Positions 1-64,000 of a stretch of 64,000 bases of DNA are shown here, in pieces. The stretch is taken from positions 736,001 through 800,000 of the forward strand of contig CP045477.1 of the NCBI GenBank assembly GCA_009392915.1, in the 5' to 3' direction. This stretch comes from Candidatus Forterrea multitransposorum CG_2015-17_Forterrea_25_41 (lineage in GTDB: Archaea; Iainarchaeota; Iainarchaeia; Iainarchaeales; CSSED10-239). Numbering within the stretch: position 1 is the first letter of the stretch; every line of letters begins with the position of its first letter. Both the position numbers and the translations under genes were made by a program. Under the pieces are notes generated by a model. That model did no database searches. It had not been told where the DNA came from and saw nothing but the letters and a program-made list of their open reading frames with translations.

Positions 1-1054
1 AAATAATTGGAGAACCTGTTTTTTTAAAAGGACTTTTTGAAGATAAGTCTTCAGGTAAAAAAACTCTAGTTGAACCTTTCCTTGTAACTAAATACTCTTT
101 ATCATTATGTTTTTCTAAACTTGCAAGATTATGTGAAAGATCATACAAAAGATCAAATTTTATTTTTTTATTAAAAAAATTATTAAACTTTAAATTTACA
201 AAATAAGTTAAAACAGCACGATTTACAAAAGCAAAATTTGCAGCTGCAAGCATTGCTTTATAATAGGAAGATCCTTCTTTTGAATCTAGAGTTGCATGAG
301 ATAAAGGATTTTTAAATTTAAATTTTTTAAAATAATCAGATGCTATTTGATGTCCAAGACCTCTAGAACCAGAATGAATCATAATTACAAGTTGACCTTT
401 CTTTAGACTAAATTGTTCACCTATAATTTTATTAAAAACTTTATCTACAACTAAAATATCAATAAAATGATTTCCTTGACCTAAAGTGCCTAATTGAGAT
501 TTACCTCTTTTAAGAGCATCTTTAGAAATAAAAGAAGGGCTTGCATCTTTAAAAAAACCATTATTATAAATATAATTAAGATCTTTTTTTAAACAATATT
601 TCTTGGACACAGCCCAATTAATACCTTCAGTTAATATTTGTTTATAATCTTTTTCAGTTATTTTCAAACCATTATTTGAAAGGCCTAATGGTAATTTCTT
701 TAAAGAAGAGGCTAAATCTTTTAATTGTTCTTTAGTAAAATCTTTTAAAAAAAGATTTGTTTTTACAACTCTTATTCCACAATTAATATCATAACCAACA
801 GCTTCAGAACTAATAATTGCATTTTCTTTTAAAGAAGCAAAAACAGTTCCTATAGGGACACCAAAACCTGGATGGATATCTGGCATAGCTAAGATAGGAG
901 AAGATACTTGTGAAATATTAGATATTGAAAATAATTGCTCAAAAGCATCTTTAGATATTTTTTTAAATAAAACTTTATTTATAGGTATTTTTATTTCTTT
1001 ATTATTCTTTGTAGTTATAAAAAAACCTTTTTTAAAAATAAAAGAAGAATGCAT
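1..1054 (-). CDS. rtcB: tRNA-splicing ligase RtcB (N-terminal part; C-terminus lies outside the window start)
   Basis: Manual reverse translation from the ATG at 1052-1054 gives MHSSFIFKKGFF...IMIHSGSRGLGHQIASDYF. The metal-binding HSGSRGLGHQ block is RtcB-like. The ORF runs off the window edge and an alternative start exists at 1069. Confidence 0.75.
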   Translation of the reverse strand, partial: MHSSFIFKKGFFITTKNNKEIKIPINKVLFKKISKDAFEQLFSISNISQVSSPILAMPDIHPGFGVPIGTVFASLKENAIISSEAVGYDINCGIRVVKTNLFLKDFTKEQLKDLASSLKKLPLGLSNNGLKITEKDYKQILTEGINWAVSKKYCLKKDLNYIYNNGFFKDASPSFISKDALKRGKSQLGTLGQGNHFIDILVVDKVFNKIIGEQFSLKKGQLVIMIHSGSRGLGHQIASDYFKKFKFKNPLSHATLDSKEGSSYYKAMLAAANFAFVNRAVLTYFVNLKFNNFFNKKIKFDLLYDLSHNLASLEKHNDKEYLVTRKGSTRVFLPEDLSSKSPFKKTGSPII

Positions 1055-1086
1055 AATAAATATATGCATAATATAATTTATATAAC

Positions 1087-2109
1087 TTAACTTTTTATGT
1101 TTTTTAAAAGATTAGAAATTGATTTATAAGTAAAAATATTAAAAATTACTTTTGCAAAATAATCAGAAACATCAACTTGTTTAAACCAAGGAGTGTTTTC
1201 TAAAAATTCTTGTGTATGATAAACAGCATTTGTTGCAATCAAATATTCTAAAATTCCATCCTTATATAGAGAATCAAATCTTTCCTTTGAAGGAGGATTT
1301 AAAAAAGGAAGTGAACATGCAAAATAAATTTTATTTGCACCTTTTTCTTTCAATAACTTTGCAGCATTAAATAAAGTTCCACCAGTATCTATCATATCAT
1401 CAACTAAAAGAACATCTTTATTTTTAACATCTCCAATAACATACATTTTGTCAATAGCATCTATTTTTTTATAGTTTCTTTCTTTATAGATTGAAACTAA
1501 GTTAATCTTTAGTTCAGAAGCATAATTTTCTGCTCTCTTAAGTCCACCAATATCTGGTGAGGATACTACTAAATTTTCTAGAGGTAAATTTTGTTTAACA
1601 TATTTATTTAAATCTCTAAAACCTTTTAAATTTTCAAAAACAGTTTTATTAAAAAAACCTGCAATTGCAAGATTATGAATATCTAAAGTAATAACTGTAT
1701 TAACTCCAAGCATTTCAAGTTCTTGAGCAAACATTCTTGCAGTAATACCTTCTCTAGAGAAATGTTTATCTTGTCTTGCAAAAGGGAAAGTTGGTAGAAT
1801 TACTGTAATTTTAAAAGCATCAGAAATTCTTGCAGAATTAATTAATGTTTTAAGTGCTAAAACATTATCGCTTACAGAATAACCATTAGATTTATTTGAA
1901 ACATCTTGAACAATAAAAACATGAGAACCTCTTATTGATTCTAATATATTTGATTTAATTTCTGTATTTCTAAACTGCACTTCATCTGTTTTTGTCAAAG
2001 AGATTTCAGAATAATTTGCATCTTTTAAAAAACGATTTAAATGAGGAAGTATTTTTTCTGCAAAATAAAATCCATTTTTACAAGCCATTAAACATATTTT
2101 AGAAACCAT
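1087..2109 (-). CDS. prs: ribose-phosphate pyrophosphokinase (PRPP synthetase)
   Basis: 340 aa with the PRPP-binding motif VLLVDDMIDTGGTL and a VSSPDIGGLKRA block, typical of the Prs family. Confidence 0.85.
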   Translation of the reverse strand: MVSKICLMACKNGFYFAEKILPHLNRFLKDANYSEISLTKTDEVQFRNTEIKSNILESIRGSHVFIVQDVSNKSNGYSVSDNVLALKTLINSARISDAFKITVILPTFPFARQDKHFSREGITARMFAQELEMLGVNTVITLDIHNLAIAGFFNKTVFENLKGFRDLNKYVKQNLPLENLVVSSPDIGGLKRAENYASELKINLVSIYKERNYKKIDAIDKMYVIGDVKNKDVLLVDDMIDTGGTLFNAAKLLKEKGANKIYFACSLPFLNPPSKERFDSLYKDGILEYLIATNAVYHTQEFLENTPWFKQVDVSDYFAKVIFNIFTYKSISNLLKNIKS

Positions 2110-2171
2110 AAATAATCATTTTTTATAGAATATATAAAACTTGAATCAAAAAACATATAAAGTGATTCTAA

Positions 2172-3311
2172 CTAATATTCTATAAAATCAGAATTTTTCT
2201 TTTCAATTTCTTTTTTAATAGCTTCTTTTTCAAGAGAATTAATCTCTTTTAATTTCTTTTTTAAAGAAGAATCTAACTTTTGAGGTACAAAAGCATGAAC
2301 TTTTACATATAAATCTCCAGAAGATGAACCTCTATTAAAAATAGAAGCTCCACTTCCTTTAATCTTAAAAGTTGTATTATCTTCTGTTCCTGAAGGAATT
2401 TTAAGTTTAATCTTATCTTTAAATTTATTAATTTTAATAGTTGTTCCTAAAACTAAATCTGAAAAAGTAACTGGAATTTCACAATAAATATCAGAACCTT
2501 TCCTCTTAAAGAAAGAATGTGATTTAACAGATATATTTAAGAAAAGATCTCCTTTTACTCCTTGATGATTATGTCCTTGACCTCTTAATTTCATTACATC
2601 GCCTGTATTTATTCCAGAAGGAATTTCAACAGTCAGTGTTTTTTTATCTCTTATATATCCTTTTCCAGAACATTTAGAACAAGGATCTTTTATAATATAA
2701 CCTTCCCCTTTACAATTAGAACAAACATTTTCAACAGAAAACATTCCAAAAGGAGTTCTTTTTGTAGTAACTGTTCTTCCTCTACCATTACAGGTAGGGC
2801 ACACATCTTTTTGCATACTTTTAGAACCAGTTCCTGCACAAAAATTACATTCTTCATCTTTATAAAATTCAATTTTTTCTTTTCCACCTAAAATTGCCTT
2901 TTCAAAATCAATTTCAAGATTATAAACTAGATTTAAACTTTCTTGACGATGAGATCTACCACCTCTTCTTTGAGAAAATTGAGAAAAGAAACCTCCGTCA
3001 TCATCATCCATAAAAGAACTAAAAATATCTGAAAAATCAAAACCTGAAAAACCAGAAAATCCTTGTCCAGCATTTCCAGCATACCCTTTTGAAAATGCAT
3101 CATGACCATAAGAATCATATTGTTTTCTTTTATCAGTATCAGATAAAACAGAATAAGCATTACTAATCTCCTTAAACTTTTCTGGGTCAGCAGAAGCGCC
3201 TGCAAGATCAGGGTGATGTTTTTTTGCAAGTGTTTTATATGCTTTTTTTATTTCTTCTAAAGAAGCATCTTTTGAAACCCCTAAAATTGAATAGTAATCT
3301 TTATCTGACAT
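2172..3311 (-). CDS. dnaJ: chaperone DnaJ (Hsp40)
   Basis: N-terminal J domain (DYYSILGV...KKHHPD), a Gly/Phe-rich linker and four CxxCxGxG zinc-finger repeats. It lies directly downstream of dnaK. Confidence 0.95.
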
Positions 3312-3360
3312 AATATATCACAATTAGTTTTTTAAAATTAAAAAAAAAGAAAAGAAATAA

Positions 3361-5238
<1,878 letters not shown>

Positions 5239-5826
5239 TTATTCCTCCGTAAATTGACCAATTATTACTTTTCCTGGTTTTATTAATTTTTCTTTAAAAG
5301 TATATCCGTTTTCTAAAACTTCAATTACTTTATTATTTTTATTTTTATCATTAACTTTTAAAGTTTGAATACATTCTGATAAATTATAATCAAAATCTTT
5401 TCCTTGCAAATCTATTTTTTTAATATTTAATCTAGATAAGATATTATCAAAATTATTGTTTAGTTCTTCCAAGTTTTTTTTTGAAGATTCATTTTGTTCA
5501 TGAGATATCGCTTTTTGTAAAGTTTCTTTAAAAGATAAAAATTCTAAAATTATTTTTGAATTTTCTTGAAAAGAAATATTTTCTTGTTCTCTGATAATTC
5601 TTTTTTTATAGTTTGAAAAATCTGCAACAGATAATTTAAGTTGATTTTCTAGATAGTTAATTCTTTCTTGACAATCATCTTTATCTTCAGATAAATCTTT
5701 ATCTGTCTCTTGAGAAGTTTCTAAATTATCATTAGTAAATTCTTCTTTATCTTCAGTTGAAACTGAATTAAAAGAATCATTGTCAAAATTCTCTGTGTTG
5801 TCATCGTTCATAAAAATATCCTCCAA
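5239..5826 (-). CDS. grpE: nucleotide exchange factor GrpE
   Basis: 195 aa with an acidic N-terminus and a coiled coil, followed by a beta domain. Its position immediately upstream of dnaK-dnaJ matches the classic grpE-dnaK-dnaJ order. Confidence 0.8.
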   Translation of the reverse strand: MEDIFMNDDNTENFDNDSFNSVSTEDKEEFTNDNLETSQETDKDLSEDKDDCQERINYLENQLKLSVADFSNYKKRIIREQENISFQENSKIILEFLSFKETLQKAISHEQNESSKKNLEELNNNFDNILSRLNIKKIDLQGKDFDYNLSECIQTLKVNDKNKNNKVIEVLENGYTFKEKLIKPGKVIIGQFTEE

Positions 5827-5905
5827 ATATTTAAAAAAATCACATAGGAAAAGTAGTTATAATTTATTAAATAACATATGTCACGAAATCTTTAAATTTT
5901 TTGTG

Positions 5906-6304
5906 TCACAAGTTTTTTAAAAGTTTGCTTTTTTCTCTTAAAATCACCTTAATTTCTATATTTTCTCCTTTAGAATTGTAAGCTTTAAAAGAAAATAAAT
6001 CATAAGGATGATATACAATAATATTTATATCTTTTGATTGAAAGAAAGAAAGATCTGCTCTAGAAGGATATCCGTTTCCTGATGGGTGTGAATGAACAGA
6101 ACCATTTATTGACATAGAAAGAGGTACAAAATCAAGTCTAATTACTGCAGAATTTTCATTACTATATGTTTGGGGTATAATATATATATCTTCAATAATA
6201 TTATTTTTTGTATAAAGCATTCCAGAAAATTCTCTTGGATAAAAAGATTTTGAAAATTCCATTATACTTTCAAGGACATCTTTATAAATATACCATTCTA
6301 CCAT
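5906..6304 (-). CDS. JAMM/MPN+ family metalloprotease
   Basis: 132 aa with an upstream Glu (REFSGML) and the HSHPSGNGYPSRAD block, matching the JAMM motif E...HxHx7Sx2D. Confidence 0.7.
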   Translation of the reverse strand: MVEWYIYKDVLESIMEFSKSFYPREFSGMLYTKNNIIEDIYIIPQTYSNENSAVIRLDFVPLSMSINGSVHSHPSGNGYPSRADLSFFQSKDINIIVYHPYDLFSFKAYNSKGENIEIKVILREKSKLLKNL

Positions 6305-6356
6305 ATTATATATATAGACCTAAATGTATATAACTATAATTAAAAGATAGAAAAAT

Positions 6357-7103
6357 ATGAAAAGAAAAATATTAATTACTGGTGGTTCTAGCGGGATTGG
6401 TAAAGAATATGCATATCAATTTGCTAAATTAAAAAAAGATTTAATCTTAGTTGCAAGAAACGAAATTGAACTTAAAAAAATTAAAAAAGATTTAGAGAAT
6501 AAATATAAAATTAAATGTGAATATTTAATATTTGATCTTTCAAAGTTAGATAAAATAAATCAACTTTGCAAGATTATTGAAAAAGAAAATATTGAAATAT
6601 TAATTAATAATGCAGGTTTTGGAAACAGAATTCCTTTTTCAAAAACAAATTATTCTATTACACAAAACATGATTAATGTTCATATCACTGCAACAACATT
6701 ACTTACAAGAGCTGTTTTAGATCAAATGATAAAAAGAAACTCAGGAAAAATTATAAATGTAGCATCTCTTGCAGGATATTTGTTTACTTCTAAAAGTAAC
6801 ATCATATACAATTCAACTAAAAGATACATAATACATTTTTCCAAAAACTTACAAGATGAAATTAAAAAACAAAACAAAAATATTAAAATTCAAGCACTTT
6901 GTCCTGGGTTTACAAAAACTAATTTTGATAAACATGCAATCTTTAAAACAATGCTTCCAAGATTACCTTCTTTTATGTACATGGAAGCAAAAGACGTGGT
7001 TTTAAAATCTATAAAAACATTAGAGAATAGAAGAGTAGTATATATTCCTAGTTTTAAAAATAAAATATTATATTTTTTATTAAGACTTAATTTTTATAGA
7101 TAA
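6357..7103 (+). CDS. short-chain dehydrogenase/reductase (SDR) family oxidoreductase
   Basis: TGGSSGIGKEYA Rossmann motif, NNAG, and the catalytic YxxxK (YNSTK). Confidence 0.85.
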   Translation: MKRKILITGGSSGIGKEYAYQFAKLKKDLILVARNEIELKKIKKDLENKYKIKCEYLIFDLSKLDKINQLCKIIEKENIEILINNAGFGNRIPFSKTNYSITQNMINVHITATTLLTRAVLDQMIKRNSGKIINVASLAGYLFTSKSNIIYNSTKRYIIHFSKNLQDEIKKQNKNIKIQALCPGFTKTNFDKHAIFKTMLPRLPSFMYMEAKDVVLKSIKTLENRRVVYIPSFKNKILYFLLRLNFYR

Positions 7104-8281
7104 AACAAGAGAGTTGGGAGCATTATATATCCCATTAAATACACTCTTGATTTATTAAAAACTAAAGGCACAAAACCTATTAAAAAACTTAAAAAGAAAA
7201 CTATAAGAGTCTTAAAGTCAGATAAAAAAATTATAAAAATAAAACTAATTATTAAAACAATAATATTTAATTTATTTAAATTTTTTGAATTAAAAAATAA
7301 AATAATATCTTTAACTATTGACAAAAGAATAAAAATAGTTAAACTAACTGTTAAAAGAATTGCAGAAATAAACAAAACTAAATCTGATTTTAAAAGAACT
7401 AATTTTTCAGAAAGTAAAATTGCAAAATAACCAAGTCTTGGTTTATTAAAAAACATTGCAAGAAAATAAGAAAAAATTAAAGCACTAATTGAAATACTTG
7501 AAAAAATAATTAAATAATTATAAGTAGATATTTTTTCTTTAAATCTGGAAAAAATTACAGCACCTAGAGAAGATGAAAAAGAAGGCACAAGTATTACAAA
7601 TAAAGATGCTAAAGAACCAAAAAAAGAATAAAAATAAGAATTTTCTAAAGAAGGCAAGAAAGAATGATTTGTTTTTTGATAAATATTATTGTGTTTTTTT
7701 TCAAAAATAGATTTTAAAAGTAAAGGAAACGTGAAAAGACCCATTACACAAATAAATAATGGTTCTTTTACAAAATAATTATATTTTAAAGTAAATAAAC
7801 CTAAAAGACCAGATGAAAAGATAATAAAAAAAATTATTAATTTATCTTTAATTGATTTATAGGAAAAAATAAAACTTATTATTGTAAAAATTATTGCAAA
7901 AGAAATTAAAAAATTAAAACCAATAAAAAAAGTAAATAATAAAAACAATAAAGGTAAAAGTAAAATAGAAAATAAACTACCAAAAAAAGAACCTATAAAA
8001 CAAAGAAAAATACCATCGTATGCTTGTTGTTTTAAAAATAACCTATGAAGAGGAAATAAAGACATTATGTTTTCTGTGTTTGGAACAGAAAAGAATGTTT
8101 GAGGAATATAATTTGTAATTAATTGAGATATTGAAAGAGATAAAAAGAAAAATAAATAATTTGGAAAAATTAAAAAAATACTAAAAGAAATAAAAAGATA
8201 AGAAACAAAATTAATATGTAAAGAAGGAATTAAACCTAAAAGAACACCAGTTAAAACCCCTAATATAACCTCTATAATCAT
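7094..8281 (-). CDS. polytopic integral membrane protein, unknown function (last gene of the pilus-locus operon)
   Basis: 395 aa, hydrophobic throughout with many predicted TM helices. It shares strand and tight spacing with the upstream pilus genes. Confidence 0.45.
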   Translation of the reverse strand: MIIEVILGVLTGVLLGLIPSLHINFVSYLFISFSIFLIFPNYLFFFLSLSISQLITNYIPQTFFSVPNTENIMSLFPLHRLFLKQQAYDGIFLCFIGSFFGSLFSILLLPLLFLLFTFFIGFNFLISFAIIFTIISFIFSYKSIKDKLIIFFIIFSSGLLGLFTLKYNYFVKEPLFICVMGLFTFPLLLKSIFEKKHNNIYQKTNHSFLPSLENSYFYSFFGSLASLFVILVPSFSSSLGAVIFSRFKEKISTYNYLIIFSSISISALIFSYFLAMFFNKPRLGYFAILLSEKLVLLKSDLVLFISAILLTVSLTIFILLSIVKDIILFFNSKNLNKLNIIVLIISFIFIIFLSDFKTLIVFFLSFLIGFVPLVFNKSRVYLMGYIMLPTLLFYL

Positions 8282-8647
8282 TTAATCCTCAAATTTATAT
8301 AATATTATTTCTGGTTTGTTTTGATAAAGTGTATATTTACCAGTTATTTTTATTTCTTTTTTAAAAGAAAATGCATTTTGTAGTAAATCAACATTAGTTT
8401 TTGATGGATTAAAATAAACCACATCTATGCATGAAGAAAGATTACATATTTTAAAAAACAAATTATTGTTTTCAAGAGAAAAATCTTTTAAATTTCCTGA
8501 AACTAACACTACTTGTTCCAAAAGAGAAGAATCTGGTGATAAGAGGTCTAAAATAGGTGCTTTAAAAAAAAGAGTGCAAAAAAGAAAAATTAAAAGTGAG
8601 ATTATAATTGTTAAAATTAAAAATAAATTTAATTTTTTTTCATCCAT
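8282..8647 (-). CDS. single-pass membrane protein, unknown function
   Basis: 121 aa with an N-terminal TM segment (LNLFLILTIIISLLIFLFCTLFF). Start abuts the stop of the downstream gene. Confidence 0.35.
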   Translation of the reverse strand: MDEKKLNLFLILTIIISLLIFLFCTLFFKAPILDLLSPDSSLLEQVVLVSGNLKDFSLENNNLFFKICNLSSCIDVVYFNPSKTNVDLLQNAFSFKKEIKITGKYTLYQNKPEIILYKFED

Positions 8648-8651
8648 ACTT

Positions 8652-9143
8652 TTATTTAATAATTTTTTTTATTTTTACAGGTTTTTTATTTACAAAAAAT
8701 TTAGATAATTCAATTAAAATTACAGTGCCTTCTTTTAAAGGTTTTGAATATTTTAAAGAAAATTCTTTATTTAAATTAAAGAAAGGATCTTTAATTTTAA
8801 AATAAACTTCTTTAGAAGTGCTTTTTGTAACAACTCCATAAGTTATGTTAAATAATACTTTAAATAAATATAAATAAAGTACAACAAGACACATAAAGAC
8901 TAATAAAAAATAAATATGTGTGATATATTGAGAAATAATAAACATCCCTAAAATAGATGTAAACCCAATACCTACATAATTATATTTTGCTTTAATTAAC
9001 TTATAATTACCAATTTCTTTAATGTAGAATAAAAAAGTTAAAAGCATTAATAGTATTTTTAAAAATAAATTACCAGGAACAATTAAATTCACAATAATTG
9101 AAAATAAAAAAATAATCTCTAAATAAATAATATGCTTATCCAT
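8652..9143 (-). CDS. integral membrane protein, unknown function
   Basis: 163 aa with several hydrophobic helices. It sits within the pilus gene cluster. Confidence 0.4.
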   Translation of the reverse strand: MDKHIIYLEIIFLFSIIVNLIVPGNLFLKILLMLLTFLFYIKEIGNYKLIKAKYNYVGIGFTSILGMFIISQYITHIYFLLVFMCLVVLYLYLFKVLFNITYGVVTKSTSKEVYFKIKDPFFNLNKEFSLKYSKPLKEGTVILIELSKFFVNKKPVKIKKIIK

Positions 9144-9159
9144 AATTTAATTTCACCTA

Positions 9160-9522
9160 TTAAATACATTCTAAACTAATACTAATATTATCAAACTTTG
9201 TTCTATCTAACAAACCATTAGTTAGTGTTGTGTAATTATAATCATCAGGAACTATTGGACAATTAGTTTCAAGTCCTTTATTTAAATAAACAATCATATC
9301 TAAGTTATCATTATCAAATACATAATTAATAGTGTTAATTGAATAAGAATGATTATATCCAGCGATATATTTTAATGTTAAATTTTTTGTTTTATGCATA
9401 GCAATATTAATATCAAAAGTTGATGTTAAAGTTGCAACTACAGTTATAGCTATAACCATTACAATTAAAAGAATAATTAAAAACTCTAAACTAGTTTGAG
9501 CTTTTTTATCTTGAAGCAACAT
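9160..9522 (-). CDS. class III signal peptide (type IV pilin-like) protein
   Basis: N-terminus MLLQDKKAQTSLEFLIILLIVMVIAITVV has a charged region, then A/Q-T-S-LEF, then a hydrophobic helix. This resembles archaeal prepilin signals. Confidence 0.55.
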   Translation of the reverse strand: MLLQDKKAQTSLEFLIILLIVMVIAITVVATLTSTFDINIAMHKTKNLTLKYIAGYNHSYSINTINYVFDNDNLDMIVYLNKGLETNCPIVPDDYNYTTLTNGLLDRTKFDNISISLECI

Positions 9523-9982
9523 CTATATCTCCAGCAATAGTTTTTTCAACAACTAAATAATTATTAAACCCTGGTCCAACTTCATCACAAGTAAAATCTA
9601 CATCTCCAATAGATACTAATTTTTCAAAAGTACAGATGTTTGTAGTAGAATCACATGCAGAGATATTAGGTTTAGGATTTTGAGAAGAAATTGATATTTG
9701 GTATTCAATAATGTTTGTTGCAGAATCACAGTTTATAATTTTTGCATTATCAGGAAGATAAAAATAAACTAATCTTTTACCATATCCAGGAGAACTTGCA
9801 AAAGATGCTAAATCATCTCCAAGTTTATCAATAGATTGTTTTGTTTGAGTAATATTATAAATATCACCTACAATATTTTCTGAAAAAACAATATTTGGAT
9901 ATATGATTGCTTGAAAAAATAATAATAAAATAGATATTAAAATAATGTATTCAATTGCAATTTGTCCTTTTATATTTTTCAT
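9506..9982 (-). CDS. class III signal peptide (type IV pilin-like) protein
   Basis: N-terminus MKNIKGQIAIEYIILISILLLFF carries the KGQ/IEY prepilin-peptidase cleavage-site pattern. Four Cys lie in the C-terminal domain. Confidence 0.6.
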   Translation of the reverse strand: MKNIKGQIAIEYIILISILLLFFQAIIYPNIVFSENIVGDIYNITQTKQSIDKLGDDLASFASSPGYGKRLVYFYLPDNAKIINCDSATNIIEYQISISSQNPKPNISACDSTTNICTFEKLVSIGDVDFTCDEVGPGFNNYLVVEKTIAGDIDVASR

Positions 9983-10013
9983 TTAAAATTCCTTCCTTTT
10001 ATATTATTTAAGC

Positions 10014-11135
10014 TTAAAAAATAAACCAAATAAAATCTCCAAAAATATTTAATAAAATATACGCTATTAACACAGAAGGGGTAAATGGAATTGTTTTTTT
10101 TAAAACTATCTCCTTCTCTAAATTATGTTTATATGAACTCTTTAAAAAGGTTATGTCTTCAGGTAAAAGACCCCCTATTTTCCTAGAATCTATGATTAGT
10201 TTATTTGATTTTTGTTTAGAGGTATATTCTTTTAAATAATCAATAAAGGATATTTTTTTTTCAATAACTTTTTTATTTGATAAATAATAATTATTTAAAA
10301 CAACATCTCCTTCTTTTAAATCATTTATTTTTTTACTAAAAGTTAATATCTTTGAAGAAATTATTTTATAAAAAGTTATACTTAAGAAAATAATAATAAT
10401 AGTTATAGTAATTATTAATAAATCATAGAAAACAAATATTCTTTTTGAATAAAACAAAGAATATCCAATTAATAATAAATAAAGCCCTAAAACTAAATAA
10501 TTATAGTGAAGAATATTTTGTTTTTCAATTTTTCTAAAAAACAAGATAAACATTATAGATAATAAAAAATAAATTAAAAAAGGGATATACATTTCAAAAA
10601 TATTAAAAAAAGAAGAAATTAAGAAAAGTATTAAAATAGAACTTACTAAAGAAAATAATGTGTTTTTTGTTTTTAATAAATTTATAAGTATTCTATAGTG
10701 TCTTTTAAATATAAATAAATAAATAGAACTAATTAAGAGAATAGGTGCTGTAGAAAGAATAGCAGTTAGTATTAAAGTCAAAGAAAATACAGGGATTGTT
10801 ATTATTTTAAAAGAAAATAAAAAGCCTAAAAAATTAATATTAAAAGGATTTAAGAAAGAAATTGCAGAAAACAACTTTAAATCACCACCTGCAAAGAAAC
10901 CAAACTCCCAAAGAACATACCCTACAATAAAGGTTATACCAAAAGATAAAAAAGCATTAAGAAGAATAGATATTTTTGAGAAATAAATTGTTTCTATTAT
11001 TTTAAAAATAACTCCAATAATTAATAAATATAATACTAAAAAATTTGGAACAATTCTTTTTTTAATATCATAATAACTTGCAAATAATAAAAATATCAAA
11101 GTTATTGAAAATGCAAAAAAAGGAAAGTTAAACAT
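10014..11135 (-). CDS. archaeal prepilin/preflagellin peptidase (A24 family, FlaK/PibD-like) with a C-terminal extension
   Basis: Polytopic membrane protein with D23 in SYYDIKKRIVPN and D85 in FFAGGDLKLF. These match the two catalytic Asp motifs and their spacing in FlaK/PibD-type peptidases. At 373 aa it is about 120 aa longer than usual. Confidence 0.7.
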   Translation of the reverse strand: MFNFPFFAFSITLIFLLFASYYDIKKRIVPNFLVLYLLIIGVIFKIIETIYFSKISILLNAFLSFGITFIVGYVLWEFGFFAGGDLKLFSAISFLNPFNINFLGFLFSFKIITIPVFSLTLILTAILSTAPILLISSIYLFIFKRHYRILINLLKTKNTLFSLVSSILILFLISSFFNIFEMYIPFLIYFLLSIMFILFFRKIEKQNILHYNYLVLGLYLLLIGYSLFYSKRIFVFYDLLIITITIIIIFLSITFYKIISSKILTFSKKINDLKEGDVVLNNYYLSNKKVIEKKISFIDYLKEYTSKQKSNKLIIDSRKIGGLLPEDITFLKSSYKHNLEKEIVLKKTIPFTPSVLIAYILLNIFGDFIWFIF

Positions 11136-11160
11136 ACATTATTTTCTCAACAAAAATTAT

Positions 11161-11349
11161 TTATAAAGAAGCTAAAATATTATCTCTATAAGTTAATATT
11201 TTAGATTTTGCAACAGTTATAAAACTATTTAAATTTAATATAACAATACCTGTTGTAATTACTAAAATCATACCAAAAACAATCATGATTAGATATTCAA
11301 TAGAGACTTGACCTCTTTGGTCATTTAAAAGTAAATTTAATCTATTCAT
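11161..11349 (-). CDS. small type IV pilin-like protein (class III signal peptide)
   Basis: 62 aa with N-terminus MNRLNLLLNDQRGQVSIEYLIMIVFGMILVI. Confidence 0.55.
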   Translation of the reverse strand: MNRLNLLLNDQRGQVSIEYLIMIVFGMILVITTGIVILNLNSFITVAKSKILTYRDNILASL

Positions 11350-11372
11350 AATATATAATCACTAAATCTTAA

Positions 11373-11840
11373 TTACCTTGCAACACATGAAGATGCAGGA
11401 GTTGATGGTCTTGAATGAACATTATTTTTAACAGTTATAACTGATACTTCATACTCTGTTCCAACTGAATCTACAGATAAATCACTTGCAGGAACCTGTA
11501 AAATACTAGTGCCTTCTTGAACATATAACACATCTGTTCCTGATGGATAAGGATCATTATTATCTATTTTTATTCTATAACCTGTATTTGGAGCTGAAGA
11601 TACTAAATTAATAGTTACATTTCCACTTGCAACACAATCAACACTTGTAACAATTGGTGGAACTAAAGTATTATCTAAAATAGTTGTAATAGCTTCATCT
11701 TGCTGCAAAGCAGCTTCTCTATTAGAAGCATTCATATTAGTTATTAAAATAATCACAGAAATTGCAATAATTATAGTAGCACCAATCAAAAGCAAATATT
11801 CCATTGCTCCTTGTCCTTTTTGTTTTTTTAAAAATGTCAT
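11373..11840 (-). CDS. type IV pilin-like protein (class III signal peptide)
   Basis: N-terminus MTFLKKQKGQGAMEYLLLIGATIIIAISVI, then a Ser/Thr/Val-rich probable beta domain. Confidence 0.7.
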   Translation of the reverse strand: MTFLKKQKGQGAMEYLLLIGATIIIAISVIILITNMNASNREAALQQDEAITTILDNTLVPPIVTSVDCVASGNVTINLVSSAPNTGYRIKIDNNDPYPSGTDVLYVQEGTSILQVPASDLSVDSVGTEYEVSVITVKNNVHSRPSTPASSCVAR

Positions 11841-11879
11841 AAATTACCATCTTTCTTTTAAAAATAAAAAAATAAAATA

Positions 11880-11918
11880 AAGTTGATTTTTTTTAAAAAA
11901 AAAAATCAACCTATTTTT
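11880..11918 (-). terminator. AT-rich hairpin followed by a T-tract between two pilin genes (candidate partial terminator/attenuator)
   Basis: Inverted repeat GTTGATTTTTTTT / AAAAAAAATCAAC with a T-rich run on the transcribed (minus) strand. It sits between the stop of the 172-aa pilin gene and the start of the 155-aa pilin gene. Confidence 0.3.
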
Positions 11919-11928
11919 AATTAACTAC

Positions 11929-12447
11929 TTAATCAACCCAACTAAATCTATAACCTTGAGATGTTACTGTTTGGTTATTCTTTGTTGTTTTAATATATAA
12001 GTAGTAAGAGTCACCACATTTGTTACCACTATTTAAAGTTAAATCCACATTTAAACCGTTAACTTCATTTGGATTTAAATCTGTTTCATCAATTGTCTCT
12101 AAACCAGAATTATCTGTTAATGAATCTATTGTTAATTCATTATTACTTGAATCCATGATATATAACTCGTGACTTCCACCTTCACCTAATGGTCTCCAAG
12201 AGAAATTTAAGTCAGCAGTTAATGCAGTTGAATCACATGCATCATATGCAGCAACAACTTGTACAATTTGTGATGGTTGAGGAACGTCTGTTGCTTGATT
12301 TGCTTTTTCAGCTTGAGCAGCAGCAGAGTCTCTTGATTGTCCACCCATACCTACAAGTAATGCAATAACAATAACAGCAATTAATACTGCACCACCAATT
12401 AAAAGAAGATACTCAAGAGCACCTTGTCCTTTAAATTTTTTATTCAT
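11929..12447 (-). CDS. type IV pilin-like protein (class III signal peptide), candidate major pilin
   Basis: N-terminus MNKKFKGQGALEYLLLIGGAVLIAVIVIALLV. It is the first large pilin after a 130-bp AT-rich promoter-like gap and is followed by the hairpin above. Confidence 0.7.
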   Translation of the reverse strand: MNKKFKGQGALEYLLLIGGAVLIAVIVIALLVGMGGQSRDSAAAQAEKANQATDVPQPSQIVQVVAAYDACDSTALTADLNFSWRPLGEGGSHELYIMDSSNNELTIDSLTDNSGLETIDETDLNPNEVNGLNVDLTLNSGNKCGDSYYLYIKTTKNNQTVTSQGYRFSWVD

Positions 12448-12579
12448 TTTTAAACACCTTTTTTATATTTTTTAAACATCACACATAAAGTGTATAACTA
12501 ATAACTTGTACTAGTTAAATTAATTAAAATATTACATACAATATATTTATATATGTTTCTTTTCAATATTTCAAACCAA

Positions 12580-12753
12580 TTAACTATTATTAACTATTGA
12601 TTGATAGTCAGTTGCAGTCTTAACATTCTTTGCAGAAGTTTGTTTTACAAAAATTCCAACAGTTAATGCAACTAATATAACAACTCCAGTAATAATTATA
12701 AACTCTAAAGAAACCTGTCCTTTATTATCTTTTATTAATCTTCTTAATTTCAT
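12580..12753 (-). CDS. small type IV pilin-like protein (57 aa), absent from the ORF track
   Basis: My own reverse translation gives MKLRRLIKDNKGQVSLEFIIITGVVILVALTVGIFVKQTSAKNVKTATDYQSIVNNS. The KGQVSLEF class III signal matches the neighbouring pilins. Its ATG is 3 nt after the stop of the upstream platform gene. Confidence 0.5.
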   Translation of the reverse strand: MKLRRLIKDNKGQVSLEFIIITGVVILVALTVGIFVKQTSAKNVKTATDYQSIVNNS

Positions 12754-12755
12754 AT

Positions 12756-13652
12756 CTAAACCATTCCTGAAAGCATTAAATTAAGTATTACTTGAGAAAT
12801 AAAATATACTATATATCCAATAGTAATTAATACAGGGAAAAATAAAACTACAAAGCTTAAATCTCCTTCTCTCATAACACTTATCATTGATGCAGCAGCA
12901 AATATTTCAATAACAATATAAATATCTAAAAGTAAAAAGATTGTTTTTTGAGCATCTAAAGAAACTTGTAAAGCCTCTGCTGCTGCAATTCCTGAATTTA
13001 CAGCTATATCTGTTAAAAAACCAGTAATTACTCTTGTCATTCCAAAAATAAATGGAGCCACAATTGCAGAAGCAGCAACAATAAAAATTGTTTGAAGCAT
13101 TGTTTTTGTTTGTCTTTCCTTTTTAACCCTGAACAATTGTTTAGTGTCATTTGCAATTTCTTCTAAAACATCAGCTAATTGTGCACCTGTTCTTAAAGAT
13201 TCTTGAATTAAAGTAATAGTTCTTCTTACAATTTTAGATTCAATTCTTAAAGCTAAATAACTTAAAGCAACATACATTGAATCTCCCATTTCAAGTCTTC
13301 TAATAGCTTCATTAATTTCAAAAGAAAGGGGTCCGAAATCAGCAGTGGATACTTCTCTTAAAGCAAAATCAAATGAAGAACCAGCCTTCATTGTGTCTGC
13401 AATTAACTTTAAAGAATCTGGCCAATATCTTTCAATTTCTCTTATTTTTTTAAAATAAAGATACATTGGAAGACCTAAACCTAAAACTAAAGCATTTACA
13501 AATAATAAAAGTCCGATCTTTATATCTAAGAAATAACCGATTATCCCTAAGAATATACTTGCAAAAAATATTAAAACAATCCATATTTTTGCAGGAATCT
13601 TTATTTTTAAAGCATATAAAAATACTTGATATCTGTCTAATCCTTTACTCAA
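12756..13652 (-). CDS. type II secretion system F domain (TadC/FlaJ-like) pilus platform membrane protein
   Basis: 298 aa with TM helices flanking a cytoplasmic domain (FGPLSFEINEAIRRLEMGDSMYVALSYLA), which resembles the GspF/TadC conserved region. Confidence 0.65.
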   Translation of the reverse strand: MSKGLDRYQVFLYALKIKIPAKIWIVLIFFASIFLGIIGYFLDIKIGLLLFVNALVLGLGLPMYLYFKKIREIERYWPDSLKLIADTMKAGSSFDFALREVSTADFGPLSFEINEAIRRLEMGDSMYVALSYLALRIESKIVRRTITLIQESLRTGAQLADVLEEIANDTKQLFRVKKERQTKTMLQTIFIVAASAIVAPFIFGMTRVITGFLTDIAVNSGIAAAEALQVSLDAQKTIFLLLDIYIVIEIFAAASMISVMREGDLSFVVLFFPVLITIGYIVYFISQVILNLMLSGMV

Positions 13653-13658
13653 ATTAAA

Positions 13659-14804
13659 TCACATTTTTGGTTCAATCATTTTAATATAATATACTAAAAA
13701 GATGAATATTATTGGTAGTGCTACTGCAAAAATTAAAGTTAATGTTGTTGGTGTCATAACTCCTGGTAAAAACAAAGATCCATCTTGTCCTAGAGGAGCA
13801 TTTGCAATTGCACCTAAAATTGCAGCAAATACAGGCATAACAATAGCCATGAAAATAAAAATAATTCCAAAGAAATTCATTTTTTCTCCGAATGTTTTAG
13901 TAGATTCTAAAAGATCAAAAGATACTGTGTCTGCAACACTATTAATTGTGCTTGCCAAATTACCACCTGTATTTAATGTTCTAACAATGTGGAAAAGTGC
14001 AATGTTATAATTTTTAGATTGACTTCTTAATGCAGAATGTCTTAAAGCTGTTTTTGTATCAGTACCATTTTCAATTTCTAAGATGGTTCTATTCATTTCT
14101 TCTGATAATACACCATAATCATTTGCAGCAACAGATTGTAATACTTTATAAAGACCAATACCTGCTTGAAGTTCTGTTGCAATATGTCTTAAAGCAAATG
14201 GAAGTTCAATATCAATATAGACTCCTCTGGATTTTGCTTTTTGCATTGGAATAACATATGAAAGAATAAAAACAAATACTAAAAATAAAATTGGCCAAAT
14301 AAAAAGGATACTAACTGTCCATAAAGGCATAGTTGCAACAAAAATAATTAATAATAAAAAAGATAAAAAACTTGCAATCAATAAAGAAAATATAGTTGAA
14401 AGAACTAAATGTTGTACTAATGTTCTTTTATAGTTTGCAGAGGTTAAATAATAAGATATTTTTTTACCTAAAGAATTCTTTAAAATATATAAAACCACAG
14501 AATCAACTAATTTTTTAAAAGGTTTATAATATTTAGCAGCACTTTTTTCAAGAGTACCTTCTGTATTTGCAGCTAATTTATTTTCAGCATCAACATCAAA
14601 CTGAGAAAGTCTACCTTGAGAAATTACTTCTCTTAGTTCTTTTAAATGACCTTCAGATAAAGATTCAGATGTAATATTTTTGTCCTTTTCTTTCATTTTT
14701 TTAACAATATTTTGAACAGCATCTAAATCTACATCTAAGTCGTCTTTCTTGGATTTATTTTTTTCTAAATCACTTTTTAAAAGTTCTAATTTTTTTGAAT
14801 CCAT
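13659..14804 (-). CDS. type II secretion system F domain (TadB/FlaJ-like) pilus platform membrane protein
   Basis: 381 aa with LPFALRHIATELQAGIGLYKVLQSVA, the characteristic GspF-domain motif, plus TM helices. It lies directly downstream of the ATPase. Confidence 0.7.
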   Translation of the reverse strand: MDSKKLELLKSDLEKNKSKKDDLDVDLDAVQNIVKKMKEKDKNITSESLSEGHLKELREVISQGRLSQFDVDAENKLAANTEGTLEKSAAKYYKPFKKLVDSVVLYILKNSLGKKISYYLTSANYKRTLVQHLVLSTIFSLLIASFLSFLLLIIFVATMPLWTVSILFIWPILFLVFVFILSYVIPMQKAKSRGVYIDIELPFALRHIATELQAGIGLYKVLQSVAANDYGVLSEEMNRTILEIENGTDTKTALRHSALRSQSKNYNIALFHIVRTLNTGGNLASTINSVADTVSFDLLESTKTFGEKMNFFGIIFIFMAIVMPVFAAILGAIANAPLGQDGSLFLPGVMTPTTLTLIFAVALPIIFIFLVYYIKMIEPKM

Positions 14805-14840
14805 TAAAATCTTTTTTTTAATTTATTTTAAATATATATA

Positions 14841-16856
14841 CTATCTTTTTAGTATATATTCTTTTTGGACTTCATGTGCAACATCATTAATAGCCCTAAT
14901 TTTCTTAGAACGTAAATCTTCAAGGATTTTTGCTCTATCACTAATTTTATTTAAAATATCTTGATCATTTAAGTTTGTGTATGTTTTAATTAAATCAAAG
15001 TAAAGAATAGGTTCTTTAGTTCTTTCAAGAGAATCTGTTTCAGGATTCCAAACAAAGACCATATTTATCTTTGGATCTCCATCTAACACACCCATAATCT
15101 CTGCAATTGCAGTAATTCTTCTAACTTGTCCTTTTGAAGTTCTTAATCTTTTTTGAATAATTATAAAATCAATTCCTGCAAGCATTAATGGAGGAACATC
15201 CATTGGTGGTGAAGTTAATCTTACAATTGTTTCTTTTGCAGAATTTGCGTGCACTGTACCCATACAACCATCGTGACCAGTGTTCATGGCAGTGAAAAGA
15301 GTAGTTGCTTCTTTGTGTCTAATTTCACCTACAACTATTCTATCAGGTCTCATTCTTAAAGTGTTTTTAGTTAAGATTTCTAAACTTAATTCACCTTTTC
15401 CTTCTAGGCCTGGTGGTTTTCCTTCAAATCTAATTACATGCTTTATAGGAAGTCTTAATTCCGCAGTGTCTTCAATTGTTAATATTCTGTCTGCTTCTGG
15501 AATAAAGTTTGCAAGAACATTTAATGTAGTTGTTTTTCCAGAACCAGTACCACCTGAAATTAAAATATTTGCAGGTTTTGCACCAAATCCTTCAACAACA
15601 CACCACAAAAATGCAGCTACTTCTAAATTAAGTGTTTTAAAGTTTATTAAATCAACTATAGTGTAAGGATCATCTCTGAACTTTCTAATAGTAACTGTAG
15701 AACCATCAATTGATGCTGGAGGCACAGTAGCATTTACACGAGAACCATCTGGAAGTCTTGCATCTAAAAGAGGATTTGAAATATCTACACTTCTTCCTAA
15801 AGATCTTGCAATTTTATCAATAATATCATTAATTCCATCATCTGAAAAGAAAATAATATTTGTTGTCATCATTCCATAATCTACATGGTAAACATATACT
15901 GGTTTTTTAGGACCAACAATCATAATTTCTTCTAATTTGTCATCTTCAAGTAATGGTTCAATCACACCATAACCAGTCATTTCTTTAACAACTGCATCTG
16001 CATAAAAAGGATAAAGATGTTTTGGGATATTTATTTCTTGTGCAGTTTCTAAAATATCAATTACTTTTTGATAATATATGTTTTTTCTTTGAAGAGGATC
16101 TCTTATTTTATAAGGATCAGAAGCAACAAGTCTTGTGGTTGCTTCTTTTAAAGTATTAATTATAATTTTTTGACTAGGATTTGGTTTTGGAACAGGAACA
16201 GAATAGTGTAATATAGATTGAGTGTCAAGTCTATAAATTTTAACTTCACCATATTTTGTAACTAATGTAGCCCCATCAATTTTTTCTTCTTGTTTTTCAA
16301 AAGCAGAATCTCCTTTTGTTTCAGAAAGTTCTGAAGATTTTATTTCTGAATTAGTATTAAGTGCTTTTAATTTTGAAAGGGCATCAAGTTTATTTTGTTT
16401 TTGTGTATCTGTATCAAAAACAGAATCTTTATCATCTTCAATTAATTTTTTTTCTTTTTCAGATAAATCACCAATATCTAATGTTTTTGATTTTTCTTGA
16501 GAGTCTTGTTTTTCAGCATTTTTTGCTTTTAATCTTTCAAATAAAGAATCTTGTGATTCTGTTGAATTTACTTTTTCTTGTTTTTTAGAAGAATCAAATT
16601 CAGATAAATCCATTATTTTTTTGTTTTGTGTAAAAGAAGATGGCTCTTGTGATTTATTGTGAGAATCAACATCAACAGATTTTTTTTCAAAAAAGTTATC
16701 TTGCTTTAAAGTTTCTTTTTTAGAATCTAGAGAAATTTCTTCTTTCTTTTCAGGTGCATTTTCAGCAGCTTTTCTAGCTTCTTCTTTTTGTTTATCTTTT
16801 TCTAAACTATATTTTCCAACTAAATCATCAATATATGAGGGCATAAAATTATTCAC
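14841..16856 (-). CDS. type IV pilus assembly ATPase (FlaI/PilB/TadA, secretion ATPase family) with a long disordered N-terminal extension
   Basis: Walker A GGTGSGKTTTLN, Asp box and Walker B (ILTIEDTAELRLP), and His box (MNTGHDGCMGTVHANS). The first ~230 aa are K/E/D/S-rich low complexity. Confidence 0.9.
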   Translation of the reverse strand: MNNFMPSYIDDLVGKYSLEKDKQKEEARKAAENAPEKKEEISLDSKKETLKQDNFFEKKSVDVDSHNKSQEPSSFTQNKKIMDLSEFDSSKKQEKVNSTESQDSLFERLKAKNAEKQDSQEKSKTLDIGDLSEKEKKLIEDDKDSVFDTDTQKQNKLDALSKLKALNTNSEIKSSELSETKGDSAFEKQEEKIDGATLVTKYGEVKIYRLDTQSILHYSVPVPKPNPSQKIIINTLKEATTRLVASDPYKIRDPLQRKNIYYQKVIDILETAQEINIPKHLYPFYADAVVKEMTGYGVIEPLLEDDKLEEIMIVGPKKPVYVYHVDYGMMTTNIIFFSDDGINDIIDKIARSLGRSVDISNPLLDARLPDGSRVNATVPPASIDGSTVTIRKFRDDPYTIVDLINFKTLNLEVAAFLWCVVEGFGAKPANILISGGTGSGKTTTLNVLANFIPEADRILTIEDTAELRLPIKHVIRFEGKPPGLEGKGELSLEILTKNTLRMRPDRIVVGEIRHKEATTLFTAMNTGHDGCMGTVHANSAKETIVRLTSPPMDVPPLMLAGIDFIIIQKRLRTSKGQVRRITAIAEIMGVLDGDPKINMVFVWNPETDSLERTKEPILYFDLIKTYTNLNDQDILNKISDRAKILEDLRSKKIRAINDVAHEVQKEYILKR

Positions 16857-17838
16857 CTTGTTTATTTGAGTTTATTAAAATAATTTGTGCAAGTAAAGCT
16901 TCAAGCTGTATTCTATCATTTGCACCTTCAACTAATCTAAAATTAATTTCTGCTATACGATCAATAATTTTTACTTTTAAATTAATTGTAATTTTATCTT
17001 CAGGATAGACTATAAATTTTTTATAAATTTGATTAATTACATCTTCTCCACTTAGACCTTGCTCAAAAAGAAGTTTTTCCATAAAACCTCTTGCTTTTAA
17101 AAAATCCCCTTCAAGACAAGCATCAATCATATGAAAAATGTCTTGTGGTTGAGCAGAATTTGAAACTTCATAAATTATTTCTTTTGTAATTTTATCCCCA
17201 ATAGATGAAGCTGCTTGAAGATAGTTAATTGCAGTTCTCATATCTCCTTCACAAACATCATAAATTGCATCTAATGCATCTTGATCATAAGAAACATTTT
17301 CTTTTGTAAGAATCATTGTTAAATATTTAATAATATCTTCTTTTAAGATTGGTTTAAATTTATAAAGAGAACATCTACTTTGTATTGGTGTTATTAATTT
17401 TGAAGAATAATTTGCATTAAGAATAAACCTTACAGTACCAGTATATTTTTCCATAGTTCTTCTTAAAGCTTGTTGAGCATCAACTGTTAAGGCATCTGCT
17501 TCATCTAAGAATATTATTTTAAAGTCTGCACCTAAAGGTATTGTTCTTGAAAAATCTTTTATAGCTCCTCTAACAACACCAATACCTCTTTCATCAGAAG
17601 CATTAAGTTCTAAAAAATCTTGTGAGAAAGTATTTTGAAAAAGTTCTTTTGCAAGAGCTACTGCTGAACAAGTTTTTCCAACACCTGGAGGTCCTGCAAA
17701 TAAAAGATTAGGCATACTTCTTTTTTCTACATATTTTTTTAATCTAGGGACTACATGTGTCTGACCAACCATTTGATCTAAAGTCTTTGGTCTATATTTT
17801 TCTGTCCATGGAAAAGAAGCATCTGTTTTTAATGTCAA
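16849..17838 (-). CDS. rfcS: replication factor C small subunit
   Basis: WTEKYRPKTL, Walker A GPPGVGKT, DEAD-like IIFLDEAD, and the SRC motif PIQSRC. At 329 aa it is typical for archaeal RfcS. Confidence 0.9.
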   Translation of the reverse strand: MTLKTDASFPWTEKYRPKTLDQMVGQTHVVPRLKKYVEKRSMPNLLFAGPPGVGKTCSAVALAKELFQNTFSQDFLELNASDERGIGVVRGAIKDFSRTIPLGADFKIIFLDEADALTVDAQQALRRTMEKYTGTVRFILNANYSSKLITPIQSRCSLYKFKPILKEDIIKYLTMILTKENVSYDQDALDAIYDVCEGDMRTAINYLQAASSIGDKITKEIIYEVSNSAQPQDIFHMIDACLEGDFLKARGFMEKLLFEQGLSGEDVINQIYKKFIVYPEDKITINLKVKIIDRIAEINFRLVEGANDRIQLEALLAQIILINSNKQGE

Positions 17839-17925
17839 AATTAATCACTCTATTTTATATTTTTATAATTAATATAGTAATACAATATATTTATAATACT
17901 TTTTAAAAAAACAACTTAATTTAAA

Positions 17926-18927
17926 TTATAAAAATAAATTTTTAAAAATATCATAAAAATAAGCTTCAAAAAAAGAACCTGTGAGTGCAAAAAATATTGC
18001 AAAACCTAAAAGAACAATTGAATATTTTAAAATTAAAAAAAATCTATCAGTATCCTTAAAATCAGTTTTTATTGAAATAGCTAAAATTATTCCTGCAATC
18101 GTACTAAAAAAATAACCAATTGCTTCTAAGAATATATGTGGTATAGCACTCCAAAATACAGCTAAAAAAACTACTGAAAAAGAAACATTATAAACTAAAC
18201 TGTACAAAGACATATATTGTGTAAAAATAACACCCCAAAGAATAGCATTCCAAACAACAATTAAAATACCTGCTGAGGGAAATATTAAAGCAAATAAAAA
18301 ACAAACAAATATTACTGATAAATTATTTACAAAAATATCTTTAAAAATAATTAATTTATCTTGATTTTCAAAGCCAATATCTTTTGAAGGAACTAAATTA
18401 TTATCCCAACCAATAGTTGAAAAAGCATTGCTTGATACTTCAAAAGGAGCAATTAAAATAAATAACATAACAGTTAAAAAAACACCTAAGAAAAAAATTA
18501 AAAAAAGATCAACTAAATCTTTATTTTCATCATATAATTGATTAAATCTTAAAAAATTAGTTTTTTTAGGAACAGACATTTCAACCATACTAATTCCTTT
18601 ATGCTCAATTTTTTTAGATCTTCCAAACAATAATTGACTATATTTTGATTGTTTATAAATTTGTGGCATTAAAAACAAAGTTGTTAAAATTATTGTAAAT
18701 AAACCTATATTTTCAGGAAAAATCAAAATAGATAATAAAAGAGAAAAAAGAACTCCAAAAGCTGCTAAGAAAAAATATTTTAAGTTTTTTAATAAAGTTT
18801 GTTTATTATCTTTAAAATAATTAATTATAGAAAACTTTTTTTTAGATACTGGTATGGCTGCTTTTTTTTTAATAGATTTAGTATTAATAAAACTAATTGT
18901 TGTTAAATCTGATTTTTTATCAGCCAT
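17926..18927 (-). CDS. polytopic membrane protein, unknown function
   Basis: 333 aa with a basic N-terminus followed by multiple TM helices. No motif recognised. Confidence 0.4.
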   Translation of the reverse strand: MADKKSDLTTISFINTKSIKKKAAIPVSKKKFSIINYFKDNKQTLLKNLKYFFLAAFGVLFSLLLSILIFPENIGLFTIILTTLFLMPQIYKQSKYSQLLFGRSKKIEHKGISMVEMSVPKKTNFLRFNQLYDENKDLVDLFLIFFLGVFLTVMLFILIAPFEVSSNAFSTIGWDNNLVPSKDIGFENQDKLIIFKDIFVNNLSVIFVCFLFALIFPSAGILIVVWNAILWGVIFTQYMSLYSLVYNVSFSVVFLAVFWSAIPHIFLEAIGYFFSTIAGIILAISIKTDFKDTDRFFLILKYSIVLLGFAIFFALTGSFFEAYFYDIFKNLFL

Positions 18928-19049
18928 AGAAATATAATCTATAAAAAAATATATAAACTAAGTGTTTTTTTAAATAAGAAAGATATTTATAGTTTTTAGT
19001 CTATAATTATTTAATATTTATTAAAAGAATTAATATAAAGAGAAAAATT

Positions 19050-19451
19050 ATGAAAAAAATAAATTATAATATGCTTATATGGTTTATAATTACTCTTGTA
19101 GTTAGTTATTTACTTGTATATCTTATAACACCAGGAGATTTTTTCAAATCACCAATGTATATGCTACTTCCTATTGTTGGTTTCTTTGGAATGTATTATT
19201 TTTCAGAATATGTTTTAAAATATATGGCTTTAAAGAACAAATATCATTTGTTAATTATGTTTGTAGTTGTAGGAATAGTTAGTTATTTTCTAGCAATCTT
19301 CTTTTTCTATTGGAATATCATAAACTTAAATAATCTTCCAATGAAAGAATTATTCAAATTTTTGTTTAATAATTATGATTTATTTTTTAAATCTGCATTT
19401 TTAGAGTTTATTATTTCAGGAGCAATAGGAATTATTGCTTCTAAAAAATAA
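19050..19451 (+). CDS. small integral membrane protein
   Basis: 133 aa with four hydrophobic helices. Confidence 0.4.
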   Translation: MKKINYNMLIWFIITLVVSYLLVYLITPGDFFKSPMYMLLPIVGFFGMYYFSEYVLKYMALKNKYHLLIMFVVVGIVSYFLAIFFFYWNIINLNNLPMKELFKFLFNNYDLFFKSAFLEFIISGAIGIIASKK

Positions 19452-19471
19452 ATTAAGGTAAAAGATTTAAA

Positions 19472-20701
19472 ATGTCAAAACTATTTGTAAAAACATATGG
19501 CTGTACACTTAATAAAAAAGATACAGAAAATGTTGTAAAAGAACATAATTTTACAGAAGAATTTTCTGAAATAAAAAAAGCAGACTATATATTTATTAAT
19601 ACTTGTGGTGTTAAAGAACAAACACAAACAAAAATATTGAACTTTTTAAAAAAATTAAACGAAAATAAAATACCACAAGAAAAAATAATTATTTTTGGAT
19701 GTTTAGTGAATATTGATAAAGAAGCGTTAGTAAGTGAAATGCCAAATGCAAAATACTTTAAAGTTTCAGAAAAAGAAAAAATAGAAAGTATAATCAATAA
19801 TATTGAAAATAATAAATCATCAAATAAGAAAAACACACAAACTATTATTCTATCAAACGGATGTTTAGGAAATTGTTATTATTGTGCAGTTAAGTTTGCT
19901 AGAGGAAAACTTGAAAGTAAACCTATTGAAAAAATAATAAAAGAAATAGAATATTCTGTTAATGAAGAAAAATCTAAAGAAATATTATTAACATCACAAG
20001 ATAATGGATGTTATGGTTTTGATATTAATGAAAACTTAAATACTCTTTTAAAAAAAATAATTGAAATAAAAGGAGATTTTAAAATAAGAATTGGAATGGC
20101 AAATCCACAACACTTAAAAATAATTATTAATGAATTAATTGAAATTTATAAAAATGAAAAAATATATAAATTTCTACACATTCCAATTCAATCAGGAAGT
20201 AACAAAATTTTAAAAGAAATGAATAGATATTATACAATTGAAGATGTTTATGATATTATTGAGAAATTTAAAAAAGAAATTCCTGACATTTCAATAGGCA
20301 CAGATATTATTGTAGGATACCCTACAGAAACTGAAAATGATTTTCAAGAAACTATAGATTTTATTAAAAAAATAAAACCAAATTTTATTAATCTTTCAAG
20401 ATTTGGAATGAGAAAAAATATTGAAGCTAAAAAATATAAAGATTTAATTTCTAGAACTAAAAAAGAAAGATCTAGAAAAGTCACTAAAATATTTGAAGAT
20501 TATTTATTAGATAAAAATAAAGAAGAAATTGGTAAAGAAAAAGAAATAATAATCACAGAAATTGGAAAAAATAATAAATATATAGGTAAAACAAATAATT
20601 ATTTATCAGTTGTAATTGATGAAAATGTAAAAATTGGTCAAAAAGTTAAAGTTAAAATTATTGATGCTGATAAATATAATTTAAAAGGCACTATTTTATA
20701 A
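19472..20701 (+). CDS. radical SAM methylthiotransferase, MiaB/MtaB (CDKAL1-like) family tRNA-modifying enzyme
   Basis: N-terminal MTTase domain (KTYGCTLNKKDTE), radical SAM Cx3Cx2C (GCLGNCYYCAV) and a C-terminal TRAM-like domain. Confidence 0.85.
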   Translation: MSKLFVKTYGCTLNKKDTENVVKEHNFTEEFSEIKKADYIFINTCGVKEQTQTKILNFLKKLNENKIPQEKIIIFGCLVNIDKEALVSEMPNAKYFKVSEKEKIESIINNIENNKSSNKKNTQTIILSNGCLGNCYYCAVKFARGKLESKPIEKIIKEIEYSVNEEKSKEILLTSQDNGCYGFDINENLNTLLKKIIEIKGDFKIRIGMANPQHLKIIINELIEIYKNEKIYKFLHIPIQSGSNKILKEMNRYYTIEDVYDIIEKFKKEIPDISIGTDIIVGYPTETENDFQETIDFIKKIKPNFINLSRFGMRKNIEAKKYKDLISRTKKERSRKVTKIFEDYLLDKNKEEIGKEKEIIITEIGKNNKYIGKTNNYLSVVIDENVKIGQKVKVKIIDADKYNLKGTIL

Positions 20702-20792
20702 TCCAAAATAAAACACAACATAAGATTAGGTTTTTAAAGTAATTGTTACTAATTATATAATATATCTTATTTAATTTAAAAGTGTATGATTT

Positions 20793-21512
20793 ATGGATTT
20801 TGTATTAAGTTTTAAAAAATATGTAGAAAACTACAAACTAGCTTTTTCTTACAGTATATTATTTATCTTTCTTTTATTTGTTATTGATCCTTTAATAAGT
20901 ATTTTTGGAGGAACCTTAAATATATCTTATAATATTGTAAATAATACTTTGCAAGGAACTATTATTCTTTTATTTACAACTTTTATATTATTTTTTATTT
21001 ATTCATTAATACAAACTGTTTTAATATATAAAATTGGAAAAGATTATAATTTTTCTGCAACTGTGCCTTTTAATAAAATTAAAAATTCTTTTTATAAATT
21101 ATTAAAATTTAATTTTTCAACATTTTTATTATTATTTTTAATATCATCTATATTTTATGATTTAGGTATATTAAATAATTTCATTGTACAATTTATTTTA
21201 TTAGTTATAACAGTAGGTATTTGGTTTGTTCCACAAATCATGATTCTTGAAAACGAACAAATACCAAAATCAATTCTTTTAAGTATTAAATATTTCCAAA
21301 GAAATTGGTTCCACTTTATAACTTTATTTATTAGTTCTTTTATATTAATTATAATCACAAGCATAATAGATGTTTTAATAAAAGGTTCTGCAGGAATTAT
21401 TATATCTACTGGTTTTTTAGTGATTTTTGTAATTCCATTTATTGAAATTTTAAAAACAGAGATATATCTTAATAAATATAACTTATTAAAACCTAGACAT
21501 CAATTAAAATGA
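20793..21512 (+). CDS. polytopic membrane protein, unknown function
   Basis: 239 aa with six or more hydrophobic helices. Confidence 0.4.
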   Translation: MDFVLSFKKYVENYKLAFSYSILFIFLLFVIDPLISIFGGTLNISYNIVNNTLQGTIILLFTTFILFFIYSLIQTVLIYKIGKDYNFSATVPFNKIKNSFYKLLKFNFSTFLLLFLISSIFYDLGILNNFIVQFILLVITVGIWFVPQIMILENEQIPKSILLSIKYFQRNWFHFITLFISSFILIIITSIIDVLIKGSAGIIISTGFLVIFVIPFIEILKTEIYLNKYNLLKPRHQLK

Positions 21513-21536
21513 ATACTTAAAAGAGGTTGAAGTAAA

Positions 21537-22007
21537 ATGCAAATTATTGATAAAATTGACAAACACATTATTGAAAAATTAATAAATGATGGAAGAATTT
21601 CATTTGCAAATATTGCAAAAGACATTAATTTAACAGATGTTGCAATTAAAAAAAGACTTGAAAGACTTAAGCAAAGAGGAATTATAAAAAATATATTTGC
21701 AGAAATTGATTATAATATTATAGGTTATAATGAAATCATTGAACTTTTAATTTGTTTAGATCCTTCTAAAAAAAACGAAATTATTAAAAAATTAAAAGAA
21801 AATGAAGATATATTAAATATAAGTGAAGTTACAGGAGAATATAACTTAATTTGTAAAATAATTGCACAAGATAAACCTGATCTTAAAATAGTTTTAGATA
21901 ATATTTATTCTGTTGATGGAATAATTAAAGTAAATGTTTTTACTATTTTAAAAGAACATAAAAACAGTAAAAGCCTACCAAGTAAAATATTACAAACAAC
22001 TTTCTAA
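21537..22007 (+). CDS. lrp: Lrp/AsnC family transcriptional regulator
   Basis: AsnC-type HTH DKHIIEKLINDGRISFANIAKDINLTDVAIKKRLERLKQRGII followed by a RAM-type C-terminal domain. Length 156 aa. Confidence 0.85.
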   Translation: MQIIDKIDKHIIEKLINDGRISFANIAKDINLTDVAIKKRLERLKQRGIIKNIFAEIDYNIIGYNEIIELLICLDPSKKNEIIKKLKENEDILNISEVTGEYNLICKIIAQDKPDLKIVLDNIYSVDGIIKVNVFTILKEHKNSKSLPSKILQTTF

Positions 22008-22022
22008 AAGAGCTGTTAATTA

Positions 22023-24143
22023 ATGAAACTGATTATTTCTGAAAAAGCAATTGCAGGAAAAAAAATTGCATCAATTCTTTCTAAAAATAAATTCACAACT
22101 GTTAAAGATAAAGGGATAGATACTTTTTCTTTTAAAAAAGACGGTGAAGATTATTTACTAATACCTTTAAGAGGACATATTAATACTGTAGATTTTGAAA
22201 ACCCTGAAGGTTATTGGAGTATTTTTAATTTAGATCTTTTAGCTGATAAAAAATTTATTTATAAAGAAGTTGAGAAAAGAATCATTTCACTTTTAAAAGA
22301 AAAAAGAAAAGATTTAAATGAAATAATTATTGCAACTGATGCTGATAGAGAAGGAGAGGCTATTGGCCTTGAAGCATATGAATATGTGAAAGTTAAAAAT
22401 GCAACTGCAACATTAAAAAGAGCATACTTTAGTGCTTTAATTGAAAAAGAAGTAAGTACTGCTTTTAAAGAACTTAGAGAACTTGATTTTAATTATGCTT
22501 ATTCTGTTTTTACAAGACAAGAAATTGATCTTTTATGGGGTGCTATATTAACTAGATATTTATCAGTTATTTCAAACAGAAAAGGAAAGTTATTCTTATC
22601 AGCTGGTAGAGTACAAACACCTTTATTAAATTTAATTGTAGAAAAAGAACTTGAAAGAGATAAGTTTGTTGAAGAAAAATATAGAGTAATTAGAATTTTA
22701 TTTGAAAAAGATAAAATTAAGTTTGAAGGAACTCATAAACTTAACAAAATGTTTGATATTGATAAAGCAGATTTAATATATGAAAAAATAAAAGATGCTA
22801 AAGATGGAACTGTTATATCTGTTTCAAAAAGTGAAAAAACACTTAAAAAACCAACTCCTTTTAACACAACTAATTTTTTAAGAAGTGCAAGTTCCTTAGG
22901 TATTGGAACAACAACTGCGATGAATACTGCAGAAAGTTTATATCAAAAAGGAATAATCAGTTATCCTAGAACAGATAACACAGTGTATCCTTCAAGTCTA
23001 GATTTTAAAGGAATTTTAGAAAAATTAAGTGGGCTTAAAGAATATGAAAAAGATGCTAAAGAAATTTTAAAAAAACCTATAAAGCCATCTAGAGGAAATA
23101 AAGAAACAACTGATCATCCTCCTATTTACCCTGTTGATATTGCAGTTGATTTAGCAGGAACTGAAAAAAGGATTTATGACCTTGTAGTTAGAAGATTTCT
23201 TGCAACTCTTTCAACTGATGCAAAAACAGAAAATTTATCTGTTTTAATTGATGTCTTAAAAGAACCTTTTGTTGTAAATGGCCAAAGAATAATTGATCCT
23301 GGTTGGAAAAAAATATATATATTTTCTAAACTAAATGAAGTTATTTTACCATTTTTAGAAAAAGGAAATGTTGTAAATATCAAAGATAAATTTTTAGATA
23401 AAAAAGTAACTACACCACCTCCTAGATATACTGAAGGTGGACTTATTAAATTAATGGAAGATCAAAATTTAGGTACAAAATCTACAAGACCTGCAATTAT
23501 TCAAAAATTAAAAGATAGAGGGTATATTAAACCTGAAAAACAAATTGAACCAACTCCGATTGCAATATCTGTTTGTAGTGTTTTAAATAAACATTCAGAT
23601 GCAATAACACAACCTAAACTAACAGCTGATATTGAAAATGAAATGGAAAAAGTAGCTTCTGGTAAAAAAACTAAAGAAGATGTTGTAGATGAATCTAGAA
23701 AAATACTTCATGAAATAATAAAAATACTTTTAAAAGAAAAAGATGCAATTGCAAAAGAACTCAGAGGAGGAATAGCTGAACAAAATTATATTGGTAAATG
23801 TAATAAATGCGGAAAAAATTTAATTATAAGACATGGAAAAACAGGTAAACAATTTGTTGCATGTTCGGGGTATCCTGCTTGTAAAAATACATTTCCACTA
23901 CCTCAAAACAAAATTGTAACCCCTATTGAAGATGCATATTGTGAAGTATGTAAATTTCCAATGATAAAAGTTTCTTCTAAGAGAGGTAAAACATATGAAA
24001 TGTGTTTAAACCATAAATGTCCTACAAAAGAAGAATTTTTGAAAAAAATGAAAGAAGAAGAATCTTTAGAACCAACAACTGAAGATGTTAAAAAAGAAGA
24101 AACTATAGTTAAAAAAAGAACTTATAAAAAGAAAAAAGTATGA
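22023..24143 (+). CDS. topA: DNA topoisomerase, type IA (Topo I/III-like) with C-terminal zinc ribbons
   Basis: Toprim IIATDADREGEAIG, active-site Tyr motif GIISYPRTDNT, and two C4 zinc ribbons near the C-terminus. Confidence 0.9.
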   Translation: MKLIISEKAIAGKKIASILSKNKFTTVKDKGIDTFSFKKDGEDYLLIPLRGHINTVDFENPEGYWSIFNLDLLADKKFIYKEVEKRIISLLKEKRKDLNEIIIATDADREGEAIGLEAYEYVKVKNATATLKRAYFSALIEKEVSTAFKELRELDFNYAYSVFTRQEIDLLWGAILTRYLSVISNRKGKLFLSAGRVQTPLLNLIVEKELERDKFVEEKYRVIRILFEKDKIKFEGTHKLNKMFDIDKADLIYEKIKDAKDGTVISVSKSEKTLKKPTPFNTTNFLRSASSLGIGTTTAMNTAESLYQKGIISYPRTDNTVYPSSLDFKGILEKLSGLKEYEKDAKEILKKPIKPSRGNKETTDHPPIYPVDIAVDLAGTEKRIYDLVVRRFLATLSTDAKTENLSVLIDVLKEPFVVNGQRIIDPGWKKIYIFSKLNEVILPFLEKGNVVNIKDKFLDKKVTTPPPRYTEGGLIKLMEDQNLGTKSTRPAIIQKLKDRGYIKPEKQIEPTPIAISVCSVLNKHSDAITQPKLTADIENEMEKVASGKKTKEDVVDESRKILHEIIKILLKEKDAIAKELRGGIAEQNYIGKCNKCGKNLIIRHGKTGKQFVACSGYPACKNTFPLPQNKIVTPIEDAYCEVCKFPMIKVSSKRGKTYEMCLNHKCPTKEEFLKKMKEEESLEPTTEDVKKEETIVKKRTYKKKKV

Positions 24144-25159
24144 GCCTTACAAACAAAGAGGACACCATCTATAAGAAAATAAAGGTTGCATCAGAAAATA
24201 ATCCAGAAAAACCTGAGTTTCCATCTGATGACCCTAAATTTCCTGCAACCCCTACTTATAAAATAAAGATACCTGGTTATAATAATGTTTATTTAAAAGA
24301 CGAAAGCTATAACCCTACTGGCACACACAAAGATAGAATGGCTTGGGAAATAATTGTTACTTACAAAAGTTTTTTAAAATCTAAGAAAGATGGGCTTATT
24401 GAAAAATTACCTGTTATGTCCATTATATCTTCTGGATCAGCTGCTTACGCCATACAATCACAACTTAGAAAATATGGTTTGCCTAACTTAAAGGTGATTG
24501 TTGATGAAAAAATATCTCCTGAAATAATTACAAGCCTTGAAAAAATGGGTTGTACGATATACAAAAAAAATTTATCATTAAAAAAATTGTCAGGAGAAGA
24601 CATTCTTAAGATTACTGATAATCAAGAGGGTTTTGACATCACTTCAAATGAGGCTCTTGACCCAACAAGTAGATTTTATGATTGGTTAAGTTATGAGATA
24701 ATCAATAATTCTCCAGACTATTGTTTTATTCCTTTTGGAACAGGTAATTTATTTGAAAATATTTTAAACATCACAAAAAAAGAAGTATCTACAAAAAATC
24801 ACGATCCTAGATTTAAAGGAAATGTTAAAATTTTAAAAAGGTGTGATTTTTTTGGAGCCACAACAAATAATAAAACAACTAAAGCAGATAAACTTTATTC
24901 ACCACATCTTCCTTTTGTGCATTATAGTGAACAGTGGTTGAAAACATATAAGTTTTCTGGATTTGTTGGACATTATTCTGACGTACTTATTTTTAAAGAA
25001 AGATACTTAAAAGAAGCATGCGAGATTTTAGAATCTCAAGGGGTTTCTTTTGAACCTTCTGCAGCTGCTGGTCTTGCATTATTTTTAGAAATAAAAAATA
25101 AAATACCTAAAACAAAAAAAATACTTATTGTTAGTACTGGAAAAAGTAAATATCTTTAA
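24140..25159 (+). CDS. PLP-dependent enzyme, fold type II (threonine synthase-like family); exact activity unknown
   Basis: YNPTGTHKDRMAW resembles the NPTGSFKDR lysine-PLP motif. It is followed by SSGSAAYA and a C-terminal FEPSAAAG...VSTGKS block. It overlaps the topoisomerase stop by 4 nt. Confidence 0.5.
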   Translation: MSLTNKEDTIYKKIKVASENNPEKPEFPSDDPKFPATPTYKIKIPGYNNVYLKDESYNPTGTHKDRMAWEIIVTYKSFLKSKKDGLIEKLPVMSIISSGSAAYAIQSQLRKYGLPNLKVIVDEKISPEIITSLEKMGCTIYKKNLSLKKLSGEDILKITDNQEGFDITSNEALDPTSRFYDWLSYEIINNSPDYCFIPFGTGNLFENILNITKKEVSTKNHDPRFKGNVKILKRCDFFGATTNNKTTKADKLYSPHLPFVHYSEQWLKTYKFSGFVGHYSDVLIFKERYLKEACEILESQGVSFEPSAAAGLALFLEIKNKIPKTKKILIVSTGKSKYL

Positions 25160-25171
25160 ACTAAGAAAAAT

Positions 25172-25537
25172 ATGAAAATAACTTCTGAGATTTGGAGCAA
25201 TTTATTTTTTTTAATACCTTTACTTTTAAGTGCACAATATAAAATGTATGTGTACACAGGGCTTACGCTTGTGCTTTTTATTTTCTCTACATTTTACCAC
25301 CTCTCAAATAAAAATAAATTTAAGCTATTGGACAAAATATTTGCTTACTTTATAATTGCTTATAATGTATATTTGTTTTACTTAGCTAACTTCAAGATAA
25401 TTTATTTTGGAACTGCTTTTTTATTTGTTTTAATAGGAGTTTACTTTTTGTATATTAAAAAGAACGATGATTGGCAATGGCATTTATCATCCTCAATTGT
25501 AAGCGTACTTTCTATTCTAGCTTACTCTTCAATTTAG
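25172..25537 (+). CDS. small membrane protein
   Basis: 121 aa with four hydrophobic helices. Confidence 0.35.
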   Translation: MKITSEIWSNLFFLIPLLLSAQYKMYVYTGLTLVLFIFSTFYHLSNKNKFKLLDKIFAYFIIAYNVYLFYLANFKIIYFGTAFLFVLIGVYFLYIKKNDDWQWHLSSSIVSVLSILAYSSI

Positions 25538-25607
25538 AAAAAACAAAAATCTTTTTAAGCCCTTTCTATCATATATATAAATATATTAATTCTATAAGGA
25601 AAAAATT

Positions 25608-27791
25608 ATGGTTGAAAAAATAATTTTAACTGTTAAAGAAACAGATATTAAAGATGCTTTGAAAGGTATTGCAAAAATAGATCCTCTTGTTTTTGATAAA
25701 ATGAAATTAACTATTGGAGATGTAATATTAATTGAAGGATCTAAAAGAGCATTAGCTTATGCAACTAGAGGTACAGAGCTAGATGCTGGTTTAAATCAAA
25801 TTAAAATAGATGGTATTGTAAGACATAACTCTGGTGCATCAATAGATGATTCTGTTTTTATTGAAAAAGCAAATGTATTACCTTGTGAAACAATTAACCT
25901 TGCACCTATTATTGAAAAAAATAAAAAAATAAATTTAAATAAAGATGTTGAAAGTTTAATTAAAGAAAAATTATTAAATATTAATATTGTTGAAAAAAAC
26001 ATAGTTAAGATTCCAGGACTTCCTATTCTAACAGAAGATGGTTATAGAGACTTACAATTAATTGTAAATAAAACAATTCCTAAAAATGCTGTAAGGATTA
26101 CTGAAAATACAAAAGTAATTATTTCAGAAAAAGCAGAAGATTCAAAGACTCCTTCTATGACATATGATGATATAGGGGGTCTTAAAAAAGAAATTGAAGC
26201 TATTAGAGAAATGGTTGAACTTCCTATAAAAAGACCAGAGATTTTTAAAAAGCTAGGTATTTCTCCACCTAAAGGAGTTTTACTTTATGGACCTCCAGGA
26301 ACTGGAAAAACTTTACTTGCAAAAGCAGTAGCATCTGAAACTGATGCAAAATTTATAACTATTAACGGTCCAGAAATAATTACTGCTCAAGTTGGAAAAT
26401 CAGAAGAAAATTTAAGAGATATCTTTAAAGATGCAGAAGAGAATGCACCTGCAATTATTTTTATTGATGAAATTGATGCTATTGCTCCTAAAAGAGATAA
26501 AGCACATACATCTGATTTTAATAAATCATTATTAGCACAACTTTTAACATTAATGGATGGGCTTACAGCAAGAGGACAAGTTGTTGTTATTGCTGCAACA
26601 AATATGCCAGATTCAATTGATGTGGCTTTAAGAAGACCAGGAAGATTTGATAGAGAACTTGAAATTAATGTTCCTGATAAAGACGCAAGAAAAGAAATAT
26701 TACAAGTTCATATTAGAGGAATGCCTATTAAAGATCTTAACATAGATGAAATTATAGAAATTACAAATGGATTTTCTGGAGCTGATATTTCTGCACTCTG
26801 TAAAGAAGCTGCATTAAAAGCAATTAAAAGATTAATGCCTTTAATAAATAAAGAAAATGGAAAACACTTATCAAGAGAGATATTAGATAAATTAATTATA
26901 ACTCATCAAGATTTCTTGGACGCATTAAATGTTGTAGAACCTTCTGCATTAAGAGAAGTTCAAGTTCAAATACCAACAACCACTTGGAATGATATTGGTG
27001 GTCTTGATGAGCAAAAACAAAAATTAAAAGAAATGATTGAATGGCCTTTAAAATATCCTGATAAATTTAAAGAATTAAAATTAACACCTCCTGCAGGTGT
27101 TTTACTTTTTGGACCACCTGGTACTGGAAAAACATTAATTGCAAAAGCAATAGCAAATGAAAGCTCTGCAAATTTTATATCTTTAAAAACATCTGAAATA
27201 AAACAAAGTCTTCAAGGTGAATCTGAAAAGAAAATTAGAGATGTTTTTAAAAAAGCAAGACAACTTGCACCTGCAATTATTTTCTTTGATGAAATTGATG
27301 CAATTACAAGTATTAGAACAAATAATACTGCAAATTCTGATTATAATAATAGTATAATTTCACAATTATTAACAGAAATGGATGGTGTTTCAAAATTAAA
27401 AGATATTGTTATTATAGGTGCAACTAACAGGATAGATATTGTAGATACGGCATTTTTAAGACCAGGAAGATTTGATTTAAAATTAGAAATTCCAAATCCA
27501 GATTTAAAATCAAGAGAAAAAATATTTGAAGTTTATTTAAATAAAATGAATACTGATAAAAATATAAATATTAAAGAAATTGCAAAAACAACTGATGCTC
27601 TTTCAGGTGCTGAAATAGAATCTATTGTTAGAGAAGCTGGTATGGATGTTTTAAGAGAAAACATATCAGGTAATGAACAAAGTCTTTTAATAACTGAAAA
27701 ACATATTAAAAAAGCAATTAAAGAAATAAAAAATATAGAAAAAGAAAAAGGGAAAAATAAAAAAAATAATTTAGAAAAAGGTGTTATATAA
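25608..27791 (+). CDS. cdc48: AAA+ ATPase Cdc48/VCP (two AAA domains)
   Basis: An N-terminal Cdc48-N-like domain, then two Walker A boxes GPPGTGKT, two Walker B boxes ([18 protein letters not shown]) and second-region-of-homology arginines. Confidence 0.95.
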
Positions 27792-27793
27792 TT

Positions 27794-28000
27794 CTATTTT
27801 TTAGATTTTTTATTTTTTTTTGAAAAGAAAAGTAAATAAACTATTGGTAAAATTCCTGCTGTATTAATTATAAAAATACAAACAAACCATGCAAGTTCTT
27901 TTCTTGTACCTGCTTTCCATAAAGCAATACCCTTCCAAACCATTTCCCAAATTGCAATACCTATTATTAAAGGTAAAATCCAAGATATATTTTCAATCAT
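27794..28000 (-). CDS. small two-helix membrane protein
   Basis: 68 aa, Trp-rich and hydrophobic, with a lysine-rich tail. Weak call. Confidence 0.3.
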   Translation of the reverse strand: MIENISWILPLIIGIAIWEMVWKGIALWKAGTRKELAWFVCIFIINTAGILPIVYLLFFSKKNKKSKK

Positions 28001-28071
28001 TTTTCATATCACTTTTTTATTTTTTTTTAAAATAAATATAATTAAACTAATAAAATTTAAAAGATATTTAT

Positions 28072-28509
28072 TTAATTTCCAGAAGAACCAAAACCTTTTT
28101 CTCCTCTAGAAGTATCTTCAAGAGAATTTACTTCTTGTATTTTTGTTTTTAAAATTAATGTAGGTATCATTTGAGCAATTTTATCTCCTTTTTTAATTTC
28201 AAAATCTTCTTTTGAAGAATTAAATAAACAAATCATAATTTCTCCTCTATAACCTAAATCAACAACACCTGCAAAAACATCAATTCCTTTTTTAACAGAA
28301 AGTCCTGATCTTGGAGCAATTCTTAAATAACAACTATAATTATCAGATTCAATATTATTTATTGAAACAGAAATTCCTGTTTTTATAACTTTTCTTTCCA
28401 TTGCAGGAATAACAACATCCTCATCAGAAAACAAATCAAAACCAGCATCATCATCATGTGCTCTTTCTGGTAATTTTGCAGTTTCAGTTAATCTTTTTAC
28501 ATTAATCAT
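28072..28509 (-). CDS. dut: dUTP diphosphatase (trimeric dUTPase)
   Basis: dUTPase motifs AGFDL, RSGL, GVVDLGYRGE and C-terminal RGEKGFGSSG. Confidence 0.85.
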   Translation of the reverse strand: MINVKRLTETAKLPERAHDDDAGFDLFSDEDVVIPAMERKVIKTGISVSINNIESDNYSCYLRIAPRSGLSVKKGIDVFAGVVDLGYRGEIMICLFNSSKEDFEIKKGDKIAQMIPTLILKTKIQEVNSLEDTSRGEKGFGSSGN

Positions 28510-28527
28510 TTTAAAAAAACCTCTTTT

Positions 28528-31128
28528 TTAATTTTTCATATCACAAGAACCTTTAAATCCACAACCTGCAGAACACTCAGTACAACCACCAAGTTTAATC
28601 ATAGTTCCTTTTTTACAAGAAGGACAAGTTTCTCCAGCTTCAGAACCATAAACTACATCTTCTTTTTCTTCTTCAACAACAGGTTCTTGAACTTTTACTT
28701 TTTTAGTTTTTTCATCAAGTTGCTTTTTAATAGAATCTGCATTTTTTTGTTCTAAATTTTTGTCAGTTGATAAAGCTTGTTCATCTCTAGATGAATCTCT
28801 ATAAATTGTAACACCCTTACATCCAAGTTCATAAGCTTTAATATAAAGTTCTTCAGTTTGCTCAACTGTAAAATTAGCAGGAACATTAGCAGTCTTACTT
28901 ATAGAAGAATCAGTCCATTTTTGTATTGCTGCTTGAACAGTAATGTGATTATCAGGAGATAATTCCATTGCTGAAACAAAGAACTCAGGAAGTTTACCAT
29001 CTTTAATATAATCTTGTGCTAAAAGAACATTTACTTCGTGGAAACCAAGTCTTGATTGTCTATAAAACTTAAAAGCAAAATAAGGTTCTATTCCTGTAGA
29101 AGTTCCAATCATTGTTCCAGTAGAACCTGTTGGTGCTTGGGTTATTAAAGTTACATTTCTAATTCCTTTTTCTTTTATTTTTTCTTGAATTTCTAAAGGA
29201 AGTTCTTTAATAAAATTACTATTTAAGTATTTTTCTTTATCAAACTTTGGAAAAAATCCTTTTTCTTCAGCTAAAAGAGCAGAAGTAGAATACATTTCAC
29301 AAGTTATTGTTTTGTATAATTTATCAATAAAGTTTATACTTTCTTTAGAACCATATTTAATTCTTAATCTAATTAATAATTCTGCAAGACCTAAAGTTCC
29401 ACCACCAATTCTTCTTTCTGATTTTTGTACTTTTTCGTTTTCTGAAAAGAAATATGGTGTTAAATCAATTATATTATCTAAAAATCTAGTTAATACTCTT
29501 GCAGATTTTTTTAATTTATCCCAATTAAATTCATAAAGAGGACCAGTTTGGTCTTCTCCAACTTTTTCAGCAAAGGAAGCTAAATAAAGATGTCCAAGAT
29601 TACAAACACCCCATGGAGGAAGACCTTGTTCACCACATGGGTTTGTTGCAACTATTTTATTAAAATAATAACTGTTACTTAATTTATTATATCTTTCCAT
29701 GAAAACAACACCAGGTTCTGCTGATTTCCATGCAGATTTAATTATTTTTTTCCAAAGTTCTCTAGCTTTTACTTTTTCATAAATTTTTGTAGGATATCCT
29801 TTTTCTTTCCAACCTTTTAAATCTCCATCCCATTCTTGATCATAAACTTCAGAATAAGTTGCATTTTCATAATCAGGAAATTCTAAATACCAGTCATCAT
29901 CATTTTTTACAGCTTCCATTAATGAATCTGAAACTTTTACAGAAATGTTTGCATGTTCTAAAACACCAGATTTTGTTTTTGAATCAATAAAAGAATAAAT
30001 GTCAGGATGCCAATCATCAAGCATAAGCATTAGAGCTCCTCTTCTTGATCCACCTTGTTCAATTAAACCAGTTATAAAAGAAAATAAACCACCCCAAGAA
30101 ACAGCTCCTGAAGATCTACCATGTACACCTCTTACATATGCATAAGCTGGTCTTAAACTTGAAAGTGAAGTTCCAACTCCACCTCCTCTTGAAAAAATTT
30201 CAGTCATTTGATGAGCTGCATCTTTTATAATTGAACTTCTAGAATCTTTAGCAGAAGGTATAACATAACAATTATATAATGTTAAATTTGAAGTATAACC
30301 TAAATCATCAACTGATGCACCAGAAAGAATTCTTCCTCCTGGAGAAATATGATTATTTTTTAATTGTTCATAAAATTCTTCAAACCATTTATTTTTAAGA
30401 TATTCATCTTTTTCAACTCTTGCAACTGCTTTTGAAACTCTTTTATATGTATCAAAAACAGATTCTGATGGTTTTTCTGATTTGCTTTGATCTTGAATAA
30501 ATTCATAATTATAATATTGGTCTGCATAAACTCCAGTAATCATATGTAGATGTAATTTATTATTAACAATATCTTTTACAATACCAATATCTTTTTTAGG
30601 ATATTTAGGATCTTCTTTTGTAATTGTAATTACAAGATCACCTACTTCTATTTGATCTCTTTTAGATTTTAAAGAATACCTATCTAAAAAAATAATTAAA
30701 CCTAAATCTTTAAAAGCATCTGAATTATTTAAAACATTTATTGCTTGTTTTGAAAGAGAAACTTTAGCTTCTTTTAATTTTTTAACAATTTCTTTATCTT
30801 CAATTATTTCTTTATTTTCTCTTAATTTTCTTTTTTCTTCTCTATAAAGAATAAATGATTTAGCAGCTTCAGTTTGTTCAGTTGCAATTAAAACATACTC
30901 TATAGTATCTGAAACATCTTCAACAGAAGGAACTTTATTTACAAATTTTGATTCTAAAACTAAAATTACTTTTTCAACTAATGTCTCTAATAGAGATTCA
31001 TTTACTTGATCAACAGATTTCATTGCTTTTAAAATAGCTGATTTAATTTTTAGTTTATTAAAATCTACAACTTCACCTGTTCTTTTTTTAATTTGTGTAA
31101 TTTTTTTAATTTTTAAAACCATGTTCAT
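28528..31128 (-). CDS. nrdJ: adenosylcobalamin-dependent ribonucleotide reductase, class II (NrdJ), with N-terminal ATP-cone and C-terminal zinc ribbon
   Basis: An ATP-cone (KRTGEVVDFNKLKI) and the class II active-site block NPCGEQGLPPWGVCNLG. The C-terminus carries a CPSCK...CTECSAGC ribbon. Confidence 0.9.
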   Translation of the reverse strand: MNMVLKIKKITQIKKRTGEVVDFNKLKIKSAILKAMKSVDQVNESLLETLVEKVILVLESKFVNKVPSVEDVSDTIEYVLIATEQTEAAKSFILYREEKRKLRENKEIIEDKEIVKKLKEAKVSLSKQAINVLNNSDAFKDLGLIIFLDRYSLKSKRDQIEVGDLVITITKEDPKYPKKDIGIVKDIVNNKLHLHMITGVYADQYYNYEFIQDQSKSEKPSESVFDTYKRVSKAVARVEKDEYLKNKWFEEFYEQLKNNHISPGGRILSGASVDDLGYTSNLTLYNCYVIPSAKDSRSSIIKDAAHQMTEIFSRGGGVGTSLSSLRPAYAYVRGVHGRSSGAVSWGGLFSFITGLIEQGGSRRGALMLMLDDWHPDIYSFIDSKTKSGVLEHANISVKVSDSLMEAVKNDDDWYLEFPDYENATYSEVYDQEWDGDLKGWKEKGYPTKIYEKVKARELWKKIIKSAWKSAEPGVVFMERYNKLSNSYYFNKIVATNPCGEQGLPPWGVCNLGHLYLASFAEKVGEDQTGPLYEFNWDKLKKSARVLTRFLDNIIDLTPYFFSENEKVQKSERRIGGGTLGLAELLIRLRIKYGSKESINFIDKLYKTITCEMYSTSALLAEEKGFFPKFDKEKYLNSNFIKELPLEIQEKIKEKGIRNVTLITQAPTGSTGTMIGTSTGIEPYFAFKFYRQSRLGFHEVNVLLAQDYIKDGKLPEFFVSAMELSPDNHITVQAAIQKWTDSSISKTANVPANFTVEQTEELYIKAYELGCKGVTIYRDSSRDEQALSTDKNLEQKNADSIKKQLDEKTKKVKVQEPVVEEEKEDVVYGSEAGETCPSCKKGTMIKLGGCTECSAGCGFKGSCDMKN

Positions 31129-31151
31129 AAAAAATCCCTCTTTTGCTTTTT

Positions 31152-31670
31152 TTAAAATTCAATTCCTTTTCTTGCATAAGTTGTTTTAAAATAATGTTTA
31201 ATTTCTTTCATTTCAGTTACAAGATCTGCAATTTTAATTAATTCTTTGTTTGGTTTTCTTCCAGTTATTATAAGTTCAATATTTTTTTGTTTACAAATAT
31301 TAATTATTTCTTTAACTTTTTCTATTGTTATTAAATTATAATAAAGAATAATATTAAGTTCATCTAAAATTAAAATATCAATTTTTTCTTTATTTAAAAT
31401 TTTATCAACATATAATATTGCTTTTTTTGTTGTTTCTATATGTTCTTTTAATATTTTATTATTTATTATAAATTCCTTAAATCCAAATCTTTTGAAAGTA
31501 ATGTTCTTTATTAAAGGTAAAGTGTTTTGTTCACCAGTTTTTTGATTTTTTAAAAACTGAACAAAGTATACTTTAGCACCTCTTCCTGCAGCCCTAATAG
31601 ATAATCCTATTGCCGCAGTGGTTTTTCCTTTACCATTACCTGTATAAATTTGAAATTTACCATAACTCAT
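31152..31670 (-). CDS. cobO: ATP:cob(I)alamin adenosyltransferase (CobA/CobO/BtuR family)
   Basis: P-loop GNGKGKTTAAIGLSIRAAGRGAKVYFVQFLK, typical of the CobA family. Length 172 aa. Confidence 0.8.
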   Translation of the reverse strand: MSYGKFQIYTGNGKGKTTAAIGLSIRAAGRGAKVYFVQFLKNQKTGEQNTLPLIKNITFKRFGFKEFIINNKILKEHIETTKKAILYVDKILNKEKIDILILDELNIILYYNLITIEKVKEIINICKQKNIELIITGRKPNKELIKIADLVTEMKEIKHYFKTTYARKGIEF

Positions 31671-31910
31671 TTTTATAAACCCCTTATTTTTTTATAAAAA
31701 TGTTTTGTGTTTGAAATATAATAGTGTATTTTGTTTTTATAGTGTTTGGTTAAAATTACAAAATATATGAAAGGTTTTTTTTAGATAAAACAAGTTTATG
31801 TTTAATTAAGTTAATTATTATGTAGTCTATATTAAAAACATATAAATATTATTCTGTATAATAATATAAAATATAGTGTTATATAGAAAAATAAAAAAAA
31901 TGATTATTAA

Positions 31911-32756
31911 ATGGATATTTTAGAAAATAATCTTAAATTAATTAATAAATTTAAAAATGAATTAAGTATTGAAGGATATAGTGATAAAACAATTGATATG
32001 TATTCTATGTATATTACATTATTTTCAAAATTTATTAAAAAAGACTTAATTACTATAAATAGTGATGATGTAATTGAATATTTATCTTATTTAAAACAAG
32101 AAAAAAAAGCTGAAAGTACAACTATGAACTTAGTTCTTTCTGCAATTAAGCATTTTTATTCTAATTTTTTAAAAATAGATTTAGAACTTAAAATTAAATT
32201 ACCAAAAAAAGCTAAAAAGATACCTGTTGTACTAACATCTAAAGAAATAATTTTACTTTTAGAAAATATAACTGATTTAAGAAATAAATTAATTACACAA
32301 TTTATTTTTTCAACAGGAGTTAGAATTTCTGAATGTATGGAAATGAAGTATAAAGATTTAGATTTTAATGAATATACAGGAAAAGTTGTTTCTGGTAAAG
32401 GAAATAAAGATAGAATAATAATATTATCTAAAAAATGGGTTGAAGAATATAAAAAATATCTTGAAAATAGAAAAATATCATCAGAATATTTGTTTTGTAA
32501 TAGTGTTGGAAAACCATTATCTGTAGATACTGTTCAAAAATTTTTAAAAATAGCTGCTAAAGGAGCAGGAATTGATAAAAAAGTATCTCCTCACACCTTA
32601 AGGCATTCTTTTGCAACTAACCTGCTTGAAAATGATGTTAATATTAGATATATACAACAATTACTAGGGCATGCTAATCTAAATACAACACAAATATATA
32701 CTAAGGTTAATACAAATAAATTAAAAATTATTAAAAATCCATTAGATGATTTGTAA
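31911..32756 (+). CDS. xerA: tyrosine recombinase, XerC/XerD/XerA-like
   Basis: An N-terminal core-binding domain and a catalytic C-terminus with ARG (GVRISEC), HTLRHSFAT, LLGH and the Tyr in TQIYTKV. Length 281 aa. Confidence 0.85.
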   Translation: MDILENNLKLINKFKNELSIEGYSDKTIDMYSMYITLFSKFIKKDLITINSDDVIEYLSYLKQEKKAESTTMNLVLSAIKHFYSNFLKIDLELKIKLPKKAKKIPVVLTSKEIILLLENITDLRNKLITQFIFSTGVRISECMEMKYKDLDFNEYTGKVVSGKGNKDRIIILSKKWVEEYKKYLENRKISSEYLFCNSVGKPLSVDTVQKFLKIAAKGAGIDKKVSPHTLRHSFATNLLENDVNIRYIQQLLGHANLNTTQIYTKVNTNKLKIIKNPLDDL

Positions 32757-32810
32757 AGGAAGCAAGACCCCGCACTTCCTGTAATAAATTTTAAATTTTT
32801 TATTATTTTT
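32757..32810 (+). terminator. GC-rich hairpin plus T-tract immediately after the xerA stop
   Basis: AGGAAG-caagaccccgca-CTTCCT forms an inverted repeat. It is an isolated GC-rich island in AT-rich DNA, followed by a ttttttattattttt run. Confidence 0.3.
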
Positions 32811-32940
32811 AGTAAAAATACCTTATTTGGAAAGTAAACTATAAATTAAACATAAAGTCTATTAATTAAATAAATAGATATATAAATCTTTTGTATAACA
32901 CATATTATAATTAATATTTATTTTACTGGAGGAATTATAA

Positions 32941-33303
32941 ATGACAACAAGAATTTCAAAATTATTTGGTATGGATATTTACCAAACAGATGCTACTTAT
33001 AGAGGAAAAGTTCATGATTTAATAGTAAATATTGAACAAGGTGTTATTGAAACTATAACAACTCAACCTTTAAAGGTAAATTCAAAAATAGAAGCTAAAA
33101 AAATAATAACAGAACACAGTATACCTTATAATAAAGTTATATCTGCTGATGATATTATTTTAATTAATGCAGGAAACGTACCAACTAATAAAAAAGAAAC
33201 TAAAATGGTTGCTGAAGAAACAATAGATCCTGCTAAAAGTAAAGATGCAGCTATAAGAAAGAAATATATAGGTTATAAAAGTAAATATTCTGCAAGAAGG
33301 TAA
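32941..33303 (+). CDS. PRC-barrel-like domain protein (tentative)
   Basis: 120 aa. The segment GMDIYQTDATYRGKVHDLIVNIEQGVIETI resembles the PRC-barrel pattern (V..G..lGkV.D..id...g.i). A strong SD (GGAGGA) precedes the ATG. Confidence 0.4.
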   Translation: MTTRISKLFGMDIYQTDATYRGKVHDLIVNIEQGVIETITTQPLKVNSKIEAKKIITEHSIPYNKVISADDIILINAGNVPTNKKETKMVAEETIDPAKSKDAAIRKKYIGYKSKYSARR

Positions 33304-33446
33304 TTTTTTTAAAAAATTACTTTCTTAATTAATTTTTTATCTATTTTTTAAGATATATTTATATATATTGTTATACTATATATATATAATATATATACAT
33401 AATACATTTATTTTTTTTAATAAATATTTAATACAGGAAGTATGGG

Positions 33447-34046
33447 GTGTCTCTCTTGAGCAAAATAAAATCAATATATATAAAATATAAATTTATGTTT
33501 AAAGATGATATTAATAGATCTTCTTATCTTTATCAAAAAGTATTTAGATCTATATATGGTTATCAACAAAATGTAACTAAAAAAAATAACAAACCATATT
33601 TATATATTAGAAAAGGAATTTTAACAGATATACCTCATTACAAACCAGGAAGAAATGCAGTAATTATTCCTAAAGGTTATGAAAATAAAATTATTGATTA
33701 TTTTTCAACAGGAATTAATCCAGCACATAATTGGAAAAGTAAAGGTGATTGGGATGTTAAATATACTGTTGATGAAATTGATTTAGATTCATCAAATATT
33801 ATTAAAATTATGGAAGATTATATTTATAATTATAAAATAATTAATCTTAATAATAAAGAAACGAATATTTATGATGAATTAAAATATATTACTGAAAATA
33901 ATATTTATGATAAAAATCATTTAACTAATATTTCTAAAATTGTAGAAAATATTATTAATTTTGAATGGTTTAAAGAAGTTAAAGAAGAATCAGAAAAATT
34001 AATTAAATTTTATAATAACTATTTAGAAATAAAAAATAAAATTTAG
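33447..34046 (+). CDS. hypothetical protein
   Basis: 199 aa ORF with no recognisable motif. Confidence 0.35.
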   Translation: MSLLSKIKSIYIKYKFMFKDDINRSSYLYQKVFRSIYGYQQNVTKKNNKPYLYIRKGILTDIPHYKPGRNAVIIPKGYENKIIDYFSTGINPAHNWKSKGDWDVKYTVDEIDLDSSNIIKIMEDYIYNYKIINLNNKETNIYDELKYITENNIYDKNHLTNISKIVENIINFEWFKEVKEESEKLIKFYNNYLEIKNKI

Positions 34047-34055
34047 TTTTGTAAA

Positions 34056-34908
34056 GTAATTACTATATTTTTTTTAGTAATTACTATTATTTTTTAGTAA
34101 TTACTTAATTTTCTTTAATAAATATAATATTTTTTTTCCAAGTTCTTTTTTTACCAGTATTATTTAATTTAATTAAATTTATATCTGTTAGTGTTTTTAA
34201 GTAAGGGTAAAGACTTTTTTCATTAGAATATTCTACATTAAAATTAAGTTTAATATTGTGTCTAATTTCATCCATTGTTACCCATTTATCTGTTGGTATA
34301 GAATTAATAATATGTTCTGCTTGAGTATTTTCTTTAATTTTTATTATATCCCAAATTGTATTTAATTGTTTGATTGAAATGTTTTCAACATCAGCTGTTT
34401 GAACATTATCTTCTACTATATTATTTTTATTATTAAGATATTTTAATTGTAATAACTTTTCTTGTTCTAAGTATTTTTCATTACTTAAATTTTCACTAAA
34501 ATTATTATTTTGAGTAATATTTTTATCTATATTTTCAGATGAATAGGGTATACTATTTGTATTATTAATAGTATTTTTTTCTATAGAAATATTTGAATCA
34601 TTATTTGTATTTTTATTGTTTTCATTAGTTTTTTCTTTTGAAAACATCTTTTTAATAAATTTTAGTAATCCCATATATATAGTAATTACCGTAATTATTT
34701 TAAATAGATTGGTAATTACAGTAATTATATGCATTTATTTATGGTAATTACTGTAATTATATTAAAATTTAAGTGGTAATTACCTAATATTTTATAAATT
34801 AAAAATTATATACTTAATTTTAGATCATATTTTTATGTAGCCTATAATAAATTAATTATATTTTTAGTAATTTATACTATTTTTTATCGTAATTACCATG
34901 GTAATTAC
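34056..34908. repeat. array of the 8-bp palindrome GTAATTAC (and GTAATTAT half-variants) bracketing ORF 34105..34734
   Basis: Perfect copies begin at 34056, 34077, 34097, 34682, 34712, 34744, 34776, 34889 and 34901. Variants begin at 34691, 34721 and 34753. 34889-34908 is a perfect 20-bp palindrome GTAATTACCATGGTAATTAC. Spacing is about 21 bp in the downstream trio and 30-32 bp in the upstream array. Confidence 0.6.
34105..34734 (-). CDS. hypothetical N-rich protein with a possible C-terminal winged-helix
   Basis: 209 aa ORF. Its first ~20 codons (MHIITVITNLFKIITVIT) are just the translation of the GTAATTAC repeat array, so the true start is probably M21 (about 34674) or later. A central Asn-rich low-complexity stretch is followed by a KRTWKK wing-like end. 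Confidence 0.4.
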   Translation of the reverse strand: MHIITVITNLFKIITVITIYMGLLKFIKKMFSKEKTNENNKNTNNDSNISIEKNTINNTNSIPYSSENIDKNITQNNNFSENLSNEKYLEQEKLLQLKYLNNKNNIVEDNVQTADVENISIKQLNTIWDIIKIKENTQAEHIINSIPTDKWVTMDEIRHNIKLNFNVEYSNEKSLYPYLKTLTDINLIKLNNTGKKRTWKKNIIFIKEN

Positions 34909-35100
34909 TTATTAAATAACCTTAAAAATAGTTTATTTTTATAAAATTAGTTAAATTTATGTTTCTTTATTGATTTAAAGGTTTATTTTAACTTTATTTT
35001 TAAAATAATTAGTTTATAAGTTTTATTTGTGTTAAAAATTAGGTTTTTTGTAATTTCAAAATATGTCCAAGAAAGATAGTAAATAACTAATAATTTTGAG

Positions 35101-35175
<75 letters not shown>

Positions 35176-35255
35176 TTTTTTAAATAAATAAAAATAGTCT
35201 TAATATATATTTTAATATACCAAAATATATATAAACCTACTTAAAACAATAATTA

Positions 35256-35828
35256 TTACTCACAATGATATCCTGAAGTATTATCATTTATTTTTTCTAA
35301 TAATTCTTCTAATTTTTTAATATTTTTTTCAATAATATTTTTTTCTCTTTTAAGTTTATTAATTTTATTTTTACTATTTAATATTTCTAAATTAGCACTA
35401 CAGTTTGGACATTTAAAATTATATGCAGCAGCAACTTCAAATATAACTTCTACATTACATTTTTTAGGACAGAAAAAATAATCGTGCCCTTCTTTTTGAG
35501 TTAATTCATACTCTAGTTTTTTAAATTTTTTAATTTCTTGTAATAATAAAACATCTACAATTTTTTTATATTTTATTTCCCAAATAAATTCATACAAATT
35601 ATTTTCATTTCTTTGTTTTTTATAACATGCTATTCCTCTGAAGTGAAGACTATTTAGTGTAGATCTTACAACAGTAATTTTTTCATTTAATTTTTTAGAA
35701 ATTTCTTCTGGAGACAATCCATCATTATTAAATAATTTTATAACATTAATAGCCATTGGCCCTGCAATTTGTTCTAAAAAAATAGCTGTTGATTTATCAG
35801 ATAATAAGTCTTTTTTTAATTTATTCAT
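35256..35828 (-). CDS. tfe: transcription factor E alpha (TFE, TFIIE-alpha homologue)
   Basis: N-terminal winged helix and a zinc ribbon CPKKC...CPNC. Length 190 aa with a C-terminal coiled coil. Confidence 0.75.
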   Translation of the reverse strand: MNKLKKDLLSDKSTAIFLEQIAGPMAINVIKLFNNDGLSPEEISKKLNEKITVVRSTLNSLHFRGIACYKKQRNENNLYEFIWEIKYKKIVDVLLLQEIKKFKKLEYELTQKEGHDYFFCPKKCNVEVIFEVAAAYNFKCPNCSANLEILNSKNKINKLKREKNIIEKNIKKLEELLEKINDNTSGYHCE

Positions 35829-35869
35829 TATAACACCACTTCCTTGTATACTATAATTATGTTACAAAA

Positions 35870-36394
35870 CTATTTTAAGGAGATAACTTTTTTGCCTTTT
35901 TCTGTAGGTTCTAGTTTTATCTTATTATTTTTAAATTTATCAATATATAATGCATCAGGATTTAAAAAATTAAGAATAATTGCAAGAGCTGCAACTTCAC
36001 TATGCGGTTGATTTGTCACAGAAACATTATAGTTTGCTTTTTGATAATAAAATTTATCTACCTTAGGTCCACCAACAATAATTAATAAATCTTTATTTTT
36101 AAAATCTTTTTTAATAAAATCTATTTTTTCAACAATTTGTTCTCCATACATAGTTAGATGTATTATTATTCCTTTAAAATCATCTACAAATGTTTCTGGT
36201 AATTCAATATATTTTGCATTAAAATTTCCACCCCATTGATTACTAATAGAAATTATATTTTTTTCAAAAACATTATCTTCTATCCCTGAATAATAAAATT
36301 CATCTGCACTAAAAGCTCTAGAAACTAATGCACAATGTGTTGTAATCCTTTTATCTCTAAGTGGTCTGTGATCTAATTTTAATATTTTAATCAT
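35870..36394 (-). CDS. trm56: tRNA (cytidine56-2'-O)-methyltransferase aTrm56 (SPOUT)
   Basis: KLDHRPLRDKRITTHCALVSRAF at the N-terminus and QPHSEVAALAIILNFL at the C-terminus match aTrm56. Length 174 aa. Confidence 0.85.
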   Translation of the reverse strand: MIKILKLDHRPLRDKRITTHCALVSRAFSADEFYYSGIEDNVFEKNIISISNQWGGNFNAKYIELPETFVDDFKGIIIHLTMYGEQIVEKIDFIKKDFKNKDLLIIVGGPKVDKFYYQKANYNVSVTNQPHSEVAALAIILNFLNPDALYIDKFKNNKIKLEPTEKGKKVISLK

Positions 36395-36514
36395 TTTTTC
36401 TTACTTTTTAGTTATGTTTAATTTACAAATAAAATAGAAATTATTTATAAATGTTTAGTATATATATTATATAGTATAATCTTTTTATATATTAGGTTTG
36501 TACAATATAAAAAA

Positions 36515-36588
36515 GGATCCGTAGCTCAGTCTGGCAGAGCACTGGACTTTTAATCCAGGTGTCGTGGGTTCAAATCCCACCGGATTCA
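36515..36588 (+). tRNA. tRNA-Lys (anticodon TTT)
   Basis: GGATCCGTAGCTCAGTCTGG D-arm, anticodon loop CTTTTAA and T-arm GGGTTCAAATCCCAC fold into a cloverleaf. The acceptor stems pair. Confidence 0.9.
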
Positions 36589-36622
36589 CTTTCTATTATT
36601 TTTTATTTTAAAATAATTATTA

Positions 36623-36697
36623 GGGCTCGTAGCTCAGTCTGGTAAGAGCACTGGACTCTTAATCCAGGTGTCGTGGGTTCAAATCCCACCGAGCTCA
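36623..36697 (+). tRNA. tRNA-Lys (anticodon CTT)
   Basis: Near-duplicate of the preceding tRNA, with anticodon loop CTCTTAA and acceptor GGGCTCG/CGAGCTC. Confidence 0.9.
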
Positions 36698-36722
36698 CTT
36701 CCTTAATACTTTAAAAAATAAT

Positions 36723-36796
36723 GGTTCCGTAGCTCAGCCTGGGAGAGCAATAGGCTGAAGACCTATGTGTCGTGGGTTCAAATCCCACCGGAGCCA
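36723..36796 (+). tRNA. tRNA-Phe (anticodon GAA)
   Basis: GGTTCCGTAGCTCAGCCTGGGAGAGC, anticodon loop CTGAAGA and T-arm GGGTTCAAATCCCAC. The acceptor stems pair. Confidence 0.9.
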
Positions 36797-37407
36797 TATT
36801 TTACTTTTTTTATAAAAATAATTTCTTCATCTGTTTCTATTGCTTTTCTGGCATTATCAAAAACTTGTTTATTTATTTTTATATTTTTATTAATTAGGTT
36901 TGTTTCTGGTGAATGAATTATTATGTTATCTACGTCATATCCTGTAATTATTATGAAGTGGCCTTGAAATGCACCTTCTTTTTGAAATAGTTTATTGTAA
37001 TCTACTAATATTATCGGTACATATCCATCATTGATTTTTGTTAATATATTTTCTATTGTAATTTTTTGTTCGTATATCTTAACATTTAACATTTTTGCTG
37101 TATCATACATTTTTTTAATATTAATTAATATTTCATCTTTTAAAAATGGATTTGCTGTTAAAGAAAATTCGTCTTCTGGCAATTTAATTTCAGTTGTTTT
37201 TGTATAAAATTCAACATCAAAACCAAATTGTTTACTGACTAGTGCTAATTGCAAACTATATAATCCTTTTCCTTCTTTATAACTTAATTTGTGCTTAATT
37301 TCTTTATTTGATTTTTCTTCTTTAAAATAAGCATACACCATTTTTAGTGCTATTGGGCCGCAATCAAATTTTTCGTCTTGTTGATAATAAGGTATGTTTA
37401 AGTTCAT
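36778..37407 (-). CDS. papain-like cysteine peptidase, C39-like domain protein (tentative)
   Basis: N-terminus YYQQDEKFDCGPIALKMV matches the QxxxxxCGxAAL catalytic Cys region of C39 peptidases, with a His candidate in GHFIIITGYD. The last ~6 codons overlap the 3' end of tRNA-Phe on the opposite strand. Confidence 0.45.
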   Translation of the reverse strand: MNLNIPYYQQDEKFDCGPIALKMVYAYFKEEKSNKEIKHKLSYKEGKGLYSLQLALVSKQFGFDVEFYTKTTEIKLPEDEFSLTANPFLKDEILINIKKMYDTAKMLNVKIYEQKITIENILTKINDGYVPIILVDYNKLFQKEGAFQGHFIIITGYDVDNIIIHSPETNLINKNIKINKQVFDNARKAIETDEEIIFIKKVKYGSGGI

Positions 37408-37480
37408 ATGTATATTTTTAATTAAAACTATTTAAATTTATTTGCTTTTTTAATTTTATAAAAAATAAATTCTCTTTTAA

Positions 37481-40024
37481 TTGTTTTCTATTATATATTA
37501 TATTATGGATGATAAAACATATACTCCTATGATGAAACAATATGTTGAAACTAAAAAACAATACCCTGAAGGTATTTTACTTTTTAGAGCAGGAGATTTT
37601 TATGAAATGTTTTTTGATGATGCAAAAGAAGCATCAAGTATCCTAAACATAACTTTAACCAAAAGAGGTAAGGGTGCAACTGAAGCTCCTCTTGCAGGTA
37701 TACCCTACCATTCAATTGATCCTTATATTGCAAAATTAATTAAATCAGGAAAAAAAGTAGTTATTTGTGATCAAATAGAAAACCCTAAATTTGCAAAAGG
37801 CTTAGTTAAAAGAGCAGTTACAAGGATAATTACTCCAAGTACTTTTTTTAATGATTCTTATGATAATAATTTTTTATGTTCTATAACGAACCACAAAGAT
37901 AAATTTGGGTTCTCATTAGTTGATATTACAACTGGAGAATTCAAAATTACTTCTTTTAATGATTTTTCAAGTCTTTTAAATGAATTAATATTAAATAAAC
38001 CAAAAGAAATATTATTAACTAAAAATATTTTAAAAAATATAGATTCTCTTGACTTGATTAAAAAAGCAATACCAAGCACTATTATAAACTATACAGATAA
38101 TTTAGATGTTGAATTTGCCTATCAAGAGTTATTAAATCACTTCAACATGAAATCTTTAACTCCTTTTGGTATTATTTCTACTAATCATTCATCAGAAATA
38201 ATTTTATCTGCTTATAATGCTATTAAATACTTAAAAGAAACACAATTTTCAAATCTAAGTTATATTAGAACAATTAAAGAATATTCATTAAATAAATATT
38301 TAAAATTAGATAGAAAAACTGTTAGAAACTTAGAACTTGTTTATAATCTTCAAGATTTTTCAATTAAAAATTCATTATTTCATTTAATTAACCATACAAA
38401 AACACCTATGGGTTATAGAAAATTATATTTTGATTTATTACACCCTATATTAGATAAAGAAAAATTAAATAATATTTATGATTCTGTTGAGGAATTAATT
38501 AATAATCAACATTTAATGCAAGAACTTTCATTAAATTTATCATATATTGGTGATATTGAAAAAATAATTAGTAAAATTGGTTTTGGAAATGCAAATCCTA
38601 GAGATTTAATTTCTTTAAAACAAAGTATCTCAATACTTCCAAAAATAAAAATGATATTAGAGAGTACTTCTTCTAAAAATTTAAAAATATTAAATAGTGA
38701 ATTAATAACTTTAGATAGATTGCATGAATTAATTAATGTTTCAATAGTTGAAGAACCTCCTTTCACAGTTAGAGAAGGTAAATTTATAAAACCTGGTTAT
38801 TCAAAAGAATTAAGTGATTTAATTTATACTTCTAAAAATATAAATTCTTGGTTAGTTGAATTTGAAGCTAGATTAAAGACAGAAACAAATATTAAATCTT
38901 TAAAAGTAAAATTTAACAAAGTGTTTGGATATTACATAGAAATACCAAAAGCACAAGCAAAAGAAGTTCCTTTTTATTTTGAAAGGAAACAAACACTTGT
39001 AAATGCAGAAAGATTTACAACAAAAGAACTTTCTGAAAAAGAAATAATTGTTTTAAATGCACAAGAAAAAAGAATCGAACTAGAATATAATATTTTTTTA
39101 GAAATTTGTAAAGAAATTAATACTTATAGAGAAGAAATTAATTTAGTTGCAAGTTTAATTTCAGAACTTGATGTATATTATTCATTTGTAAATGTATCTT
39201 TGTATAATAATTGTTCAAGACCAATAATTAATAATTCAGATAAATTAATATTTAAAGAATTAAGACATCCTATTATTGAAAAAAACATAGAATTTATACC
39301 AAATGATTGTTCACTTAATAATTTAGAAAGAACAATGATAATTACAGGTCCAAACATGTCTGGAAAAAGTAGTTATATGAGAAGTGTTTGTCTTGCAATA
39401 ATTCTTGGACACGTTGGTTGCTTTGTTCCTGCTAAAGAATCAGAAATTGGTCTAATAGATGGTATTTTCACAAGGATAGGTGCTTCTGATGATATTTTAC
39501 ATGGTCAAAGTACTTTTTTAGTTGAAATGTCTGAAATTTCTTATATTTTAAATCATTGTACAAATAATAGTTTTATTATTTTAGATGAAGTTGGAAGAGG
39601 TACAAGTACTTATGATGGTTTAAGCCTTGCTTGGTCAATTACAGATTATTTGAATAATAGAATTAAATCAAAAACTTTAGTTGCAACTCATTATCATCAA
39701 TTAAATAAAATGGAAGAATTATTTGAAGGTGTTAGTAATTACCATGTAACTGCAAAAGAAGAAAACAATAATTTAGTATTTTATCATAAACTAATAAAAG
39801 GTGGGATAAATAAAAGTTATGGTATTCAAGTTGCAAAAATTGCTGGTCTTCCAGAAGAAATTATTGAAAAAGCATTATTAATTCAAAGAGATTTAGAAGA
39901 AGATGTTTTTTTAAAACAAAATAAATCTTCTCCTAATTTACAAGAAGTTAAAAAAATAAATGAAGATGAAAAAAGAATTCTTTTTAAAAAAGAACAAAAA
40001 AGATTAGAAGATTATAAAAAATAA
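37481..40024 (+). CDS. mutS: DNA mismatch repair protein MutS
   Basis: Mismatch-binding N-terminus (GDFYEMFFDDA), Walker A GPNMSGKSSYMRS, TFLVEMSE and DEVGRGTSTYDG. The likely true start is M9 (37505). Confidence 0.9.
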   Translation: MFSIIYYIMDDKTYTPMMKQYVETKKQYPEGILLFRAGDFYEMFFDDAKEASSILNITLTKRGKGATEAPLAGIPYHSIDPYIAKLIKSGKKVVICDQIENPKFAKGLVKRAVTRIITPSTFFNDSYDNNFLCSITNHKDKFGFSLVDITTGEFKITSFNDFSSLLNELILNKPKEILLTKNILKNIDSLDLIKKAIPSTIINYTDNLDVEFAYQELLNHFNMKSLTPFGIISTNHSSEIILSAYNAIKYLKETQFSNLSYIRTIKEYSLNKYLKLDRKTVRNLELVYNLQDFSIKNSLFHLINHTKTPMGYRKLYFDLLHPILDKEKLNNIYDSVEELINNQHLMQELSLNLSYIGDIEKIISKIGFGNANPRDLISLKQSISILPKIKMILESTSSKNLKILNSELITLDRLHELINVSIVEEPPFTVREGKFIKPGYSKELSDLIYTSKNINSWLVEFEARLKTETNIKSLKVKFNKVFGYYIEIPKAQAKEVPFYFERKQTLVNAERFTTKELSEKEIIVLNAQEKRIELEYNIFLEICKEINTYREEINLVASLISELDVYYSFVNVSLYNNCSRPIINNSDKLIFKELRHPIIEKNIEFIPNDCSLNNLERTMIITGPNMSGKSSYMRSVCLAIILGHVGCFVPAKESEIGLIDGIFTRIGASDDILHGQSTFLVEMSEISYILNHCTNNSFIILDEVGRGTSTYDGLSLAWSITDYLNNRIKSKTLVATHYHQLNKMEELFEGVSNYHVTAKEENNNLVFYHKLIKGGINKSYGIQVAKIAGLPEEIIEKALLIQRDLEEDVFLKQNKSSPNLQEVKKINEDEKRILFKKEQKRLEDYKK

Positions 40025-40034
40025 GTGAAAATAT

Positions 40035-41789
40035 ATGTTAATTAAAAAATTATCTCAAGAAACCATTAATTTAATTAGTGCTGGAGAAGTAATTGAAGGT
40101 CCAAGTGATATTTTAAAAGAACTTTTAGAAAATTCTGTGGATGCTAAAGCAACAGAGATAACTGTTGAAATAAAATCTTCTGGTTTAGATTTAATAAAAA
40201 TAAAAGATGATGGTACTGGTATTTTAAAAGAAGATTTAGAAGTTTGTCTTGAAAAATACACTACAAGTAAACTTGAAAAAATAGATGATTTATACACTAT
40301 TGATAGTTTTGGTTTTAGAGGTGAGGCATTATCAACTATTGCTGCAGTTTCAAAATTTAAAATTGTATCTTCTACTACAAATGATGGTAAGGGATATGTT
40401 TTAGAGAATAACAATATTTCTCAAGTATCTTCAAACAAAGGAACAACTATAACAGTTCAAGATTTATTTTATAATGTGCCTGTTAGAAAAAAGTTTTTAA
40501 AATCAAAAAGCTTTGAATATTCTAAAGTATATGAAGTTTTTCTTGCAAATGCTTTATTAAATCCAAATATTACTTTTAAGTTTATTTCTGAAAAGAAAAA
40601 TGTAATTTTTCCAAAAACAGATTTTGAAAATAGATTAGTTCAAATATATGGTGTTGAAATTAAAACTAAAACAATTAATTTAGATATTAATACAGAATTA
40701 TTTAAAGTTAAAGGAATTTTAACTAATCCTCAAAATCCAGTTTATTTTCCTTCAAATTTTTTATTTATTAATAAAAGATTTGTATTTTCACCTCAAATCT
40801 ATAAAGCTATTATTGATTCTTATAAAGATTATTTAATGATACAACAAAAACCATTTTTTATTTTATTTATTGAGTTAGATCCTAGAACAATAGATGTGAA
40901 TGTACATCCTAAAAAAAGAGTTGTTAAATTACAAAATGAAATGTTGTTTTTATTAGAGTTTAAAAGAGAATTATCTAAAAAATTAGATGCATCTTTAGGT
41001 AAATTTGCTCCTGCTTTAGAGCATAATTCTTTAAAAGATTTTATTTCTTCTAAAAATTCAGATTATTCTTCTTTTCAAAAACCAACTCAAAGTAGTTATT
41101 CAAGTAATAACTATTCAAGTAATAAAGAAGTTCCTTTTTTCAGAAGTGATCTTCAAAAACCACTTTATGAAAATAACAATATTTCTAGTATTTCAGATAA
41201 CTTAACTTTATTTGAACACAATATTACAAAAATACTTGGTCAAATAAAAAACACCTTCATTATTTGTGAAACTGATAAAGGGATGATATTAATTGATCAA
41301 CATGCTGCTGATGAAAGAATAAACTTAGAAAAAAATAGATTGAAATATGCTGATTATGTTGAAAAACAAAATTTAATATCAGAAATTTCTTTAGATTTTA
41401 TTTCTGAATCACATAAAGAAATTTTAGCAAATAATATTGAAATTTTTAAAAAAACTGGTTTTGAATATTATTTAAAAAATGATATTTATTTTTTAAAAAC
41501 AATTCCTTTATTTTTAAATAAATATTTTGATAAAAACTTATTTTTAAATCTTTTAAAAGATATTGAAGAAGGCAATAATGAAGTTTTTAAACTTAAAGAT
41601 AGTCTTTTAAAATTAAGATCTTGTAAAGAATCTATTAAAGCTAATGATTATTTAAGTAGTCATGAACAAATAGAAATTATTAAAAAATTAAATCTTTGTA
41701 AAGATAAAGGTATTTGTGCTCATGGAAGACCAACAATTATATTTTTATCTTTAAAAGATCTTGAAATATTATTTAAAAGAATAGTTTAA
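40035..41789 (+). CDS. mutL: DNA mismatch repair protein MutL (endonuclease-type)
   Basis: GHKL ATPase motifs (ELLENSVDA, DDGTG, GFRGEALSTI) and the C-terminal endonuclease motif IDQHAADERINLE (DQHAx2Ex4E). Confidence 0.9.
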   Translation: MLIKKLSQETINLISAGEVIEGPSDILKELLENSVDAKATEITVEIKSSGLDLIKIKDDGTGILKEDLEVCLEKYTTSKLEKIDDLYTIDSFGFRGEALSTIAAVSKFKIVSSTTNDGKGYVLENNNISQVSSNKGTTITVQDLFYNVPVRKKFLKSKSFEYSKVYEVFLANALLNPNITFKFISEKKNVIFPKTDFENRLVQIYGVEIKTKTINLDINTELFKVKGILTNPQNPVYFPSNFLFINKRFVFSPQIYKAIIDSYKDYLMIQQKPFFILFIELDPRTIDVNVHPKKRVVKLQNEMLFLLEFKRELSKKLDASLGKFAPALEHNSLKDFISSKNSDYSSFQKPTQSSYSSNNYSSNKEVPFFRSDLQKPLYENNNISSISDNLTLFEHNITKILGQIKNTFIICETDKGMILIDQHAADERINLEKNRLKYADYVEKQNLISEISLDFISESHKEILANNIEIFKKTGFEYYLKNDIYFLKTIPLFLNKYFDKNLFLNLLKDIEEGNNEVFKLKDSLLKLRSCKESIKANDYLSSHEQIEIIKKLNLCKDKGICAHGRPTIIFLSLKDLEILFKRIV

Positions 41790-42979
41790 ATCTTTACAAT
41801 CCATATAAATAAAAATACTGTAATTATTAATAAAATAGTGATTGCTGTATTTTCAGAAGAATCTGGGTTTTCTGAATTAATGCTAATTGTTTGAGTACCA
41901 ATATTTTTAACATTTTCTCCTTCTAAATAATTAATAGTAAAATTTAAGGTGTGTTCTCCTTCTTTATATGTTTTAATTATAAATGGTATTTCAACAACAT
42001 CTTTTGGTCTAATTAGATTTATTTTTTCTTGAGATACAATTATTTCTCCATTAAAATAAGGTTTGATATATACATCTGTAACTTCTTTTTCTGAATTGTT
42101 AATAATAATTAAATGACCAGTTTGTTCTTCTTTTGGTACAATTATTTTTTGAATATCTATATGATTTTCTAAAGCATTTTCTTTTTCTGAAATAGTTATT
42201 ATTTTTTGTTTAATTTTTTTTGTAATTTCTTGGTTAAAAACATCTGTGTATTTAAGATTTGCAATAGGTGTTGCAAATGTGTTATTTGAATCTGTTTTTA
42301 CAAAATAATCTATTTTTATTTCACTTTGAGCTTTAAGCAATCCTTCAAAACTTGTTTCTCCAGAAACATTTTCTAAATTAGAATTATATATGAATAAATT
42401 AGATGCATTTTTAAGTTCAATAAAAGTATCTGCATAACCACTATTTCTTACGTGAATAGTAATAGGTATTAAAGTATTAACATATGCTGTAGAAGGTGCA
42501 TCTTGATAAAAATCTTCATCAGTTATTTTTGAATTATAATAAGTTCCAATTAAACTATCTGAATCTATAATTAACCTTGGTAAAAAATTATTTTCAATAC
42601 AAATTTCTAATTTGTTATCAATTGAATCAAATTTTCCTAATTTTATAATATTTTTTTCTTTAATCTCTTTATCAATTATTTCTGTAATATTTTTATCATT
42701 TACTTTAATGTTGATTATAACTCCTTTAGAAATAGGTATATAATTTTTAAGCATTAATTGAAAATAAGTTTCTGAAAACTCATCAGATTTTAAATTAAAA
42801 GTAAAATCTTTACAAAAACTACTTCCTTTTTCAACAACAATATCACCTTTATCTAATATATTTAAAGTGGTTTCATCAATAGTTGTTGCTAATAATGAGT
42901 TTGAAATTAAGATAATTCCAATAATTAATAAAAAATACTTATAATTCATATATACTTCACAATATATTATATCTAACAA
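41786..42979 (-). CDS. secreted, C-terminally membrane-anchored surface protein
   Basis: N-terminal signal-like helix (YKYFLLIIGIILISNSLLA) and a C-terminal TM (AITILLIITVFLFIWIVKI). Length 397 aa. Confidence 0.45.
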   Translation of the reverse strand: MLDIIYCEVYMNYKYFLLIIGIILISNSLLATTIDETTLNILDKGDIVVEKGSSFCKDFTFNLKSDEFSETYFQLMLKNYIPISKGVIINIKVNDKNITEIIDKEIKEKNIIKLGKFDSIDNKLEICIENNFLPRLIIDSDSLIGTYYNSKITDEDFYQDAPSTAYVNTLIPITIHVRNSGYADTFIELKNASNLFIYNSNLENVSGETSFEGLLKAQSEIKIDYFVKTDSNNTFATPIANLKYTDVFNQEITKKIKQKIITISEKENALENHIDIQKIIVPKEEQTGHLIIINNSEKEVTDVYIKPYFNGEIIVSQEKINLIRPKDVVEIPFIIKTYKEGEHTLNFTINYLEGENVKNIGTQTISINSENPDSSENTAITILLIITVFLFIWIVKI

Positions 42980-42998
42980 TTAATTTATATTCTTATCT

Positions 42999-45900
42999 TT
43001 AATGTCTTAATATTTTTTTCTTTTTCTCAGCTATGGTTTTTTCTTTCTTTTTATTACCCAACCTTAAATAAGCATATAAACTAACGAATAAAACTACAAT
43101 AATTGTAATTAAAATATATTGTGTTTTTGTTGAATTTTTCGAAACAGGATTTGTTTGTTTTAAAACATAAATTACATCAAGATATTTTTCATCATCATAA
43201 TTTGTTTTTGCAAAATTAAGTGTTTCAACATCATATTCTTTTTTTTGATAATCTATTATTTCTTTTTTAGCATCATCTTTTATTTCAATTAAACCAGAGG
43301 TTAAATTATCATAATCTGATTTTATTTTTTCAATTCTATTTATTGTTTCTAAAGAAATGGCATTAAGTGCACCTTTGTAGTCTTTTTCATTATATTTTTC
43401 ATCAAAGTTAGATAATTCTTTATTGAAAAGTACACTTTCTAAAAAAGCATAATTTTTTTCTAATCTTTTTGCATCGTTTTCTGTAATTCCAGAAAAATAC
43501 CCAATTGAATAAAGATCAGTTAAAGTATATGTTTCATATAACAAATATGTTTTTGTAATTATTTCATTAATTTTGTCTTCTTCTAAATTATTTGTTATTG
43601 GGTTAATGTAATAATAAAGTTCTTCAGCTTTTTCTTTTAGTTTCTGATTAATTATATCTTTAATTTCTGTAATGTTTTTATCTTTACTTAATAAATCTAA
43701 ATCTATGTTTTCTAAATTATTTTCATTAATAATTTCATTAAGTTCTTTAAATTCAGCAATTTCTAAACTTTTAGTGTCGTTTTGTAAGTCCTTTTCTCTT
43801 TTTTTAATATCTATTAATAACTGTATTAAATCTTTTTCTGCTAAAACCATATTTTGATATTTATTACTTTCTATTTTTTCTAATTTGTTTTCTTCAAAAG
43901 AAGTTAGTTCTTTTTGATAAATCTCATTTAAAGTAATTAAATAATTTTCTTCAATAATTTGATAATGTTTGTTTTTTTCTAATAGTTTTTGTAAGGTGTT
44001 ATAATAACTGTAAATAGTTTCTATTTCATTAATACTATATTCTTCAGAATATGGTTTGTCCAACAAATATTTCAATTCTTTAATTGATTCTTTTTGAATA
44101 TCTAAAAATCTAGTGTTTCTAAGCTCTTCTGCTGCTAAAATTATTTCTCTAATTTCTTCATAAACTTTATTCTTTTCAATTAATGTTTTTAAAACAAATT
44201 CTAAAACTTCATCTTTTTTAATCTCTATATTATAAATTAAGTTTCCATTTTCTTCAAATAAAGTAATTTCTTTATTATTTTTATAAAAAGTATTAATTTC
44301 GTTTTCTTTAGTTTCTTTAATAATTAATTTTTGATTAATTTTTTCAAAAAATTTATTCTTTAAAGAAATATTTGTTGTTGTAATAAATTTATCACTACTT
44401 ATTTCTTCAATATTTTTAGATAGGTTATTTTCAAATACAGGTCCATAGACATAAAATTCATTTTCTTTTTTTGTATAATAATAAATATTATTTTCTTCTA
44501 TAATAACATCTTCATTTTTAGATATAAATCCATCAATAAATAAAAGTGAATCATATATTCCTTCTACTTCGTTTTCAATTGTAATTTTAATAATACTTTC
44601 TTTTAATGATAAATAAATTATTTCATAATTTATATTTTTATTATTCTCATAATCTACTAAGAAATAATTTTTACCAGGATATATAGTGTGTATCTTTATT
44701 TGTGTTTTATTAATAAGTAACCCAGGATCTTTAGATACTAGGTTTAAATAATTATTTTCTATTTCAATATTTAAAATAATTTCAGAGAAGTTATTTATTA
44801 ATTCAAAATAATATTTATCATCTATTTTTTTAATAGTGTAGTTTTTATTTTCTTGAATGATCTTTTTAATGATTAAATCTATTTCTCTTTCAATATTATT
44901 TATTTTTTCTTGATTTTCATTAATATTTATAATTAACTCAACATTATTTTTTTGTTTTATTTCCTTTACATCTTTTTCAATTTCACTAATTATTTCATAA
45001 TTTTCTTCAAGTTTATTTTCAACATATATTTCATTAATTTTATTTTCTATTTCTTTAATTCTTTTTTTAATTATAATTATTTTTTCATTACTTTCAAGTT
45101 TATAATTTATGTTGTTAATGTGTTCTAAACAATCTTCTTCTGTTGAATAAATATATAATTCATAATCTTTAACTTCTTCAATTTCGCTTTCAATAACACT
45201 ATAAATTAACTCTTGGCAATTTTGTATTTCATTTGCATTTTTTATTTTTTCACAATAATTTAATTTTTCAAGAAGATTGTCACTTTCTTTATATTGACTA
45301 ATTAATCTTGATATATATAGATTACTTTGTTCTTCTAGATTTTCAACTAAAATATCACAAGCAAACAGTTGAGAGTTTTCTAACTTTTCTTTTTCAACAA
45401 TTTCTTGGTTTTGTAAAATTTCTAAATTAATTTCTTTTAATTCTGATAAATATTTTCCAAAAGTAATTGTTTTATTTTCAAAGTAATTTTTTTGTTTTAA
45501 ATAATAATTATATTTTTCAGTAGTTAAATATTCTTTATTTTTTTCAATTTCTTTTTGATAATCTTCTATTTTATTATAAATTACATCTAAATTTTCAGTT
45601 ATTCTATTATTAATAATTATAAATTCTGTAACTAATGATTTTTCTTTTCCAACCAACTTATCCATTAAAATATAAAAATTATATCCATCTAGTTTATCTA
45701 AATTATAGTTTATGTTTCTTAAATCTTCTATGTTAGATAATTTTTTATATACAAAATTATTTATTCTTAAAATTTCAGGAAGATTAATTTCTTGTGAATT
45801 AATTTCTTTTTCATAGATTTGTAAATAATACAAAGTTAGATCAGATACATTTTCTTTTGCAAGATAGGTTTCTCTAAAACCTAATTCTTTAGAATATACA

Positions 45901-46487
45901 TGTAATTCTTTAATTTCTTGATTTACTTTTGATAAATAACTTTCATTTTCTATTTGTTTTTTCATAAAATTAATATTATCATTTAATAATATATAATCTT
46001 GAAATATTTCTTCTTCAGGAATTAGGTTAACTTCTTGCTGTTCTAAAAATAAGGTATAATCAATAATAAGATACATGCTTTTTTTAGTTGCATTATCAAC
46101 ATATGAAAAGGTTTTAGAAAAAAGGTCCATTACATCATTATAATTATCTAAAATTGTTTTGATGTTCTCTTTTCTACACCCTTCATTCAATAAATCTAGT
46201 TCTTTTTTAGTAAGTGTATAATAATAATGACTGGATGCTAAGTAATTTTTATAAGTATCTATATTTTGACTTAAAGAAAGAGGTATTTTGTTATTTTTTT
46301 CAATAGATAATTTTTCAATTTCAGTAAAACATTTATTTTGAGAAGTACAATCATCAATAGAAGTAGAGGAATAATGAGTTAAAGCAAGACAAGCTTGCTT
46401 TTCTCTAGTGGTTATAAATTCAAGGCAACCTGAAAGGCTTACTAGTAAAATCAATAAAAAATATATGTATATTTTTTTATCAATCAA
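42999..46487 (-). CDS. giant coiled-coil surface protein (signal peptide with possible lipobox, C-terminal TM anchor)
   Basis: 1162 aa. The N-terminus LLILLVSLSGCLEF suggests a signal peptide. About 1000 aa are E/K/N/I/L-rich with heptad-like character. The C-terminus has a TM helix plus a basic tail (NKKKEKTIAEKKKK). Confidence 0.5.
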   Translation of the reverse strand: MIDKKIYIYFLLILLVSLSGCLEFITTREKQACLALTHYSSTSIDDCTSQNKCFTEIEKLSIEKNNKIPLSLSQNIDTYKNYLASSHYYYTLTKKELDLLNEGCRKENIKTILDNYNDVMDLFSKTFSYVDNATKKSMYLIIDYTLFLEQQEVNLIPEEEIFQDYILLNDNINFMKKQIENESYLSKVNQEIKELHVYSKELGFRETYLAKENVSDLTLYYLQIYEKEINSQEINLPEILRINNFVYKKLSNIEDLRNINYNLDKLDGYNFYILMDKLVGKEKSLVTEFIIINNRITENLDVIYNKIEDYQKEIEKNKEYLTTEKYNYYLKQKNYFENKTITFGKYLSELKEINLEILQNQEIVEKEKLENSQLFACDILVENLEEQSNLYISRLISQYKESDNLLEKLNYCEKIKNANEIQNCQELIYSVIESEIEEVKDYELYIYSTEEDCLEHINNINYKLESNEKIIIIKKRIKEIENKINEIYVENKLEENYEIISEIEKDVKEIKQKNNVELIININENQEKINNIEREIDLIIKKIIQENKNYTIKKIDDKYYFELINNFSEIILNIEIENNYLNLVSKDPGLLINKTQIKIHTIYPGKNYFLVDYENNKNINYEIIYLSLKESIIKITIENEVEGIYDSLLFIDGFISKNEDVIIEENNIYYYTKKENEFYVYGPVFENNLSKNIEEISSDKFITTTNISLKNKFFEKINQKLIIKETKENEINTFYKNNKEITLFEENGNLIYNIEIKKDEVLEFVLKTLIEKNKVYEEIREIILAAEELRNTRFLDIQKESIKELKYLLDKPYSEEYSINEIETIYSYYNTLQKLLEKNKHYQIIEENYLITLNEIYQKELTSFEENKLEKIESNKYQNMVLAEKDLIQLLIDIKKREKDLQNDTKSLEIAEFKELNEIINENNLENIDLDLLSKDKNITEIKDIINQKLKEKAEELYYYINPITNNLEEDKINEIITKTYLLYETYTLTDLYSIGYFSGITENDAKRLEKNYAFLESVLFNKELSNFDEKYNEKDYKGALNAISLETINRIEKIKSDYDNLTSGLIEIKDDAKKEIIDYQKKEYDVETLNFAKTNYDDEKYLDVIYVLKQTNPVSKNSTKTQYILITIIVVLFVSLYAYLRLGNKKKEKTIAEKKKKILRH

Positions 46488-46499
46488 CTTTTTTATCTC

Positions 46500-46850
46500 C
46501 TAATATCTTACAATTCCTTCTGCATTTATTGTTACTATTTTAAATTTAATATTAGTTTTTAAAAGAATAGATAATATTGCACTATGTTCTTTTCCGCTTC
46601 CAGAATGTATATTAAGTTCAATATCTTTTAAATCTTTAGGCATTTGATTTTCAATATCATCAACAATTTCTGAAAAACCTTTTCTTGGATCAATAATTAT
46701 CCAGTTTACTTTTTTTGAACAAGTAAATTTATCTTGTGCCCATTCGTTTGAGATTAAATAAACTTTATCGTAATCAGTGTTATCTATTATGTGTGCTACT
46801 TGTCCCCAAGTTCCTTTTCCTGTACTTAGTATTCCTAAAAACATTTTCAT
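46500..46850 (-). CDS. hypothetical protein
   Basis: 116 aa ORF tightly packed between the giant surface protein gene and the upstream 105-aa gene. No motif recognised. Confidence 0.3.
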   Translation of the reverse strand: MKMFLGILSTGKGTWGQVAHIIDNTDYDKVYLISNEWAQDKFTCSKKVNWIIIDPRKGFSEIVDDIENQMPKDLKDIELNIHSGSGKEHSAILSILLKTNIKFKIVTINAEGIVRY

Positions 46851-47168
46851 TTATTCACCACCGTTTAAATCAAATTTTTCTTTAGATTCTATATAGATAC
46901 TAACAAAATCTTTTCCTTTATCTGTAAGATAATAAACTTCTTCTTCATCTAGTTGGATTTTTTTGATTAATTTTGTCTGTATTAAAGTATCTAATATATT
47001 ATATAGAATAGATACATTTTTAAAATATATATTTACCTTTAATTCTTCAATTTTAGGTGGTTTTTTATTAATTTCAACTAAAACAGCCATATGTTCTTTA
47101 GATTGTATAATTTTTAGAAGTTCTGGTTCTTTTTCAACCATTTCAATTAATTTTTCTTTTTCTGTCAT
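46851..47168 (-). CDS. small winged-helix-like protein (tentative DNA-binding)
   Basis: 105 aa. The helix-turn-helix-like segment NVSILYNILDTLIQTKLIKK is followed by a beta hairpin EEEVYYLTDKGKDF. Its start overlaps the Elp3 stop. Confidence 0.3.
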   Translation of the reverse strand: MTEKEKLIEMVEKEPELLKIIQSKEHMAVLVEINKKPPKIEELKVNIYFKNVSILYNILDTLIQTKLIKKIQLDEEEVYYLTDKGKDFVSIYIESKEKFDLNGGE

Positions 47169-48699
47169 TTTTAATCACTTTTACCATGTAAGCACCTTCA
47201 AGTTTATACCCTTGTTTTTTATAGTACTCTCTAACTCCAATTCCACTAATTATAGCTACTTTTGTTTTATTTTCTTTAAGTGAAATTGTTTCTGCTAATT
47301 TTAATAGTTTTTTACCAATACCAATATGTTGTATATTTTTATTTTTAAACTCTGTGGCTTGTCCATATACATGTAATTCTCTAACAATTGAGGTATTTTC
47401 AGTTATTTCTTTAACAAAAGGTTGACTTGGTATTCTAAGTCTTATAAACCCAAGCAAATAATCTTTCTTTTCTGCATATATAAAATATTCTGTTCCACCA
47501 GATGCAGCATATTTAATTTTTTTAATAGAATAGCTTTTGATACTTTCTATTTTTTGTTTAGGTTCACAACATCTAATACAGTTACATTTTGTTTTTCTTT
47601 TTTCAAGTTCTTTAAAAACAAGTTCTCTTAAGTTACTTTTTGTAATTCCTGCAAGTATTTTTGTTGCAGGTATATCTCTTTGAACTCTCATTATCCTTAC
47701 CCATTTAGGAACAATTTCTTTAACATCTGCAATTAAATTAATTACTTCTTTTTCAGTATAAGGAATGTATTTTTGAGAATAATACATTTTTTCAAGAACT
47801 GTATGCTCTGTAACTAAACAAGGATATATTTTTATCATATCAGGACAATAATCTGGATTTGAAAATATTTCTTTAAAGCTTTCAAAATCTCTTTTAATAT
47901 CGCTTCCAGGAAGTCCAATCATCATGTGATATAATACTTTAAATCCAGAATCTTTAAGTTCTTTTGTAGCCTGAATTACTTCTTTAATTCCATGTCCTCT
48001 TTTTACAAAAACATGTACATCATCATATGTAGTTTGAACTCCAAGTTCAACTCTTGTTCCTCCAAAATCTAAAAGTCTTCTAATAATTTTTTTATCACAA
48101 TAATCTGGTCTAGTTTCAAAGGTAAGTCCAACTATTCTTCTTTTTGTTTTCATTAATATTTTTTTAAGATTATTTAGGTCTTTACTTTTAGAATTTGAGA
48201 TTGCTTGAAATGTTTTAATCATAAAATCTTTTTGATATTTATAATCAGTTGAAGGAAATGTTCCCCCCATCACAATAAGTTCTAATTTATTTGTAGGATG
48301 TCCAATTGCTTCAAGTTGTTTTATTCTATCTGTAATTTGTTTTGCAGGATTAAAATTATTTAATTTACCTCTCATACTTGCAGGTTCAAAACCAGTGTAG
48401 CTTTTAGGTGTATCTTTAAAGCTAGGACAAAAAATACAATTTCCAGGACAAACATGTGGTTTTGTCATTACTGAAAGTATTGTTACTCCTGAAAGTGTTC
48501 TAGAGGGTTTAGTTATAAATGTAGAAGTTGGGTTTTGAATATCAAGGGCATGTAAAATATCTGAAGTTAAGGGTAATTTTGATAAATTATATTTTTTTGC
48601 AAAACTTGCTTTCATCCCTTGAAGTTCTTTGTATTTTATTTTTTCAAGATTTATATCTTTAAAGAAATCTTTTATTCTTTTTATTTTTTCTTTGTTCAT
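47143..48699 (-). CDS. elp3: Elp3-family radical SAM/GNAT protein (tRNA U34 modification)
   Basis: Radical SAM CPGNCIFCP, the elongator-type central domain, and a C-terminal GNAT fold with QHIGIGKKLL acetyl-CoA motif. Length 518 aa. Confidence 0.9.
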   Translation of the reverse strand: MNKEKIKRIKDFFKDINLEKIKYKELQGMKASFAKKYNLSKLPLTSDILHALDIQNPTSTFITKPSRTLSGVTILSVMTKPHVCPGNCIFCPSFKDTPKSYTGFEPASMRGKLNNFNPAKQITDRIKQLEAIGHPTNKLELIVMGGTFPSTDYKYQKDFMIKTFQAISNSKSKDLNNLKKILMKTKRRIVGLTFETRPDYCDKKIIRRLLDFGGTRVELGVQTTYDDVHVFVKRGHGIKEVIQATKELKDSGFKVLYHMMIGLPGSDIKRDFESFKEIFSNPDYCPDMIKIYPCLVTEHTVLEKMYYSQKYIPYTEKEVINLIADVKEIVPKWVRIMRVQRDIPATKILAGITKSNLRELVFKELEKRKTKCNCIRCCEPKQKIESIKSYSIKKIKYAASGGTEYFIYAEKKDYLLGFIRLRIPSQPFVKEITENTSIVRELHVYGQATEFKNKNIQHIGIGKKLLKLAETISLKENKTKVAIISGIGVREYYKKQGYKLEGAYMVKVIKNDRKRKIN

Positions 48700-48703
48700 G
48701 TAT

Positions 48704-49498
48704 CTATATGATTTTAATTATTTTATTTAAAAAATAAATAGGTATTAAGTTTGAATTAAATAAAGGATAAAAATGTTCTTTTGAACCATATATTGATTTA
48801 AGATCTTTAATAGTTTCTATTTTTATATTGTAATTAATACTATTTGTTAAATCCTCTTCTTTAGGATATATTTTTAAAGTAAAATTTTTCTCTCCAATTT
48901 CTTTAGGATAATATTGATATATTTGTTCTGTTACACTATTTGGTTGAAGAATAATTTTTTTCTCTTTTGAAAGTCTTTCTTTTTTATCTAAAAACCATTT
49001 ATCTGAAATATCTGAAGTAATCATTATTTTTTTAGTGGTGTTTGACTTATTAATAATACTTAAGGTTATTGTTTCTTTTTGTTCAAATTTAACATAAGGA
49101 TTATAATTAATTAATTTTGAATGAATTACTTGATCTGTAATTTCCATATTTAAAATAATTTCTCTCTTTTGGTTTTCAGAGCTTAAAATTAATTTTAATG
49201 AATATGGTCCAGATAGATTTTCAGCTAATTTAATTTCTGTAAAAATACTTTCTCTTGTTTGTCTTGTTTTTTCTACAATGACGTCGTTTATTTGATTTGG
49301 ACTAATAGAAATGTAGTTATAATTTTCATTTTCTTCTAAAAGAAAACTAATCATGAAAAATTCTCCTGGAGAGAAAAAACCTAATTCTACAGTGTCATTA
49401 TAAGTTAAATCTTTAGAGATTGGTTCTAATAATTCTAATGAAAATAAATTAGTACTAATCACTAACATAAAAATAATTATTATTAAATATTTTTTCAT
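48704..49498 (-). CDS. secreted hypothetical protein
   Basis: 264 aa. The N-terminus MKKYLIIIIFMLVISTNLFS is signal-peptide-like. Confidence 0.4.
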   Translation of the reverse strand: MKKYLIIIIFMLVISTNLFSLELLEPISKDLTYNDTVELGFFSPGEFFMISFLLEENENYNYISISPNQINDVIVEKTRQTRESIFTEIKLAENLSGPYSLKLILSSENQKREIILNMEITDQVIHSKLINYNPYVKFEQKETITLSIINKSNTTKKIMITSDISDKWFLDKKERLSKEKKIILQPNSVTEQIYQYYPKEIGEKNFTLKIYPKEEDLTNSINYNIKIETIKDLKSIYGSKEHFYPLFNSNLIPIYFLNKIIKII

Positions 49499-49590
49499 AA
49501 ATTTTCTTTTATCCTATCCTTTATTAAATATTTTTTATCTATATATATTATAGCTAAACAAATATAAAAAGCTTTTTAAAATTAAAAAGG

Positions 49591-50202
49591 TTGGAAATAC
49601 TTATGAATCAAAATACAATTGATAATAAATATGAAATGATAAAAAAACACCATACAGAAACTTTAATGGAAGCAATAGAAACTAAAAAAGTTGATGAAAT
49701 ATTAATTCCTTTTCTTTTAGAAGTTACAAAGATTCCAGATGTTTTTACTTCTTCTTCTTGTGCTGGAAGAATAATGCTTTTATCTACAGATGAATATGAA
49801 AATAAGAAAGTCTCTTCTTTTCATAAAAAATATCATAGAACAACAACTTTTGAAGAACTTAAACAAGATACTGATGATTTTAATGAATCTGAGCTTTGGT
49901 TTAAGATGGAACCTTTTATTTTTCATTTTGGATGTAAAGATTATGAAAAGGCAAAAGAACTACTTTCTTTTTCTCAAGAATTTGGGCTTAAAAAAGCAGG
50001 TATAATAACTGCTCATGATGGAAAGTATATCTTAGAGGTTACAAGTACACAGTATATGGCCTTACCTTTAAAGGAAAATGGTAAAATGTTAGTTACTGAT
50101 GATTATTTAAAATTTATAGTTGATAGGGCAAATAAAAAAATAGAAAAAAACTTTGAAAGACTTGAAAAGTTTTCAAAGTTATTTTTAGAAAGGTTTTCTT
50201 GA
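49591..50202 (+). CDS. taw3: tRNA wybutosine-synthesizing protein 3 homologue (Taw3/TYW3 family)
   Basis: FTSSSCAGRIMLL resembles the conserved SSCSGRI motif of TYW3-family methyltransferases. The length of 203 aa is typical. Confidence 0.6.
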   Translation: MEILMNQNTIDNKYEMIKKHHTETLMEAIETKKVDEILIPFLLEVTKIPDVFTSSSCAGRIMLLSTDEYENKKVSSFHKKYHRTTTFEELKQDTDDFNESELWFKMEPFIFHFGCKDYEKAKELLSFSQEFGLKKAGIITAHDGKYILEVTSTQYMALPLKENGKMLVTDDYLKFIVDRANKKIEKNFERLEKFSKLFLERFS

Positions 50203-50208
50203 AAATAT

Positions 50209-51168
50209 TTATTTTTTATCATCTTTTAAATACGCTTTAATAAATGGTAAATAATTTTTAAGATCATCAGGATCTACTTTATTTGCAACTTTTTTAACAT
50301 CTTTAGTTTTACTAATTGTATCTGTGACTTTATTTAATAAAGATGTAAGCTCCATTGGAAAAATAATTTTAGAAGATTGTCCTTCTGCCATTTTTTCTAA
50401 AGCTTTTAAATAATAATAGATAACTGTTTTTTCTGATAATTGATCAGTTGCATCTTTAACAGCTAAAATTTTTGCTTTTTCAGATTCTGCAAGTTCATAA
50501 ACAGCTAGTTTTTTCTGAACTGCTGCTTTTTGTTCGTGCATTGCCATTAAAATATCATCTGGTATTTTAATATCAGTAAGTTCAACAGAAGTTACTTTTA
50601 CACCCCATTCTTTAGAAACACTTTCTAAGGCTTTTTTAAGTTTAGTATTAATCTCTTCAATGTTTGTAATTACTTCTGTAATTTCAAATTCACCCACAAC
50701 ATCTCTAAGCATTGCAATAACATACATTGTTGATGCTTTTCTATAATCTTCAACACTAACTATAGAATTAATTATGCTTTCTTTATCATTTCTAACAGAT
50801 ATAAATAATACACCATCTATTCTAAGTTGGATGTTATCTTTTGTTAAAACATTTTGTGGAGGAATGTCCATGGTTTCTACTCTTAAAGTTACAAGGTTTG
50901 GTTTTTCAATCAATGGCCATACAAAAGTCCATCCTGGTCCTCCAACTCTTCTAACTTTTCCAAATCTAAAAATTACTGCTCTTTCATAATCTTTTAAAGT
51001 AAGTATTATTTTTAATTTAAATATTAAGAATATAAAAAACACAATTCCTAAAAACCAAAAAACACTAGTTTGTATTTTTTGACTTAAATAAAAAATAGCG
51101 ATTATTAAACCTAAAACAAAAAGGGTCAATATTGTAAAGATAAAATTTTTAAATTTAGATTCATTCAT
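50209..51168 (-). CDS. SPFH/band 7 (stomatin/prohibitin-like) membrane protein
   Basis: N-terminal TM helices, then YERAVIFRFGKVRRVGGPGWTFVWPLIEKP...LTKDNIQLRIDGVLFISV, typical of the SPFH domain. A coiled-coil tail follows. Confidence 0.85.
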   Translation of the reverse strand: MNESKFKNFIFTILTLFVLGLIIAIFYLSQKIQTSVFWFLGIVFFIFLIFKLKIILTLKDYERAVIFRFGKVRRVGGPGWTFVWPLIEKPNLVTLRVETMDIPPQNVLTKDNIQLRIDGVLFISVRNDKESIINSIVSVEDYRKASTMYVIAMLRDVVGEFEITEVITNIEEINTKLKKALESVSKEWGVKVTSVELTDIKIPDDILMAMHEQKAAVQKKLAVYELAESEKAKILAVKDATDQLSEKTVIYYYLKALEKMAEGQSSKIIFPMELTSLLNKVTDTISKTKDVKKVANKVDPDDLKNYLPFIKAYLKDDKK

Positions 51169-51213
51169 AGAATATTCATTTTTATAAGTTTATGTAAATA
51201 AATTAAATTACAA

Positions 51214-52551
51214 TTGTTTTATATATTTTTCTATATTATATATTTTGGAGTACTCATGGCTAAATCTAAAAAATCAGAAACTAATAAAACTAATGAAGTG
51301 AAAATAGTTTCTCAAACAATCTCTGATGAGATTTTAGATCAAGAAAAGATATTAGTCGTATGTGTAGATAGAGATAATGATATTGGTCAAAAAATTAATG
51401 TTACTGGTCCAATCATTGGTTTTAAAAATAATGTAAAGGTTGTTACTAATTTTGGAATTGCAGATCCTGAAGATTCAGATGCAAATTGTATTTTTGGTGG
51501 TTTGAAAGTTTATAAAAAATTAGAAAGTAATACTGATGTTGAAATTGTAACATTAACAGGACATTCAAAAGAAAATATTTTATTTTCTGATAAAAATATA
51601 GCTAATCAATTAAAACAAGTATTGTCTGTTTATCCTGCAACAGGTGTTGTTTTTGTAAGTGATGGTGCAGAAGATGATCAAGTAATTCCATTAATTCAAA
51701 ATTTTGTACCTATAATTTCTAAAGAAACAGTAATTGTTAGACAATCTAAAAGTTTAGAAAGTACCTTTTATACAATAAAAAGAGCTTTAAAAGATCCTTT
51801 TTTTGCAAGAGTTGTTTATGGTGTTCCTGCAATTGCTTTATTGTTATTTGTTTTCTTTAGGGCTTATGCTTTACAGATTGTTGCTTTTTTACTAGGAATG
51901 TATTTTTTAGTAAAAGGTTTTAGTTTAGATAAAAAAATAATTTCTTTTTTTAAAAATGTTACAAATAAATTTTCAATATACAGGATAAGTCTTCCTTTTT
52001 ATCTTGCATTTATTTTCTTTTTAATCTTTGCAATTATTAAAGGATTAAATCTTTATTATCAAAATCAATATTTTGATTATTTGTTTATTATTGTTTCTTC
52101 TATTAGATCTGTACTTTTACAAATAGTTATTGCTTTTGTACTTTTAGTTATAGGTTCAATAATTGATTTATTCTATTTGAAAAAAATGTTTAATTTAGGT
52201 AAAAATATTTTTGCTTTGTTTTTTATAATTATATTTTCAATAATTGTTGATTTTGCTTTACAATTTATAATTCAAGATATAAATATTTCATTCTTTTTAT
52301 TAGTGGTAATCTTTGGATCAATCCTTTTAGTTTTAGTAAGTAGATTTACTGTTCTATTTGATGTGAACTTTAAAGTTAGTCCTCTTTTAGTCGGGCTTTC
52401 AGTCTATTCTAAGTATGGTTTGTTTTTAGGAGAAGTAACTGGTGTAGATGATAAGAGAAAAGTTTTAAGATATAAGGAAAAGAACACTGAAAAAGTAAAA
52501 ACTATTTCTGAAAAGAACTTTGTTTTAGAAAATGGTACTATTCTAATCTAA
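51214..52551 (+). CDS. membrane protein with N-terminal cytoplasmic domain (DUF373-like, tentative)
   Basis: A soluble ~200-aa domain (KILVVCVDRDNDIGQK) is followed by about six TM helices. The likely true start is MAKSKK at 51256, preceded by GGAG. Confidence 0.4.
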   Translation: MFYIFFYIIYFGVLMAKSKKSETNKTNEVKIVSQTISDEILDQEKILVVCVDRDNDIGQKINVTGPIIGFKNNVKVVTNFGIADPEDSDANCIFGGLKVYKKLESNTDVEIVTLTGHSKENILFSDKNIANQLKQVLSVYPATGVVFVSDGAEDDQVIPLIQNFVPIISKETVIVRQSKSLESTFYTIKRALKDPFFARVVYGVPAIALLLFVFFRAYALQIVAFLLGMYFLVKGFSLDKKIISFFKNVTNKFSIYRISLPFYLAFIFFLIFAIIKGLNLYYQNQYFDYLFIIVSSIRSVLLQIVIAFVLLVIGSIIDLFYLKKMFNLGKNIFALFFIIIFSIIVDFALQFIIQDINISFFLLVVIFGSILLVLVSRFTVLFDVNFKVSPLLVGLSVYSKYGLFLGEVTGVDDKRKVLRYKEKNTEKVKTISEKNFVLENGTILI

Positions 52552-52767
52552 GTTAACATCAATAGTAAGTTGATTTTCACAAATATTTAATTGATCTATA
52601 CAATTATTGATTTCTTTATTTAATATTTGAATCTCATTAAAACTAGGGTTATTTTTATTTTTTGTAAACAAATTTCCAGAAAAAACAATTGCACCAAGTA
52701 TAAACCCAACAATAAGGCTTACAACAATTATAATAATAGTAGTTTTTGAGTATTTTTCACTATCCAT
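52543..52767 (-). CDS. small single-TM protein
   Basis: 74 aa with an N-terminal hydrophobic helix. Confidence 0.3.
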   Translation of the reverse strand: MDSEKYSKTTIIIIVVSLIVGFILGAIVFSGNLFTKNKNNPSFNEIQILNKEINNCIDQLNICENQLTIDVNLD

Positions 52768-52951
52768 AAATTTTTCACATTTAAATATTATCTATGAGTG
52801 TATGTTTTTAAAAACATTAGTTTATTTATTAGTTTGTATTCTAAACTATAATTTTAAAGCAATTAGTTAATCTAAACCGATGCATTTATAAATCTAATTA
52901 CTAACATATTAATATAATTTTTATATTTAAAATTAAAGTGAGGAATTAACT

Positions 52952-53212
52952 ATGTACAAATATGCTATTGCAAGACAACTTGCTACAAAAAAATTAATTA
53001 CAAACAGAGGAGACAATATCGGACGTTTAATTGATTTAATGGTAAATGAACAATCAGGAGAAATAGAATCTATTTTAGTTGAAGTAGATCCTGCATCTGC
53101 ATTTATACAAAAATTAAGTTTACAAGGAAACATGCTTGAGATACCTTACAAGAGTGTTTTAGCTGTAAGTGATGTTTTTATAGTAGACGAAGGTCAAGTA
53201 CAAAAAGAATAA
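52952..53212 (+). CDS. PRC-barrel-like domain protein (tentative), paralogous to 32941..33303
   Basis: 86 aa. LITNRGDNIGRLIDLMVNEQSGEIESILV matches the PRC-barrel pattern. A strong SD (GTGAGGA) precedes the start. Confidence 0.4.
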   Translation: MYKYAIARQLATKKLITNRGDNIGRLIDLMVNEQSGEIESILVEVDPASAFIQKLSLQGNMLEIPYKSVLAVSDVFIVDEGQVQKE

Positions 53213-53220
53213 ATTTTTAT

Positions 53221-54267
53221 TTATTCTTTCTTCTCTATTGTATATGTCTTTTTCTTTTGATTAATTTCAGTAATATATAGTTTAATATTTTTTTCTTCTA
53301 AATAATTATTTATTTTTAAAATAATTTCTTTAGAATCTATTTTTTTAAAAGTAGCTTTTTCAATAATTTTATTTATTTGGTCTACAAGTGTAAAATTAGA
53401 ATAAATAAATTCTCCTTCTTTTTCAAGAGTCTTTATTTTTTCTTCAAACTGTTCTTTTTTATCTTCTTGTGATTTTAGTATTTCTGAAACTTTGTTTTTT
53501 TTAATAGTTTCTTTAACTTCTTCTTTTTTTTCAAAGAAATTTTTAAACTCGTTTTCAAAAGAATTAAATATATCTTCTCCATCTCTTGAAATTATAAAAC
53601 TATTTTTATTATTTTTATTGATTTTTTTTACCCCTGGGTTTTCAAGCTCATAATTTTGGTAAATATTTTCAATTAATTGCTTTTTAGAATCTAATATATC
53701 ATTAATTTCCATAGGAGCAATATTATATTTTCTTGAAAGCACTCTAATTTTTTCAGGATCTGTTAAATCTTTTAATTCTTCTTCTATTTCTTTTTTATTT
53801 TTAAGTTTAATATCTTCTCCAGAAGGGAAATTATAAGTTTCTCCTTTCTGAATAGTTCTATCTTTCCATTCTTCTTTTTGTCTTGAGGTTATTATCTTAA
53901 AATTTTCATCTGTTAAAATTACATTTGATTTTGAAAAGAATTCAAATATTAAATAATATTTATCAAGTTTAAAACAAATTACTTTATTATTTTTATCTTG
54001 ATAGATATCATGTATTCTTTGATTATATAATTTTTTTTTAAGATATTTTTCAAATCCTAAAATTTCTGAAACTGGAAAAGTATGTTTTGGTAAAAAACAT
54101 ATTTCAGGAGTTATAATTAGTTCTTTTGTTTTTTTAGAATGTATTTTTATTTTCCATATCTTGTTATCAATAGTCTGCACATTATTAATATATCCTAAAT
54201 TAAATTCTTCTTTTAATTTTTTAGCGATATAATAAAAAACAGTACTTGTGGTTTGTATATTTTCCAT
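53221..54267 (-). CDS. NFACT-N domain protein (Rqc2/NEMF/FbpA-like, truncated form lacking NFACT-R)
   Basis: The first ~150 aa align block-for-block with the NEMF N-terminus: LGYINNVQTIDNKIWKIKIH, ELIITPEICFLPKHTFP, FEKYLKKKLYNQRIHDIYQD and YYLIFEFFSKSNVILTDENFKII. An HhH-like segment and a coiled coil follow. No GSH-type NFACT-R motif is present. Confidence 0.6.
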   Translation of the reverse strand: MENIQTTSTVFYYIAKKLKEEFNLGYINNVQTIDNKIWKIKIHSKKTKELIITPEICFLPKHTFPVSEILGFEKYLKKKLYNQRIHDIYQDKNNKVICFKLDKYYLIFEFFSKSNVILTDENFKIITSRQKEEWKDRTIQKGETYNFPSGEDIKLKNKKEIEEELKDLTDPEKIRVLSRKYNIAPMEINDILDSKKQLIENIYQNYELENPGVKKINKNNKNSFIISRDGEDIFNSFENEFKNFFEKKEEVKETIKKNKVSEILKSQEDKKEQFEEKIKTLEKEGEFIYSNFTLVDQINKIIEKATFKKIDSKEIILKINNYLEEKNIKLYITEINQKKKTYTIEKKE

Positions 54268-54270
54268 AAA

Positions 54271-55335
54271 TTATTCATTACTATAATCTGTATATTCTAG
54301 GTTGTTATAAGAATATATTTTTTTAACTATTTTTTTATTGTTAAACCTATATTCTTCATAAAGTTTGTTTACATCAGTATTTTTATAAGTATCCATAGGT
54401 ATATTTTGAACAATATCTAAAATATAATAAGTTTCTTTAATCTTTGTACTTACAAAAGAATGTACTTTATCATCTTCAAGTAAAACTACTTCTATGCTTG
54501 ATAAGTTATCTTGCATTCCTTGCATTACAGAACAAAGAATAACTGATATTGTTTGTTCATCGCAAATTTTTTCAGAAATAATTTTTGAAAAATCCATCCA
54601 AAAAATAACTTTTAAATCATTTTCAATAACATCAATTTCTGTTCTTAGATAATTATATATTTTTCTAAGTGTTGTTAAATAATCTTTATTATAATCATAA
54701 GCAATTGGTGTGAATTTTGAAATTATACTTTTTATTGTTAAATCATTTGGTTTTACCATTTCTTTAAGTTGAGAAATAGTTTTTCTTTCATCTTCGTTTA
54801 TTAAATCTTTATATTTATTAATAATTATTGAATAATATTTAATTTTATTAATATCTTCTTCGCTAGCTTTTGTTTCTGTATTTTTTTTAATATTTTTAAT
54901 AAAATCTTCAAGTTCTTTAATTCTTTCTTTTAAATTTAAATTTTCAACTTCAAGTTCACTAACATCTCCTTTTATTTTAAGATTTTTAAATCTTAGTTCT
55001 TCTTCAGGAGAGTCATCTTTTTGTATTTTTGTAAGGTTTGAAACTTCTAAATTAATTTTAGTTTCTATTTTTTTAAGTTCGTCATTAATTTCTTTTAATG
55101 TTTTTGAATATATTGATTCATCAATACTTTTTGCTGTATATCTATAAGAAAGTTCTTTTTTTTGTTCTAAAAGTTCTTTTTTCTTAGTATTTAAATTTTC
55201 AATAATCTGCCATGTTTTTTGTTCTTTGTTAATAGGGTCTTTTTTCTTAACTCTTAAATTAACTATAGCTATAATTGTACCAAATGACAAAAATATAAAA
55301 ATTATTATTAATATCTGTGAAAAATTAATTGACAT
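54271..55335 (-). CDS. N-terminally anchored membrane protein with coiled coil
   Basis: 354 aa with an N-terminal TM (ILIIIFIFLSFGTIIAIV) then a K/E-rich coiled coil. Confidence 0.35.
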   Translation of the reverse strand: MSINFSQILIIIFIFLSFGTIIAIVNLRVKKKDPINKEQKTWQIIENLNTKKKELLEQKKELSYRYTAKSIDESIYSKTLKEINDELKKIETKINLEVSNLTKIQKDDSPEEELRFKNLKIKGDVSELEVENLNLKERIKELEDFIKNIKKNTETKASEEDINKIKYYSIIINKYKDLINEDERKTISQLKEMVKPNDLTIKSIISKFTPIAYDYNKDYLTTLRKIYNYLRTEIDVIENDLKVIFWMDFSKIISEKICDEQTISVILCSVMQGMQDNLSSIEVVLLEDDKVHSFVSTKIKETYYILDIVQNIPMDTYKNTDVNKLYEEYRFNNKKIVKKIYSYNNLEYTDYSNE

Positions 55336-55626
55336 ATTCTTTCTTTACCTCTAATAATATATTATAGGTTTAGGTTTATATAGTTTTTCATTTTATATAT
55401 TATTATTTTTTATATTTAATAGTAAAGAGGTTAGCTTTGGTTTCCTTAATATATCTATTTAAAAATACTTTGGTTTAACTAATATATATACTTATAAGAC
55501 ACTATTTATAGTAAAATGTGTTTTGTAAATTTATCTTGTTTTTTACAAAAATTACAAGAAAAATTTATGTTTTTATTTTAAAAAAACAAAAAAATTAATT
55601 TAAATCAAAATAACGGAGGAATAAAT

Positions 55627-56904
55627 ATGGCAGGTGAAAAACCACATATTAACACAATTTTCATTGGTCACGTTGATCAAGGTAAATCAACATTAGTTGG
55701 AAGATTAATGTACGACACTGGATCTTTATCAGAACAAGATTACAGAAAACTTGAAGCTATTGCTCAAGAGAAAGGTAAAGGAACTTTCGCTTTCGCTTAC
55801 ATGATGGACACATTAAAAGAAGAAAGAGAAAGAGGAATTACTATCGATGTTAATTATAAAAAATTTGATACTAAGAAAAACTTTTTCACAGTTATTGACG
55901 CTCCTGGTCACCAAGACTATATTAAAAATATGATTACAGGTACATCTCAAGCAGATGCTGCTGTTTTACTTGTTGGTGCTAAAGAAGGTATCATGGCTCA
56001 AACAAAAGAACACTCATACCTTGCAAAAGTATTAGGAATTAATCAATTAATTGTTGCTGTTAACAAAATGGATGAAATTGAATATAAAGAAGAAAGATTC
56101 AATGAAGTTAAAGATGAAGTTAGCAAATTATTAAAAGGAATTGGTTACAAAGACGAAATGTATAAAGTAATTCCTGTATCAGCATGGATGGGAGATAACG
56201 TTGCTAAAAAATCTGAAAAATTAGCATGGTTTAAAGGTCAAACTCTTTTAGAAGCAATGGATGAATTTAAAGCTCCAGCATCAGCTGCAGATAAACCATT
56301 AAGACTTCCTGTTCAAGATGTTTACAATATCAAAGGTGTAGGAACTGTTCCAGTTGGTAAAGTTTCAACAGGTGTTATGAAACCTAATGATAAAATTATT
56401 ATTAATCCTGAAGGTACATTAACAGATGTTAAATCAATTGAACAACACCACGAACAATTACCTCAAGCAAATCCTGGTGATAATGTTGGTTTCAACTTAA
56501 GAAAAGTTGGTCCTAAAGACATTAGAAGAGGATCTGTAATTGGACACGAGTCAAATCCACCAAAAATTGCAGAAGAATTTACAGCACAAATCATTGTTAT
56601 AAACCACCCTTCAGCAATAACAGTTGGATACACACCAGTATTCCACATACACACAGCTCAAATCTCTTGTACTTTCACAGAACTTGTAAGAACACTTGAT
56701 ACAAAATCTGGTGGAACAAAAGAAGAAAATCCAAAATTCTTAAAAACAGGAGATGCTGCAATTGTAAAAATTAAACCAACTCAACCTTTAGTTGCAGAAG
56801 CATTCAAAGACTATCCACAACTTGGTAGACTTGCAATAAGAGACATGGGTAAAACAGTTGCTGCTGGTGTTATTATAGAAGTTAAGGAGAAAGTAAAGAA
56901 GTAA
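55627..56904 (+). CDS. tuf: translation elongation factor 1-alpha
   Basis: GHVDQGKST, DAPGHQDY and NKMD GTPase motifs, 425 aa. A GGAGG SD precedes the start. Confidence 0.97.
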   Translation: MAGEKPHINTIFIGHVDQGKSTLVGRLMYDTGSLSEQDYRKLEAIAQEKGKGTFAFAYMMDTLKEERERGITIDVNYKKFDTKKNFFTVIDAPGHQDYIKNMITGTSQADAAVLLVGAKEGIMAQTKEHSYLAKVLGINQLIVAVNKMDEIEYKEERFNEVKDEVSKLLKGIGYKDEMYKVIPVSAWMGDNVAKKSEKLAWFKGQTLLEAMDEFKAPASAADKPLRLPVQDVYNIKGVGTVPVGKVSTGVMKPNDKIIINPEGTLTDVKSIEQHHEQLPQANPGDNVGFNLRKVGPKDIRRGSVIGHESNPPKIAEEFTAQIIVINHPSAITVGYTPVFHIHTAQISCTFTELVRTLDTKSGGTKEENPKFLKTGDAAIVKIKPTQPLVAEAFKDYPQLGRLAIRDMGKTVAAGVIIEVKEKVKK

Positions 56905-56965
56905 ATTTTTTAAATTTACTTTTTTCTTTTTTTATATTTTTTAAAAGAAGGGAGTTTGAGATTTT

Positions 56966-57274
56966 ATGCAGACAGCAAGAATTGTTTTAACAAGTACTGA
57001 TTATGAAAAACTCACCGACTTTTGTAATAACTTGATAGATGTTGCAAAAAGAGCAGGTGTTAAACATTCTGGAATAATACCTTTAAAGACAAAAAAATTA
57101 GTTGTTCCAACAAGAAGAGGTGTTTCTGGTGGAGGAACTGAGACTTATCAAAAATTTCAATTAAGAATTCATAAAAGAATTATTGATGTTAAGGCTGATG
57201 ATAAAATCTTAAGAAAAGTTATTAGGGTTGAAGTTCCATCTGATATCCAAATGGGTATCGAGCTTAAAGAATAA
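56966..57274 (+). CDS. rps10: 30S ribosomal protein S10 (uS10)
   Basis: 102 aa beginning QTARIVLTSTDYEKL. It sits directly downstream of EF-1alpha, the canonical archaeal order. Confidence 0.9.
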   Translation: MQTARIVLTSTDYEKLTDFCNNLIDVAKRAGVKHSGIIPLKTKKLVVPTRRGVSGGGTETYQKFQLRIHKRIIDVKADDKILRKVIRVEVPSDIQMGIELKE

Positions 57275-57307
57275 TTTTTCTTTAAGTTTTTTTTCTATTT
57301 TTTTTAT

Positions 57308-60300
57308 TTAAAAAAAGTTAGATAAAGATTTCTGTTTCATTTCTTCTTTATCAACAAACAGAGAATTAATATCTTCTTCAGCTAGAATTACTTTCTGATA
57401 AAGATAAGGTTTTAATTCATATTTTTTAATTAAGTTTTTTGCAACTTCTAAATATTTTTTAATAGAACCTTCATGTATTGTCATTACAAGTTTACCTGAA
57501 CAATTAAGACAAATACCAGAAAGAGGAATTCTTCTATACTTAGAATTACATTTAATACATCTTAGTCCTTGACGAGCAAAAGCTCTGGTGTTACCAATAA
57601 TGTCTGGGAATAAGTGATAGTGTAATAATCTTTCAAGAGCATCTTTATTATCTACTGCTCTTATCTTTTTTTGAAGTTCTGCTTGTCTATCAACTTTATC
57701 TTGCATAGATTTAATTGTAAGGTAAGCACTCATTTTTGGTCCTTCATCAAAAATAGAAGTATCATGTGTAAACTTCATACAAGTATATTGATCTTCAGTT
57801 CCTAGATAATCAGAAACATATTTTAAATTTTTATCATCAGCATCTAAAAATCTTTTAGAGTTTTGATAAAATTCAAAAGGATATTCTGTAGCTGTTTCAA
57901 TTTCATAACACTCATCATCAATTTCATAAGGGTTAACAACAGTTGTAAAAGCAATAGGTGCATCCATTCTTCCACCTCTACCTTTACTTAAATATTTAGG
58001 TGAAAAATTTAATAATGCATCCATTAAAAGCATTATTGAGTCTTGATCTCCATCTACATTTCTTCTTTTAGCTGTAATAAAAAAAGGATGTCCAAAACAA
58101 AGTCTTGCTTTTGAAAAACCTAATATTCTTCCTACAATTCCAGCTGATGTGTGTGGTGCAAGACCAATTACAAGTTCACCAATTAATTCTTCTTTGTCTT
58201 TAAAATTAAAATATTTTTCTTTTTTATAAAATTTTTCTAAAAGATCATCAATAAATCTTGTAATTTTTAAAAAATATTCAGCAGTGTGATCTGAAATAAT
58301 TATGTCTTGTGGAAAAAGATCAATTATTTGATTTTCATCTTTTATTTCTTTTCCTTGATAATCTATAACATAACCTAGTTCTTTAACTTTTTCAACAGTT
58401 AGGTTAAGTTCTTTAGGTTTAAATTGAGTGATGGTTGCATTTAATGCTTCATATCTAATTGTTCCATCTCTAAAAACATAAAGTCCGTGTTTACTTCTTA
58501 ATATTCCTTTTTCAAGAGCTTCTGTATATTTTTCTTGACTTGCAAGTTCTTTAAAACCTTTTAAAGTCTCAGGCACACCAACACCAAGATTATTAATTGC
58601 TTTTTTAATAAGGTCATCTAAATTTACTTTATTATTTATTTTTGCTCTTCCTTCTTCATTACATACAGGACAAGTTTTATTAAAACTAATTTTTTTACAA
58701 CTATAACATTCATATAGTTCTTTAGTTCTTTGATCACACTCTAAGCAGTAAGGTGTAAACATTATTTTTTTACAACTTTCACATTGATATCCTTTGACTT
58801 TAATATCCATGCTTCCAGAATAGTTTTTCTTAGAATCAATTGTTTTTAATAGATCTCTATTGTTTCCAAAACCTTCTCCAACAGGAAAAATAGTTGCACT
58901 TTTACCTGGCAAAATTCTTTCGTGTGCAGCTTCTGGTCTTCCCATTCTTGCTCCAATAAAACTTCCTGCTTTTTCATTTATTTTTAATTTTGAAATTATT
59001 GTTAATTTTTCAACAATTGTTTTTTGTTTATCTTCTAAAACTTCTTTAAATTCTTCAAGAGGATTTGTTGCATTAAGTGCACCAAGAGTTTTTAAAAAAG
59101 GATATGCTATTTCTTTTTCAAGTAATATTTTATTTTCTTCTAGAAGATATTTATGTTCAACACCTATTTTTTCTAAAATACTTTTTATAACATTATTTGT
59201 TTTTATTTTTGCACCAATAATTTTATCTTCTAAAAATATTTTTTCTGCAGTTCTAAATTTTTCAATAAGTATTTTTAGTTCTTCATTATCAAGAAGTGAA
59301 TAATAGGCAATGTATTTTGGATATAAAGAAACTTTATACTTTAAACTTAAACTAATTGCTTTATAAGGATCTGGGTTTTTATAAAATTCATACAGATTTT
59401 CAAAATCATCTTCTGTTATTTCTTCTTTTCTTAAAAGATATTTCATTTCAGAAAGCCATTCTTCTTCAACATATCCTGCTTTAATTAAAGGATGTCCACT
59501 TTTTTTAAAGTCTCCAATATTAATTAAAATATCTCCTAAAAAAAGTATTTTTTCTATTGATTCTCTATGTTTTAAAGCTTCTTTAACATTATTAATTTTA
59601 ATTACATCTTTATTTTTTAATCTTACAATTGGACCTTCGATACTATCACATGGAAAATACTGTAAAGACTTTCCTGGTCTTTCAATTCTGCCGTGTGTTC
59701 CAACTGCTATAAATTCTTCTAAAATATACATGGTTGCAGGGTTTATTGCTTTTGCCATAAGCCCAGTTGTTCTTGTTTTACCATACCTAAGTCTAAATCC
59801 TCCAGGTACTAAAGGGTATGAGAAAACTGGTCTTCCTGCTGCAAGTCCTTCTAGATATTTTGTTGAAGGTTTAAGTTCAAAAGAACCTTCTGAGGTTTTT
59901 TTAACTTTAATTAATTTTTCAAGCCAAGACCAATCAAGTCCTAATACTTTACTTGTTTTTAATATTTTCATGGCTCTAACATAAACACCATCAATCATTA
60001 CAAGACACATTGCACCTCTTACTCTGTTTGTTTTAATTCTTTCAAGATCTCTGTTTACCATTAATTCAACATCACTATCAGGACCACTATTAATACACAC
60101 AGGGCAATTTTCTGCAATTACTCTTATTTCATCTTCAGTAACTCTTTGTTGTCTAACAACAACATCTGATTGATAAATCATATTTTCTTCAATTAATCTA
60201 TCAACTTCTTGTTTTGAAGGTTTATATCTATCTAGATGTAGTTTTTTTCTTGCAAGGTCTGCAAGAAGTACAGGTAAGGTTTGTGCATTTCCTCCTGCAG

Positions 60301-60754
60301 CTCTAATAGGTCCTGCAAAATAAATATCAGGATATTTTGAACCATCTGGATTTGTTGAAATTTTTATTTCTGGAAGTCCATCTAAGGGAGAAACAACAAC
60401 TCCGTCTGTTTGAATAACTAAAGCAGTTCTAATTGCTTGTTCTAATCTTTTTTCTGGATCTTCAATTCCACCTAAAGTCCCATCTAAAATTTGATTAAAT
60501 ATATCTAAAGTAACTTTAAATCTATCATGGTTATGTACTTCCCATAGATCATGATATATTTTAGAAACTCCTTTTGGTCCAACTAAAATTTCTGTTTTTT
60601 CAGCAATACCTTGTGCAGGAAATGTTTCTATGTCTGTATCAATATCTCTTCCAGTCTTTCTTGCATCTTTTGCAACATCAACTTGATTATTTATCTTTTC
60701 TGTGAGTTTTTCAAAATATTGAGAAACATCTTTTCTTGCAATTATTTTTATCAT
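57308..60754 (-). CDS. polC: DNA polymerase D (PolD) large subunit DP2
   Basis: 1148 aa with a DP2-type N-terminus and Cys-clustered zinc modules (CESCKK..C..C, CYSCKK..C..C, CIKCNSK..C..C). It lies immediately downstream of DP1. The length argues against an intein. Confidence 0.92.
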   Translation of the reverse strand: MIKIIARKDVSQYFEKLTEKINNQVDVAKDARKTGRDIDTDIETFPAQGIAEKTEILVGPKGVSKIYHDLWEVHNHDRFKVTLDIFNQILDGTLGGIEDPEKRLEQAIRTALVIQTDGVVVSPLDGLPEIKISTNPDGSKYPDIYFAGPIRAAGGNAQTLPVLLADLARKKLHLDRYKPSKQEVDRLIEENMIYQSDVVVRQQRVTEDEIRVIAENCPVCINSGPDSDVELMVNRDLERIKTNRVRGAMCLVMIDGVYVRAMKILKTSKVLGLDWSWLEKLIKVKKTSEGSFELKPSTKYLEGLAAGRPVFSYPLVPGGFRLRYGKTRTTGLMAKAINPATMYILEEFIAVGTHGRIERPGKSLQYFPCDSIEGPIVRLKNKDVIKINNVKEALKHRESIEKILFLGDILINIGDFKKSGHPLIKAGYVEEEWLSEMKYLLRKEEITEDDFENLYEFYKNPDPYKAISLSLKYKVSLYPKYIAYYSLLDNEELKILIEKFRTAEKIFLEDKIIGAKIKTNNVIKSILEKIGVEHKYLLEENKILLEKEIAYPFLKTLGALNATNPLEEFKEVLEDKQKTIVEKLTIISKLKINEKAGSFIGARMGRPEAAHERILPGKSATIFPVGEGFGNNRDLLKTIDSKKNYSGSMDIKVKGYQCESCKKIMFTPYCLECDQRTKELYECYSCKKISFNKTCPVCNEEGRAKINNKVNLDDLIKKAINNLGVGVPETLKGFKELASQEKYTEALEKGILRSKHGLYVFRDGTIRYEALNATITQFKPKELNLTVEKVKELGYVIDYQGKEIKDENQIIDLFPQDIIISDHTAEYFLKITRFIDDLLEKFYKKEKYFNFKDKEELIGELVIGLAPHTSAGIVGRILGFSKARLCFGHPFFITAKRRNVDGDQDSIMLLMDALLNFSPKYLSKGRGGRMDAPIAFTTVVNPYEIDDECYEIETATEYPFEFYQNSKRFLDADDKNLKYVSDYLGTEDQYTCMKFTHDTSIFDEGPKMSAYLTIKSMQDKVDRQAELQKKIRAVDNKDALERLLHYHLFPDIIGNTRAFARQGLRCIKCNSKYRRIPLSGICLNCSGKLVMTIHEGSIKKYLEVAKNLIKKYELKPYLYQKVILAEEDINSLFVDKEEMKQKSLSNFF

Positions 60755-60769
60755 TTAATATTCTCTTTT

Positions 60770-62197
60770 TCAAATTTCTTTTTCTAAAAAATCTTTTATT
60801 AAAAGTTCTTCTGTTTTTAAATTAAATAAAAGCGCTTTTGAAACTGTTGGAATATGTCCTAACTCTTTTTGAAAATCTGTCATGTCTTGCCAACAAGATG
60901 ATGCTATTAAGTGTACATGCTTATATTTAGAATATGCATGATGATGAACATCTGCAGTTATAAAAATATCTGGTACTTCTTCAATAACCATTAGATTTTT
61001 TTCAATAGGTACAAATGTTTGTCTATGACCATATTGTGGCATTAAATCTCTTCTTTTCAAAACTTCTATCATTGCTGTATCTGGTTTATCCATTTTTGCA
61101 TTTTTAATTTCTGTGTAAATTCCATGAAGTGAAGCTCCATGATACATTAATGTTTTAAACCCTTCAATAACAACCCAAGCAGGAGATCCTAAGATGTGAA
61201 TATTTTCTTTTTCATAAAGTCTTGGAAGATATTCTTTTGTAATTGCAGGTTGTGGGTCTGATAATCTTACTGCATCATGATTTCCAGAAATAATAAATAT
61301 TTCAATATCTTCTCTAATTTTTAAAATATATTCTTCAAACAATTCATATTGTTTTTTAATATCTGTAATTGCAAGTTCATTAAACTGTGAGGGATAAACT
61401 CCGATACCATCAACTAAATCTCCAGCAATAATTAAATATTTTATTTTTTTAGTAAGTTCTTTTTCTTCTTCAAAATTACCATTTAACCATTCTATAAATT
61501 TTAAAAATTCTTTTTCTTTAAATTTTTTAGATCCTACATGCACATCTCCAATTATTGTAAGATAAACATCTTGAGGTAGGTTGTGTGTTTTTCTTTCAAA
61601 AGGAATATCTGGATAAATTACTTCATTTACAATTAACATATCTTTTGAAAGTAAAGATGTTTTAAAACCTAAAACATTATCTAAAAGAATTTCTTTGTGT
61701 TTAAAGAATTCATTTTCATCTTTATTCATGATTACAAGTTTTATTTGACCTGTAGGATCATCAATTGTTAAAATTAAATTTCCGTTTTTACTAATTCCTT
61801 TATCATAAACCATCCCAATAACATCAGCTGGTTTTCCTTTAACAAGTAATCTTGCTTGTTCAATTGTTGTGTATTCAAAATTAGGTCTTGTTTTAATCAT
61901 TTTAGATATTTTTTCATATTTGTCTAAAAATAGTTTATGGAAGTCTTCAATACTTCCTTGTGAATAGTTTTTACCAGTTATATCATACTTATCTAAAATA
62001 TAAAAATTTTTAAAATATTTTTTATCTTCTTTTTGATTCTTAACATCAAGAATATCTTTTTCTTTAACAATAAATAAGTTTTTTTCTTTAAGTTTATTTA
62101 AAATTTCTTTATAGTTATCACTAGACAGATGTTTTAATGTCTCAGGTGTAAGAATTAAATTATTTTCTTTTGCATATTTTATGATTTCATTATCCAT
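60770..62197 (-). CDS. polB: DNA polymerase D small subunit DP1 (calcineurin-like phosphoesterase)
   Basis: An OB-fold region, then the phosphodiesterase motifs GDVHVG, GDLVDG and GNHD. Length 475 aa. Confidence 0.9.
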   Translation of the reverse strand: MDNEIIKYAKENNLILTPETLKHLSSDNYKEILNKLKEKNLFIVKEKDILDVKNQKEDKKYFKNFYILDKYDITGKNYSQGSIEDFHKLFLDKYEKISKMIKTRPNFEYTTIEQARLLVKGKPADVIGMVYDKGISKNGNLILTIDDPTGQIKLVIMNKDENEFFKHKEILLDNVLGFKTSLLSKDMLIVNEVIYPDIPFERKTHNLPQDVYLTIIGDVHVGSKKFKEKEFLKFIEWLNGNFEEEKELTKKIKYLIIAGDLVDGIGVYPSQFNELAITDIKKQYELFEEYILKIREDIEIFIISGNHDAVRLSDPQPAITKEYLPRLYEKENIHILGSPAWVVIEGFKTLMYHGASLHGIYTEIKNAKMDKPDTAMIEVLKRRDLMPQYGHRQTFVPIEKNLMVIEEVPDIFITADVHHHAYSKYKHVHLIASSCWQDMTDFQKELGHIPTVSKALLFNLKTEELLIKDFLEKEI

Positions 62198-62201
62198 ATT
62201 C

Positions 62202-62483
62202 TTATTTCATATTCTCTTTTAAAGTTTCAAGTTTTGAAATTAAGCTCCAAACTACAGATCTATATTCTGTTGCATTAACAGTATTTATTGTTTCTTCAAG
62301 TTCATATAAAATATTTGAAACTTCAAGAGAACAAAGATTATCTGTAAGTTTAGATTTTATGCTTCTTATGACACCTAATACATTTTTTGGAATTGTTTGA
62401 TCTTCAAGTAAATAATCTGCTTCAGAAATAATTTCTAAAACCATCTTATTACATAATTCTTGTTTCTTTGTAATTTTTGGCAT
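62202..62483 (-). CDS. small conserved hypothetical protein (possibly UPF0147-like), first gene of the DP1-DP2 operon
   Basis: 93 aa helical protein 4 nt upstream of DP1. The family assignment is from memory only. Confidence 0.3.
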   Translation of the reverse strand: MPKITKKQELCNKMVLEIISEADYLLEDQTIPKNVLGVIRSIKSKLTDNLCSLEVSNILYELEETINTVNATEYRSVVWSLISKLETLKENMK

Positions 62484-62561
62484 GGGTTAATCACCTTTTT
62501 TTAAATAAGAATTAAAAATGTATTTCTCTAATATATATTATATATATAAATATGTTTTTAT

Positions 62562-63755
62562 ATGTTGTTTCTAATTAAAATCAAAAGGTTTTTATTCTTT
62601 TTAAATAATGTTTTATGTATGATTTCTTTAAATTATAAATCTATCTCACCTTTAATTTCTGTAATTTTATTAATTGTTGTATCTATTGCTTTTATAGGTG
62701 TAATTACCAATTGGAGTAAAAGTTTTGTTATAACGAATTCAGAAAAAGTAGATTTAATAAAAACAAATAATTCTTTAGATCAATTTATTGTTATAGATTC
62801 TTTTTATGATTCTGAAGAAAATTCAAGTATTATTTTAAAAAATAACGCTAATAAAAATATTGTGCTTGAAAATTATAAATTTATAAACGGGGAAGGTGAG
62901 TTTTATAATCAAGAATTTGTAATTTCTGGAGATGATGTTTTAAATAAAGGTAATTTATTAAAAATAGATTTAATTTGCTTTCCATCAAATAATTTAGATA
63001 TTCTTTTTAAAACAACAGATGGAGATTATTTTAAAGTTAATTTAAAAAAATCTATTTTAAATATAAATTATTGTCATAATGATTTTAAAAATCAAAAAGT
63101 ATATTCTTTTGAAGAATTGTTAGAAAAGAATCTTTTAGATGTAAATAGTTATTATTTAGATGTAAATGGAGATTTAAATTTACCTGAAATAGATGATTTT
63201 ATTATAAAAACAAAATTTAAATTAGATTCAGTCTCTGGCTATCAAACATTAATTTCATATAAATATTCTGGTGTTTCAGGTTATGGTTCAGGACAAAGAG
63301 GTGGATTTAAATTTATGGTTCTTCCAAGCGGTAATTTTGCAATTGTAGGTAGTCAAAATGGTGGTTCTTTATGGTGGGGTTATTCTGGAGGAGATCCTGG
63401 ACAAACACCCCCTTTAGTTTCAAATAAGTATTATGATTTAATTTATCATAAAAATGGTCGTTTAATTAATTTGTGTCTTAAAGATAATATAGATTATAAT
63501 TCTTTTTTTTGTAACGAACCTTGGTATTATCCTTATTATGATATTACAAACATCTATTATAGTGACAATCCAACATATAATTATAAATCAATAATTGGTG
63601 CTACAAATTATGGTTTAGAAAATACTTTTTTAGATTATTTTAATGGATCTGTTGAATATATTGAATTGTATGAATATTCTGAAGATAATAATATATCTTC
63701 AGTAAACAACCTTCCTTTAAATAATTATATTTTTAAAATAGATTTAACAAAATAA
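62562..63755 (+). CDS. secreted/anchored protein with possible concanavalin/LamG-like beta-sandwich
   Basis: An N-terminal hydrophobic anchor (ISPLISVILLIVVSIAFIGVI) and a Gly/Ser/Tyr/Trp-rich C-terminal half. An alternative start exists at 62619. Confidence 0.35.
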   Translation: MLFLIKIKRFLFFLNNVLCMISLNYKSISPLISVILLIVVSIAFIGVITNWSKSFVITNSEKVDLIKTNNSLDQFIVIDSFYDSEENSSIILKNNANKNIVLENYKFINGEGEFYNQEFVISGDDVLNKGNLLKIDLICFPSNNLDILFKTTDGDYFKVNLKKSILNINYCHNDFKNQKVYSFEELLEKNLLDVNSYYLDVNGDLNLPEIDDFIIKTKFKLDSVSGYQTLISYKYSGVSGYGSGQRGGFKFMVLPSGNFAIVGSQNGGSLWWGYSGGDPGQTPPLVSNKYYDLIYHKNGRLINLCLKDNIDYNSFFCNEPWYYPYYDITNIYYSDNPTYNYKSIIGATNYGLENTFLDYFNGSVEYIELYEYSEDNNISSVNNLPLNNYIFKIDLTK

Positions 63756-63762
63756 GTTTAAT

Positions 63763-63987
63763 TTAAAATTTTTTATCTAAAATTTCTTTTAAAGTGATGT
63801 TTGGGTACCCTTCCATTTTTCCACCAAAACTTGGGTAGACTAATATTTTTTTATCAGGGTTTTCATCCATTAGTTTTTCTATGATTTTTTTTTGTTCATC
63901 ATAAGATTGATGTTGGTTAAATAAAAAGATGATTACATTTGCAAGTGTTTTTATTGCAACAACAGCTTGTTTTTCAATAAAGTTCAT
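63763..63987 (-). CDS. hypothetical protein
   Basis: 74 aa ORF near the window end. No motif recognised. Confidence 0.25.
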   Translation of the reverse strand: MNFIEKQAVVAIKTLANVIIFLFNQHQSYDEQKKIIEKLMDENPDKKILVYPSFGGKMEGYPNITLKEILDKKF

Positions 63988-64000
63988 GTCTTTAAAATCT

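Follow-up and report, generated by a model that had tools for sequence, protein, structure and literature searches.

An Epd-like type IV pilus operon with an OB-fold/TctA-like gene pair at its 3' end in an Iainarchaeota genome: a candidate adhesion and DNA-uptake apparatus

Pilus machinery of the minus-strand gene string

The gene string at 7094-16856 of the window (the whole 64,000-nt stretch of DNA analysed) belongs to an Iainarchaeota (DPANN) archaeon, and the genome that matches it most closely is Ca. Iainarchaeum sp., with 95% identity at the ATPase. Window GC is 0.18-0.30, in keeping with the AT-rich DNA described in an earlier, sequence-only reading, and all 13 minus-strand ORFs of that reading are present with the same coordinates and lengths (Table 1). 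Its central claim, that the locus encodes a complete Tad/Epd-like type IV pilus, holds in Pfam, NCBIfam and PDB comparisons and in a motif scan. Among the products of the string are a CpaF/TadA-like ATPase, two platform proteins with one T2SSF domain each, an A24 peptidase resembling EppA, and six proteins with class III signals. Neighbouring genes lie -17 to 36 nt apart, except around the gene for the 172-aa prepilin, which has gaps of 132 nt on its 5' side and 88 nt on its 3' side. Iainarchaeota and Micrarchaeota loci share the gene order ATPase-TadB-TadC-short pilin-variable pilins-short pilin-peptidase-two pilins.

Table 1. Features of the gene string, in order of transcription (arrow in motifs, processing site)
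Feature	Coordinates	Strand	Details
Pilus assembly ATPase (TadA/CpaF-like)	14841..16856	-	671 aa; Pfam T2SSE 1.5e-48
Platform protein 1 (TadB-like)	13659..14804	-	381 aa; one T2SSF domain, PF00482 5.5e-15
Platform protein 2 (TadC-like)	12756..13652	-	298 aa; one T2SSF domain, PF00482 2.6e-15
Short Flp-like prepilin	12580..12753	-	57 aa (mature ~45 aa); 2 nt after TadC-like gene; PF04021 7.8e-08, above cut-off; KG↓QVSLEF
AT-rich intergenic gap, putative internal promoter	12448..12579	-	132 nt, before 172-aa gene; TATA-like runs; GGTG Shine-Dalgarno 8-11 nt before ATG
172-aa prepilin	11929..12447	-	7-aa leader; helix residues 10-53; FN3/Ig-like beta-sandwich; invariant C71 and C144
Terminator-like hairpin directly 3' of 172-aa gene	11861..11910	-	13-bp stem ~11882-11910, then T-run ~11861-11881
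155-aa prepilin, paralogue-like neighbour of 172-aa pilin	11373..11840	-	PF04021 2.3e-05; KG↓QGAMEY
Short prepilin-like protein	11161..11349	-	62 aa (13-aa leader, 49-aa mature); PF04021 0.0046, below cut-off; RG↓QVSIEY
EppA-like prepilin peptidase	10014..11135	-	373 aa; ~9 hydrophobic segments; Peptidase_A24 3.6e-13, Arc_PepC 6.7e-06
158-aa prepilin-like protein	9506..9982	-	4 Cys; PF04021 0.0008, below cut-off; KG↓QIAIEY
120-aa prepilin-like protein	9160..9522	-	four N-x-S/T sequons; PF04021 0.0001, below cut-off; KA↓QTSLEF
163-aa membrane protein	8652..9143	-	~4 TM; basic (pI 10) C-terminal beta-rich domain
OB-fold protein	8282..8647	-	121 aa; one N-terminal TM helix and OB fold of nucleic-acid-binding (PF01336) type, 0.0019
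TctA-family permease	7094..8281	-	395 aa; ~10-12 hydrophobic segments; PF01970 9.9e-23, positions 4-422 of 423

The ATPase carries a Walker A motif (GGTGSGKT at residue 435), a Walker B-like motif (IVVGEIR at 507) and a His box at 527, and has an N-terminal extension of ~200 aa rich in K, S, E and D; started at ATG 16844 it has 667 aa, the length given by other gene callers. Its best match among solved structures is bacterial Tad CpaF (5.7e-74), followed by A. fulgidus GspE2 (2oap; 1.9e-64) and FlaI (1.8e-53), and the NCBIfam FlaI, TadA and BasE models all score under their cut-offs. The TadB-like gene directly follows the ATPase gene in nearly all 80 related loci that reach far enough, and the TadC-like protein occurs with identical sequence in 54 blocks of public assemblies. 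Pfam bears out the proposed ATPase and split platform, with one T2SSF domain in each platform protein, and also the proposed A24 prepilin peptidase. The candidate catalytic aspartates of the peptidase, read from the sequence, are D23 and D85 (AGGDLK). It aligns over its full length with NCBIfam EppA (4.2e-13), scoring 49 bits against an equivalog cut-off of 450, whereas only its N terminus aligns with the FlaK model.

An archaellum for motility, or a bindosome- or Ups-type system, is highly improbable in place of an Epd/Tad-like pilus. FlaI is indeed the top-scoring NCBIfam model for the ATPase, and the TadC-like protein weakly matches ArlJ/FlaJ models, aligning only with the C-terminal half of the model. 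However, the scores fall far under the curated cut-offs (FlaI, 284 versus 550 bits; BasE, 175 versus 1000; UpsF, 31 versus 400), and Pfam finds no archaellin or FlaF/G/H/X family among the 13 proteins of the string or window ORFs of at least 110 aa. The two-gene split platform, the CpaF-type nearest solved ATPase and a peptidase that is EppA-like, not FlaK-like, argue in the same direction.

Like the Epd pilus of Methanococcus maripaludis (clade 1 of Makarova et al. 2016; "system 1" of Sivabalasarma & Albers 2026), the machinery has a single TadA/CpaF-like ATPase, a platform divided between two half-size proteins, a long EppA-type peptidase of its own, several minor pilins, and class III signals of the PF04021 type that place Gln at +1. 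Two-platform, EppA-type systems belong to clade 1/system 1, DPANN included (PMC4858521; bioRxiv 10.64898/2026.04.22.720090), so that the pilus itself is ordinary. It differs from the Epd pilus in the low-complexity N terminus of the ATPase, in the low peptidase score against the EppA model and in layout: the M. maripaludis genes are spread over several loci (epdJKL; eppA-epdA...; a major pilin gene by itself), whereas a single string here holds them together with an OB-fold/TctA-like pair. Similarly, the bacterial Tad/Flp pilus (CpaF/TadA, TadB, TadC, Flp, TadV, TadE/F) has in common with this locus the CpaF-type ATPase, the TadB/TadC-type split platform, Flp-sized pilins (57 and 62 aa) beside larger pseudopilin-like proteins, and a peptidase lacking a methyltransferase domain. 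We take the G↓xxxxE[YF] processing motif of these prepilins to be the same in form as the Flp motif; the Pfam Flp_Fap model has no match in them. The locus departs from Tad/Flp systems in its archaeal host and the archaeal Arc_PepC extension of its peptidase, and Pfam finds no secretin (RcpA), TadD, TadG or TadZ/CpaE in the string or the scanned window ORFs.

Six prepilins and a candidate shaft pilin

PF04021 (Class_IIIsignal) matches all six pilin-like proteins, with the 57-, 172- and 155-aa proteins above the gathering score and the 120-, 158- and 62-aa proteins below it. Each has a leader of 6-13 aa, the motif [KR][GA]↓Q-x-x-[LI]-E-[YF] and, behind it, a hydrophobic helix; all six pilin-like proteins proposed from the sequence have a predicted cleavage site. 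A six-frame scan of the whole window with this motif returned exactly these six ORFs and none besides, indicating that the matches are not due to chance.

The positions of several prepilin genes are also conserved. An ORF of 46-61 aa lies right after TadC, where the 57-aa prepilin is encoded here, in most Iainarchaeota and Micrarchaeota loci. The 62-aa gene invariably sits immediately before the peptidase gene, a place kept in distant DPANN loci, and its product is the most conserved of the pilin-like proteins (100% in L001, 61-85% elsewhere) and a candidate minor or priming pilin. Genes like those for the 158- and 120-aa proteins, which here overlap by 17 nt and encode probable minor pilins, come as a pair after the peptidase gene across DPANN loci. 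The 155-aa prepilin is highly divergent (26-55% between relatives) and gives weak fn3 hints (E ~0.1); it is probably a second shaft pilin or a minor pilin with a beta-rich domain.

The 172-aa protein, which the sequence-only reading took for a highly expressed major pilin, is the best candidate for the shaft, on circumstantial support; the short Flp-like 57- and 62-aa pilins are alternative candidates. An AlphaFold2 (AF2) model gives it a long helix and an FN3-like domain. Its gene is triplicated in tandem in two related loci (L008 and L014), and the protein shows the largest divergence from the nearest relative, at 69% against 90-100% for its neighbours. The major pilin reported as Epd specific in M. 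maripaludis is without a globular domain (bioRxiv 10.64898/2026.04.22.720090; PMC10133366), in contrast to the FN3-like domain of the best shaft candidate here.

Both flanking elements claimed for the 172-aa gene were recovered. The gap ahead of it is its own, and far exceeds the spacing typical of the string. The TATA-like runs within this gap are not diagnostic, since such strings are everywhere at this GC and a sigma-70 scan gave no excess (78 found versus 81.5 expected). The hairpin behind the gene has a fold z of -2.9, and 0 of 200 shuffles fold as well; a simple terminator scan missed it because of its AT-rich stem. Further, perfect 11-13 bp hairpins with T-runs follow the orthologous gene in six relatives (L001-L006), where the structure is conserved and the stem sequences differ.

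The OB-fold/TctA-like pair and its linkage to pilus operons

Three further membrane proteins follow the prepilins, as had been noted. The sequence-only reading grouped them all with the pilus and missed the identity of the last two, which form a separable OB-fold/TctA-like pair, found also away from pili. The 163-aa protein that precedes the pair has no Pfam family, and long K-rich tails occur in several of its orthologues, which among the related loci compared are confined to the near family. A relationship of this protein to the OB family was rejected (hhalign probability 0.2%).

The AF2 model of the 121-aa protein (pLDDT 84.7) has the canonical b1-b3/helix/b4-b5 order of an OB fold, and Foldseek ranks the AspRS anticodon-binding domain, RPA32 and ExoVII highest, at 7e-06 and above. 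Of 22 family members, 16 match PF01336 at E<=0.01, the best of them at 2.5e-10; the family comprises 262 representative clusters, nearly all of 108-135 aa. The OB domain, which probably faces outward, is acidic (pI ~5), and C68 and C73 of the protein are invariant. The permease is a full-length TctA member like that of bacterial TctABC, differing in having an OB-fold protein as partner instead of TctB/TctC, neither of which Pfam finds among the proteins of the string. Bacterial TctA, at ~500 aa, is longer than this ~395-aa permease. The permease start codon abuts the OB gene stop, and a small, translationally coupled one-TM ORF precedes almost every full-length TctA-like homologue in the fetched loci.

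Downstream of the pilus genes and on the same strand, TctA is present in 9 of 9 near-family loci and in 9 of 15 distant loci; setting aside two distant loci from Hadarchaeota makes the latter figure 9 of 13 DPANN loci. Near-family synteny takes in the whole region, including the unrelated neighbours RFC and DnaK, so that part of the linkage is simple descent. In distant loci this housekeeping synteny has decayed (RFC, 1/36; GrpE/DnaK, 0/15), and two of them (L027 and L028) keep a minimal operon of ATPase-TadB-TadC-pilin-peptidase-small TM ORF-TctA. The pair is absent beside Hadarchaeota pilus operons (0/4, the sole loci among L058-L080 with a peptidase gene and enough downstream DNA), and the fetched Thermococci and Hydrothermarchaeota loci contain no TctA matches. 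In other archaea (L081-L083) it occurs far from pilus genes, by itself beside replication genes.

These patterns bear on the possible, if somewhat doubtful, alternative that the pilus serves only adhesion to surfaces or host cells and that the pair and the 163-aa protein are an unrelated small-molecule transporter module downstream. In its favour are the carboxylate-transporter nature of the TctA family, the acidic OB ectodomain and the resemblance of the exposed FN3-like domain of the 172-aa pilin to those of adhesion molecules; the near-family synteny and the occurrence of the pair away from pili also fit such a module. However, the linkage persists in distant DPANN loci after other synteny is lost, the same-strand gaps at the 3' end are 16, 4 and 0 nt, the TctB/TctC partner is missing, and Methanococcus genetics joins both modules in one phenotype (PMC10133366).

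Possible roles in adhesion and DNA uptake

In M. maripaludis, natural transformation is lost when either MMJJ_13020 (an OB-fold protein with a single TM) or the adjacent MMJJ_13030 (TctA-like, 11 TM) is deleted in frame, and each deletion is complemented in trans; the same screen recovered Epd pilus genes and eppA, a TctA-like homologue is essential also in Methanoculleus thermophilus, and MMJJ_13030 is the proposed DNA transporter (PMC10133366). Likened by architecture and description, the 121- and 395-aa proteins match this pair: a small one-TM PF01336-type OB protein, then a ~400-aa TctA-family permease, without TctB/TctC. Hundreds of kb separate the Methanococcus pair from the epd genes (judged from insertion coordinates, PMC10133366), whereas here the pair closes the pilus operon. 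Since the operon ends in a pair like that needed with the Epd pilus for DNA uptake in Methanococcus, the locus may serve DNA uptake in addition to attachment. Attachment to a host is plausible, and the case for DNA capture or uptake is no weaker. We tentatively favor reading the string as a complete type IV pilus operon of archaeal clade 1/system 1 (Epd-like, Tad-related) whose 3' end is fused to the OB-fold/TctA-like pair, and as a candidate adhesion and DNA-uptake apparatus.

In such an apparatus, the six prepilins would enter the membrane and be cut after [KR][GA] by the EppA-like aspartic peptidase (putatively through D23/D85), leaving Gln+1 and Glu+5. The CpaF-like hexameric ATPase would power a TadB/TadC-like heterodimeric platform, extruding the pilins as a filament, with the shaft most likely formed by the 172-aa protein, the helix of which would be buried and the FN3-like domain exposed, and the 57-, 62-, 158-, 120- and perhaps 155-aa proteins acting as minor or priming pilins. 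The filament would mediate adhesion and capture extracellular DNA, possibly with retraction. DNA would then pass to the outward-facing, membrane-anchored OB-fold protein, and the TctA-like permease would move it, or help move it, across the membrane. The functional analogue would be the bacterial competence pilus with ComEA and ComEC, which, by analogy alone, likewise combines a type IV filament with a receptor that is anchored in the membrane and binds nucleic acid, and with a polytopic channel; the OB-fold protein is not homologous to ComEA, nor the TctA-like protein to ComEC, and no ComEC-, DprA- or ComFA-like genes were seen in the window.

Several points weigh against DNA uptake. DNA transport by TctA-like proteins is a hypothesis in Methanococcus as well, the known substrates of the TctA family being small carboxylates, and an acidic ectodomain is unusual for a general DNA binder. 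To our knowledge, competence has never been demonstrated in a DPANN archaeon. The occurrence of the pair far from pilus genes in other archaea, its absence beside the Hadarchaeota operons and the share of the linkage owed to descent also count against a coupling of pilus and DNA uptake. The piliation state of the Methanococcus mutants is not reported (PMC10133366), so the target of the pair could be the pilus instead of DNA. Perhaps together with the 163-aa protein, the pair would then be an accessory for biogenesis, anchoring or function of an Epd-like pilus, with no DNA channel and an indirect transformation phenotype. We consider this unlikely. Operon linkage in the compared loci would fit, and lineage-specific membrane accessories are common in archaeal pilus loci (PMC4858521); against it, homologous pilus operons in the Hadarchaeota, Thermococci and Hydrothermarchaeota loci compared do not have the pair nearby, other archaea have it alone, adjoining replication genes, and its OB fold is of the nucleic-acid-binding type.

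The pilus operon and its prepilins

The sequence-only reading had proposed a complete type IV pilus locus of Tad/Epd-like type, and the 13 co-directional minus-strand open reading frames (ORFs) of the gene string have exactly the sizes that it gave. The identification is supported by model searches. The 671-aa ATPase, of the TadA/CpaF-VirB11 group, matches T2SSE in Pfam (1.5e-48). Among solved structures in the PDB it is closest to CpaF, the motor of bacterial Tad pili (5.7e-74), with A. fulgidus GspE2 and FlaI scoring lower. The platform is indeed split, with one T2SSF domain (PF00482) apiece in the TadB-like 381-aa and the TadC-like 298-aa proteins, and the order ATPase-TadB-TadC is kept in nearly all of 80 related loci long enough to show it. 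The 373-aa peptidase combines Peptidase_A24 with the archaeal Arc_PepC extension (Pfam). The EppA model covers it over its full length, though with a score of 49 bits where the cut-off is 450, and FlaK covers only its N-terminal part. Crude hydropathy gives it about nine hydrophobic segments, the clade 1 EppA type being long with nine transmembrane (TM) helices, and D23 and D85 are its candidate catalytic aspartates.

All six proteins read as prepilins match PF04021, three of them with scores that pass the curated cut-off and three that fall short of it, and each carries the predicted cleavage motif [KR][GA]/Q-x-x-[LI]-E-[YF] (slash, cleavage site) behind a leader of 6 to 13 residues and ahead of a hydrophobic helix. 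A regular-expression scan for this class III motif over all ORFs in six frames of the 64 kb returned these six alone, indicating that the cluster is real and not a by-product of the AT-rich sequence (window GC 0.18-0.30).

Two split platform genes, an EppA-type peptidase and prepilins with glutamine at +1 are hallmarks of clade 1 of the archaeal type IV pili (Makarova et al. 2016, PMC4858521). Clade 1 corresponds to the Epd-like system 1 of a 2026 preprint, which places it in methanogens, Thermococcales and DPANN archaea and regards it as the source of bacterial Tad pili (bioRxiv 10.64898/2026.04.22.720090). The operon almost certainly encodes an Epd/Tad-like pilus. This pilus is ordinary for its class: the type is already known and its presence in DPANN archaea already published, and type IV pili have been noted before in genome papers on Diapherotrites and Micrarchaeota. 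Compared with bacterial Tad/Flp systems it lacks the secretin RcpA, TadD and TadZ/CpaE, as expected for an archaeon, no such Pfam family being found in the 13 proteins or the window's other scanned ORFs; it works like Tad but is no bacterial Tad locus.

Other archaeal filaments were considered and rejected. For an archaellum, the FlaI model scored 284 bits against a cut-off of 550 and the ArlJ models 20-70 bits against 400-550, and Pfam found no archaellin or Fla accessory family among the gene string's proteins. For a bindosome or Ups pilus, the BasE and UpsF models fell far below their NCBIfam cut-offs and the accessory genes are missing.

The ATPase is 95% identical to that of one Ca. Iainarchaeum MAG, 59-77% to those of about fifteen further Iainarchaeota-like MAGs, about 50-58% to those of other Iainarchaeota and Micrarchaeota, and 46-50% to those of ATPase-TadB-TadC loci in Hadarchaeota, Hydrothermarchaeota, Thermococci and Methanobacteriota. 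Public assemblies contain the exact TadC-like sequence in 54 blocks. At the N terminus of the ATPase, about 200 residues form a K/S/E/D-rich and probably disordered extension (35 K, 25 S, 25 E and 21 D in residues 1-200), whose length is very variable among relatives, with matches beginning anywhere from residue 2 to about 200. ATPase ORFs of about 990-1190 aa, roughly twice the window's, occur in Hydrothermarchaeota, Thermococci and some Iainarchaeota (fetched loci L042, L047, L049, L051, L055-L057, L059, L060, L063, L065, L068, L070, L071, L074, L075, L077 and L078). The one in L057 is interrupted behind the Walker region by an intein that includes a LAGLIDADG endonuclease (Pfam); no intein is present in the window's ATPase.

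In DPANN loci, TadC is followed by a 46-61 aa pilin, a variable slot, a 56-63 aa pilin, the peptidase, and pilins like the 158-aa and 120-aa proteins. The variable slot holds one to four genes, which are 55-70 aa Flp-like pilins in many lineages and encode the 172-aa and 155-aa proteins in the window's lineage. Neighbouring genes are -17 to 36 nt apart, except that 132 nt precede and 88 nt follow the 172-aa gene. This gene had been singled out from sequence for its own AT-rich gap and a following hairpin, and both hold: the 132-nt gap comes with a strong GGTG ribosome-binding site, and the hairpin, which a terminator scan passed over as AT-rich and folding confirmed, has a 13-bp stem and a T-run (z = -2.9). 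Six relatives have a counterpart hairpin after the orthologous gene with a different stem sequence, which argues for selection on structure. A sigma-70 promoter scan was uninformative (78 sites against 81.5 expected).

Further, the 172-aa gene is 69% identical to its counterpart in L001, where the flanking genes are 90-100% identical, and it is present in three tandem copies in two relatives. This pattern is reminiscent of bacterial major-pilin loci under allelic replacement or diversifying selection. From this circumstantial support we infer that the 172-aa protein is probably the major pilin. The short 57-aa and 62-aa proteins, which resemble the reported Epd and Tad major pilins without a globular domain, are alternative candidates for the shaft. 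The 172-aa gene is a local divergence hotspot, and an allele 96% identical to it (P0001) is present in another assembly.

Positions of the features discussed, in the window and in related loci fetched from other archaeal genomes (L numbers)
Feature	Locus	Position	Strand
Pilus gene string, 13 ORFs	window	7094-16856	-
TctA-like permease, 395 aa	window	7094-8281	-
OB-fold protein OB121, 121 aa	window	8282-8647	-
163-aa membrane protein	window	8652-9143	-
172-aa prepilin	window	11929-12447	-
Pilus ATPase, 671 aa	window	14841-16856	-
RFC small subunit	window	16849-17838	-
RFC/ATPase overlap	window	16849-16856	-
JAB/MPN+ metalloprotease	window	5906-6304	-
Short-chain dehydrogenase	window	6357-7103	+
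XerC/D-type tyrosine recombinase	window	31911-32756	+
tRNA cluster	window	35100-36797	
MutS beside MutL	window	37481-41789	+
397-aa ORF	window	41786-42979	-
1162-aa ORF	window	42999-46487	-
172-aa gene counterpart	L001	14404-14940	
172-aa gene, three tandem copies	L008	14208-16046	
172-aa gene, three tandem copies	L014	14087-15947	
TctA-like gene in three ORFs	L002	18596-19771	
TctA-like 52-aa fragment	L020	13751-13909	
163-aa orthologue with K-rich tail	L008	18740-19390	
163-aa orthologue with K-rich tail	L010	17278-17871	
163-aa orthologue with K-rich tail	L012	17369-18034	
163-aa orthologue with K-rich tail	L013	12502-13131	

The OB-fold/TctA-like pair and its linkage to the pilus genes

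The 395-aa protein matches the TctA family over its full length (PF01970, 9.9e-23) and has about 10-12 hydrophobic segments. Directly upstream, with a 0-nt gap, lies the gene for OB121, a protein with one TM helix whose AF2 model (pLDDT 84.7) combines that helix with a canonical OB topology; its best structural matches in Foldseek are the OB domains of AspRS (anticodon-binding domain), RPA32 and ExoVII. The OB family comprises 262 representative clusters, almost all of 108-135 aa, and PF01336 is matched by 16 of 22 members. Sampling 10 representatives gave one named match, to Ca. Aenigmarchaeota, and none to Methanococcus. Word-index homologue searches were shallow, with 29 matches for the TctA-like protein and 6 for the OB protein, because of low-complexity membrane sequence. 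In the fetched loci, a small, translationally coupled ORF with a TM helix precedes almost every full-length TctA-like gene (coupling in about 20 loci).

Whereas the bacterial TTT transporter is made up of TctABC, TctA stands alone here: the small 4-TM subunit TctB and the binding protein TctC are absent, neither having a family match among the gene string's proteins. Compared by architecture alone, the pair is like MMJJ_13020 and MMJJ_13030 of Methanococcus maripaludis, in that a TctA-family protein of ~400 aa and about 11 TM helices, without TctB or TctC, has immediately upstream a gene for a single-TM protein with an OB fold of nucleic-acid-binding type. In Methanococcus, however, the two genes are far from the epd genes, while in the window they close the pilus operon. 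In other archaea the pair adjoins replication genes with no pilus genes nearby, and it is therefore a separable two-gene module. In L002 the TctA-like gene is broken up as three ORFs, and in L020 a fragment of 52 aa is left; this could be pseudogenisation or assembly error, and if the breaks are real, the module is dispensable in some lineages.

The near family is fully syntenic around the operon (RFC 16/16, TctA 9/9, GrpE/DnaK 7/9), and this alone says little about linkage. In distant DPANN loci RFC adjacency drops to 1/36 and GrpE/DnaK to 0/15, while a co-directional TctA gene still follows the operon in 9 of 15 (9 of 13 minus two Hadarchaeota loci); three further, shorter loci carry it as well. 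The linkage thus outlasts background synteny in Iainarchaeota and Micrarchaeota. Two loci (L027 and L028) have a minimal operon of ATPase, TadB, TadC, pilin, peptidase, small TM ORF and TctA. TctA was found in none of four Hadarchaeota loci with enough downstream DNA, and the fetched Thermococci and Hydrothermarchaeota loci gave no TctA match.

Linkage beyond synteny is the usual signature of functional coupling, though no proof of it, and on this comparative evidence we lean towards the view that the pair works with the pilus. We found no prior report of a pilus operon of this type ending in an OB/TctA pair in the searchable literature, and the fusion of the two, unlike the pilus itself, is apparently undescribed.

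DNA uptake as a possible joint function

When M. maripaludis was screened by transposon insertion for loss of transformation, the genes found included those of the Epd pilus and eppA (Fonseca et al. 2023, PMC10133366). Clean deletion of MMJJ_13020 or MMJJ_13030 abolished transformation and was complemented in trans, a TctA-like homologue is essential for transformation in Methanoculleus thermophilus too, and the authors put the TctA-like protein forward as the DNA transporter so far missing in archaea (PMC10133366). In a corresponding mechanism here, the Epd/Tad-like filament would adhere and capture DNA, the OB-fold protein would be a membrane-anchored, outward-facing DNA receptor, and the TctA-like permease would be the DNA translocator or part of one. 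The gene identities, motifs, folds and conserved linkage in this scheme come from the present analysis and the transformation phenotype from the Methanococcus literature; DNA binding, DNA transport and, in the window's organism, retraction are inferred. In Caulobacter CpaF powers retraction as well as extension, and having one ATPase is therefore not necessarily a bar to retraction.

DNA uptake as the joint function of pilus and pair is a tentative reading, falling somewhat short of probable. Several points stand against it: the ectodomain of the OB protein is acidic, with a pI of about 5; small molecules are the only known cargo of TctA proteins; the pair is present away from pili too; and its likeness to the Methanococcus proteins is one of architecture. 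Alternatively, the pair might act on the pilus itself, since the piliation of the Methanococcus OB/TctA mutants is unreported (PMC10133366). More speculative than a shared role in DNA uptake is a self-contained archaeal competence operon of Epd-like pilus, OB DNA receptor, TctA-like translocase and perhaps the basic 163-aa protein facing the cytoplasm, which we consider conceivable but rather doubtful. Other families from the competence screen (MinD-like, thermonuclease, PC4, M50 and ArtE) were not found among the window's scanned ORFs of at least 110 aa.

With about four TM helices and a basic C-terminal domain (pI 10), the 163-aa protein belongs to no known family and is confined to near relatives. 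Pfam gave nothing significant for it in any of 11 orthologues, leaving NfeD-like and DUF2101 assignments unsupported, and as a second OB protein it was rejected by hhalign against the OB family (probability 0.2%). Several orthologues end in lysine-rich tails of 25-40 residues, e.g. KKPKKVIKTRKTTNISRKKKKK, which may bind nucleic acid on the cytoplasmic side; the window's protein is without such a tail.

To our knowledge, ComEC is absent from archaea, which makes the archaeal DNA-uptake channel an open question, and the OB/TctA pair is the sole candidate so far. In Methanococcus the pilus genes are tied to the pair by a shared mutant phenotype alone; here the link is physical and extends across two DPANN phyla. 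If it is functional, the hypothesis of TctA as a DNA transporter gains strength, natural competence or DNA scavenging is predicted in host-associated ultra-small archaea, and the 13 genes offer a compact cassette for heterologous testing. Were the competence operon real, its conservation in Iainarchaeota and Micrarchaeota would imply active import of DNA, from the environment or from a host, by many DPANN archaea. Comparative genomics would then also lend independent support to TctA-like permeases as the archaeal equivalent of ComEC that has long been sought.

Other genes of the window

The remainder of the window is housekeeping (PolD, RFC, MutS/L, RNR, topoisomerase I, CDC48, DnaK/J/GrpE and EF-1alpha). 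The first 8 nt of the pilus ATPase gene are shared with the RFC small-subunit gene, which has the same orientation, and the pilus genes may be co-transcribed with this replication gene. At the other end, a short-chain dehydrogenase gene on the opposite strand overlaps the 3' end of the TctA gene by 10 nt and separates it from a JAB/MPN+ metalloprotease gene. The latter directly follows the TctA-like gene in most relatives, and 6 of 15 distant loci have it close to the pilus genes, two of them without TctA.

Where the window is richest in AT (GC about 0.18) lies an ORF of 1162 aa without a match in Pfam. Its N terminus resembles a lipobox (LLVSLSGC), its long body is coiled-coil-like and rich in K, E, N and I, and it ends in a TM helix and a basic tail. 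The product may be a large protein of the cell surface or envelope; the 397-aa ORF downstream of it is also without a family. Bacterial-type mismatch repair is patchy in archaea, and the window holds a bacterial-type MutS with all five domains beside MutL. A gene for a XerC/D-type tyrosine recombinase lies a few kb from a cluster of tRNA genes for Met, Lys(UUU), Lys(CUU) and Phe.

Follow-up and report, generated by a model that had tools for sequence, protein, structure and literature searches.

A cluster of GTAATTAC palindromes surrounds the gene of a small winged-helix protein in this archaeal genome, and the feature is non-random and conserved in all 31 Iainarchaeota species genomes retrieved. 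In the reading that we favor, and hold to be reasonably probable, the 189-aa protein is the first described member of an orphan winged-helix family, the palindromes are its predicted operators, and together they constitute a lineage-specific system of negative autoregulation. To our knowledge, transcription regulation in DPANN archaea is almost wholly uncharacterized because these organisms are uncultivated. The locus offers a clean and testable pair, consisting of a small orphan winged-helix protein and a sharply defined motif (the octamer and its 7-1-7 unit), with a promoter architecture conserved from 20% to 47% GC; every Iainarchaeota genome retrieved keeps the protein at a single conserved locus. 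The window, by which we mean the whole 64-kb stretch of DNA that was analyzed, has about 24% GC and archaeal neighbors, and the related genomes are labeled Candidatus Iainarchaeum or ainarchaeum (DPANN). The features of the locus, in window positions, are the following:

31911-32756: tyrosine recombinase, XerA equivalog (276 bits against a cut-off of 220)
32941-33303: PRC-barrel protein
34056-34104, no strand: 3' triple, octamers at 34056, 34077 and 34097 in a tandem repeat with periods of 21 and 20 bp
34105-34674, minus strand: orphan winged-helix gene, 189 aa, starting at M21 of a 209-aa ORF (ATG 34672-34674)
34108-34377, minus strand: C-terminal winged-helix domain, residues ~100-189, confident structure prediction
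34636-34671, minus strand: N-terminal Lys-rich amphipathic helix, residues 2-13, GLLKFIKKMFSK
34682-34698, no strand: proximal unit O1, a 7-1-7 palindrome reading ATAATTAC-G-GTAATTAC in gene orientation, -24 to -8 from the ATG
34698-34705, minus strand: TATA-like box, ATTTAAAA in gene orientation, at about -31 to -24 from the ATG with its center near -27, abutting or overlapping O1
34712-34783, no strand: predicted upstream operators, namely unit 2 (34712-34728), unit 3 (34744-34760) and a lone GGTAATTACC (34775-34784)
34833-34839, minus strand: TACATAA element in gene orientation, located at -165 relative to the ATG, with the distal pair on one side and the proximal array on the other
34889-34908, no strand: distal pair, a perfect 20-bp palindrome GTAATTACCATGGTAATTAC composed of GTAATTAC-CATG-GTAATTAC, at -234 and -222 from the ATG
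35100-35175, minus strand: initiator tRNA-Met, upstream of the array on the same strand as the gene, with the archaeal initiator marks A1:U72 and an anticodon stem that ends in three G:C pairs next to the loop
35256-35828: TFE
35870-36394: aTrm56
Octamer starts (GTAATTAC): 34056, 34077, 34097, 34682, 34712, 34744, 34776, 34889 and 34901
Variant starts (GTAATTAT): 34691, 34721 and 34753, each 9 bp past an octamer

The octamer GTAATTAC occurs 15 times in the window, against 1.59 copies expected from dinucleotide shuffles, and nine exact copies fall within the 853 bp from 34056 to 34908. Local dinucleotide shuffles of 34001-35000 gave a mean of 0.04 copies and a maximum of two, and beyond the array region the density in the window is ~0.095-0.1 per kb. 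These counts and positions confirm the initial annotation, which had described nine octamers and three GTAATTAT variants within ~850 bp. Its further statement that the motif occurs essentially nowhere else in the window goes slightly too far, as six more single octamers are present (at 11255, 13024, 30626, 39735, 50666 and 62700), five of them within long ORFs and none of them paired. Flanking sequence of ~14 kb from the same organism contained two more single octamers and no units; the array is therefore the sole one in ~78 kb of the source genome, and an identical array was found on four neighboring contigs of other assemblies.

Octamer and variant together form a 17-bp unit, GTAATTAC-N-GTAATTAT, which is a 7-1-7 palindrome (TAATTAC-N-GTAATTA) and starts at 34682, 34712 and 34744. 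The measured spacing of these units, 30 and 32 bp, agrees with the ~30-32 bp originally estimated over the 5' end of the ORF, and the starts of the predicted operators, from the proximal unit to the lone site, advance in steps of 30, 32 and 32 bp, about three helical turns. The 3' triple occupies the convergent gap between a 199-aa gene and the winged-helix gene, where its last octamer adjoins the stop codon, and its periods of 21 and 20 bp bear out the ~21-bp spacing reported for that gap; the perfect 20-bp palindrome that had been described is likewise present, at the distal pair.

The first 20 codons of the longer, 209-aa ORF had been described as the repeats read as protein, and the comparison with homologs corroborated this. 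Positions 34675-34734 are non-coding repeat DNA, in which the ORF start lies and from which the peptide ITVIT arises as ATTACnGTAATTAC translated. We corrected the gene start to M21 because the homologs begin at the equivalent residue and public gene calls give the same 189-aa product; several homologs also have a stop codon that closes the frame just 5' of that ATG.

The 189-aa protein comprises three parts, namely a conserved N-terminal helix, an N-rich disordered linker and a conserved C-terminal domain. In the predicted structure, the N-terminal helix spans residues 4-11 and includes F11, which is invariant among 28 aligned sequences and nearly so among 81. The hydrophobic moment of this helix is 0.68, against 0.50 for shuffled sequences, and exceeds the shuffled value in 79 of the 81 family members. 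The linker is poorly conserved and variable in length, with one predicted helix. The C-terminal domain, first annotated as a possible winged helix, is confidently predicted to adopt the winged helix-turn-helix fold of the winged-helix repressor class. It is 70-80% identical across the AT-rich clade and contains three near-invariant stretches, WD..K..ENTQAEH, the recognition helix NEKSLYPYLKTLTD and the wing GKKRTWKK. Structure comparison revealed that its closest relatives in fold are sequence-specific repressors, among them RosR, Fur, MecI/BlaI and PadR. No ligand-binding domain is evident in the protein.

By sequence, the protein belongs to none of the curated repressor families considered (MarR, PadR, ArsR, Fur, BlaI, TrmB, Lrs14 and others); it gave no match in NCBIfam, PHROG or PDB sequences and no Pfam family above the cut-off, the lone Pfam match being a spurious TMEM9 (18.6 bits). 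When 1.84 billion protein representatives were searched with a profile of the domain, only 38 clusters were retrieved, all clearly of the same family, with an abrupt cut-off. Given this result and the lack of matches among the database families, the protein defines a new, small and sharply bounded orphan family, which was found here only in Iainarchaeota. Homologs are named 'transposase' or 'MutL' in some sources and are unannotated elsewhere, so that the family is either missing from or misnamed in current databases.

For the comparison across Iainarchaeota, one genome per GTDB species was scanned via the homolog, yielding 31 loci that range from 20 to 47% GC. In 31 of 31 species-level genomes, GTAATTAC was found within ~100 nt 5' of the homolog's ATG, and the repeat and the gene are thus paired throughout the related genomes searched. 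Over 32 loci, ~136 of ~204 octamers lie between -300 and 0 of the ATG, equivalent to ~14 per kb as against ~0.13 per kb outside. The spacings, for which helical phasing had been raised as a check, cluster over the same 32 loci at 9 bp inside a unit, at 21-23 bp from one unit to the next (30-32 bp between their starts) and at 20-22 bp for lone octamers, and they are integral helical turns. An alignment of eight genomes shows the pattern of a clear phylogenetic footprint, with spacers that have diverged around octamers, a unit structure and a TTTAAA box that have not. Units 2 and 3 are invariant in this alignment, and O1 is nearly so, its upstream half reading ATCATTAC in one genome and ACATTAC in one. 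The near-invariance of the recognition helix and wing parallels that of the DNA motif across 20-47% GC.

The two clades differ in the size of the array. AT-rich loci carry 5-12 sites each, most of them with a distal pair or triple at 12 or 20-22 bp spacing; 3' copies are also present in loci L001, L002, L003, L018, L029 and L030, and in a metagenome locus (L160) the 3' array is enlarged to six or more 22-bp repeats. The higher-GC clade has one to three octamers, all at the promoter, which, where there are several, flank a TATA-like ATTATAA or TTTAA. Because the higher-GC clade holds only these few promoter sites, the ancestral state looks like simple autoregulation, with the array apparently enlarged in the AT-rich clade. 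Gene order is kept across the 31 genomes and runs MutS, tRNA-Phe/Lys/Lys, aTrm56, TFE, initiator tRNA-Met, array, winged-helix gene, convergent 199-aa gene, PRC-barrel gene and XerA. The identification of the neighboring tRNA as an initiator was upheld by its A1:U72 pair and the three G:C pairs of its anticodon stem. The same tRNA occupies this position in 23 of 24 related loci scanned and is, as far as shown, a syntenic neighbor outside the mechanism.

Read in the direction of the gene, the promoter consists of TTTAAA followed by ATAATTAC-G-GTAATTAC, TATATAT and the ATG, so that O1 separates the TATA-like box from the start codon. The same order, TTTAAA followed by ATAATTACgGTAATTAC, 7-16 nt and the ATG, is found at the AT-rich promoters, and TTTAAA or TTTATA is conserved at the TATA-like position across the AT-rich loci. 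We infer that this box is a promoter element. A site between the TATA box and the transcription start is the classical position from which archaeal repressors block polymerase recruitment, and the palindromes here overlap the presumptive core promoter of their own gene, as judged from sequence. No Shine-Dalgarno-like motif was found 5' of the ATG at 34674, whereas many other genes of the window have one, and the mRNA of the winged-helix gene is for this reason probably leaderless.

These features suggest how autoregulation might operate. The functional promoter unit would be the 17-bp 7-1-7 palindrome, and a dimer bound to the proximal unit would block access of TBP/TFB or RNA polymerase, given the position of that unit between the TATA-like box and the start of a leaderless mRNA, and would thereby shut off the protein's own synthesis. 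The three-turn units, the distal pair and the two-turn 3' triple lie on one face of the helix, and the extra sites may allow dimers to cooperate and to wrap or loop the DNA, resulting in a sharper response. We infer that the 189-aa protein, and not another factor, binds the palindromes, with repression as the presumed effect. The earlier suggestion of an operator array whose binder is the enclosed protein is supported by the fold, by the 31/31 pairing and by the placement of the proximal site between the TATA-like box and the start.

The long intergenic region upstream contains one further conserved element. TACATAA is present in exactly one copy at -120 to -227 in 22 of 22 loci of the AT-rich clade, compared with a background density of 0.23 per kb per strand, and is a possible upstream promoter. 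This intergenic region gave no ncRNA in an Rfam search of 33000-37500, which detected only the four tRNAs, and no credible small ORFs were found there. The spacer at 34909-35099 is very AT-rich, as is the whole genome (24% GC).

In its general design, the locus resembles Ss-LrpB of Saccharolobus solfataricus, which is autoregulated through a control region with three palindromic boxes at regular intervals. Both are archaeal DNA-binding proteins whose own promoters carry palindromic boxes at integral helical turns, a spacing that permits cooperative binding and DNA wrapping for autoregulation. Ss-LrpB, however, combines an Lrp/AsnC-family HTH with a ligand-binding RAM domain and uses three 15-bp boxes at ~42 bp, whereas the present protein has a winged helix with no detectable family and no effector domain, and up to 12 sites, some of them 3' of the gene. 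The bacterial regulators Fur, PerR and Zur recognize 7-1-7 operators, a layout to which the 17-bp unit is formally similar; the protein differs from them in having no sequence similarity and no metal-binding dimerization domain, in its motif and in its archaeal host, and we do not claim membership. RosR (Halobacterium VNG0258), the PadR, MarR and BlaI-MecI repressors and STIV F93 are set apart by the absence of any Pfam, NCBIfam or PDB sequence match and by an architecture unlike theirs, with an N-terminal amphipathic helix and a long disordered linker. The system is familiar in kind and new in family, and as a plain autoregulator it would be useful but unsurprising.

Several properties nevertheless fit poorly with a plain operator. 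Nine to twelve sites exceed the need of simple autoregulators, and a classical winged-helix dimer would be expected to use a palindrome longer than 8 bp, so that the true site may be either the octamer or the 7-1-7 unit; both points weigh against that reading. The N-terminal amphipathic helix and long disordered linker are atypical of simple repressors, the helix being reminiscent of membrane-targeting or partner-binding peptides. Further misfits are the sites on both sides of the gene in the AT-rich clade, the TACATAA element and the sites in coding sequence. In four related species, the aTrm56 coding sequence contains a complete unit and an octamer (peptide GIITVITK...GGNYQ) with the motif-matching synonymous positions kept, and in seven related species octamers lie at about +73 to +115 inside the winged-helix gene itself. 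Locus L009 has a second array 2.2 kb away, with six or seven copies between MutS and tRNA-Phe.

These misfits give some weight to an alternative that we regard as unlikely, in which the array is a locus-specific architectural or anchoring, centromere-like site and the protein an adaptor whose autoregulation is a by-product, as in plasmid centromere-binding proteins. In this scheme, whose details are just as unlikely, the winged helix would sit on the clustered sites and the N-terminal helix, on its flexible linker, would bind the membrane or a partner, for instance a partition ATPase or the divisome; its models, to which the same low probability applies, are Noc-NBS, RacA-ram, MatP-matS or ParR-parC. 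The 9-12 sites, their span of ~850 bp (up to ~2.5 kb in relatives) and their phasing are more like partition or anchoring sites than simple operators, and the sites kept at synonymous positions of coding sequence in four species, the helix that is amphipathic in 79 of 81 members with its F11 invariant or nearly so, and the synteny with XerA and the PRC-barrel protein across 31 genomes all point the same way. Phased repeats over the promoter of the binding protein's own gene are, moreover, what characterizes partition centromeres: ParR-parC, omega, AspA of pNOB8 and TubR-tubC all have about ten phased short repeats over the promoter of a small DNA-binding gene, AspA and TubR are also winged-helix proteins, and, as in those systems, a single complex could combine autoregulation with a higher-order nucleoprotein structure.

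The plasmid systems, however, have an adjacent partition NTPase, and none of the ParA/SegA, ParM or TubZ types was found among the window ORFs scanned, in the flanks or near any related locus; the present locus is also chromosomal and syntenic in 31 species genomes, with no homology detected. The one to three sites of the higher-GC clade, all at the promoter, argue for an autoregulatory ancestral state, and membrane binding by the helix is suggested by its hydrophobic moment alone. Noc and RacA of Bacillus subtilis join a DNA-binding domain to an amphipathic membrane-targeting helix (N-terminal in Noc) or to a polar anchor. The present protein shares with them a presumed site-specific DNA-binding domain, a short amphipathic helix with a putative membrane role and multiple palindromic sites. 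Their domains, however, are ParB-like in Noc and MerR-like in RacA, and their sites are spread across large domains of the chromosome. Here, a plain winged helix is accompanied by one tight cluster in ~78 kb. PRC-barrel proteins act in archaeal cell division in Haloferax, but their genes are found in many unrelated neighborhoods (10.1101/2023.03.28.534520). A search near XerA for an archaeal dif-like site gave no match, a weak result given the unverified consensus used. If an anchoring role were true, it would bear on chromosome organization or segregation in minimal archaea. In its most specific form, which we rate as rather improbable, the protein would be a locus-specific chromosome tether, its winged helix nucleating on the sites by the initiator tRNA-Met, TFE and XerA genes and its N-terminal helix attaching to the membrane or division apparatus; such a tether would give DPANN archaea their first candidate for a chromosome-anchoring or centromere-like system, from a family without known relatives.

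It is doubtful that a different factor, for instance a global regulator encoded elsewhere, binds the palindromes and that the winged-helix gene is just one of its targets, with a product of different DNA specificity. The tie between protein and motif is indirect, and single copies of GTAATTAC do occur elsewhere, one of them ~70 nt 5' of TFE in both L029 and L031. Against this, the site stands beside the gene in 31 of 31 genomes retrieved through the protein, arrays in ~78 kb of the source genome and ~300 kb of relatives were found only at the winged-helix gene or within ~2.5 kb of it, and the near-invariant recognition helix matches the invariance of the motif across 20-47% GC. A metagenome scan for three octamers at 19-22 bp spacing returned at least 119 contigs, and the Iainarchaeota locus accounts for six among the matches listed; the other matches listed belong to unrelated tandem repeats of 20-22 bp, which differ in their flanks and range from 21 to 65% GC. 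Because many unrelated metagenomic tandem repeats contain GTAATTAC, the octamer alone is not diagnostic. Literature searches on the octamer, and on Iainarchaeota with winged helix or origin, retrieved nothing relevant to the system.

We consider it very unlikely that the AT-rich intergenic region is a chromosomal replication origin and the protein a lineage-specific origin binder, comparable in function to WhiP (Sulfolobus oriC3) or UBP (ucm element). The conserved non-coding region of 400-650 bp is unusually long for such compact genomes and carries multiple phased dyad sites, and lineage-specific origin-binding factors do exist in archaea (PMC12141716). However, no Orc1/Cdc6 or other AAA+ initiator was found in ~78 kb here, nor was orc1/cdc6, whiP or any such initiator gene found within 5 kb on either side in the related loci. 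The 64-kb skew profile has no clear inflection at 34.5 kb and tracks gene strand. The sites lie exactly on the presumptive core promoter of the gene, and the higher-GC relatives keep one to three sites and have no long AT-rich tract comparable to 34909-35099.

The notion of a small mobile element or plasmid that integrated next to a tRNA gene and has the repeats as its ends or iterons, in part raised at the outset, is extremely improbable: the locus does adjoin a tRNA gene, and a tyrosine recombinase is encoded 2 kb from it, the 3' triple has the ~20-22-bp tandem direct repeats of an iteron (21 bp here), whereas the promoter units are palindromic and 30-32 bp apart, and many unrelated metagenomic 20-22-bp tandem repeats hold the same octamer, but integration is contradicted by the gene order conserved in 31 genomes, a recombinase above the XerA equivalog cut-off and hence of the housekeeping type, a tRNA 3' end without a second copy and the absence of PHROG or other viral family matches, and plasmid iterons were rejected because the locus is chromosomal and syntenic and neither a Rep nor an Orc1/Cdc6 gene lies within ~78 kb. 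A scan of viral contigs for the 17-bp unit gave 89 contigs, nearly all with one match and none with a comparable array, a pattern that resembles chance background and offers no indication that a mobile element was the source. The wider neighborhood of the winged-helix gene also encodes a class II ribonucleotide reductase, MutS/MutL, PolD DP1/DP2 and the RFC small subunit.

Four related species carry, inside the coding sequence of aTrm56 itself, a complete copy of the 17-bp palindromic unit together with another octamer 31 bp further, at the following positions of their respective loci:

L010, 3100-3150: 17-bp unit and octamer within aTrm56
L015, 3054-3102: 17-bp unit and octamer within aTrm56
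L017, 3100-3150: 17-bp unit and octamer within aTrm56
L019, 3104-3152: 17-bp unit and octamer within aTrm56

In these genes, the synonymous positions that match the motif were retained whereas neighbouring third positions were variable, a pattern which suggests that the DNA motif within aTrm56 is under selection.

Upstream of the winged-helix gene, the proximal array and the distal palindrome pair are separated by a stretch that contains a second conserved element:

34833-34839: TTATGTA on the + strand, TACATAA in gene orientation

TACATAA was present as a single copy at -120..-227 in all loci of the AT-rich clade (22/22). Since similar TATACAT strings precede other genes of the window, the element may represent an upstream promoter. 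Some database sources name homologues of the encoded protein (P0030, P0059, P0074 and P0079) 'transposase' or 'DNA mismatch repair ATPase MutL'; no support for either name was found in the present analysis.

The related locus L009 contains a further octamer array, 2.2 kb from its main array and composed of six or seven octamers at a spacing of about 21 bp:

L009, 2090-2190: second octamer array, between MutS and tRNA-Phe

The L009 contig is labelled as Candidatus Vampirococcus lugosii, and that of the related locus L005 as Bacilli bacterium. Both aTrm56 and TFE are present on each of the two, which therefore appear to be of archaeal origin and to have been mis-binned into bacterial MAGs.

Among the matches listed from the metagenome scan, ACGT-GTAATTAC-ACGT repeats, three or four per array at 20-22 bp spacing, recurred on seawater contigs of 50-56% GC (L130, L131, L133, L148, L166, L184 and L188), and no relative of the winged-helix protein was found on these contigs. 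The seawater arrays are a repeat family separate from the Iainarchaeota array, and may belong to a marine lineage or element as its iterons or operators.

Several other features of this archaeal window were recorded:

10014-16856 (-): type IV pilus or archaellum-like cluster
36722-36797 (+): tRNA-Phe
36778-37407 (-): C39-like peptidase ORF
37481-41789 (+): adjacent bacterial-type MutS and MutL genes
42999-46487 (-), 41786-42979 (-), 53221-55335 (-) and 62562-63755 (+): large ORFs of 1162, 397, 348, 354 and 397 aa

The position of MutS is conserved in most related loci. At the thresholds used, none of the large ORFs matched a Pfam family, and the sole NCBIfam match of the 397-aa ORF at 62562-63755 was pilin-like and sub-threshold. 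The pilus or archaellum-like cluster encodes a prepilin peptidase (A24), a T2SSE ATPase and two T2SSF-like membrane proteins, with a single GTAATTAC at 11255 in an intergenic gap. Finally, the C39-like peptidase ORF and tRNA-Phe, which lie on opposite strands, share about 20 nt at the 3' end of the ORF.

What the first reader, a model, noticed from the sequence alone, without database searches (positions are those of the whole stretch)
53221..54267. Truncated Rqc2/NEMF-like protein with NFACT-N but no NFACT-R
The N-terminal ~150 aa match the NEMF NFACT-N blocks closely. An HhH-like segment and a coiled coil follow. The protein stops at 348 aa with no sign of the NFACT-R/DUF814 domain (no GSH-type motif) in it or in either neighbouring gene. 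A minimal NFACT-N/HhH/coiled-coil form may retain tRNA or 50S binding without the canonical tailing domain architecture.
Basis: partly seen in the sequence, partly recalled or inferred. Interest (0 to 1): 0.5.

Follow-up and report, generated by a model that had tools for sequence, protein, structure and literature searches.

The report
N-terminal half of split RqcH
This intact archaeal gene encodes only the front half of the ribosome-rescue protein RqcH: in many tiny DPANN archaea the gene is split in two at this exact point, and in this lineage the front half always sits next to a membrane-anchored, protease-like partner gene that may be a new player in ribosome quality control.

Summary
ORF 53221..54267(-) is a real 348-aa gene under purifying selection. 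It encodes NFACT-N, HhH, one long coiled-coil helix and part of the RqcH/NEMF middle domain. No NFACT-R is present in it, its neighbours, the whole 64-kb window, or 38 related loci (477 kb).

It is not a truncation. It ends at the same alignment column as hundreds of other ~330-400-aa archaeal "N-halves". Stand-alone ~255-290-aa "C-halves" (returning helix, NFACT-R, NFACT-C) begin at the next β-strand. One contig (L006) carries both halves, 3.5 kb apart. A split "predicted RNA-binding protein" recorded in Nanoarchaeota is probably the same gene.

Three things are specific to this Iainarchaeota-like clade:
- A ~355-aa partner gene always lies next to the N-half, 1-40 nt upstream in 37 of 38 pairs. 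It has a transmembrane helix, a coiled coil and a transglutaminase-like domain with invariant Cys-His-Asp.
- The Asp of the tRNA-binding "DR" motif is Asn in 64 of 64 members.
- No C-half could be located.

Whether a C-half exists elsewhere in this genome could not be tested and is the decisive open question. Novelty: a new variant of a known kind. Interest is moderate.

The parts
53221..54267 (-). Gene for the N-terminal half of split RqcH/NEMF (348 aa plus stop).
   Evidence: ORF. NCBIfam RqcH_arch E=2e-31, covering profile 6-375 of 645. AF2 pLDDT 90. Foldseek to Rqc2, NEMF and RqcH. dN/dS 0.14 against the 91%-identical orthologue. The exact protein is seen in 88 assembly blocks.
53818..54267 (-). 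NFACT-N domain (aa ~1-150). The canonical 'DR' motif reads N94-K95 here; the EIM-equivalent is E109-F110-F111.
   Evidence: Beta-rich lobe in the model. PDB profile alignment to Rqc2 'VDQDRIL'. Motif census. Foldseek also finds MutM/Fpg.
53584..53805 (-). HhH-type helical region plus beta-hairpin (aa ~155-228).
   Evidence: Helices 158-164, 170-181, 185-193, 198-206 and strands 212-227 in the model. The region is covered by Foldseek alignments to the FbpA/PavA N-terminal crystal structures, TM (normalised to target) 0.60-0.66.
53398..53571 (-). Outgoing coiled-coil helix CC1 (aa 233-290). No returning helix is present in this protein.
   Evidence: Single 58-residue helix in the model. It aligns to the first coiled-coil helix of NEMF, Rqc2 and full-length archaeal RqcH.
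53224..53397 (-). First part of the middle (M) domain (aa 291-348): two helices and a beta-hairpin. It ends exactly at the conserved split junction.
   Evidence: Model. Junction alignment: all N-halves end at the '..KKVIVDL' column of full-length P0159, and C-halves start at 'VNITIDLNKSLEENAS'. The C-terminus is conserved (I335, K338, Y342 in at least 90% of sequences).
54271..55335 (-). Partner gene (354 aa plus stop), 3 nt upstream of the N-half on the same strand. Layout: transmembrane helix, long coiled coil, C-terminal transglutaminase/papain-like domain.
   Evidence: Present next to the N-half in all 38 clade loci that include that side; gap of 1-40 nt in 37 same-strand pairs. dN/dS 0.07. 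Not a diverged C-half (hhalign probability 0.08%).
55255..55323 (-). Partner N-terminal hydrophobic transmembrane segment (aa ~5-27), followed by the basic stretch 'RVKKK'.
   Evidence: Read directly from the sequence and alignment A4. Placing the bulk of the protein in the cytoplasm is an inference from the positive-inside rule.
54274..54750 (-). Partner C-terminal domain (aa ~196-354) with invariant C268, H292 and D307: a putative transglutaminase-like cysteine peptidase fold.
   Evidence: Invariant columns in 24 orthologues. Sub-threshold but convergent Pfam hits on this segment: CEP76 peptidase-like in 12 of 24 (8.5e-5), DUF553 transglutaminase-like (best 5.8e-6), Transglut_core. The predicted secondary-structure order is a helix carrying the Cys followed by three strands carrying His and Asp, from a low-confidence model.

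Best explanation
The ORF is an intact, expressed-type gene for the N-terminal half of a split RqcH (archaeal NEMF/Rqc2 homologue). It comprises NFACT-N and HhH (the lobe that reads the anticodon stem of the P-site tRNA on an obstructed large subunit), the outgoing coiled-coil helix, and the first part of the middle domain, which in RqcH docks at the uL11 stalk base.

An ancestral gene was cut between two beta-strands of the middle domain. In DPANN archaea the rest of the protein (third strand, returning helix, NFACT-R, NFACT-C) is a separate ~260-285-aa protein encoded elsewhere.

Inferred: the two polypeptides reassemble through the antiparallel coiled coil and the shared sheet of the middle domain. 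The resulting two-chain RqcH binds 50S-peptidyl-tRNA complexes and drives template-free tailing.

In this Iainarchaeota-like clade the N-half is also co-transcribed with a membrane-anchored coiled-coil protein that carries a transglutaminase-like Cys-His-Asp domain. Inferred: this protein acts with the N-half, for example by tethering the rescue module to the membrane and/or processing the stalled chain.

Shown: the domain content, the split junction, the existence of separate C-halves in other lineages, and the partner linkage. Not shown: that this organism has a C-half, that any of these proteins interact physically, or any activity.
For: Identity:
- NCBIfam RqcH_arch E=2e-31 over profile positions 6-375 of 645.
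- PDB profile hits to Rqc2, NEMF and FbpA.
- AF2 pLDDT 90 and Foldseek E=1e-11 to 1e-6 to Rqc2, NEMF and RqcH.

A family, not an accident:
- 64 relatives at 34-92% identity, nearly all 341-383 aa.
- The deep profile search gave 2875 hits. Almost all of the top 150 are 330-400 aa, and only six are full length.

Split:
- Stand-alone C-halves of 251-290 aa with PF05670 dominate two searches (1124 and 3494 hits).
- They all start 'M.I.LDL.KS..ENA..YYE'.
- In a joint alignment with full-length proteins, every N-half (window included) ends at one column and every C-half starts right after it.
- L006 carries both halves 3.5 kb apart, with unrelated genes between them.
- The genome scan finds stand-alone C-halves in Woesearchaeota, Nanoarchaeota and Micrarchaeota, and full-length genes in methanogens, Asgard, Bathyarchaeia and others.
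- B. subtilis RqcH needs both the CC-M/uL11 contact and the NFACT-R/A-site-finger contact to bind the 50S subunit (10.1101/2020.09.03.281279). This argues that an N-half needs a C-half.
- A split 'predicted RNA-binding protein' is recorded in both sequenced Nanoarchaeota, at the same site (PMC3655853).

Real gene: dN/dS 0.14, the exact protein in 88 assembly blocks, and conserved synteny.

Partner.
Against: No C-half was found for this clade:
- none in the 64-kb window;
- none in 477 kb around 38 clade N-halves;
- none of the 240 listed C-halves could be tied to a clade contig.
These tests have low power, because in other DPANN genomes the halves are also unlinked, and the rest of the genome could not be read.

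The clade has replaced the Asp of the DR tRNA-binding motif with Asn in 64 of 64 members, whereas other short and full-length forms keep [D/E]R.

The protein is divergent enough to miss Pfam NFACT_N entirely and reaches only a quarter of the NCBIfam cutoff. It has also acquired a clade-specific partner. All of this is compatible with a change of function.
Confidence: 0.6

Rival explanations
1. The C-half has been lost in this clade and the N-half has been repurposed. It works as a two-protein module with the co-transcribed membrane-anchored partner. The partner's coiled coil replaces the returning helix, and its transglutaminase-like Cys-His-Asp domain replaces NFACT-R/NFACT-C. That could give, for example, a membrane-proximal system in which NFACT-N recognises tRNA on a stalled large subunit while the peptidase-like domain cleaves or releases the nascent chain.
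For: - The partner is adjacent in 38 of 38 loci, with gaps of 1-40 nt in the 37 same-strand pairs, across 41-91% N-half identity. Outside the clade it is absent next to P0063 and L006 and in 120 other loci.
- The partner has a long coiled coil followed by a globular domain, the same order as helix then NFACT-R in a C-half.
- Cys, His and Asp are invariant, and transglutaminase-like hits converge on that segment.
- The D-to-N change is fixed in 64 of 64 members.
- The N-half is strongly divergent.
- No C-half was found in the window or in 477 kb of clade DNA.
- The long CC1 helix has no partner within its own chain.
Against: - Absence of a C-half is not shown: the halves are unlinked in other DPANN genomes too, and more than 90% of the genome was never examined.
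- The N-half still ends exactly at the split junction, with a conserved terminal hairpin, as expected if it still pairs with the C-half's strand.
- One full-length protein (P0140) also has Asn at the DR position, so D-to-N need not mean loss of function.
- The partner shows no homology to a C-half.
- The partner's fold assignment is sub-threshold and its structure model is poor.
- No interaction evidence exists.
Confidence: 0.28
2. One reading: an autonomous minimal NFACT-N/HhH/coiled-coil protein that binds tRNA or the 50S subunit on its own, needing neither a C-half nor the partner.
For: In RqcH, NFACT-N and HhH contact the tRNA, and the tip of CC-M contacts uL11/H44. Both elements are present here.
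Against: - In B. subtilis, loss of the NFACT-R contact abolishes 50S association.
- A 58-residue helix with a hydrophobic seam and half a middle domain is unlikely to be stable alone (inference).
- The shared split junction and the strict operon with the partner point to function within a complex.
Confidence: 0.08
3. An artefact or pseudogene: a frameshift, assembly error or decaying remnant of a full-length rqcH.
For: Only that the protein covers about half of the RqcH_arch profile.
Against: - The stop codon abuts a convergent conserved gene.
- The same length and end point occur in hundreds of independent assemblies and lineages.
- dN/dS is 0.14.
- The AF2 model is confident.
Confidence: 0.01

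Closest known systems
RqcH (B. subtilis) / Rqc2 (yeast) / NEMF (human): the NFACT family, COG1293
   Same: NFACT-N, HhH, first coiled-coil helix and middle-domain segment are homologous by profile and by fold. The EIM-equivalent Glu and the 'WKDR...Y.FP' block are conserved.
   Different: Only the first ~55% of the architecture is present: no returning helix, NFACT-R or NFACT-C. The Asp of the DR motif is Asn. The score is far below the NCBIfam equivalog cutoff, and Pfam NFACT_N gives no hit.
Split rqcH of other DPANN archaea. N-halves such as the 363-aa ORF of L006, P0063, P0068 and P0170; C-halves such as P0258, P0231 and P0331. Probably also the split 'predicted RNA-binding protein' NEQ438/NEQ506 and Nst176/251 of Nanoarchaeota (PMC3655853).
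   Same: Same length class and exactly the same end point in the middle domain.
   Different: - Those N-halves keep [D/E]R and lack the transglutaminase-like partner gene.
- A companion C-half is documented for them but not for this clade.
- That the Nanoarchaeum split protein belongs to this family rests on my memory of the old COG1293 name and was not tested.
FbpA/PavA N-terminal fragments (PDB 3doa, 5h3x, 6pon)
   Same: They cover the same NFACT-N plus HhH lobe. Best structural superpositions: TM (normalised to target) 0.60-0.66, rmsd 3.6-4.1 A for 3doa and 5h3x.
   Different: Those are laboratory truncations of full-length bacterial proteins. The protein here is a natural gene product that also carries the coiled-coil helix and part of the middle domain.
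Solo NFACT-R proteins (eukaryotic CCDC25/Jlp2; Burroughs & Aravind 2014, PMC4075521)
   Same: They show that NFACT modules can exist as separate polypeptides with a short coiled coil.
   Different: They are the complementary module (NFACT-R, not NFACT-N). They arose by partial duplication alongside an intact NEMF, not by splitting the only copy.
Transglutaminase-like/papain-like cysteine peptidase domains (Pfam DUF553, CEP76 peptidase-like, Transglut_core), for the partner protein
   Same: Cys...His...Asp order and spacing, and weak hits that converge on that segment.
   Different: All hits are below the curated cutoffs. There is no sequence hit to any solved structure. The fusion to an N-terminal membrane anchor and a ~150-residue coiled coil, and the operon with NFACT-N, are not described in the papers I read.

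Membership tests
RqcH/NEMF/Rqc2 (NFACT family; NCBIfam NF041120 RqcH_arch) | NFACT-N domain (Fpg/MutM-like N-lobe) | tested here: met
   NCBIfam E=2e-31. Profile hits to Rqc2, NEMF and FbpA. Foldseek E=1e-11 to 1e-6, then MutM/Fpg. Caveat: Pfam PF05833 gives no hit at E<=1 for this sequence, although some clade members carry a precomputed PF05833 hit.
RqcH/NEMF/Rqc2 (NFACT family; NCBIfam NF041120 RqcH_arch) | HhH motifs after NFACT-N | tested here: met
   Helices 158-206 in the pLDDT-90 model, included in the ~250-column superpositions on 3doa, 5h3x and RqcH.
RqcH/NEMF/Rqc2 (NFACT family; NCBIfam NF041120 RqcH_arch) | Complete CC-M: two long antiparallel helices flanking the middle domain | tested here: not met
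   Only the outgoing helix (233-290) and the first part of the middle domain are present. The chain ends before the third strand and the returning helix.
RqcH/NEMF/Rqc2 (NFACT family; NCBIfam NF041120 RqcH_arch) | NFACT-R (DUF814, PF05670) and, in archaea and eukaryotes, NFACT-C | tested here: not met
   Absent from the protein and its neighbours, from all six-frame ORFs of the window and from 38 related loci.
RqcH/NEMF/Rqc2 (NFACT family; NCBIfam NF041120 RqcH_arch) | Score at or above the equivalog cutoff (400 bits) | tested here: not met
   109.5 bits.
RqcH/NEMF/Rqc2 (NFACT family; NCBIfam NF041120 RqcH_arch) | Conserved acidic-Arg 'DR' tRNA-binding motif (Rqc2 D98/R99; RqcH D97/R98) | tested here: not met
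   The window has N94-K95. The clade has Asn in 64 of 64 members, while other short and full-length forms have [D/E]R.
RqcH/NEMF/Rqc2 (NFACT family; NCBIfam NF041120 RqcH_arch) | Binds 50S-peptidyl-tRNA and drives template-free C-terminal tailing | not testable with these tools
   Needs biochemistry or cryo-EM.
DPANN-type split RqcH, N-half | Stand-alone protein of ~330-400 aa that ends at the conserved junction inside the middle domain | tested here: met
   Length distribution. Junction alignment with full-length proteins and C-halves.
DPANN-type split RqcH, N-half | A separate C-half gene (strand, returning helix, NFACT-R, NFACT-C) in the same genome | tested here: inconclusive
   Shown for another lineage (L006), and C-halves are abundant in DPANN genomes. 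None was found for this clade in the window or in 477 kb of flanks. The rest of the genome could not be read.
Transglutaminase-like / papain-like cysteine peptidase superfamily (partner protein, 54271..55335) | Catalytic Cys, His and Asp in that order, with the Cys at the start of a helix and the His and Asp on following strands | tested here: met
   C268, H292 and D307 are invariant in 24 orthologues. The secondary-structure order comes from a low-confidence model.
Transglutaminase-like / papain-like cysteine peptidase superfamily (partner protein, 54271..55335) | Significant match to a curated family model or to a solved structure | tested here: inconclusive
   Only sub-threshold hits: DUF553 best 5.8e-6, CEP76 peptidase-like best 5.7e-5, Transglut_core 0.036. 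No PDB sequence hit.

The most novel reading that the evidence does not exclude
In this Iainarchaeota-like clade the NFACT-R/NFACT-C half of RqcH has been lost and functionally replaced by the co-transcribed membrane-anchored protein. Its coiled coil would pair with the orphan CC1 helix of the N-half, and its transglutaminase-like Cys-His-Asp domain would sit where NFACT-R normally does, next to the A site. The result would be a previously unknown membrane-tethered ribosome quality-control module. In it, NFACT-N recognises the tRNA of an obstructed large subunit, and a thiol peptidase or esterase releases or trims the stalled chain instead of, or in addition to, tailing it.
Probability: 0.2. 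Interest if true: 0.8.

Novelty: new variant of a known kind. Interest (0 to 1): 0.5.

Why it matters
RqcH/NEMF is universal, but how archaea deal with the products of stalled translation is essentially unknown. They lack Listerin, and nothing is established downstream of tailing.

Two things here are useful:
- **A natural split.** Nature has cut RqcH at the tip of the coiled coil, the element that docks at the uL11 stalk base and opens like scissors during tRNA movement. Both pieces have been kept in many DPANN lineages. This is a ready-made split-protein experiment on how the two lobes cooperate.
- **A candidate new factor.** One clade has tied the tRNA-reading half, in a strictly conserved operon, to a membrane-anchored coiled-coil protein with an intact Cys-His-Asp triad. 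This is a concrete, testable candidate for a new archaeal RQC factor (release, trimming or membrane tethering).

If the C-half proves absent from these genomes, this would be a replacement of the NFACT-R module by an unrelated enzyme-like domain.

Tried and rejected
1. **Frameshift or longer fused protein.** Rejected: the stop abuts a convergent PRC-barrel gene, and all relatives have the same length.
2. **C-half elsewhere in the window.** A profile of C-halves was run against all six-frame ORFs, together with tblastn. Nothing was found.
3. **Partner as a diverged, permuted C-half.** Rejected: hhalign probability 0.08%.
4. **Linking N- and C-half clusters through identical 'longest contig' lengths.** Both matches were coincidences on different contigs: 4,588 bp for P0019/P0315 and 3,549 bp for P0046/P0442.
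It gave a useful survey of split versus fused genes but no locus attributable to the clade.
6. **Last protein search with a profile of the three most AT-rich C-halves.** The top 120 hits were all Woesearchaeota/Nanoarchaeota-type, and none lay on a clade contig.
7. **Look-ups of the most AT-biased C-halves on long contigs** (P0337, P0335). No N-half lay within 10 kb, and no genes allowed placement relative to the clade.
8. **Synteny via Cdc48.** In two other lineages the C-half lies just upstream of Cdc48. In the window that position holds a small membrane ORF, with no C-half remnant.
9. **Structure of the partner.** The single-sequence model was too poor in the C-terminal domain to justify a fold search.
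10. **Literature.** No paper in the library describes split or solo-N archaeal RqcH in an RQC context, or a transglutaminase-like partner.
Full report
**1. The observation.** An ATG-initiated ORF of 348 aa lies at 53221..54267 on the minus strand, exactly as reported. The window is about 24% GC. It carries archaeal housekeeping genes around the ORF: EF-1alpha, S10, the PolD large subunit, TYW3, DUF373, an SPFH protein, topoisomerase and Cdc48.
- Pfam gives no hit for the ORF at E<=1, not even NFACT_N.
- NCBIfam's archaeal RqcH model matches at E=2e-31 and 109.5 bits (cutoff 400). It aligns residues 12-345 to profile positions 6-375 of 645, so only the N-terminal half is matched.
- A profile of the protein and 33 relatives hits yeast Rqc2 (1.6e-13), human NEMF (7e-13) and the PavA/FbpA N-domain crystal structures. 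The alignment runs through the coiled coil into the NEMF middle domain.
- An AlphaFold2 model built on that alignment is confident (mean pLDDT 90, pTM 0.70). It shows a beta-rich lobe (1-140), HhH-type helices (158-206), a hairpin (212-227), a single 58-residue helix (233-290), and a small two-helix, two-strand unit (292-346).

So the homology and the domain order are real. 'Match closely' overstates it.

**2. Not an artefact.**
- The TAA stop is followed within 9 nt by the end of a convergent PRC-barrel gene, which has its own Pfam hit.
- Sixty-four relatives at 34-92% identity are nearly all 341-383 aa and are conserved to the last residues.
- The exact window protein occurs in 88 assembly blocks. 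One 122-kb ENA contig is 100% identical to the window over 20.8 kb.
- dN/dS against a 91%-identical orthologue is 0.14.

**3. What it is: one half of a split gene.** An exhaustive profile search of 1.84 billion representative proteins gave 2875 hits. Almost all of the best 150 are 330-400 aa, and only six are full length (585-747 aa). I used the C-terminal halves of those full-length proteins as queries.
- They found nothing in the window (best E 0.33 over 347 six-frame ORFs).
- They found more than a thousand proteins in the public collection. The best are mostly complete stand-alone proteins of 255-285 aa with PF05670 (NFACT-R), for example in Altiarchaeales, Altiarchaeota and Aenigmatarchaeota.
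- A second search with AT-rich C-halves gave 3494 hits. The top 120 are all 251-290 aa and are named Woesearchaeota, Nanoarchaeota or Nanobdellota.
- These C-halves all begin 'M.I.LDL.KS..ENA..YYE'.
- In a joint alignment with full-length proteins, every N-half (window, P0025, P0063, L006, P0068, P0170) ends at the column of '...KKVIVDL'. Every C-half starts at the next strand, 'VNITIDLNKSLEENAS'.
- On contig L006 a 363-aa N-half and a 283-aa C-half lie 3.5 kb apart, separated by three unrelated genes.
Stand-alone C-halves occur in Woesearchaeota (including the complete chromosome CP060219), Nanoarchaeota and Micrarchaeota. Fused genes of 600-700 aa occur in Methanobacteriaceae, Asgard archaea, Bathyarchaeia, Thermoplasmatales and some Aenigmatarchaeota.

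The break lies between two strands of the middle domain, at the tip of the coiled coil.

**4. Prior knowledge.**
- Podar et al. 2013 list a 'Predicted RNA-binding protein' split at the same site in N. equitans (NEQ438/506) and Nst1 (Nst176/251) (PMC3655853).
- RqcH is COG1293 (10.1101/2020.09.03.281279). From memory, that phrase was the old COG1293 name. I could not test that the two are the same gene.
- Burroughs & Aravind 2014 describe solo NFACT-R proteins but no split or solo-N archaeal forms (PMC4075521).
- NCBI's pipeline already names the pieces 'NFACT family protein' and 'NFACT RNA binding domain-containing protein'.

The split as such is therefore not new, although I found no discussion of it in the RQC literature held here.

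**5. What is special about this clade.** The closest named relatives are labelled 'Candidatus ainarchaeum'. I read this as Iainarchaeum (Iainarchaeota, DPANN). In 38 loci of the clade (41-91% N-half identity, 477 kb in total) three things hold.
- *No C-half nearby.* There is no NFACT-R/C-half hit, even with HMMER filters off.
- *A strictly linked partner gene.* A ~355-aa gene lies next to the N-half in every locus that includes that side. It is upstream on the same strand in 37 loci, with gaps of 1-40 nt (3 nt in the window), and on the opposite strand only in L154.
  - The partner (54271..55335 in the window) has an N-terminal hydrophobic helix followed by basic residues, about 150 residues of coiled coil, and a 160-residue domain with invariant C268, H292 and D307.
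  - It is not a diverged C-half (hhalign probability 0.08%), and it has no sequence relative among solved structures.
  - Pfam hits are all below their cutoffs, but they converge on the Cys-His-Asp segment. CEP76 peptidase-like matches 12 of 24 orthologues (best 8.5e-5). DUF553 'transglutaminase-like' reaches a best E of 5.8e-6 when the domain is scanned alone. Transglut_core matches 3 of 24.
  - Its dN/dS is 0.07.
  - The partner is absent next to non-clade N-halves and from 120 other loci.
- *A fixed change in the DR motif.* The Asp of the DR motif (Rqc2 D98/R99, RqcH D97/R98) is Asn in 64 of 64 clade members (NNR 41, NNK 22, DNR 1). By contrast, 126 other short N-halves and 52 full-length proteins almost all have [D/E]R. 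Mutation of this motif abolishes tRNA binding in B. subtilis. One full-length protein (P0140) also has Asn, so the change need not be inactivating.

**6. Mechanism.** In B. subtilis RqcH, NFACT-N and HhH touch only the anticodon stem-loop of the P-site tRNA. The protein holds on to the 50S subunit through just two contacts: the distal CC-M domain at uL11/H44, and NFACT-R at the A-site finger. Both are needed (10.1101/2020.09.03.281279). The window protein carries the tRNA-reading lobe and the uL11-docking tip but lacks the second anchor.
- *Most economical reading (about 0.6).* A C-half is encoded elsewhere in this genome, as in other DPANN archaea. The two chains would reassemble through the antiparallel coiled coil and the shared sheet of the middle domain. 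The partner would be an added, clade-specific accessory.
- *Alternative (about 0.28).* The C-half has been lost, and the partner's coiled coil and peptidase-like domain take its place.
- I could not decide between these. The available tests have low power, because the halves are unlinked elsewhere too.
- An autonomous minimal protein (about 0.08) and an artefact (about 0.01) are unlikely.

**7. Verdict.** The gene is the N-terminal half of a split RqcH: a member of a large but little-discussed DPANN family, and a distinct variant within it (transglutaminase-like operon partner, D-to-N change, no C-half located). I rate it a new variant of a known kind, with moderate interest (0.5). The interest would rise sharply if whole-genome searches show that the clade lacks NFACT-R.

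Noticed in passing
L097:5-3141 and L126:4073-7039; compare window 25172-27791: In two unrelated genomes the stand-alone RqcH C-half lies immediately upstream, on the same strand, of a Cdc48/VCP AAA ATPase (43-48% identical to window ORF 25608..27791). Cdc48 is part of eukaryotic RQC, so this could be a functional link in archaea. In the window the position upstream of Cdc48 holds a 121-aa DUF3522-like membrane ORF instead.
   Followed up: partly
window 52952-53212 (+): An 86-aa PRC-barrel protein converges on the N-half gene with only 8 nt between the two stop codons. This arrangement is conserved throughout the clade and also next to the outgroup N-half P0064. Its function is unknown; the tight convergent arrangement might matter for termination or regulation.
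   Followed up: no
L125:4077-4451, L050:6072-6458, L083:488-883: Pacearchaeota and Nanoarchaeota loci contain ORFs of only 125-132 aa that match just the NFACT-R core of the C-half profile (profile positions ~72-178, E=1e-13 to 1e-17). These may be solo NFACT-R proteins or a further fragmentation of the gene.
   Followed up: no
L055:5330-6954 and L019:5065-6841: In an Aenigmarchaeota MAG and a Methanobacterium MAG, N-terminal and C-terminal RqcH pieces are adjacent or overlapping ORFs on one strand, cut at positions other than the DPANN junction. These are probably frameshifts or assembly errors, or independent recent splits.
   Followed up: no
window 42999-64000 and L001, L004, L167: A long block is syntenic across the clade: PolD small and large subunits, S10, EF-1alpha, partner, N-half, PRC barrel, DUF373, SPFH/Band 7, TYW3, an Elp3-like radical-SAM protein, and a ~1160-aa protein with no family hit (window 42999..46487). 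The last of these is large, conserved and unannotated.
   Followed up: no
L119, L026, L045, L070-L072, L104, L112 (genome contigs records): Several records titled 'uncultured Methanosarcinales archaeon' have 20-33% GC and carry DPANN-type stand-alone C-halves. The taxonomic labels of these co-assembly MAGs look doubtful.
   Followed up: no
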